Made by a program: the position numbers and the translations under genes. This document shows, in pieces, positions 1 to 40,085 of a DNA stretch of 40,085 nucleotides; position 1 is the stretch's first letter, and every line of letters begins with the position of its first letter. The stretch covers positions 1 to 40,085 of the forward strand of contig QPMI01000333.1 in assembly GCA_004431415.1 (NCBI GenBank), written 5' to 3'. Source of the DNA: Cyanophora paradoxa CCMP329. Taxonomy: Eukaryota; Plantae; Glaucophyta. A model generated the notes under the pieces. That model made no database searches. It was given only the letters and a program-made list of their open reading frames with translations, and was not told where the DNA came from.

Positions 1-620
1 AACTCCGGATCCAGCGAAAGGCGAGGTGCAGGCGCAGAGCAGCGAGGAATTCGAAGGCGCGGGTCAAGTCCTCTAGAAACTTCGGCGCGACGACGCCCAG
101 CCCCCGTTGATCCTCGTCGCTCGGCAGCGAAGGCAAGAATCCCTTGAATAGCACGCGAAACCTGAGTTGACCGCGAGCTCCCGGCAGCCCGCCAGAGCGC
201 CGCTCCGTGCGCGAGCGGTGACCCTATCCAGGCGCGCGCTTTCTGAGCTTGATCAGCTGCTCTAGCGCTAGCGCTGCTTGATCAAAAACTGCAGCCTGCA
301 GAGCTGCAGCTAGCAAGGCCTAGGACCGCACATGCATGCTCGCGGCAAGGGTCGCATGCTCGAGCTCGCGCGCAGCTGCACGCTCGAGAGAAGCCGCCGG
401 AAGCGACGATGTAATAACCACGGACGTCACGTCTCGTACGTCTACACCAGCTCGTCCGGGATCCGGCAGGAAAGCAAAATGGTTGACGCCGCTCGCGCCT
501 GCCTCGCCGCTCCAGCCTGTCCCGGATGCGGCTAATGAGGCTGCTGCTGCTGCTGAGCCCGGCGGGCTCGAGCTCGAGGGCTCTCCCATACGCGCTCGCT
601 TCTTCACTCGCTGCTTGCAT
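1..620 (-). pseudogene. Possible degenerate F-box/LRR-family gene fragment, divergent from UROD
   Basis: Minus-strand frames give KKRARMGEPSSS...NHFAFLPD (F-box-like start, cf. SERPSKRA...LP in the paralogs) and LDRVTARARSGALAGCRELAV (cf. LERLVREGRL/LAGRCRSV). The frames are broken by stops and I found no clean splice model. Confidence 0.2.
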
Positions 621-773
621 CTCTCGGCTGCGTGCCGCAGTGATGTGATCCCGCTCTGCTCGACGAGCCGCACTCGACCGGGCGACACGATCAGCGCCGC
701 CCGCACGCGCGCCTGTGCTCGCTGAGTCGTGGTCGCGCCCTTCGCGCCGTACCCCCCTTCAAAGAATCAGAAG

Positions 774-3000
774 ATGGAGGCGTTCGCCACTCCCGCTCCG
801 GCAGTTCGTGCGGTTCAGGTGCCGTCCAGCGAGAACGTTGCCGGGTGCGCATCCTGCCTTCCTCGCGTCCCAATCACTCCGCCGCCACCTTGACGCGGCG
901 CCCTACGCAGCTCTTCGCGGGTCCTGCTGAGCAGCTTCGCCGGCCGCAAGCTCAGCAAGCACGCACAGCGCTCCTCGCGCGCCCAGCCGACCTTCAGCTA
1001 CGGCCATGTTCAGACCGTCGCCGTCCAGGCCGCCCCCGCCCAGGCCAGCGGCCAGTCCTCGTCGTCCCAAGGTCGGCAAGGGACCGCTTCGAGTCCCGGG
1101 GGACGCTCCGCCCCGCCTCACCGCCGAGCCGCCCCGCCGCAGAGCCGCTCATCATCCGCGCGATGCGCGGCGAGGAGACGGAGCGCGTTCCCGTGTGGCT
1201 GATGCGCCAGGCCGGCCGCTACATGAAGGTTCGCAGGCTCGCGGGCCGCGGCGCAGCCGCCCCGCGCCGCCGCCGCGGCGCCGCCGCCCCGCGCAGTCCG
1301 AGCCGGCGCGCAGGAGTACCGGGACGTGAGCTCGCGGCACTCGTTCCGCGAGAAGTCGGAGAACGCGGACATCGCGACGGAGCTGGCGCTGCAGCCGTGG
1401 AACGCGTACCGCCCGGACGCCGTCATCCTCTTCTCCGACATCCTCACCCCGCTCGCCGGTCCGCCCGCCCGCCCGCCCTCACCGCCGCCCCGCGCCCCGC
1501 GCCCCGCGCGCGGATCGGATCAGGATCGAATCTGGCTTCTTACGCCCGTACCCCGCCCTCCCCCGCCGCAGGCATGGGCATCGACTTCGACATCATCAAG
1601 GGGAAGGGCCCCCGCATCATGGACCCGATCCGCAGCCGCGCCCAGATCGACAAGCTCCGGCCCCTCGACCCCGAGTCCGATATGCACTTCGTCGGCGGCT
1701 GCCTCCGCAACCTCAAGAAGGAGGTCCGCCCCCCCGCCCGCGCCCCCGTACCCCTCACGCCGCGTCTCCGCGTACCCCTGAGCCCCCTCTCCCCACCCGC
1801 AGGTCGGCAACGACGCCGGCGTCCTCGGCTTCGTCGGCGCTCCCTGGTACCCCCCCCGCACCCCTCCCTCCCTTCTTCCCCTCCCTCCCCTGTCCCCCGA
1901 CCGCCCCCCGCTTTCCCGCAGGACCCTGGCGGCCTACTCGGTCGAGGGCAAGAGCTCCAACATGCTCACCAACGTGAAGGCGCGCCGCGCCTGTACCCCC
2001 GCTTCGCCCCTCCCCTCCGGCTCCTCTGATCGTCTACCCCCCAGGGCCTTGCCTTCTCGGACCCGAAGACGTTCCACGCGCTCCTCGCGCACATCTCCGA
2101 GTCCATCGCGCGCTACGTCTGCTACCAGATCGAGAACGGCGCCCAGGTCCGTTCGTGCCGTACCCCCCGCTCCTCCTCCCCCCGGTGTACTGCATTCTTC
2201 GAGCGGCCTGACGCTTCGCGTGCGCGCAGGCTGTTCAGATCTTCGACTCGTGGGCGGGCCAGCTGGGTCCCAAGGACTGGTCTGAGTTCAGCCTCCCCTA
2301 CATCCAGGTGCCCCCGCCCCGCGCCCCCCGGATCCGCCCCTCGTCGGATTCGATCCCGGGTCGCCCGCAGGAGATCGTGCGGCACGTGAAGGCCAAGCAC
2401 CCGACCGTGCCCCTCATCATGTTTGCCAACCAGGTACCCCCCTGCCCCCCCCCCACCCCCCCTTTTCCAACTCGGAGCTGACGCCCGTACCCCTCCCCGC
2501 CAGGGCGGCGGCCTCCTCGAGCTCATGAACGAGACGGGGGTACGCCCCCTCGTCCCATCCACCGCAACCCGTACCCCCCTCGCTGAACCCCGTACCCCCC
2601 TTTTCCAGGTTGACGTCGTCTCCCTCGACTGGATGGTCGACATGGCGGAGGCGCGCCAGCGCCTCGGCGCCAACGTGCCCGTCCAGGTACCCCCCTCTCG
2701 CTCTCCTCCCGTACCCCCCTCCCCCTGAAGCCGTACCCCCCCCCCGCAGGGCAACGTGGACCCGGCGGCGCTCTTCGGCTCGCACGAGTTCATCACCGAG
2801 CGCGTCCTGGACACCATCCGCAAGGCGAGGCCCGCCCCCACGGCTAGGCGAGCTCACCTGACGCGCCCCCCCCCCCCCCCTCGCAGGCGGGGCGGAAGGG
2901 CCACGTGATGAACCTGGGCCACGGGATCATCAAGGAGACGCCGGTGGAGAACGTGCAGCACTTCGTCGAGGTCACCAAGCGCGCCCACGAGATTCTCTGA
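774..3000 (+). CDS. hemE: Uroporphyrinogen III decarboxylase, plastid-targeted; 14 exons
   Basis: Spliced product contains [51 protein letters not shown] and HVMNLGHGI, ending at TGA 2998-3000. Introns: 845-910, 1072-1142, 1229-1313, 1459-1571, 1724-1802, 1847-1921, 1980-2044 (GC-AG), 2147-2229, 2308-2370, 2434-2503, 2540-2608, 2687-2749, 2825-2886 (GC-AG). The N-terminus MEAFATPAP...SSFAGRKL is Ser/Ala/Arg-rich, like a transit peptide. Confidence 0.97.
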
Positions 3001-3207
3001 GCCGAGGGGCGGAAGGCGCGCGTGCGGCCGGCCGGCCGGCCGGCAGGGCGCCCGGGGCCTCTTTTCTCTCTTAGGCCATCGTAGGCGATCTCGACGAGCT
3101 CGCGGGAGCCGCAGCAGCAGTCTCCATACATGAGCAGGTCTGTAGAAAGCAGTGCAACTAGGACAATCTCGATCGAAAGACCGACTAGGAAAACAGCGCA
3201 ACTAATC

Positions 3208-3300
3208 CCGGGGGGAAGGTGGGGGGGAGGGGAGGGAGACGGAGAGGGGGGGGGAGGGGGGGAGGGGAGGGGGGGGGGGGGGGGGGCGGGGGCGGGAGGC
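3208..3300 (+). repeat. About 90-bp G-rich polypurine tract (G-quadruplex-capable) between convergent genes
   Basis: Successive runs of 3 to more than 15 G, separated mostly by single A or C. Confidence 0.8.
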
Positions 3301-3342
3301 ACGCCAGGCGGAGTCAAGCCCTGGTGCAAGACTCAGCCATGA

Positions 3343-4388
3343 TCAGCAGTAATCCCTCGCGTCTTCGCCGCAGACGTGGTGCGCGTAGCAGTAGTAGGTG
3401 CCCTCGCAGCAGAGGCGATTGCAGATCTCGCCGGGCTCCTTGCCGTGCGTCAGGTCTTCGCCGGGCTCTGCCGGGGGCGCCTCCTTCTCGTTCTCGGCCC
3501 GAGGATCGCCCCAGGTACGGTAGTTCATGTTCCTCTTCAGAATCCGCCGGCAGCGCCGCGGGGCGTGGTCCGGGCAGAAGCCGGTGTCGTGGAAGTCATC
3601 ATAGGCGCCCAGGCTGATTTCGGCAGACGTGCGGTCGTTGCAGATGTCGCAGCTCGTCAGCTCTCCGCGGTGGTCCTCGCAGAAGAGCCTCGCAGAAGAG
3701 CCTGCGCGAGCCGGGCGTCGGCGCGCTTCAGATGGAGAGTCTTTAGCTAAGGTTGCTCTCAGCTTTTCGAACCTGCCGCAGCCTTCCGAACAGCAGCAGT
3801 GCGGCGGCCGCCAATCGGTGTCGGCGTACTCGTGCTCTTCGTCGGCACAGAGGAGCTCGCCGCAGCCCTTGTCGGACGAGCACTTGGCGAGCCAGCACGT
3901 CCGCGGGGGGTCCTCCTCGTCGTCGGGGCACGGCCCGCGCACGCGGCCGCGGTCGTCAGACTCGTACGCGTCCTCGTCAGAAGCGGCGGTCGCATCTGGA
4001 TCTGCATCTGGATCTGATTCTTCTGTAGCTGCAGCTGCTTGCTCATGATCATGATCAGCGCTAGCGGCCTTGGCCTCCGGATCCGCAGCAGCGGCAGCGG
4101 CCAGCGCGCCTTCATGCGCAACTAGATTGGGCAGAATCATGATCAGCCGCCGCCGGCAAACCGCGAAAAGCAGTCGCTCACCTTGGCGCGCACTAGTACT
4201 AGTACTGTCGACGTCCTGGCGCTGGGCACGGTCGAGCTCGCGGTCGGCGGCTGCGGCCGGCCCATTCATGATCACCTTGCAATTGCAAAAAGCAGTCGCT
4301 CACCTTGGTCATGGCCATATGCATGCTCGCGCTCCACGATATCGATCGGCGCGCCCTCGACCTCCCCAAGCTTGCGTTTCCGCATCAT
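3343..4388 (-). CDS. Unknown Cys/His-rich (putative Zn-binding) protein with N-terminal basic motif and acidic linker; 3 exons
   Basis: ATG at 4388 (MMRKRKLGEV...). Phase-compatible GT-AG introns at 4303-4251 and 4181-4122. The long last exon has CWLAKC..GCGELLC, HCCCSEGC, FCEDH, CDIC, FCPDH and CNRLCC..YYCYAHHVC. Confidence 0.65.
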
Positions 4389-4589
4389 TCCGGATCGGAC
4401 AAGTCGAACGATGTCACTGCAAATGTAGAGCGGCGCTACCGGTATCGCTATAGCTATAGCTAGCCAGGCTTTGAAATTTTCTGAACGTGAAATTCGTACC
4501 CCGGCCGCGCGGCCAGCCTGGGGCCAGGCGGCGGCTCCGTGCGATATCGCCGAGTCGATCACCTTGGCGCGGCCAGCTCGTGCGGCTCG

Positions 4590-6373
4590 ATGCTCGGCTT
4601 GGAGTCGCTCCCGCGGGACCTCCTCGTCCAGATCTGCGTCGCGCTGGGACCCGTCGACGTGCACCGGGCGCGGCGGGCGTGCTGTGCCCTCCGCGACGCG
4701 GCGGGCGAGGCGCGCTGGCACGGCGCCGCGATCTCGATCCAGCTGGACGCCAGCTGCAGCTGGGCGCTGCAGCTCGACTCGCTCGAGCGCCTGGCGCAGG
4801 CGGGGCGGCTGGGAGCCCCCTCCGGAGTCGCGATCTCCGGTCTTCAGCTAAAGCCGCGGCCCGAACGCGAGCGCGGGGCGGGCGGGCAGCCGGAGGGCCT
4901 CCTCGCGGCGCTGGCGGGGCTTGGCGCCCTACGCAGCGCGCGGCTCGAGTGCGGCGCCGCGCAGCGCGAGGACGGCGATCAGGAGCGCGCGGCTGCGCGC
5001 GCGGCCCTTCTGGTCGGAGCGCTGCGCGCCCTTCGACCGGCCGAAGCTTTGCAGCCGAGCCCCGGAGCCGGCGCCGGCCCGCCCAGCGGACCGCTCCGCA
5101 GCTTCTCCTTCGCGTGCGCACCGGCGGAGGACGCCGACGCCGACGGGCGGCCGGCGTTGCCGCCCGGGGCCTGGGGGCCCCTCCTAGAGGCTCTGGGGCT
5201 CCACCCCGCGCTGGAGGAGCTCAACGTACCCCTTCCTCCGCCCCCCGGCGGCGCGGGGTGGCTGGCGGCGCTCTCGGACCGTCTACCCGCCCTGCGCCTC
5301 TTCGCCCTTGACCGCCCAGAGTCCCTGCCCGGACTCGCCGGGGCTGCCTCCCTCCGGGAACTGCGCCTACCCCCCTTTCCCGAGCCCGCCCTCGCCGCCG
5401 GCCTCGCCTCCCTGGGGGGTACGCCCGCCGGCGACTCCCTGCGCGCCCTCGTCTTTCCGTGCGGCGTACCCCCCTCCCTCTTCCCCCCCCTTCTCCTTGA
5501 CGGCGCCGCAGCCCCGATTCCGTTCTGGAGTGCACGGGGTCCTTGGCCCGTGCCCTCGCCTCCTTCCCCCGCCTCGAGCGCGTCGCCGGCTGGCTCAAGG
5601 TACCCCCTCCCCCTCCTCTCCCCCCTCCCCCCGCCTCCCCCTCACTGTACCCCCTCCGCAGCTGCGGGTCGCCTCGGCCGCGGACGGCGTGGGCGTCGAG
5701 TGCTTCCGGGCCCTCCTACGCCTGCCCGCCCTCGCCTCCCTCCAGGTGACCGTTCCCCAAGCCCGGAGACCGTTCACCTGAGCTCACCTGAGCTCACATG
5801 AGCCGACGGCGGCAGCTGCGCCTGCAGTGCCTGGAGCACGTGCGGGCCCTCCCCGGCGCCCTCCGCGGGGCCCCCGCCCTCCGCGCCCTCGACCTCCACG
5901 TCCGCGTAGGTGCGAACGAAGTCACCGAGTCTACCCCCCCCCGGGCTTCCCCCCCCCCCCCCACTTCTGACGCCCACGCCAGGGACCGCCTGCGTCCGGA
6001 GCGGCCCGCGGGCGCCCTCAGCCTTTGGGGACCTCCTCGCGGCGGCGGCGGCGGGCGCGGCGGCCACGGGCGCCCTCCGGTCGCTCGAGCTCTCCGCCCC
6101 GCTGGACGCCCCCGCCGCCGCCGCCCTCGCCGCCGCCCTCGGGCCCCGCTCCTCCCCCCCTCCGCAGTCGCGGTCCGCATCGCCGTACCCGTCGCGGACG
6201 AAGAGAGCCTCGAGGCGCGCCTGCGGGAGCTGCGCCCCCTGGCGCCCCTCGGCCCCCGCCTGCGCCTCGCCGTGAGCGCCGGCCCCGACCCCGACCCGGC
6301 GCTGCAGGCCGCCGCCCGGGCCGCCTTCGGAGGGGCCCTCCCGGGCGCGGTCGTCGCGTTTTTTTGCAGTTGA
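4590..6373 (+). CDS. F-box protein with LRR-like C-terminus (distant relative of the array family)
   Basis: MLGLESLPRDLLVQICVALGPVDVHRARRACCALRDAA is an F-box. LxxLxL repeats follow (LEELNV, LRELRL, LASLQV, LRALDL, LRSLEL). 3' introns and C-run frame slips make exon boundaries uncertain. Confidence 0.7.
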
Positions 6374-6543
6374 GCACGCCGGCGCCTAGCTGTACACGTT
6401 CATGTTCATGATCACGCCTTTTTAGTCGACTGCGAACTCGGAACCTTAAGAGCTCGCGAAGTGCAGGGTGAGATCATCGGATCTAGATGATGCACTCACT
6501 TGGTGAGCATTCAAAGAGCAGGGTGAGACGATTCACTTACCGC

Positions 6544-6630
6544 GGTCACGGACTGCAATGACTCGGTCGACGTCCGACGGTCACGGACTGCAATGACTCG
6601 GTCACGGACTGCAATGACTCGGTCACGGGA
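6544..6630. repeat. 21-bp minisatellite GGTCACGGACTGCAATGACTC x3 plus a partial copy
   Basis: Copies at 6544, 6579 and 6600, partial at 6621, with a 14-bp interruption GGTCGACGTCCGAC after the first copy. Confidence 0.9.
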
Positions 6631-7170
6631 CCGCATTGCCAGTTGATCATAATATGCGATCATATGCATGATCATGACATTGCAAGCCTTGAAGCTTTAA
6701 TTTGAGGAGCGATCATGCCATGATGACGTCCGACGGTCGACGGGAACGGAGTTAAATTGAAGAGCCTCCCGAGTCTTGATCCAATGATCGATATGTCCGC
6801 AGGTTCGCATCCGACCTTCAACATTCAATGCATATGATCATGATCCGAGTTCGAGCGAGCGAAGCCTGAAGCTACGTACGCGTAAATGTACTACCGTAGT
6901 ACGGTATCGTAGGCTCCTGACCATGCCGCCGACACACGCTCTCTAGATCTTTCGAACTAAACTTGAAAGTCGAACCACGGCTGCTCACGAATTGCCGCGA
7001 TCACGATCAGTGCGAGTTCTGAGGGCATTCCTTGCCAATTCCAACTGATTTCAAATTTGAAATCACGGGACCGAATCTCAGTCAAGAGAGTCTGAGCTAC
7101 GCCCAATCGCGAGCAGCCTCGCGGCTGCGCCTACGCTACCCTACCCATGTCTAATCTTGCAAATTCAGGC

Positions 7171-10100
7171 TCAGGTGAACTTGAGGCTCCCCTCGATGAG
7201 CGACATGTATATGGAGACCTGCGGGGAGGGGGTACGCGATCAGCGGTCCGGGGGTACAGAGAATGGGGCGCGAAAATAAAAGGGGCGGGGTACCTGGGAG
7301 AGGGTCTTGGAGCCGAGGAGCCACTCGCGCCACAGGGCGATCTTGGCCTGGTCCCGGGGCCAGGCCTCGTACGCCCCGATGTTCTTCACGGGGGGCACCG
7401 AGAGCAGGTACTGCGAACGAAGGGGTGAGACGGGAGGGGGGTACGGTATATTCGATGCCTGGGGGGTACCTCGGCGTCCTCGTGGGCGAAGAGCTTGTCG
7501 CAGATTTCGAGGACGCACTGCGCGAGCTCCAGCGGGGAGCTGGCGGCCGTGAGGGCCTGGAGCCAGCGCGCGCGGGGGTCCGAGCCCCGCCCGCTGCCCC
7601 GCCGCGGGCCCCAGAGCCCGTCGGCCGCCGCCAGGCCGCGGGGCGTGAGCGCCGGGTCGCCGGCCGAGGAGGTCGCGTGCGGGGCGCTCCCCATGCGGAA
7701 CGAGTCGGAGATGCGCCGCTCGAGGGTCAGCACGCGCCGCTTGAGGCGCTCCAGAGTCGCTCGGGTCGCCCACGCCGGCGCCCCGCCCCGCCCCCGCCCC
7801 CGTTCCCGCCCCCGCCCGCGTCCCCGCCGGCCGAGGGGAGGCCTGCTGCTGCGGGCTGCCGACGGCGATGGCGGCGGCGGCGGCGGCCGTCGCGGCCCCC
7901 TCCTCCTCGCGCTCCCTGAGGCGCTCGAGCTCGCGCTCGCGCTCCTGCTCGGCGGCGCGGCTGCCGGCGGCGCGGCGGCGCGTCGAGGGCGGGCCGCCCA
8001 CCCAGCCCATCTCCTGCGCCCAGCGCGCCACGTCCGACGTGCTGCTCGACGCCGGGCCCAGTAGGGCGGCCTCGAGCGAGTCGGAGGAGCCGGCGGAGCG
8101 GAGGCTGTGCCGCGCGGCCAGCTGCGCGAGGAGCCCCCGCGGGGGCTTCGTCCCGGCCGCCGCCTCCACGCTCCGTAAGCCGGCCTCGATGGCCTCGCGG
8201 TGCCGCTCAATCGCCCCCCGCAGCGCCGCCTCGCGAAGGCCCCGCGGCATCAGGTACTCCAGCAGCCTGCGCGGGGAGGGGGGTACTCAGGTACTCATCA
8301 GAAGCAGAGGGGGGGGGGTACGCGTCCCGCACGCACCGCTCGAGCTCGGCCTTCTCCGAGACGACGGACCAGCGCTCCTCGAGCCTCCGCCCGGCCTCGT
8401 CCACCCGCTCCACCTGCCGGGTACGGTGAGACAAGGTCCGGGGCGGGGGGGGGATTAGAAGTGGGGGGGGTACCTCCTCGAGGTAGAGGAAGCGGCGCTG
8501 GAGAGGGTCCTCGCTGCAGTTGTCGACGGCGGTCGCGAAGGCGAGCCGCGCCGCCGGCGAGGGCGAGGGCGGGCGCGCGCGCGCCGGCGCCGCCGCCTCC
8601 GACGAGGCCGAGGCCTGCGCCGGGGACTGCGCCGGGGCAGACTCCGAAGCGGTACCCTCGGCTTCCACGGCGGGGGCCGCCGCCGCTGCCGCCGCCGCCG
8701 GGGCGGCCGAGGGCGAGGGGGGCGGGGAGGGGTCGTCGGCCATGGGGGCGTCGGGCGACGACGGCCGCTCCGGGGGCGGCGTACCCCCCCGGCCCTCGTC
8801 CCCCGCCTCGTCCGCGAAGCCGCGCGCGGGGAGCGCGGCGTACCCCGCCAGCAACCAGTACCGGTTGAAGAAGCGGTCGGTGCCCAGCGGGACGGCCCGT
8901 GCGTACGTCCGCTCCACCTCAGCCGTTGCGTCCCGGATCCGCGCGTTCAGCTGCGGGCGCGCCCTTAGCTTACTTCAGAGACTCACGAACTTCGTAGGGG
9001 CGCACGTGGTTGAGCTCGTTCTGGACGGTGCGGAGCTCGTGGGCGGGGTCGTGGCGCGCGTGGGCGCCCGGCGCCGGACCCTCGCCCTTGTCCGAGGCGT
9101 CCCGCGCCGCCTCCGCCTCGGCCAGGCGCTTGAGGCAGGCGGCGCGCGAGCCGAGGAGGTCCTCCAGGATGCCCCGCGCCGCCGTGTTCTTCTCCTGCGC
9201 GGAGCGCCCCGGTCAGCTTTGAGCCGAGGTTCGTTCCGCTCGGCCTCGGCCTTCGTTCGCACCACGCAGTCGTCGCAGTGCTTGCGGTAGCGGTCCGTCT
9301 CCGCACACTCGTCGCAGAGGTACCGCAGCGCCGCCAGGCGCGCCTGATCCGCCGTCAGGAGGCCGAGCGGGATGGGGGGAGGAAGGGACGGAGGGGCGGT
9401 GGACCTCGACGGGCAGCTCGTAGTACTCCTTCTCCTCGAGCATGTTGGCTGGGCGCGGCGCGGTTAGACGGGGAAGAAGAGGGAGGAGCCGGGCGGCGTC
9501 GCACCGATCCACTCGAGCTGCTGGTAGGACTGGGGCACCTGCTCGGGCTCTGCCCGCCGCTTGCGCTTCCGCGGCGGAGCGGAGGCGCCCTCGGCGCCGT
9601 CCTCAGCGACGCCGGCGGGGCCCGAAGGGACGAGCCGCTGCTCCTCGTCGTCCGCCCCGCCGTCCTCGTCCTCATCGCCGCCCTCCTCGGGCTCGGACTC
9701 GGTCACCCACTCCTCCTCGCTCATCGCCTCCTCCTCCTCCTCCTCCTGGCCCTCCTCCTTCTTCACCTTGCCGTCCGCTGCCGCCGCGCCCCCCTCCTCT
9801 TCCTCCTCCTTCTTGACGGGCGCCGGCGGCGCCGCCGGGCCGGCGCCCGGCTGCGCCGGAGTGGCGCCGGGGACGGGCGCCGGCGCGGGCGCCGGCGGGG
9901 CCTCCGCGTCGCCCTCGGGCGGGGCCGGCCGCCGGGGCCGCCGGTGCCGCGGGCGCCGCGGCGGAAGGTTGTAGTACATGGCCCGCTGGAAAGACAACGA
10001 CTCAGAAAGAAGAAGAGGAAAGAAAGAAAGAGAAAGAGGAAGGACCTGGAAGCGGAGGGCGGCGTGGAGCTCGTAGCGGAGCGACTCGGGCCAGTTGTCC

Positions 10101-13100
10101 TCGTCCGGCGGGTGGTCCAGCAGCACGTGCGCCCACGTGATCGCCCGCGCCTCCATCTGAGCCCGCCGCCCGCCCGCTAAGAGGCCGGCCGGCGAGGCAG
10201 GGCAGGGCTTCTAATGCTGCTAGGGGAAGGGCGCACCGCGACGTTCCCGGTGGCCTCCGGGGCGGGCGGGATCATGGCGCCCTCGGTCCAGGAGCCCCGC
10301 AGGGGGAAGAGCAGCTCGAAGACGCCCTCCAGGGAGAGGCAGCGCTGGCCCTCCGGGCCCGTGTACAGCAGCGGGCCCTGCGAGGGGTACGAGAGGTCAG
10401 AGAGGAGATGAGGGGATGGGAAGGAAGGAAAAAGGACCTTGCGGGACTTGATGCCGACTGCGGAGGCGGGGATGGGCCCCGAGGCGGCCGAGATGCGGAG
10501 CTCGGGCTCCGGCTCCTCCGGCTCGTCCGCGGCGCCGGCGGCGCCAGCCTCGCCCTGCTTCTTGGCGCGGCCCTCGGCCTTGCGGAAGGGCTCGCAGGTC
10601 CAGCCCTCGGGGATCCACGTCACGCGGCGCCGCACGAACATGCGGCACATGCGGTGCCACTTGCCGGGCTCGTACGCGGACGCCTCGTTGGGGCGGCCGC
10701 CCTCCCAGAACGTCAGCTGCGCCAGCGCCGCCGCCGAGCCGGCCTTGTCCTCCCGCGGCTGCTCCCGGTCCCGCCCGTCCTTGCGGCGACCCGTGCCCTC
10801 GCCGACGCCCTCCATCTTGTCGCCGATCATGATCTGGCTCGCCCGGAAGAGGCTGTTCTTCGGCCTGTTCTTGTCGAAGTCGCGGAGGAAGTTCATGAGG
10901 GCGACGTGGATCACGGCGAGCGGGGCGACGCCCTCGGCCGTGTCGGCCAGCAGCGCCGCCTGGAAGGCGCCGTAGGGCGGCAGGGCCGCCTTGTCGAAGG
11001 GCAGGATGGCGCGCGCGCCCAGCAGGAAGTCGTAGATGGCGAGCGCCTCGCCGACGGTGGACTGCGGCAGCGCCGTCGCCGAGCGCAGCGCCGGCGGGAG
11101 CAGGCGCCGCCGCCGCCGCGTCACCTCCGCCGCCTCCAGGGCGCCGGGGGGGTACGGGAACTGCGGGATGGCGGGCGGCGCCGGCCGCGGCGGGATGGCG
11201 GGACCGGGGGGCCGTGGCGGGCGCCGGGGCGGGGCGGGGGCGGGGGCCGCGGGGCGGGGCCGGGACGGGCACCATCGGCCGCGAGGCGAAGGGCGGCGCC
11301 GTGCCCGGAGGGGGCGCGGCAGCGGGCGAGGGGTGCCCGGGAAGAGGCGGCTGCTGCTGCTGCGGCGCGCCGAGCATGACGGGCGGGCGGACGCCCGGCG
11401 GGGGAAGGAGCCCGGGCCGGCGGCGGGGCCGGGCATGCCGGCGGGGCGCGGCGCGGCGACGGGGAAGCTCTGGCCGGGGCGCTCGTGGGGTGGCGAGGGG
11501 ATGCCCGGGACCGGCCCGAGCGGCCTCGGGGCCCCGGGCGGGGCAGCGGGCCGGTCAGGCCGGTTGCGAAGCCCGGGCCGAGGGGCGGGACGGGCCGGGC
11601 GGGCCCGGCGGCCGTGGGACCGGCAGCTGACCGGGGAGGCCGGGGCGGGCGGCTGGCCGGGGCGGGCGGCTGGCCCGGGGCGAAGGGCTGGCCGGGGGTC
11701 GGGAGCATGTGCGAGCCTGGGAGGGAAGCAAGGCCGGGGGCGACGCCGGGGGGCCTCGCCATGCCCGGCGGTGAAAGGACGGGCGGAGCGCCGGGAGGCG
11801 GGAGCGGCCCGAGCCCCGGCGGGCGGAGCTGGGTCAGGAGGGGCTGGCCCTGCCCGGGGAGGTGCCCCGGGAGCATGCCGGGGGCGCCGCCGGGCGGCAG
11901 GGTGATGGGCCGCGCCGGCTGCCCGCCCTGCGCGGTCTGGGCGGCCTGGGCCTGGGCGAACGCCTGCGCGGCCGCCGCCACCTGCGCCTGCTGCTGCGCC
12001 TGCTGCTGCGCGGCTTGCTGGGCCGCCTGCTGCGCGGCCGCCTGCGCCGCGGCCACCGCCTGCGCGTGCTGCGCATGCGCCTCGGCCTGCGCCTGCGCCT
12101 GCGCCGCCGCGATGACCGAGCTCGGCGGCGTCTTGGGGTTGCCACGCTGCGAAGCCGCGAACAGGCGTCAGCTGCGGTTCACGTAAAAGAGGCAAGCGCC
12201 GCGCGCACCGCGACGGAATCGTAGTACTCCTCCTCCTCCAGCGCTTGCAGGTCGTCCACGAGGCGGGGCCGATCGTTTTGGCGACCCCCGGTCCCGCCCA
12301 CGTCCTCCCAGTGCGATCCCGCGCCCGCGGCGGCGCCCCGCCCGCGGCCCCCTCCCTGGCGGCCCTCCCCCGCGCTCGCCTGCGCCCGCGCTCGTCAGAA
12401 GCGAAGCGAAGAGAAGAAGGAAAGGAAAGAAAGGAAAGGAAGGCACCCGCTTGGCGGGGGCGCGGGCGGGGGCCTGCATCTGCTGCAGGAGGCGTTCCTC
12501 CTCCGTGAGGCTCGCCCGCTTCGTTCGCTTCTTCGCCGCGGCCGCCGCCTCCTTCGTCGCGTCCGCGACCGTGTTCGCGATCTCGCTCGGGAGGATGCGC
12601 GCCGCCGCGCCGCTGCCCAGCGCGATGCCTTCGGGCGAGAGCTTGGCGGGCAGCTTCCGCTTCCGCTGCGAGCGGGTGCTGACGGCCGCGTCGTGCCCCT
12701 CGCCGTCCCCGTCCCCGTCCTCCCCCGCGGCGGCCGCGGCTGCGGCGGCTGCGGCGGCGCGCTCGGCCGCGGCGGCCGCCGCGATGGCCGCTGGGCCGTG
12801 GAGGGGCGCGCTCGGCCGCCTGCGCCGTCACGCTTCGCGGCGGGGCCGCCAGGAGACTGGCGCGGGCTGCTGGCTGCCGGGGTCGGGCGGTCCCCGGGGC
12901 GCCGCCAGCGCCCCGGGCATCATCATCGGCCGCCCCGGCTGCGGCTGCGGCGGCGCGCCGGGCATGCCGGCCGGCACGAGCCCCGCGGGGGGCAGGACAC
13001 CCGGGACCGGCGGGGCGCCGCCGAGAGGGAGAGGGCCGGGCCGGGGCCCGGGCACGGGCGGGGCGACGGCCGAGACCGTGGCGGGAACGACGCGGAAGAT

Positions 13101-13667
13101 GCTCCCCGGCGGCGCGGCGCCCGCCATGCCCGGAGGGAGGGGCGCCCCGCCCGCGGGAACGACGGGAAAAGGACCGGAGTGGGACAGGGTCGGTGCCAAG
13201 GCCGCCCCTGGCACGAGCTGGCCCGGGGGCACGGGCGCGTGGCCGAGGGGAACGCCGGCAGCGGACGGCACCGCCGCAGACGCTCCGACCGGCACCGGCG
13301 GCTGCGGAGCCACCGCGAAGGGAGGTACTGTCGTAAGCGGTGCGCTCGGGGCACCTGCGAGCGGCGTCCCCGGCGACACGACGGTCGCGCCAGGCGGGGG
13401 AACAGCGACCGCTGCGGCGGACTCTGCATGGGGAGCTACCGGCACAGGAGCTGCCGGCAAGGCCGACGGGAGCGGGGCCGCGGGAGGCGCTGGCGCTTGG
13501 GGCTGTGCTGGAACCGCGCCAGAGGACGCGGGCGGCGCCGGGGCCGGGGCTGGCGGCACGGGCTCCAGGGGAACTACGCTGGGGAGCGATTCTGCTGGCT
13601 GCGGGCTTTCGATCGCGCCATTGACCGGAAGTGCCGACACGTCGCCGTTGGGCGGCGCGTCCGACAT
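7171..13667 (-). CDS. DDT-WHIM chromatin protein (ISWI-partner class; BAZ/RLT-like) with an MBD-like domain and a long Pro/Gln/Ala-rich N-terminus; multi-exon
   Basis: DDT-like STVGEALAIYDFLLGARAIL...IHVALMNFLRD; MBD-like IPEGWTCE...YTGPEGQRCLSLEGVFELL; WHIM1 EYYELPVE.RLAALRYLCDE; WHIM2 PLGTDRFFNRYW; WHIM3 WSVVSEKAELE..LMPRGLREAAL. The C-terminus VSIYMSLIEGSLKFT ends at TGA 7173-7171. Splicing near 12820-12880 is unresolved. Confidence 0.8.
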
Positions 13668-14266
13668 GATGCTGCTGATCTCTCAAAACCGACAGGACCG
13701 GCCTACGGAGCTCCCGGGCATCAAGGGCAAGAGGCCTGCATGCGCGACAAGTCAGGGAAAGGCGGGGGAATCGCGGCAACATTGCCCAATCGGTGCGGGG
13801 CCCGAGATGGTTAAAGCGGGGCGCTACCGGTTCCCTTCCGGCCGCTAGCGCTACTGGGAGTGCTATCGCGGACGTGGGCTGCGACCTATAAGGTAGGGAG
13901 CTCACCGCTCGAGCGCGAAATGAGATTCGGCGATGCACCAGGAGAGATTGACCCGCGCCCGCGCGCGAAGCCCGTCCCGCCACGAGATGCACAGGCGGCT
14001 CTCAGCGTGCGATTGCTGTGGGCCTAACCGCTGTGGGATCACAGATCGATGTCGAGGTGAGGCGCACGAAGCCCGAACAACGCGACCGCCCTCGCGGGCG
14101 AGGCGAGAGGTCGACTCGAGGACGGCGCTGCGCTGACCAGGGGCTTGGGACCCGGTCGCGGTGCGGCGAGCTTTGCTCGCGATTCTGCTGGCCACAGAAC
14201 TCGTGCAGGCCGGTACCCCCCCAACCACCTCATTCCTCATTCCCGTACCCTCGGGAGTGCGCTGCG
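13668..14266. promoter_or_regulatory. Divergent (head-to-head) promoter region between the DDT gene and PP2A
   Basis: Inferred start codons at 13667 (-) and 14267 (+) point away from each other across about 600 bp. Confidence 0.5.
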
Positions 14267-15602
<1,336 letters not shown>

Positions 15603-16230
15603 GCGGGAACGGCCGCGGCAACCCCATCCGATGGGCCGCTGCAGCAGGACGCGCATCGCGTCCCGATGCAGCGAGCGCCCGCGTTGCGCTTCTCAGCCAG
15701 CCCCCCAAGCGTGCCGCCCAGCTGGCCGCTTTTTTTCGCCCCCGCTTCTTTCCCCTCCTTCCCGCGTCCTGCACCGGCCCTCGCCCACTGCTCTCTCTTC
15801 TTCCGGTGCTCATCCATCGGTCTCTGGCAGCCGACACCCCGCCGCGCGTCCCGCCCCGCCGCGATTCCCGTTTTGCCCGTGTGTTTCAGTCCGTTGGCCT
15901 AGAATTAGATTGTATAGCAACGACGAGGAACTCTTGTCCATGTGGCCCTTCTTGCTCATCCGATTCACCTTCGCGTTCGGTCCATCTAGATCCACGGCTT
16001 CTTACGCCGAAATTAGTGCATGCATCTCGGAACAGTCCGGGTTCTAGCTCTCGCTTCCATGCATATGGGCTTTAAATCTCGACGGCCGCCCTCGCGAGAT
16101 GCATGCGCATGTGCTTTCTTCGCGATCGGATCTTAAGCGAGATCAATTCCGCCATCCCATGATCCCTGCAGCTGGCACTGCGAGAGGAGCCCCACTGCCC
16201 TAGGCGGCCGGGGGCGCCCCCCTCGACCCA

Positions 16231-16846
16231 CTACGCCGACTCGTCCTTGTCCTTCTTGCCGCCGAAGATTTTGCTGCGGGGCCGGTCAGCAATGCGAGAG
16301 GGGCGGCCGGGCGGGAAACAGGGAGAGCTCGAGAATGAGGGGCCGCGCCTGAAGAAGCCTCCGCCCTCCTTCTCCTTGGACCCCGCGCCGCCCTTCTCGG
16401 TGGCGTGGCCGGTCTGGGCCCCCGTGAAGCTGAAGGGCTGCCGGGGCGGGGGTGCCCCCTCCTCCTTCGCCAGCTCCTCCAGCAGCTCCTTCATGCGGGG
16501 GGACACCTTCCTGGGGGGTACGCGTTACGGGGCCCGGGTACCCGCACTTCGCGCGGAGGCGGCGCACTTGGGGATGGCCACTCGGAAGTTGACGTACATG
16601 TTCCCGTGGCTCTTCGCGTTCACGATCTTGACTCCCTGAAAAACGTCGCGATCAGGGGGGTACGCGGATTCCTAGCTTTGAGGGGGAGGGTACCTTGCCG
16701 CGGAGGACGCGCTGGTCCCCGGGCTGCGTGCCGGGGGGTACCTTGAGGTCCACGGCGCCCGTCAGGGTAGGCACCTCGACCGTTGCGCCGAGGGCCGCCT
16801 GCGAACGAAGTGAGTGAGCAGAGGGGGGAGGGGCGGGGACGAGGGG

Positions 16847-16884
<38 letters not shown>

Positions 16885-18909
16885 GGAGCTCAAGGGAGCC
16901 CGGTGGGCGTGCCTGCGAGATGGTGATGGGGGCGTCCACGTAGATGTCGTACCCCTCCCGCGCGAAGAACGGGTGCTCGCCAACCTGGAGCACGTACCCC
17001 CCTCGCGTCAAGGGGGCGCAGAGAAACGCGGGGCGCCGCGGAATTCGAACCCGGATCTCGATGTTGAGGTTGCCGGGGGGCGCGCCGCGGGCGCCGGCGT
17101 CGCCCTTGCCCCGCATCGTGAGCGTCGAGCCGTCCGCGACGCCTGCGCCCGAAAAAGAGAGGCTGAGGACGCCAAGGCTGAGGGGGAGGCTAATGGCGCA
17201 CCGGCGGGGATGTCGACCTTGGTGGTCTGGCGCTTGCGCTGGGTGCCCGAGCCCCTGCAGGTGCCGCAGGGTGTGGCCGTCGTGCCCTGCCCCCCGCACT
17301 GCCCGCACATCGCCTGGGCCTTCACGAATCCCATGTTGATTACCGTCTGCGCGGGCGCCGCTCAGCTGAGGAAGGCGGGGGGGGGGGGGGGGAAGGGGGA
17401 GAGATAGGGGTAGGGCGCACGTAGCCGCGCCCGCGGCACCCCGGGCACGAGACCGGCTTGGCCCCCGGCTTGGTGCCCGACCCCGTGCACGTCCCGCAGG
17501 CCGCCGCCGCCTGCCGGGGGGTACGTCGGCGGGCGGCGGGGGGCGAGAGGTCGGGGAGGGGTACGCACATCGTACGCGATCTCCTGCGAGCAGCCGTTGA
17601 CGGCGTCCATGAATCCGATCCGGACCGTCACCTGCGGGGGGTACAGCGTTCGGCGGAAAGGAGGGGTTGGGGATGAGGGGTACGGGCGCACGTCTACGTC
17701 GTTCCCAGCGTCCTCCTGCATGCCCATACCCCGCCCAAAGCCGCCCATTCCGCCCATTCCCCCCATGCCGCCGCCCGCCCCGCCAAACGCCTGCGGGCGG
17801 CTCGCCGGGCTGCCCCGCAGGCCAGGGGGGGAAGGAACAGAGGGGGTACGCGCCTGCGCGAACTCGCGGAGGATCTCCTCCATCGAGGGGCCGCCTGGGG
17901 TACGTCGTCACCCCAGCGGCGGGCCGGTACCCATCAGGGGAGAAAGGGAGGGGCGCACCGCGCCCGGAGAAGCCGCCTGCGGAGGCGCCCTGATCGTGCG
18001 CGTCTACCCCTTGGTGTCCGAACTGGTCGTACATCTTCCGCTTCTCGTCGTCCTTCAGGATCTGGGCCCGCTCGGGATCGAACAAGGGCGGGCGGGCGGG
18101 CGGGAGCGGGCCGGGGGTACAGCCGCACATCGTAGGCGGCGTTGATCTCTGCGAACTTCTTCTCCGCGTCCTTATCGGATTTGTTCACGTCAGGGTGGTA
18201 CTTCTTGGCGAGCTGGCGCGGGGCGGTCAGGGGGAGAGGGTGGGGGGCCGGGAGGGTCGGAGGTCTAGATGCGGGGGCGGAAAGGGGGCTACCTGGAAGT
18301 AGGCCTTCTTTAAATCCGCGGCGGATGCGCTCTTCGGCACCCCGAGAACCTCGTACGGGTCTCGCTTGGGCGTCGCCGCGGGGGCTGCGACGCTCCATCA
18401 GCCAGGAAGCCGCACGAGCGCCTCTCCAGCGCAGCCCCGCACCCGTCGCGTGGAATGGTCTCCTTGCCGCACACGCATCCCCGAACGCGCTCTCCCCGCC
18501 AGCGGCCTGCGCCGAACCCATTAGCTGCCCGCGCGCGGCCGCTCGCCGCCTACCGCGGAGCGGCGCACCCTCGCGGCCGCCAGCGACGTGAATAGCCTGT
18601 GGCTAACGCCTGCGGGCGGGCGCACGCCGTCAGCTACGCACGCTGCGGCCGCGGAGAAGGTTCGCGGACCTCGCAGGGCAGCGGGGCCTTCGCCGGCAAG
18701 CAACGTGGACCGAGGCCGCTGCGCGCACGCGCATCTGCAGCGGGCCTCTCTGAAATGCTGGCTGGCCGCCCGCCGCGCGCCGCGGACCGAGATCTGCCAC
18801 CAAACCGTCACGACAGAGGAGAGCAGGCGGCTGGGATCTAACGCGGCTCCGCATCTTCCGCTGCGTCCCGGGCGCCGCGCACCCGCACGGCAGTCGCGCT
18901 CCGCTCCAT
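16231..18909 (-). CDS. dnaJ: Type I DnaJ/Hsp40, probably mitochondrial (MDJ1/DNAJA3-like); start codon uncertain
   Basis: RRPFHAT presequence-like motif precedes the J domain (RDPYEVLGV...[10 protein letters not shown]). Then a G/F region, four CxxCxGxG zinc motifs and a C-terminal [22 protein letters not shown] at 16233-16231. Confidence 0.93.
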
Positions 18910-19020
18910 CTTTCCGGGTACAGTGCAAAGGAGGTTGACCGGCGGGCGAGCGGTGCCAGGCTGTCTGCTCTCTCAGTTTGCCCTGCAGCTGCACGCAGAC
19001 AGCGCTGTGACCATCTTGCT

Positions 19021-22000
19021 CGAGCTCCCGTGATCCATTGCGCTTCGGGCGGCCCTTAGCCAGCGGAAGCGGCACCGCGGAGTTAGCTAAGCTTCGGAAG
19101 CTGTGCAAGAAGCCGTGCCCGGACCACGCCTTTTCGGAGGCCCCGGGCTCCTGCGGTCCAGCTGGCCTCGGCTGGCCCGGGCCTTCGGGCCGGCTAGGTG
19201 GGATGAAGCCCCTTTGGAGGTAGCATTGCACAGCGAGAAGTGAGGAGAAGGCTGTAAAGACGCCATGTGAGTCCACGTCACGCCGCGGGGCCGCCCGCTT
19301 CTGATCTGAAGTCGCCGCGCTGCAGGCGGGCCGCCGTCGGCCAAACTGTGAGGCAGGCCTTCACACGGCGGAAGGAGGAGGATGCATCGCCGAAGAAGAA
19401 GGTGGCGGGGCGCAAGGAGAGCGCGCAGTGCGTCCCCGCGAGGTTGCAAGCTCCTGCTGCGCGTGCCTCGGGGCTCACGCGGCGGCGGCGGCGCCCAGGC
19501 GGCACTCGATCACCCAGCTCATGCACCTCCTGCACGCCTCCGAGCTGGACAAAGCGGACCTGTACGCCTCGGACACCCTCCTCGCCCGCCTCTGGCACTG
19601 GTGGTGCACGGCCCCGCTCGCGCCCCGCCCGCCGCGGGGCCCGAGGTCCGAGGCGCTGCCCCGCGTGCAGGCTGTTCCACAACCACGCGCTGCTGGACCA
19701 CGAGGTTCCGTGGGAGCAGCGCGCCCTCGACTTCTTCCAGGACCCCCACTCCTCCGGCTCCGTCCGCCCCGCCCCGCCCCGCCCCGCGCCGCCCCGCCCC
19801 GCGCCGCCCCTAAGAGCAGCGCAGGCGCTGATGTACGCTTGGGCGACCGGCGCGATGATTCTAGTCTCCATCGCCCTCTTCTGCGCCACGACGGTCCCCG
19901 AGGCGCGCGCGCGCGCCCCCTCGAGGCATCGACCCATGCCAAAGAGATTCGATCCACCCCACAGTTCGAGATGACGGCGGGGCTGGTGGCGCTGGAGGGC
20001 CTGATCACGGTCTTCTTCACGCTGGAGGTGGCCGTCCGCTCCTGGCTGCGGTACCGCGACCGCTCCCTCCGCGCCTTCGCCACCTCGCCCTTCTTCGCCG
20101 TGGACGTCGCCTCCTGCGTCTCGTGGTACCTCGACGTCGGCCTCGACAGCTCCAGCATCGCCCCGCTCCGCATCCTCGTGCGCCCTCCCCCTCCCCCCCC
20201 CCCCCCCCCCCTTCCTAACTTATCTTCACGCGTTTTCTTTTTCGCCGCAGCGCATCCTGCGCCTCTTCCGCTTCGGCTCGTACAACCGGAGCGTCCGCGT
20301 CGCGGTCCGCTGCGTCCTCAGGAGCGGCGACGCCATGCAGGTCCGCGGGGGGTACAGGGAGATCCGCGCGGCTTCCGTGTAGCCCTCCTGACCCTCCCGT
20401 TTCGGCAGGTCACGGGCTTTCTTATGTCTCTCTCCCTCCTGCTCGTGCGCCCCCGTACCCCCTGTCTCTCCCCCCCTGCCCTGAATCGCCCTGCCCCAGT
20501 TCTCCGGGCTCGTCTACACCACCGAGCAAGGCAACCCCTCCCCGTGCGCTCCCCGTACCCCCGTCCCTCTCTCTCTCCCCCCCCCCCCCTCTCACCCCCG
20601 CCCCAGGGTCTACGCCAGCATCCCGCGATCCTTCTGGATCACCGTCAACGGGCTCGCGACCGTGGGGGGGATACAGCGTGCGCCGCGCCTCCCACAGCTT
20701 GGGTCCTCGCCTCCGACTGTAAGGGCCGGCCGGCCGCCCCGCGCAGTGTCGCCGGCGCCGAGCGAGGCGCCCTCTCAGCCCCTCTCCCTCCTCGTTGTCG
20801 GCCTCGTCTGCGTCTCCGGCGTCCTGGTCCGCGTGCCCCGCAAGAGAGCGCGTACCCCCGCATCCCCGATTGATCCCGTACTCCGCCAGGCGTTCGCCCT
20901 CCCGACGGCGATCATCGGGGAGAACTTTGCGGAGGAGCGCGAGCGGATGATTCGCTTCGACGCCGAGCGGCGGGCGCGTACCCCCCGTTGCCTCCCCCCA
21001 CCCAATAGAGAGAACGAAGTCTGACGTACCCCCAGAACCGGTTGGCGGCGCGCTGGGCGCGCCTCTGCTCGGACATGATGATCCAGCTCCAGTACCGGCT
21101 CGCCTTCGCCCCCCGGGTACGACGCAAGGGCGACTACATCCGCATGCGCGTACCCCCGCTCGCTTTCCTCCCTCCGGGGGGTACGCCGCACTTCTTCACA
21201 CGCCTTTTGCCTCAGGTTCCGTGCGGCGGGCAGGCTGATCATAATGCTGGAGAGGAGGCGCCGTGCGGAGCTGGCCGGCCGGCGCGGCTCCGGCAGGCAG
21301 GCCGCGCCCCGCCCCCGTCCCTCTGCTCTGCTCTCTGCCCTGAGCGCCTCCGGCAGCCTCACGACGCGCTCGGCGGGGACGGAGACCAGCCGGGGACCTG
21401 GGGAGACGGCGCGCGTCCTCAGCGAGACGGCGCGTGTGGTCGAGGCGCCCCTGGGGCAGGAGGCTGGCCCCACGGCGCGGGAGAGCCGCGCGGTGCTGAG
21501 GGCCCTGGCGGGGCGGCGCGGGCCGGCCGGGGGCCTCACGGAGCGCGAGATCCGCCGGTGCGGCCCCCGCCCCGGCCTCCGCGCGCGCGCTGGCCGACCT
21601 TCGCTCGTTCGCAGGGAGCGGCGCCGGGACAACGACCTGCGCATCCTGGCGCGGCGCGCGGCCCCCGAGGAGCTCCTCGCGCAGGCCGAGGCGGTGCGGC
21701 CGGGCCCGATCCCGCTCCGTTTGGACCTGACCCCGCCCTCAGATGCGGCGCTGGAGCCTCGCGAGGAACGCGAACGGCGCGGCGCGCGCGTTCGCGGCCG
21801 CCGGAGACGCCCGGCGCGGCCGTGGCGGCGGCGGCGACGGCGAGGGCGGCCTGTACAGAGCAATCACGGCGCCCGTCCGCGCGGCGTGGGCCAAGCGGCC
21901 GCGGCGCGCCTCCCTCTCCTCTCCCGCGCTCGCGCCCCACGGCGCCCCGGCGCCTGCGGCCCTCCCGCCGGCCCAGCCCCCGCGAGCCTCGGCGCGCTGC

Positions 22001-23500
22001 CGGCCGCGCCGGAGGCCGGGATCGAGCTGGCAAGGCGCGGGGACAGCGGCGCCGGGCCGGCGCCCCGCGCCAACCGCCGCGCCTCCCTCCCGTCCCGCCT
22101 CCGGTCCCTCTCTACCGATCCCGCGCCCGAGCACGTACCCCTCCCGGAGCTGGAGGTACCCCCCGCCTCGCCCCGTTCCTCCCCCACTCGCCGGCCTCCC
22201 CCGCCTCCCCCGCCGCCGCCTCGCCTCGCCGGCACGACCCGGTACCCCTCCCCGACCGCGGCCTCTTCAAGCGCCCCCCGCTGGGCGCTGTGCACCCGGA
22301 GCCGCCGCCGTCGCCCCCCCTGCAACCCGCCGGCGGTTGCCCCTTGCAGGCGCCCCCCGAATCGGAGCCGGCGGATCCGAGGGGGCCGGACCCGGCACTC
22401 GCCCGCCCCGCCTCGGCGGGGACCGCCGGCAGGGCGGCCGCCGGCGCCGCCTCCTCCTCGTCCATAGGATCCGCGGGGGCGGCGGCGGCGCCGCGGCGGC
22501 CGCCGGCGGCGCTCCTCGCCTCGGTGCGGGCCTCCTTCCGAGCCTCCTTCAAGGCGGCCCTCGCCGACGCCGCCCCCGCGCCCCGCCCCGCCGCACCCGC
22601 CGCCTCTGCCGTCGCCGTGCCCGGCGCCAAGCGGTCTGTTGGCTTCGGCCTGGGGGCCCCGGCCCCGGAGGCGCCCCCGGAGCAGGCGGCGGGGCGGGTG
22701 AAGCGGACGTGGGGCCCCGGGCAGACGACGCGGCAGGCGAACCGGATGGCGACGGCGCGGCCGGGCCCGCCCTCCTCGCAGCGCCGCGCCAGCGAGTTCC
22801 AGCAGCGCGCCGCCATCCTCGCCCGCTTCGACTCGGTGCCCCGGCTCCCTTCGAGCTTCCTTCCTTGCTCGCCGGCCGACCGGGGCCGGGGCCGGGGCCG
22901 CAGGTGGTGCTGGAGGCTGTGCCGCAGGAGGACGCGATGGCCCCCGCGAGCCTCCTGCGGCAGCTCGCCGGCGCCCTGCGCGAGGCGGCGGAGGCGCAGG
23001 AGGCCGCCTCGGCGCTCGTGGCGGGGACGGCGCGCACGCTCCTCGAGGTCGACGCCGCCGTGCGCGCCCTCCGCGCCGCCCTCGGGCGGCCCCGCCCGCC
23101 CGGCGACGACTCCGAGGAGGGCGAGGGCGGGGGCGACGGCGGGGCGGGCGGGGCTCGGAGCCCGACGTCGTGCTGCTCCCCGCGGGCGCGGCCGGCGACG
23201 CGGTCGCCGTGGCCCTCGCCGGCGGCGGCCCCGGCCCCGGCGGGGCGCCCCTCACGGGCTCCACGGACCCGGGCCCGGGCCCGGGCTCGGGCTCGGGGGA
23301 GCACTCGCTCGGGTCGGCGTCGGCGTCAGCGGCGCTGGAGCCGCCGCCGGGCGCGCCGGGGGCGCCGGGGGCGCGGGGCGGGAGCGCCGGGTCGGGGGCG
23401 ACGGGCTCCGCCCCCGCCACCGGCCGCTCCGCCCGCCGCCACCCGCACCCGCACGCGTATGCGTACGGGCCCGCGGAGCCCGCCTAATCACCCAGCCCAC
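19021..23500 (+). repeat. Segmental duplication, copy 1 (channel gene plus upstream region)
   Basis: Near-identical to about 25947-30450, including introns and upstream sequence. Confidence 0.95.
19265..23487 (+). CDS. 6TM voltage-gated (Kv-fold) cation channel, copy 1, with atypical filter and long low-complexity C-tail
   Basis: S1 WATGAMILVSIALFC; S2 LEGLITVFFTLEVAVR; S3 PFFAVDVASCVSWYL; S4 PLRILRILRLFRF; pore SIPRSFWITVNGLATVGG; S6 GVLAFALPTAIIGENF. The start codon appears split AT|G by intron 19267-19325. Confidence 0.85.
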
Positions 23501-23814
23501 CTAGCTATAGCCGCTTCGCCCCTCGGCCTTCCTCAAGTCATTGAATCTGCAGTCCCGCCACCGGCTTAGAATCGGTTCCGCGTCAGCTCCAGGCGCTGTT
23601 AGAGGAAAATGTAAAGCTGTTGTCTGTTGTGCTTCAATTTATTGAATTCGAACGTCAAACATCGACATCGAACCTGCAATAGCTGTCGACACCGACACAA
23701 GGGCTAGTAATTAGCCGGGTAGCCTAGTAGCCCTCGAAAAAACAATTGAAGGGCATCAAATTTAAATGAGGCGGCATCGTATCAGGAAACTAGCCTAGTA
23801 GTACTACAACGACA

Positions 23815-25718
23815 TCACGCAAAGTGTGCAAGTTGAATATTTAATGTGGCGGCGGGGAGGGCGGCGAAGAAAGACTCCTCTGCCCGCGCCGTGAGCTCCT
23901 CGAGCCTGTAGTCGAAGATGACCTCGAGGCGGAGGCCGCCGGGGAGGGGCGGGAGGGCCGCCAGCGGCGCGAGGCCGGCGGCGAGGGTCGCTATGTCCTC
24001 CGCGCTGCGGACTCGGAGGCGGAGGACTAGGCGCTCGAGGCGGGGGCAGTTGAGGAGGGCCGCCGAAACACTAGCTACGGCGTCGGCAGGCGCCCCGACC
24101 ATGCTGACGTTGACGCTGCGCAGGATGGGGCCAGCTCCTGCGTTGACCATCTCTGCAATCTCGGGCCCGGGGACTCGGAGGTCGAGGGCCAGGTGGGTGG
24201 GCAGCGGGCCGGCGGCGAGGGCCGCAATGAAAGCGGTGGACGGATCGGTGCCCAATCCCAAGAGGGACAGCTGCAGGACGGAGAGGCGCGGAGCCCGCAG
24301 CAGGCTTCGCAGCCTGCGGCCCAGCGCCCCACCGTGGTTGTCCATGAGAACAACCTGCGCGACGGAAGCTCAGATGTCGCGGGCATCGACATCGCCGCGC
24401 GGGGACGGGCGCACGTAGCCCGTGACGGCCTCGAGCTGCGGCATGCCGGCGAGCGCGCCGAGGTCGTCCGCGGAGAGGCCCGGCACGACCGGGCGCGCAT
24501 ACCCCTTCCTCCATGGGTCTACATCCCTGCCCGAGAGGTTGGAATTGCATAGTGGAAGGAGGGTACGGCGGCCCGCGCACTCGACGTGGAGCTCGCGCAG
24601 GGATCGCGCCAGGGGGGTACCGGCGATCTCGTCGAGGCGCATGTTGCCCTGGCTCGGCAGCTCAGGTAAGAGGCACGGTAAGCTGCAGGGCGGCGATGTT
24701 TCCAACCTGAAGGCGACCCCTGGGGCCGAGGCGCAGGACGAGCCGGTCCAGGCGGAGGAGCCCGAGCCGCCCAAGGACTCCGGGACGCTCTGCAGTGTAA
24801 CAGAGTTGCAGGCAGCGCAGCGCGGGGAGGCGAGCCGCGATGGCTGCCGCCGTGCCGGCGCTCAGCGGCAGATCGGGCAGCAGGAGGGACCGCAGCCCGG
24901 CGAGCGGCGCCAGGAGTGCCGCCGGTATCTCCAGAACGGCTCCTGGAATGGAGATTAAAAGCTCGTGGTCTTGGACGCTGCCAGAGCTGTGCAGCTCAAG
25001 CTCGAGCTCCTGCAGCGGGCTGGCCGCCCCGCCCGGCGCCAGCGCGGCGAGCACGTCGGCGACGCGCTGACCGAAGATTTGATCTCCGGCGTCGCCCTGC
25101 AAGAGCCGCTCCGCCCCATGCGAGTAGGCGAAATTGACGCGCACGCTCCTGCAGCGCCCTGCCAGGGCGGCGAGTTGGCGGAGCTGCTGCTCCGCTCTCC
25201 CGCCGCCGCTGGAGGGCTTCCATTCGCACAGGACGCTGACGCTGAGCTCGCTGCCGTTGAGCCGCCCCTCGCGCACCAGCCGCTCCAAGCTGTCGAGTGC
25301 CTCCGTCCGCATGGCGTCCAAGTCCAGCTTCGCGCCGTCGAAGGCCGTGCCCTCGACGGCATCGCTGAGCGCTCGGCTCACCTCCCGCACACAGAACGCC
25401 TCCTTGAGAGACAGGAACTGCAAGATCCTGCGAGGACAGTGAGCTCGAGCGCAGCGCGCGGATGGGAGAGCGCGGATGGGAGAATGTGGTTGTTGCTCGG
25501 CACCTCGACAGAAGGCCGCCCGGCAGGCGCTCGAGCGAGAGCTCGGTTGCTTCCTGGACAATTGCAGCTGCGGGCGACGGCAGGCCTGACGTACGCGTGG
25601 GCCAGAATGTGAGCGGCAGCCGCTGAGCACAGGCGCGTGCGCGTGCGCGGCTCAAGCTCTTACCGTCTTCGACCTCCTCCTTCGCGCGCTTCGAAGGCCG
25701 CTCCGAGCTCGCCGCCAT
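23815..25718 (-). CDS. F-box/LRR-like protein, paralog A
   Basis: MAASSERPSKRAKEE..., spliced F-box SLERLPGGLLSR|ILQFLSLKEAFCVREVSRALSDAV, then LxxLxL repeats. TGA at 23817-23815. Confidence 0.8.
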
Positions 25719-25946
25719 ATGCATTCGCCAACAAAGCGGCCAATTCGGGCGCCGGGTACAACGTCCGACTAAACGCGTCGCACCGGAGTCGAACGCGCCT
25801 CTAGACTCGCCGGCGCCAGTACGATGCTCGATCGGACTGGGCCTCGCAAAATCGAGCCCGGCGCCAGCGAAAGTAGCCAGCAGAGGATCCGGCGCAGGAG
25901 CGCGTGTCCCTCCGCTAGAGCTCGGGGCGGGTCTGCAGACCCGCCC

Positions 25947-28900
25947 CGAGCTCTGCAGATCCATTGCGCTTCGGGCGGCCCTGAGCCAGCGGAAGCGGCA
26001 CCGCTGAGTTAGCTAAGCTTCGGAAGCCGTGCAAGAAGCCGTGCCCGGACCACGCCTTTTCGGAGGCCCCGGGCTCCTGCGGTCCAGCTGGCCTCGGCTG
26101 GCCCGGGCCTTCGGGCCGGCTAGGTGGGATGAAGCCCCTTTGGAGGTAGCATTGCACAGCGAGAAGTGAGGAGAAGGCTGTAAAGACGCCATGTGAGTCC
26201 ACGTCACGCCGCGGGGCCGCCCGCTTCTGATCTGAAGTCGCCGCGCTGCAGGCGGGCCGCCGTCGGTCAAACTGTGAGGCAGGCCTTCACGCGGCGGAAT
26301 GAGGAGCATGCATCGCCGAAGAAGAAGGTGGCGGGGCGCAAGGAGAGCGCGCAGTGCGTCCCCGCGAGGTTGCAAGCTCCTGCTGCGCGTGCCTCGGGGC
26401 TCACGCGGCGGCGGCGGCGCCCAGGCGGCACTCGATCACGCAGCTCATGCACCTCCTGCACGCCTCCGAGCTGGACAAAGCGGACCTGTACGCCTCGGAC
26501 ACCCTCCTCGCCCGCCTCTGGCATTGGTGGTGCGCGGCCCCGCTCGCGCCCCGCCCGCCGCGGGGCCCGAGGTCCGAGGCGCTGCCCGGCGTGCAGGCTG
26601 TTCCACAACCACGCGCTTCTGGACCACGAGATACCCTGGGAGCAGCGCGCCCTCGACTTCTTCCAGGACCCCCACTCCTCCGGCTCCGTCCGCCCCGCCC
26701 CGCCCCGCCCCGCCCCGCCCCTAAGAGCAGCGCAGGCGATGATGTACGCTTGGGCGACCGGCGCGATGATCCTAGTCTCCATCGCCCTCTTCTGCGCCAC
26801 GACCGTCCCCGAGGCGCGCGCGCGCGCCCCGTTCCATCTCATCTACCCCTCCCAAAGAGATTCGATCCACCCCACAGTTCGAGATGACGGCGGGGCTGGT
26901 GGCGCTGGAGGGCCTGATCACGGTCTTCTTCACGCTGGAGGTGGCCGTCCGCTCCTGGCTGCGGCACCGCGACCGCTCCCTCCGCGCCTTCGCGGCCTCG
27001 CCCTTCTTCGCCGTCGACGTCGCCTCCTGCGTCTCGTGGTACCTCGACGTCGGCCTCAGCAGCTCCAGCATCGCCCCGCTCCGCATCCTCGTGCGCCCCC
27101 CCCCCCCTCCCCCCCCCCCCCCTTCCTAACTTATCTTCACCCGTTTTCTTTTTCGCCGCAGCGCATCCTGCGCCTCTTCAGGTTCGGCTCGTACAACCGG
27201 AGCGTCCGCGTCGCGGTCCGCTGCGTCCTCAGGAGCGGCGACGCCATGCAGGTCCGCGGGGGGTACAGGGAGATCCGCGCGGCTTCCGTGTAGCCCTCCT
27301 GACCCTCCCGTTTCGGCAGGTCACGGGCTTTCTTATGTCCCTCTCCCTCCTGCTCGTGCGCTCCCGTACCCCCTGTCTCTCCCCCCCCTGCCCTGAATCG
27401 CCCCGCCCCAGTTCTACACCACCGAGCAAGGCAACCCCTCCCCGTGCGCTCCCCGTACCCCCGTCCCTCTCCCCCCCCCCTCTCACCCCCGCCCCAGGGT
27501 CTACGCCAGCATCCCGCGATCCTTCTGGATCACCGTCAACGGGCTCGCGACCGTGGGGGGGATACAGCGTGCGTCGCCTCCCGCAGCTCCGGGCTCTCGC
27601 CCCCGATCCTAAGGCCGCCCGCCCCGCGCAGTGTCGCCGGCGCCGAGCGAGGCGCCCTCTCAGCCCCTCTCCCTCCTCGTTGTCGGCCTCGTCTGCGTCT
27701 CCGGCGTCCTGGTCCGCGTGCCCCGCAAGAGAGCGCGTACCCCCGCATCCCCGATTGATCCCGTACTCCGCCAGGCGTTCGCCCTCCCGACGGCGATCAT
27801 CGGGGAGAACTTTGCGGAGGAGCGCGAGCGGATGATTCGGTTCGACGCCGAGCGGCGGGCGCGTACCCCCCGTTGCCTCCCCCCACCCAATAGAGAGAAC
27901 GAAGTCTGACGTACCCCCAGAACCGGTTGGCGGCGCGCTGGGCGCGCCTCTGCTCGGACATGATGATCCAGCTCCAGTACCGGCTCGTCTTCGCCCCCCG
28001 GGTACGACGCAAGGGCGACTACATCCGCATGCGCGTACCCCCGCTCGCTTTCCTCCCTCCGGGGGGTACGCCGCACTTCCTCACACGCCTTTTGCCTCAG
28101 GTTCCGTGCGGCGGGCAGGCTGATCATAATGCTGGAGAGGAGGCGCCGTGCGGAGCTGGCCGGCCGGCGCGGCTCCGGCAGGCAGGCCGCGCCCCGCCCC
28201 CGTCCCTCTGCTCTGCTCTCTGCCCTGAGCGCCTCCGGCAGCCTCACGACGCGCTCGGCGGGGACGGAGACCAGCCGGGGACCTGGGGAGACGGCGCGCG
28301 TCCTCAGCGAGACGGCGCGTGTGGTCGAGGCGCCCCTGGGGCAGGAGGCTGGCCCCACGGCGCGGGAGAGCGCGCGGTGCTGAGGGCCCTGGCGGGGCGG
28401 CGCGGGCCGGCCGGGGGCCTCACGGAGCGCGAGATCCGCCGGTGCGGCCCCCGGCCCGGCCTCCCCGCGCGCGCGCTGGCCGACCCTTGTTCGCCCGCAG
28501 GGAGCGGCGCCGGGACAACGACCTGCGCATCCTCGCGCGGCGGGCCGCCCCGAGGAGCTCCTCGCGCAGGCCGAGGCGGTGCGGCCGGGCACGATCCCGC
28601 TCCGTTTGGACCTGACCCCGCCCTCAGATGCGGCGCTGGAGCCTCGCGAGGAACGCGAACGGCGCGGCGCGCGCGTTCGCGGCCGCCGGGGACGCCAGGC
28701 GCGGCCGCGGCGGCGGCGGCGAGGGCGAGGGCGGCCTGTACAGAGCAATCACGGCGCCCGTCCGCGCGGCGTGGGCCAAGCGGCCGCGGCGCGCCTCCCT
28801 CTCCTCTCCCGCGCTCGCGCCCCGCGGCGCCCCGGCCCCCGCCGCCCTCCCGCCGGCCCAGCCCCCCGCGAGCCTCGGCGCGCTGCCGGCCGCGCCGGAG

Positions 28901-30450
28901 GCCGGCATCGAGCTGGCGAGGCGCGGGGACAGCGGCGCCGGGCCCGCGCCCCGCGCCAACCGCCGCGCCTCCCTCCCGTCCCGCCTCCGGTCCCTCTCTA
29001 CCGATCCCGCGCCCGAGCGCGTACCCCTCCCGGAGCTGGAGGTACCCCCCCGCCTCGCCCCGTTCCTCCCCCACTCGCCGGCCTCCCCCGCCTCCCCCGC
29101 CGCCGCCTCGCCCCGCCGGCACGACGCCGTACCCCTCGCCGACCGCGGCCTCTTCAAGCGCCCCTCGCTGGGCGCTGTGCACCCGGAGCCGCCGCCCTCG
29201 CCCCCCCTCGAACCCGCCGGCAGCGGCCCCTTGGAGGCGCTCCCCGAATCGGAGCCGGCGGATCCGAAGGTGCTCGACCCGCCGCCCGCCCGCCCCGCCT
29301 CGGCGGGGACCGCCGGCAGGGCGGCCGCCGGCGTCGCCTCCTCCTCGTCCATAGGACCCGCGGGGGCGGCGGCGGCGCCGCGGCGGCCGCCGGCGGCGCT
29401 CCTCGCCTCGGTGCGGGCCTCGTTCCGAGCCTCCTTCAAGGCGGCCCTCGCCGACGCCGCCCCCGCCCCCCGCCCCGCCGCACCCGCCGCCGCCGTTGCC
29501 GCGCCCGGCGCCAAGCGGTCCGTGGGCTTCGGCCCGGGGACCCCGGCCCCGGAGGCGCCCCTCGAGCCGGCGGCGCTCTCGCCTGCGCGGGTGAAGCGGA
29601 CGTGGGGCCCCGGGCAGACGACGCGGCAGGCGAACCGGGCGGCGACGGCGCGGCTGGGCCCGCCCTCCTCGCAGCGCCGCGCGGGCGAGTTCCAGCAGCG
29701 CGCCGCCATCCTCGCCCGCTTCGACTCGGTGCCCGGGCTCGTTTCGCGCTTCCTTCCTTGCTCGCCGGCCGACCGGGGCCGGGGCCGGGGGCGCAGGTGG
29801 TGCTGGAGGCTGTGCCGCGGGAGGACGCGATGGCCCCCGCGAGCCTCCTCCGGCAGCTCGCCGGCGCCCTCCGCGAGGCGGCCGAGGCGCAGGACGCCGC
29901 CTCGGCGCTCGTCGCGGGGACGGCGCGCACGCTCCTCGAGGTCGACGCCGCCGTGCGCGCCCTCCGCGCCGCCCTCGGCCGGCCCCGCCCGCCCGGCGAC
30001 GACTCCGAGGAGGGCGAGGGCGGGGGCGGGGACGGGGCGGGCGGGGGCTCGGAGCCCGACGTCGTGCTGCTCCCCGCGGGCGCGGCCGGCGACGCGGTCG
30101 CGGTGGCCCTCGCCGGCGGCCCGGCGCCGGCGGGGCGCCCCTCACGGGCTCCACGGACCCGGGCCCGGGCCCGGGCTCGGGCTCGGGGAGCACTCGCTCG
30201 GGTCGGCGTCGGCGTCAGCGGCGCTGGAGCCGCCGCCGGGCGCGCCGGGGGCGCCGGGGGCGCGGGGCGGGAGCGTCGGCGTCAGCGGCGCTGGAGCCGC
30301 CGCCGGGCGCGCCGGGGGCGCCGGGGGCGCGGGGCGGGAGCGCCGGGTCGGGGGCGACGGGCTCCGCCCCCGCCACCGGCCGCTCCGCCCGCCGCCACCC
30401 GCACCCGCACGCGCATGCGTACGGGCCCGCCGAGCCCGCATAATCACCTA
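25947..30450 (+). repeat. Segmental duplication, copy 2
   Basis: Near-identical to 19021-23500. Confidence 0.95.
26191..30443 (+). CDS. 6TM voltage-gated cation channel, copy 2 (possibly degenerating)
   Basis: Same exons as copy 1, but with a 12-nt deletion in S5 (about 27414), a 67-bp tandem duplication at 30207-30340 and several 1-nt indels in the tail. Confidence 0.75.
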
Positions 30451-30680
30451 ACTAGTTCTACCCGGCATCTCTCTTCGGCTCCACTCGGCATCTCTTAAGC
30501 TTGTTGAATTAATTTATTGAACCAGCCGCTGCGCATGCATTCGCCTTTAAGCTTCAGAAGATTACATCTTAGAGCTGAATTGAGCACGTGCGAGCAATAT
30601 GACAACGGACGCGACATACATACACAAAATTAAAAGGATGAAATGAATTAAATTCAATGAAAAAGTCGAACTGTCCTTTC

Positions 30681-32611
30681 TTAGCTTTCCCCGCCGTTGA
30701 TGTCGAGTGCGGCGGCGGGGAGGGCGGCGGAGAGGGACTCCTTCGCGAACTGCTCATGCGAACCGAGCACTTCGACCTCGAGGCGGAGGCCGCCGGGGAG
30801 GGGCGGGAGGGCCGCCAGCGGGGCGAAGCCGGCGGCGAGGGCCGCGATGTCCTCCGCGCTGCGGACTGCGGCGCGGAGGACGAGGCTCTCGAGGCGGGGG
30901 CAGCGGAGGAGGGCCGCCGAAACTGCAGCTGCAGCGCCGGCAGACGACGAGTACAAGTCGACGTCGACGTTGCGCAGAACGGGGCCGGCTCCTGCGTCGA
31001 CGATCTGTGCAATCTCGAACGGGGAGACTCGGAGATCGAGGGCCAGGCGGGAGGGCAGGGGGCCGGCGGCGAGGGCGGCGGCGAGGACCGCGCTGAAAGC
31101 GGCGGACCAACCGCCGCCTAAGAGGGACAGCTGCAGGACGGAGAGGCGCGGGGCCCGCAGCAGGCTCTGCAAGCCGCGGCTGACCGCCCCACCGATGTCT
31201 TCCAGGAAACGAACCTGCGTGGGGGCCGCTCAGAGGTCGCGGGGGGTGGGGGGGGGGGTACGGGCGCACTAAGCCCGCGACGGCCTCGAGCCGCGGCATG
31301 TCGGACAGCGCGTGGAGGTCGTCCGCGGAGAGGCGCGGCCCGGGCGGGCTCCCGAATTGTGGTCCTAGCCCTCTGTCCGAGCAGTTGGCCATGGCCACCG
31401 AATAGGGGGGGGGGGGAGAGGGGGGGAGGGGGGTAGACCCGGCTACGCACTCGAGGCGGAGCTCGCGGAGGGAGCGCCCCAGGGGGGTACCGGAGAGCTC
31501 GGCGAGGCCCACGCCGGAGTCGTCGCCCTGTTTCGGGACTCACGTCTGAGACTCACTTTCGAAACTCTCTTGGAAAGGTGAGGGCACCCACCTGGAGGCC
31601 GGGAGCTGTGCGCAGGACGAGCCGCTCCAAGCAGAGGGGCCCAAGCCGCCTGAGGACTCCGCGCTGATCTTCTCCGTAGAAAAGCTGAAGGCTGCGCAGC
31701 GTGGGGAGGCGGGCCGCGATGGCTGCCGCCGTGCCGACGCTCAGGGGCAGATCGGGCAACAGGAGGGCCCGAAGCTTCGAGAACGGCGCCAGGAGCTCCG
31801 CCGGTATCTCCAGGACGCCGGACCCTAACGCTTGCTGGCAGAACGCTTGCTCGCTGTTGCCGTGCAGCTGGAGCTCCTGCAGCGGCCCGGCCGCCCCGCC
31901 CGGCGCTAGCGCGGCGAGCACGTCGGCGACGCGCTGACCGACGATGTGCTCTCTTCCGTGGCGCTGGACAAGCTGCTTCACATCGTACGGCTCCGCAAAA
32001 TTGACGTGCACGCTCCTGCAGCGCCCCGCCAGCGCCGCGAGAAGGCGGAGCGGCTGGGCGCCGGCGCCGATCGCGAGGCTGGAGGGCGCCCATTCGCACT
32101 CGACGCTGACGCTGAGCTCGCTGCCCTTGAGCCGACCGTTGCGCACCAGCCGCTCGAGTGCGTCGAGTTTCCAGGTCACCCTCAGCCGCTCCAGTACGTC
32201 GAGCTCCTCCGTGCGCATGTCGTCCAGGTCCAGCTTCGCGCCGTCGAAGGCGGTGCCCTCGACGGCGTCGCGGAGCGCTCGGCTCACCTCCCGCACTCGG
32301 AACGCCTCCTTCAGCGGCAGGAGCTGCAAGATCCTGCGAGGCCCGTGAGCTCGAGCGCTGGCGTGGATCGAGCGGGCGAGGGGAAGAAGAAGCGGGCGGG
32401 CTAGGCACCTCGACAGCAGGTCGCCCGGCAGCTGCTCGAGCGAGAGCCCGGTTGCGTCCGGGGCATTGGAAGCTGTCGGTGGCGGTGACCCTGCCGTGGG
32501 CGAGTGAGATTGCGAGCAGCAGCACGGGCGCGTGCACATGCGCGGTTCAAAGCTCGCACCGTCCTCGAGCTCCGCTGTTGCGCGCTTTGAAGGCCGCTCC
32601 GAGCTCGCCAT
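30681..32611 (-). CDS. F-box/LRR-like protein, paralog B
   Basis: MASSERPSKRATAELED..., SLEQLPGDLLSR|ILQLLPLKEAFRVREVSRALRDAV. Same 5' intron positions as paralog A. TAA at 30683-30681. Confidence 0.8.
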
Positions 32612-33419
32612 TCGTCCAATTTCGCCGCAGTCACCGGGTACGATGTCGACGCCCGGAGTCGAGCCCGGCCAGGATCTGGGCCCTGCATGCGGTGCTAGCT
32701 GTGCGTGATGCACGGCATGTCGCGCGATGCACGGCATGATCCTCGGAAGGATCGAGCGCGGCTCCTTCGGGGCTCCCGTCCGACGGTCCTGCGCCCATTC
32801 GGCCTGTCAAGGTGTTCGATTGACCCAGGCGCAGTGGTCATGGCCATGGCCACGGCATGGTGCGCGTGCGCCAGAGGTGGCGCCCGGTAGGCGCGCGCGC
32901 GCGCGCGGCAGCTGCCGACGTCGACGCCGACGAGCTTGAGCTTGAAGTCGACGGGACTTGGCGAGAACAGAGAGCGGCAGATCGCGAACTGCAGCCTCGA
33001 CACGCGCTCGGCTTGGACGGAGATCTAGACGACCCACTGATCATGAGCCGGCTCTTAGCGCTAGCGAGACGCGTACGGTGCGCGCGGCGCCGCGGCCGCG
33101 GGCCGGGCGACCCATGCGCCGAGGCGGTGCGCCGCGCCGCGCCGCGCACAGACCGGCCCGACGTCGACCCGCTTCGCTCGCATCCGATGATCTGACTAGT
33201 ACTCCGCCCCCACAGGCGCGGCGTTTGCGGCCACTAGGGGACGCTTGCGCCCTCCCGCCCCTCCTCCATGGCCAGGTCGATGGTGATGTCCTCCCGCGGC
33301 CGGGCCCCGTCGACGTCCTGCGTCCTCGAAGCCGCCCCGTCCTTCCCGTCCCCCGGCGCTGCGTCCGGATCCCGCCGCTCCCTCTCGAGCCCCGCGGAGG
33401 CTCTCCCCGAGCCGGGCTC

Positions 33420-33650
33420 CCCTCCGCCCCGCCCTCCGCCGGCCCGGCGGGGCACCCCCCGCGGGCACGACGGACTCGCCGGGGGCGCGGGGCGGCAGCG
33501 CCGGGTCGGGGGCGGCGGGCTCCGCCCCCGCCACCCGGTGTGACCGGCCCCTCGGCCCGCCCGGCCGCCACGCGAAGACGCGTCGCCCCTGGAGCAGGAA
33601 ACAGCTAGGGCCCTGAGGGATCGTCGCCTACTGCCAAGTCATTGAATCTT
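33420..33650 (+). pseudogene. Remnant of a third channel copy (3' tail and 3' flank)
   Basis: 33481-33575 matches 23366-23445 (PGARGGSAGSGAxGSAPAT). CAAGTCATTGAATCT at 33635 is identical to 23534. No TM exons lie upstream. Confidence 0.6.
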
Positions 33651-33816
33651 TCTTAGCTGTCTAGCGCTGCGGCAGTCGGGCCCAGGCTTGACCCCAGCGG
33701 CCATGCATAAGCAGCGGCGGACGCGTGCGTAGGCACTCGCTAATGTAAGCGAAGATTTCAGCGCCGACCTGAGGTGCAGCTGAGGACTGCGCGCGCGCGT
33801 GATGCCTAAGGCCCAT

Positions 33817-35739
33817 CTAAGCGGCGCGGACGGCGAGCTCAAGGGCGGCGGCGGGGAGGGCGGAGGAGAGGGCCGCCCGTGCCCGCGCCGCCAGTTCCTC
33901 GCGCTGCACTTCCCTCGCGGCGATCTCGAGGAGGAAGCCGCCGGGGAGGGGCGGGAGGGCCGCGAGCGGGGAAAGGCGGGCGGCGAGGTCCGCGACGTCG
34001 CCCGCGCTGCGGACTTCGGCGCGGATGACGAGGCGCTGCAGGCGGGCACAGCGGAGAAGGGCCGCGAGGCAAGCTGCGCGCAGCGGATGCCTAGGAGGGG
34101 CAAGAGGCCAGCCGCGCTCCGAGGGGCTGGAGTACGGGAGATCGACCTCGACGACGCGGAGGAGGGGGCCGGCGGTCGCGGCGATCGCCTCGAGGTCCGA
34201 AGCGGCGCGACCGCTGAGGCGCAGGTCGAGGGCGAGGTGGGCGGGCAGCGGGCCGGCGAGGAGGGCGGCGGCGAGGGCGGCGGAGGCGTCGAGGGCGGCG
34301 ACGGAGAGCTGGAGGGCGGCCAGGAGCGGGGCCCGAAGGAGGACCGCGAGGTCGCGGGAGTCCAACCAGTCGAATTCGACCTGCGCGGGCGCGGGCGAGG
34401 CGCGGGGGGCACCCTTGACTCAGCTTTTATGGCGGTCGACGTCGCGGCGGGAGCGGGGGGTCCTTCAGCTGGGCGGGCGGGCGCACGTAGCCCGTGACGG
34501 CCTCGAGCTGGGGCATGCCGGCGAGGGCCCGGAGGTCACTCGCTGAGAGCTGCGGCCGCGAGCGGCTCCCCTCAAGCCCCCTGCCCGAGCTCGAGCAGTC
34601 AGCGCCCGCAGCCGGAAGCCTAAGCCTAAGGGGGTACACCGGCCCGCGCACTCGATGCGGAGCTCGCGCAGGGAGTTCGCCAGGGGGGTATCCCAGAGCT
34701 CAGCGAGGCCCAAGTCCTGTTGTGAATTCGAAAGCTCAGTCGGGAAATTTCTCCGCGAGTCAAGGGGGCGCCCACCGGGAGGGGAGCTGTGTGTAAGATG
34801 AGCCGCTCCAAGCAGAGAGGACCGAGCCGCCTGAGGACTTCGGGTCGTGCCGCGCTGTAGCAGGCCTGAAGGCAGCGGAGCGCGGGGAGGCGGGCCGCGA
34901 TGGCTGCCGCCGTGCGGACGGTCAGGGGCGTGGTCGGCGGCAGGCGGAGGGCCCGCAGCCGGGAGAAGGGAGCCAGGCGATCCTCCGGCAAGTCGAGGAC
35001 TGTATGGGGCTCGAGGTCGCCGGTGCTGAGCAGATCGAGCTCCTGCAGCGGGCCGGGCGCCCCGCCAGGCGCCAGCGCGTCGAACGCGTCGACGACGTGC
35101 CAGCGGAAAACTCGTTCCGCTGAGTTCGAGAAGTTGAATTTGACGCGAACGCTCCTGCAGCGCCCCGCCAGCGCCGCGAGCAACGATACTGGCTGCGCGC
35201 CGAGGATGGAAATCGGTTCCTCGAGCTTTTCTGAACACTCGATGCTGACGCTGAGGTCGCTGCCCTTGAGCCGCCCCTCGCGAATCAGCCGCTGCAGTCT
35301 GTTCAGCGCGTCCTTCAAATCTGTGATCGCCGCCGGTTTGAACAGGGCGTGCAGCTGCCCGCCGTCAAAGGTCGTGCCCTCCACGGCGTCGCGGAGTGCT
35401 CGGCTCACGCGCCGGGCCCGGAACGCCTCTTTCAGCGGCAATAGCTGCAAGATTCTGCGAGCGAGGCGCGTGAGCTCGAGCGCCGACGTGGATCGCGGAT
35501 CGAGGTGACTGCTCCCGTGGATCGGTACCTTGACAGCAGGTCGCCCGGCAGGCGCTCAAGCGCGCTCTTGGTTTCCTCTGGAGCATTTAAAGCAGCAGGG
35601 AGCGGCGATCCTGCGGTGAGCGCGACGAGTCAGAATGTGAGCGGCAACACGGGAGTGAGCGCGTGCGCGGCACGACGCCCGCACCATCTTTGAGCTCCGC
35701 CCGCGCGCGCTTCGATGGCCGCTCCGAGCTCGCCATCAT
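33817..35739 (-). CDS. F-box/LRR-like protein, paralog C
   Basis: MMASSERPSKRARAELKD..., ALERLPGDLLSR|ILQLLPLKEAFRARRVSRALRDAV, then LRR-like repeats. TAG at 33819-33817. Confidence 0.8.
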
Positions 35740-35904
35740 TCCTAGCTCAAGCTCGAGCTCGCCGGGTACAGGTTCACGGGAGCCGCACCAGTACGCGCGC
35801 GGCGGACCAGTACGGGGCGCACCAGTACGCCTAGCGAGCGCCTGGAACTTCATGATCAAAACGCGCGCGTGCGGCCGCGGGGCGCCGGCCGCGGCGCTAA
35901 CGCG

Positions 35905-35970
35905 GACGTCGACGTCGACGCGGACGTCGACGCGTACGTACGCGTCCGGCCGTCGGACGCGTCCGACGGT
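35905..35970. repeat. Cluster of perfect palindromes
   Basis: CGTCGACGTCGACG (35907-35920), GACGCGTACGTACGCGTC (35929-35946) and CCGTCGGACGCGTCCGACGG (35950-35969). Confidence 0.85.
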
Positions 35971-36082
35971 CAACGCGAATATATGTTGGTCCGCGTATGA
36001 TGGACCACATGCACAGAGATCTGGAGCGCGAGGGTGCAGATGCGCGTGCGATGGCCTAGGCCCACAGCTGCAGATTGCGGGT

Positions 36083-37932
36083 CTAGATCTCGAGGAAGAA
36101 CACGCGCGCGTCGACGGGGGCGGCGGGGAGGGCGGAGGCGAGGGCGCCCCGGGCGCGCGCGGCGAGGGCCCGGGCGCGCTCCCTCTGCCGAATGTGCACG
36201 AGGAGCTCGAGGCGTAGCTTGGCGCCGCTGGGGCCGGGGCGGGGCGGGAGGGCGGCGAGCGGGGCGAGGCCGGCGGCGAGGCGGGCGAGGCCGGCGCCGG
36301 CGACGCAGGCCTCCGTGGCGTGGAGGGCGAGCCGCTCGAGGCGCGGGGAGGCGAGGAGGGCGGCGGCGAGGGCGGGCGGGACGGCGGCCGCCTCCGCCTG
36401 CTCGGGCACTCCAGCGCGAGGCCGCGGAGGAGCGGCCCGGCGGCGGCGGCGAGCGCCGGCAGCGCCGGCGCGGCGGGGTCGGCGACGCGGAGGTCGAGGG
36501 TCTGGACGGTGGGCGGCGGGGCGGCGGCGAGGGCGGCGGCGAGGGCTGTGAGGGTGAGGGGCTCGCCGAGGGCGAGCTGCACGGCGGCGAGGCGCGGGGC
36601 CCGCAGCAGGCGCCCGATCGTGAGCTGCGTGATGGCCGGCCGCCCCGTGCGAATCTGCAGGGGCCGGGGATTCGCATGCATAGAGGGGAGGGGAGGGGGG
36701 GGGGGGGGGGGGGGCGCACGGAGGGGTAGCCCACAACGCGCTCCAGCTGGGGCAGGTGGGCCAGGGCGCTCAGATCGGCTTCGTGGAGGAGAAACGGCAC
36801 CGGGCCGTTCTTGGCCCGCGGCCTGCCGGCGGGGCTTGCAACTCTGGCGAAGTTCGACGGGAGGGGGGTACGGCAGCGCACTCGAAGCGAAGCTCGCGGA
36901 GCGAGTCTCCCAGGGGGGTACTGGGGAGAACGGAGAGACGCAGAACGTCCTGCCAGGCCAAAGTCAGGTACGAGGGAAGAGGAAGGAGCGCCCTCCAAGG
37001 GGGTACCATGGCCCGAGAGTCTCTGGGGTAGAGGACGATTCGCTCGAGGCGGAGAGGAACGATCCGGGCCAGACACATCGCTCCGCAGCACAGCTGCAAG
37101 CAGCGCAGCGCGGGGAGGCGGGCCGCGATGGCTGCCGCCGAGGCAACGCTTGGGCACACGTTGGGCGGCAGGCGGAGGGCCCGCAGCCCGGCGATCGGTG
37201 CGAGCCGCTCCTCCGGAATCTCCAGAGCACGACGCAGGTGGTCCCACCGGCCACTGGTGCTGAGCTCCCCACGCTGGTAGACGGTGCTGAGCAGCTCGAG
37301 CTCCTGCAGAGGGCCGGGCGCCCCGCCCGGCGCCAGCGCGCCGAGCACGTCGGCGACGTGCCGCCGGAAGAGCTGCTCCGCCGAGTCGGAGAAGAGGAAT
37401 TTGACGCGCACGCTCCTGCAGCGCCCCGCCAGAGCCGCGAGAAGACGGATGCTGCAGCTGGAGAGCTCCTCCGCACACTCGACGCTGACGCTGAGGTCGC
37501 CGCCCTTGAGCCTACCGTCGCGCACTAGCTGCTCTAATCTGCTGAGCGCCACGCCCCACTGCTCCTCCGCCCGACACAGGACGCCCAGCTTCCCGCCGTC
37601 GAAAGTCGCGCCCTCGACGGCGTCCCGAAGCGCTCGGCTCACGCGCCGAGCGCGGAACGCATCCTGTAGCGGCAAGAACTGCACGACCCTGCGCGGCGCG
37701 TGACCTCGTGGGCGGCGTAATCGGCGTGGCCGCTCGCACCTCAAATGGAGTTCGCTGGGCAGTCTCTCGAACAAGCTGGCGGTTGCCTCCCGAGCATGCA
37801 AAGTTGCAGACGACGTGCCTGCGCATGCGATGGGCGAGAGAAAAGCGAACGTTATCGTACGCATGCGCGCGTGCAGCGCACGACCCCCGCACCATCTTTG
37901 TGCTTCGAGCTGCGTTTCGAGCTCGGCTTCAT
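36083..37932 (-). CDS. F-box/LRR-like protein, paralog D
   Basis: MKPSSKRSSKHKD G|..., LFERLPSELHLR|VVQFLPLQDAFRARRVSRALRDAV. Same intron phases as A-C. One apparent frame slip near 36405. Confidence 0.78.
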
Positions 37933-38126
37933 TCGCCTGCGGCTGCATTCGCCAAATTTCGTCTCGCCGCCGGGTACACGCTCGACTGAAAACGGGCGCC
38001 GCTGGAATCGAGCCCGGCCGGCGCGAGTGGCCACCAACGGGCGAAAAAGCTAGCAGCTGCCACAGCGGCGCAGCCAGCAGAGGATCCGGCGCTGCGTCTC
38101 TAGGTGCGCAGCAGCGGTGCGCCGCG

Positions 38127-40085
38127 ATGCACGGCGCGTCGTTCGGCTCGGCGTCGGTCGGCGCATGGAGCGCGGCTCCCTCGGGGCCTGCAGCGGCGTC
38201 CGGAGGGGCGCCTTTCATGATCAGCTGCCTGCCCGACGAGATCCTCCGGCAAGTGCTCCGCTGCCTCCTGATCTCCCAGAGCCTCGTCCCGGCCCGGTGC
38301 GTACTGGCGCTCGGCGCGCGCGCACGCCCGTTCAGCCTGTCATCGAGTTCGATCGCTCACGCCTCGTCCCGCGCTCCCCGCCCGGCCGCAGGCTGGTGTG
38401 CAAGAGGTGGAAAGTGGTTGCCGACGAGCTGCTGCCCCTCTCGCGTTTCCGCAACGCCGTGAGTCCTCTCAAGCTCTCTGCTCTCCGCGCGCCGGATCCG
38501 CTGCTGCAAGCGCTGACCTCGAGCTCGCGCCGCCGGCGGGCGCAGCTGGAGGCGTTCTTGACGGAGGGCCCCGGCTCGGAGGTGGACCGGAGGCTGGCGG
38601 ACTTCGTCGAGCGGGAGGCGAGCGCGCCGGAGCGCCTCATACGCCTGCTGGACCGCGCCCCGGGCTGGGCCGTGCCGGAGCGCCTCCTGCCCGACTTCGA
38701 CGCGCGCCTCGCCGGCTCGGCCGCGGGCGGGCGCGACGAGGACGCGGCAAGGCGGCGAGGGGCCGCGCGGGCGGTCGCCGCCTGGGTGCTGGGACGGCCC
38801 GCCGGGGGTCGCGGGGCCGCCCCGGCGAGTGCGCCGCGCTCGGCCTCTTCTGCGGGCGCGCCGGCGACACCCGGCAGCTCCTCGCAGCCATCGAGGGCCA
38901 CGCCAGACCCGCCGTAGCGGTGCACGGCCCCTTTCGCGTCCCGGACCAGCCCCGCGCGCTTCTCCGATCCGACGGGCGTGCCGCAGGGCGAGGCGGACAC
39001 GCACTTCGGGCGGCTGGCCGCGCTCGAGTTCGGAGCGGCGCTCGCCGTCCTCCTCATGTCCCCCCGCTACGCCCACGAATTCTCCGAGCAGGGTCCGCCC
39101 GTGCCGTCCGCCCGCCTCTGCTCGGGGCCCGCGCCAGACGCCGCCGGCAGCGCACGCGCTCCTGGAGGCGGTGCGGGCGCTCGAGGCGGAGCACGGCGGC
39201 GCGGGGCGGGCGGAGGGGGCGGCCGCGGACCAAGAGGGCCTCACCGCCGAGCAGCGCGCCATCGTCGACACTGACGTGCCCCGCGGCGAGCTCCTGAAGG
39301 TGCTCTAAATCCCCACTGCGCTTCCTGCTCGCACTTGGTGAGGAACGGGCCTGCGCCGGCCGCGCCCGCGAGCAGGCCAACGCGTTTGCTGGGACGGGCA
39401 AGACGACAGTAATCACGGCGTTCGCGAGGAAGCGCCCGGACAATAGATTTCTGTACGTCTGCTACAACAGGCGCGTCAAGTAGCGTAACGACACATTAAT
39501 ATTTAAATTGTGTTATCGATTTGCGAGAACTGAATTCGAAAACGGCGCCCGGCCGCGATCGCAGCTCCACTGCAGAGGAGGCACTCAGGCGCTTCGGCCT
39601 CATAGACGACGACGAGAGCGACAAGAAGGACGACAAAGACAAGAAGGACGACAAGAAGGACGACGACAAGGAGAAAGCTGCGAAGAGGCTGGAAAACGTC
39701 GATGTGCGCTTTCCGCGCGCTCCACCCGTCTGCGAATTCGAGCCGACCGTGCCGAACGCAGGTGAGGACGACGCATTCGCTAGCGATGGAAGCGGTCGGG
39801 CGCCCGCTCGCGAACGCTGGCAAGCTGAAGAATGATCTCAACGTGAAGAACGTGCGATGCTTTCTCGAGTCGAGCGGCCACTTAAACGACGTTCGCCTCC
39901 CCAAGCAACGCGTGCGCTGCAGCTGCCGTGCCCCCCCCCCCCCCCGCCTCTCTAGATTTCCCGTCCCGCCGCACCCCAGCCGACGCCGGCTGTCTGGATC
40001 CTCAGGACAAGCAGTTCGCGCGGGCGCGCGCCGTGAAGGAGACAGTCGTCGCCTTCATGGCCTCGGCCGGCGATGAGATCGGGGT
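38127..40085 (+). CDS. FBH1: F-box DNA helicase 1-like (F-box + UvrD/SF1 helicase), 5' part only
   Basis: F-box ISCLPDEILRQVLRCL...LVCKRWKVV; Q motif LTAEQRAIV; Walker A AFAGTGKTT; motif Ia FLYVCYN; Ib RTTHSLA. Continues beyond the window; start codon approximate. Confidence 0.88.

Follow-up and report, generated by a model that had tools for sequence, protein, structure and literature searches.

F-box proteins of the animal FBXL type (FBXL2, FBXL17 and SKP2), which belong to SCF ligases, carry an N-terminal F-box followed directly by a curved beta-alpha solenoid of leucine-rich repeats (LRRs). In plant TIR1, COI1 and MAX2/D3, the pocket for ligand and degron is formed in part by long intra-repeat loops at the top rim of the solenoid. 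In other LRR repertoires, the plant NLRs and RLPs and the lamprey VLRs, hypervariability falls on the strand residues that are exposed on the concave face. Nematodes and plants possess fast-turnover, lineage-specific and partly tandem F-box expansions, in which the F-box is conserved and the substrate side varies more (studies on such families include PMC8665587 and PMC3030570).

Positions 23815–37932 of the window (the whole stretch of 40,085 nucleotides analysed here) contain four minus-strand F-box/LRR paralogues of Cyanophora paradoxa. They are interpreted, with a probability of roughly 0.78, as old tandem members of a Cyanophora-specific FBXL-type subfamily, the loops of which drift under weak constraint without visible selection-driven diversification. 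No published description of this subfamily was found in the literature; the current study adds curated exon maps for this glaucophyte-specific F-box/LRR subfamily, so far annotated only automatically, and assigns it a fold.

Gene copies, neighbours and age

By spliced mapping, the four copies match the public EukProt models tig00001384_g8557, g8559, g8560 and g8561 (P0005, P0001, P0006 and P0011, respectively) residue for residue (Table 1). Copy 3 has six exons, at positions homologous to those in copies 1 and 2, and copy 4 has seven in the public model. Introns are 51–106 nt long across the four genes (54–78 nt in copy 1, GT..AG throughout), and intron positions and long ORFs are all retained across the four copies. 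The exact splice sites and expression rest on automatic BRAKER/Augustus annotation, and the Cyanophora annotation needs curation according to its own authors (PMC6704402). A search of the protein database with a 201-residue piece of P0001 found no transcript-derived fragments, and the F-box/LRR genes of the window were not found in the available portion of the PMC6704402 supplements.

Table 1. Positions of F-box/LRR genes, their parts and neighbouring units in the window
Feature	Position	Strand	Basis or remark
Copy 1 (g8557, P0005, 525 aa)	23815–25718	-	Exact spliced mapping
Copy 1, six exons	25664–25718, 25504–25585, 24707–25427, 24581–24648, 24415–24526, 23815–24354	-	P0005 mapping
Copy 2 (g8559, P0001, 529 aa)	30681–32611	-	Exact spliced mapping
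Copy 2, six exons	32560–32611, 32409–32490, 31592–32333, 31451–31527, 31270–31372, 30681–31214	-	P0001 mapping
Copy 3 (g8560, P0006, 512 aa)	33817–35739	-	Exact spliced mapping
Copy 4 (g8561, P0011, 484 aa as annotated)	36083–37932	-	Exact spliced mapping
Annotated 'intron' of copy 4, 89 nt	36398–36486	-	Intron table and three-frame translation against paralogues
F-box coding region, copy 2 (residues 35–71)	32255–32440	-	Split by 75-nt intron 32334–32408
F-box coding regions, other copies	25349–25535, 35376–35560, 37610–37771	-	Same intron-split arrangement
Variable segment after LRR strand 2, copy 2 (residues 169–178)	31934–31963	-	Inside exon 3
Homologues in copies 1, 3 and 4	25067–25096, 35097–35102, 37358–37363	-	
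Variable segment after LRR strand 3, copy 2 (residues 205–216)	31820–31855	-	Inside exon 3
Homologues in copies 1, 3 and 4	24941–24988, 35004–35021, 37232–37282	-	
Two 21-nt direct repeats (90 % alike) with 15 nt of filler between	32147–32203	-	Repeat search, spacing 36
Fifth, distant F-box/LRR gene (g8552, P0023), same Cyanophora superfamily	4590–6272	+	Profile E-value 3.9e-16
Unit A1: Kv-type channel gene (g8556) and GC-rich tail	19021–23492	+	Self-BLAST, global alignment
Near-identical twin of unit A1	25947–30448		Between copies 1 and 2

A preliminary description of this DNA regarded the genes as a tandem array. The four copies are clustered but not contiguous, copies 1 and 2 being separated by a Kv-type channel gene. 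Comparison of this interposed unit with unit A1 gives 95 % over 4415 columns by self-BLAST, then 98 % in the last 176, with 3.3 % mismatches in a global alignment. The twin has a weak Ion_trans match, and g8556 is listed as Shal-like in a supplement of PMC6704402. F-box genes also alternate with other genes (g6236, g6238 and g6240) on tig00001007.

Paralogue dS among the window copies is 0.5–1.35, and intron identity between copies is near that of shuffled sequence, indicating that the copies are old and not the product of a recent burst. Intron divergence was rejected as a neutral yardstick for the loops because identity between introns has already fallen close to the random level; it gives an age signal only. 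On the tree, the window copies interleave with copies of tig00001007 and tig00000802, copy 4 grouping with tig00000802_g4287 (support 94/94). The subfamily has at least 11 members, was seen only in Cyanophora in the searches made here, and is nested in a large superfamily of which the sampled members are almost all from Cyanophora. This superfamily includes the distant gene elsewhere in the window, for which tblastn pieces of P0023 show 100 % identity at 4590–5459 and 5982–6272 (F-box-like E-value 1.5e-4).

F-box and predicted LRR fold

Once spliced, P0001 matches the Pfam F-box at 26.8 bits over profile positions 1–36, against a cut-off of 20.5, while the unspliced ORFs score 12.8–18.8 bits and fall under it. 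The uninterrupted ORF originally described through the F-box is incorrect; an intron of 51–76 nt splits the F-box and had been read straight through. Likewise, the fifth conserved block of that description is present, but its last two residues are a translated splice donor, identical in the four copies. All 11 subfamily members match the F-box family (PF00646/PF12937 test, best E 2.5e-7), and only two of them match a curated Pfam LRR model (LRR_14 or LRR_At5g56370).

The AlphaFold model, built on copy 2 (P0001), has a pLDDT of 75.8. The F-box is predicted as three helices (residues 40–48, 52–58 and 63–71), N-terminal to an LRR part in which fourteen strands alternate with helices over residues 119–527. 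The C-terminal half has pLDDT mostly above 85, and confidence is low at residues 161–167 and 206–215. In the VIA structure comparison, the best match is FBXL2–SKP1 (Z 18.5, rmsd 4.9 Å, 369/389 residues aligned), the alignment spanning model residues 32–499, with its first pair at residue 32 of the model and residue 9 of the chain; FBXL17 follows with Z 16.5, and the LRR domains of FBXL, ribonuclease-inhibitor and NLR proteins give Z 14–18. The top Foldseek matches are COI1, D3/MAX2, FBXL2 and TIR1; the plant receptors among them have E about 3e-8 to 1e-7, low TM-scores of 0.3–0.35 and identity of 12–16 %. No sequence-level match to any solved chain was found.

The spliced F-box score and the matches of the predicted fold to FBXL2, FBXL17, COI1, TIR1 and D3 agree with the F-box/LRR identity proposed earlier, and support the assignment of the four putative products to the kind of F-box plus LRR protein that acts as an SCF substrate receptor. 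The basic patch conserved in the short N-terminal tail, which exon 1 encodes, may serve as a nuclear-import signal. By homology, the canonical F-box would dock SKP1 in an SCF ubiquitin ligase, and about 13 irregular beta-alpha LRR units would form a solenoid holding the substrate.

Variable segments and their constraint

The near-invariant blocks noted in the preliminary description are real and occur in all four copies, and alignments confirm that the post-strand segments vary among copies in sequence as well as in length. There is a nine-codon length gap between copies 1/2 and copies 3/4 in the segment after strand 2; in the P0001 model, the low-confidence residues 161–167 lie directly upstream of it. 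The segment after strand 3 is 6 to 17 codons long across the four copies, and the AT-rich example 24940–24975 given earlier falls within it in copy 1. In addition, the direct repeats and filler of copy 2 form a 12-codon insert in the linker between F-box and LRR, which is present only in this copy among the four aligned and is a local duplication with filler.

The variable, AT-richer segments might instead be unannotated short introns or gene-model errors, so that the hypervariability would be artefactual. The introns are short, one of them in frame within the ORFs first described, the annotation is automatic and includes one dubious intron in copy 4, and three of the 13 longer variable runs touch predicted exon boundaries (columns 296–307, 328–338 and 368–379). 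However, the segments originally singled out sit inside exon 3, where the length differences among the four copies are all in frame, stop-free and in whole codons. Variable segments show codon periodicity (GC3 0.80–0.81 versus GC2 0.53), which the introns, with a flat GC of 0.70, do not. No splice-like candidates confined to a variable segment were found, and each in-frame GT..AG candidate with good consensus would delete invariant blocks too. The variable, indel-rich segments are therefore true coding sequence, as first presented, and an intronic origin is highly improbable.

Their lower GC content is also borne out. Pooled variable columns have GC 0.68 and GC3 0.81, compared with 0.766 and 0.926 in conserved columns, and the stretches cited as AT-richer (GC 0.47, 0.46 and 0.53) lie below the 5th percentile, the 36-nt window mean being 0.70–0.73. 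This is attributed to amino-acid make-up and to weaker codon bias at less constrained sites: segments without the Ala/Gly/Pro/Arg-rich conserved motifs would have lower GC as a by-product, and less constrained codons would show a weaker GC-ending bias. Here, variable, AT-richer loops on a conserved scaffold are what uneven constraint normally leaves in a genome so rich in GC, and they do not mark an immune-type diversifier, which matters for how similar-looking arrays are interpreted.

Selection was assessed on the four window coding sequences by codon-model maximum likelihood (GY94, codon-frequency-aware). Nei–Gojobori dN/dS values of 0.72–0.91 are misleading because GC3 is about 0.85, and were replaced by these estimates. 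Whole-gene omega is 0.29–0.48 in all pairs, copy 4 included, and omega = 1 is rejected (2dlnL 26–67). In the F-box omega is 0.17, and in conserved columns it is 0.16–0.23 with dS of 0.5–0.8, which indicates that selection, rather than recent gene conversion, maintains the conserved blocks. Structure-defined strand-to-helix loops give 0.58. In the copy 1/2 pair, the low-identity columns give 1.12, which is not significant and is biased upward by choosing columns for low identity; the C-terminal half gives about 0.8 and the best post-hoc window, codons 421–500, gives 1.9, also not significant. Omega was significantly above 1 in no partition (loops about 0.6–1.1), with dS near saturation in five of the six pairs and four sequences giving low power for positive selection at single sites. 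Some adaptive change in the C-terminal repeats of copies 1/2 is conceivable.

Variation lies mostly in the strand-to-helix loops and therefore, by LRR geometry, on one rim of the solenoid. Column entropy across 11 paralogues is 0.63 in helix-to-strand loops, 1.13 in strands, 1.20 in helices and 1.86 in strand-to-helix loops, where indels touch 47 % of positions. For non-hydrophobic columns, exposure being judged by residue type and not from coordinates, the values are 1.34 in strands, 1.64 in helices and 1.93 in strand-to-helix loops. The concave strand face varies less than the helix surface.

The preliminary description proposed a possible substrate-diversified ubiquitin defence repertoire. 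On such a view the rim loops would be substrate contacts under diversifying selection, directed against pathogen or other fast-changing proteins, as has been suggested for nematode and plant F-box expansions. The concentration of variation and indels in loops on one rim is consistent with this, as are a loop dN of 0.62 in the youngest pair (2.5 times the 0.24–0.25 in strands and helices), the omega of about 0.8–1.9 in the copy 1/2 C-terminal repeats, and the clustering of the genes within a large lineage-specific superfamily. A site-class test of M2a against M1a on the four sequences is also formally significant (2dlnL 68.8). However, the M2a fit was rejected as evidence for positive selection, since it is degenerate (omega 83, tree length inflated roughly tenfold) and many of the sites it picks fall in the indel-rich variable runs or next to them, where alignment is uncertain. 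Omega does not significantly exceed 1 even in low-identity columns, exposed strands are less variable than exposed helices, and the paralogues are old and interleaved with a second cluster on another contig. We know of no link between this family and infection. A diversifying repertoire is thus unlikely; neither diversifying selection nor a defence role is supported, and the loops change no faster than neutral drift. Equally doubtful is a broader version, in which the eleven paralogues and the wider superfamily would form a nuclear SCF receptor repertoire, with rim loops/C-terminal repeats contacting substrate and specificities diversified by indels and adaptive change, independently of the plant and nematode expansions. 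Adaptive loop evolution, if true, would represent a third independent diversification of an F-box repertoire, in a deep branch of the plant lineage, and a ubiquitin-based recognition system in a glaucophyte.

Alternatively, the array may be decaying, with redundant copies heading towards pseudogenes and the variable loops marking early loss of function. Copy 4 needs the atypical 89-nt 'intron' across a change of frame, and loses one LRR unit in the gene model. This 'intron' has an unusual donor and 87 % GC and, translated in frame, supplies the continuation of the LRR unit that copy 4 lacks but the paralogues have; it is probably a patch over a frameshift. An omega near 0.8 for the C-terminal half of copies 1/2 points the same way, and a plant F-box study refers in its title to genomic drift (PMC3030570). 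However, the change of frame in copy 4 could be a long-read assembly error, and the whole-gene constraint in all pairs, the retained introns and ORFs and the low F-box omega make decay quite improbable.

On the preferred reading, that of old subfamily members with drifting loops, purifying selection holds the turns from helix to strand, the hydrophobic core and a large part of the concave sheet, while strand-exit loops on one rim and the C-terminal repeats are weakly constrained. These parts drift via substitutions and short indels that keep the frame, one or more of which arose as a local duplication plus filler. Paralogues that differ in their loops may well bind different substrates.

Comparison with described F-box and LRR families

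The Cyanophora model has the order of parts seen in animal FBXL proteins, and the match to FBXL2–SKP1 covers both its F-box and its LRR part. Unlike those of animal FBXL proteins, its repeats are irregular and Ala/Pro/Gly-rich with long loops, and the family, seen only in Cyanophora in the searches made, lacks a sequence match to solved chains. The rim loops of TIR1, COI1 and D3 are the same kind of place as that in which the Cyanophora family varies, but the TM-scores and identities to these proteins are low, and nothing suggests small-molecule sensing.

The family resembles the nematode and plant F-box expansions (PMC8665587, PMC3030570) in being lineage-specific and partly tandem and in varying more on the substrate side than in the conserved F-box. 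It differs from them in that its copies are old, omega is never significantly above 1, and the substrate side is LRR and not of the FBA, FTH or kelch type. Like the plant NLR/RLP and lamprey VLR repertoires, it consists of tandem LRR genes with repeats of varying length; in contrast to them, its concave strand residues vary less than the helix surface, and it is the loops that vary.

Gene models, fold and breadth of the family

The largest ORF of copy 2 matched 11 proteins in a word-based protein search, all of them EukProt Cyanophora paradoxa entries with names of the form tig0000..._g....; four of these are the window copies, which map residue for residue after splicing. An exact look-up bore out this source, and the mapping makes the window either contig tig00001384 itself or DNA identical to it. 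The preliminary description of a tandem array stands as regards the four paralogs, but not as an uninterrupted run, as a Kv-type channel gene separates copies 1 and 2. There are six exons per gene (the public model of copy 4 has a seventh), and the introns are 51–106 nt long, at homologous positions, GT..AG throughout and in most cases with a GTGCG-type donor. These short introns and the high GC (approximately 70% across the window) are consistent with the 67.6% GC and mean intron of 86 bp reported for the genome (PMC6704402).

Features in the window: four F-box/LRR copies, a distant relative and channel units
Feature	Position	Strand	Remarks
g8552 (tig00001384_g8552, P0023)	4590-6272	+	distant F-box/LRR relative, same Cyanophora superfamily
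Kv-type channel unit (g8556)	19021-23492	+	flanks copy 1
Copy 1 (P0005, tig00001384_g8557)	23815-25718	minus	residue-for-residue spliced mapping
Kv-type channel unit, twin of g8556	25947-30448	+	between copies 1 and 2, other flank of copy 1
Copy 2 (P0001, tig00001384_g8559)	30681-32611	minus	residue-for-residue spliced mapping
Relic of channel unit end	33445-33535		adjoins copy 3, 86% identical
Copy 3 (P0006, tig00001384_g8560)	33817-35739	minus	residue-for-residue spliced mapping
Copy 4 (P0011, tig00001384_g8561)	36083-37932	minus	residue-for-residue spliced mapping

The F-box is split in the copies by an intron of 51–76 nt, through which the preliminary description had translated. The unspliced ORFs score 12.8–18.8 bits against the Pfam F-box, compared with 26.8 bits for the spliced protein (cut-off 20.5), and all 11 family members match. 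The final two residues of the supposed block LEAVxGYVRP are the translated donor of intron 5, the first eight bases of which are the same in all four copies. In exon 1, most of the 11 members carry a conserved basic patch, a possible nuclear-import signal by inference.

The published gene models are BRAKER1/Augustus predictions, for which the authors state that further manual curation is needed (PMC6704402). In copy 4, the public model has an additional 89-nt 'intron' (36398-36486, minus) with an atypical donor and 87% GC, the translation of which continues an LRR unit found in the paralogs; here the gene predictor has probably spanned a frameshift, whether a true one or an error of assembly. 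In the public model of P0009 (tig00001007_g6239, outside the window), the latter half of the F-box and the beginning of the linker, present in all other members, are missing, probably through a gene-model error.

An AlphaFold model of copy 2 (input, the 11-member alignment; mean pLDDT 75.8) has three helices in the F-box and one in the linker, as well as 14 strands in alternation with helices. Its top Foldseek matches are COI1, D3/MAX2, FBXL2 and TIR1. On re-alignment, FBXL2-SKP1 gave Z 18.5 over 369 residues (model 32–499, which spans both F-box and LRR), and Z for FBXL17 was 16.5; no sequence match to solved chains was found. The structural matches, together with the F-box, indicate that the family proteins are FBXL-type F-box/LRR proteins as modelled, and this assignment suggests that they bind SKP1.

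When 1.84 billion representatives were searched exhaustively with a profile, 92 proteins had E <= 0.001. Seven family representatives fell below 1e-178, and the next match reached only 1.7e-38. Of 20 further matches looked up, 16 were from Cyanophora and four were environmental or other sequences, two of these being proteins of 2,295–2,545 aa with nine short matched stretches each. Among the Cyanophora matches is g8552, encoded in the window at 4590-6272. Nothing on Cyanophora F-box genes was found in the literature searched; the terms F-box, leucine-rich and ubiquitin do not occur in the genome paper (PMC6704402).

Elsewhere in the window, a plus-strand gene divergent from copy 4 has at its start (about 38220-38300, +) a partial and weak match to the F-box (E 0.028, profile positions 1–16); a downstream ORF in a different frame (38117-38917) may hold the remainder of this candidate motif. 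A stretch of approximately 60–70 nt occurs twice, far apart (3222-3299 and 16812-16886, 82–85% alike).

Coding status of the variable segments

The conserved blocks and length-variable segments of the preliminary description are present in the four copies, and its three AT-richer stretches have a GC of 0.46–0.53 against means of 0.70–0.73. Unannotated introns are not the explanation favoured by codon periodicity, in-frame lengths or the lack of stops. Pooled over the four copies, the variable segments have GC1 0.70, GC2 0.53 and GC3 0.81, a strong codon periodicity, and codons in indel columns are similar (0.71, 0.53 and 0.80); the 21 introns have a GC of 0.70. Length differences in exon 3, a single long exon, are all whole codons, with stops in none of the four copies. 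No in-frame GT..AG candidate with good consensus is confined to a variable segment, all such candidates starting in or deleting invariant blocks. On these sequence grounds the variable segments are read as coding, although for the three of 13 longer runs that touch predicted exon boundaries this rests on predicted splice choices.

The better a column is conserved, the higher its GC3 (0.75 in columns where no two of the four copies agree, 0.91 in invariant ones; Spearman 0.19, p 5e-5); the higher GC of the invariant blocks in the first two codon positions is due to amino-acid make-up. In copy 2, a 21-nt direct repeat and 15 nt of less GC-rich filler (repeat region 32147-32203, minus) account for an in-frame exon insert of 12 codons.

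Age of the copies and of the channel units

The four window copies form no group of their own in the protein tree: copies 1 and 2 cluster with three tig00001007 genes (support 100/100) and copy 4 pairs with tig00000802_g4287 (94/94). Homologous introns of the paralogs resemble one another about as much as shuffled sequences do (mismatch fraction 0.24–0.30 versus 0.30 in shuffles). In contrast, the two 4.4-kb channel units differ at 3.3% of sites (96.7% identical), beside F-box genes saturated at neutral sites (copies 1/2 being the unsaturated pair). This indicates that the channel units were homogenized, or duplicated anew, much later than the divergence of the F-box genes, and points to a recent event in the channel unit alone; fast F-box evolution is not the cause of the contrast. 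The tig00001007 members (g6235, g6237, g6239 and g6241) alternate with three other genes. If these are channel paralogs, the repeated unit would be a channel and F-box pair.

Distribution of variation and selection

Nei–Gojobori dN/dS was 0.72–0.91, ratios that are too high because of the extreme GC3. Codon maximum likelihood (GY94, F3x4 codon frequencies) on the six pairs of the four copies gave whole-gene omega of 0.29–0.48, with omega = 1 rejected in every pair; dS was 0.50 for copies 1/2 and 1.1–1.35 for the others. The F-box had omega 0.17. Conserved columns had omega 0.16–0.23 at dS 0.5–0.8, so that purifying selection, rather than recent conversion, maintains the blocks.

A repertoire diversified for ubiquitin-mediated defence had been proposed, with dN/dS above 1 as its check. 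Strand-to-helix loops, classed from the model independently of conservation, have the highest dN (0.62 versus 0.24–0.25) at omega 0.58. In low-identity columns of copies 1/2, the only unsaturated pair, omega is 1.12 with 2dlnL 0.14; the C-terminal half of this pair is near neutral (0.81), and its best post-hoc window (1.9) is not significant. M2a was favoured over M1a for the four taxa (2dlnL 68.8); this gain needs omega 83 and approximately tenfold inflated branch lengths, and many of the sites lie in or beside indel-rich variable runs. The signal was put down to alignment and saturation artefacts. Rates are thus uneven, an excess over neutrality is shown nowhere, and none of the tests run supports the diversifying or defence reading, which is conceivable at low probability.

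The structural part of the proposal, that the variable segments share one side of the solenoid, is borne out. Column entropy across the 11 paralogs, averaged per model-derived structural class, is 0.63 in helix-to-strand loops (which hold most invariant blocks), 1.13 in strands, 1.20 in helices and 1.86 in strand-to-helix loops, where indels touch 47% of positions. These loops lie on the same rim because the LRR strands are parallel. Low model confidence coincides with variable places (residues 82–89, 128–136, 161–167, 206–215 and 322–326). The pattern is real and was correctly observed, and the family is an ordinary lineage-specific FBXL family. With exposure assigned by residue type, non-hydrophobic columns are better conserved in the strands of the concave face (entropy 1.34) than in the helices (1.64), the opposite of the pattern in classical LRR recognition repertoires.
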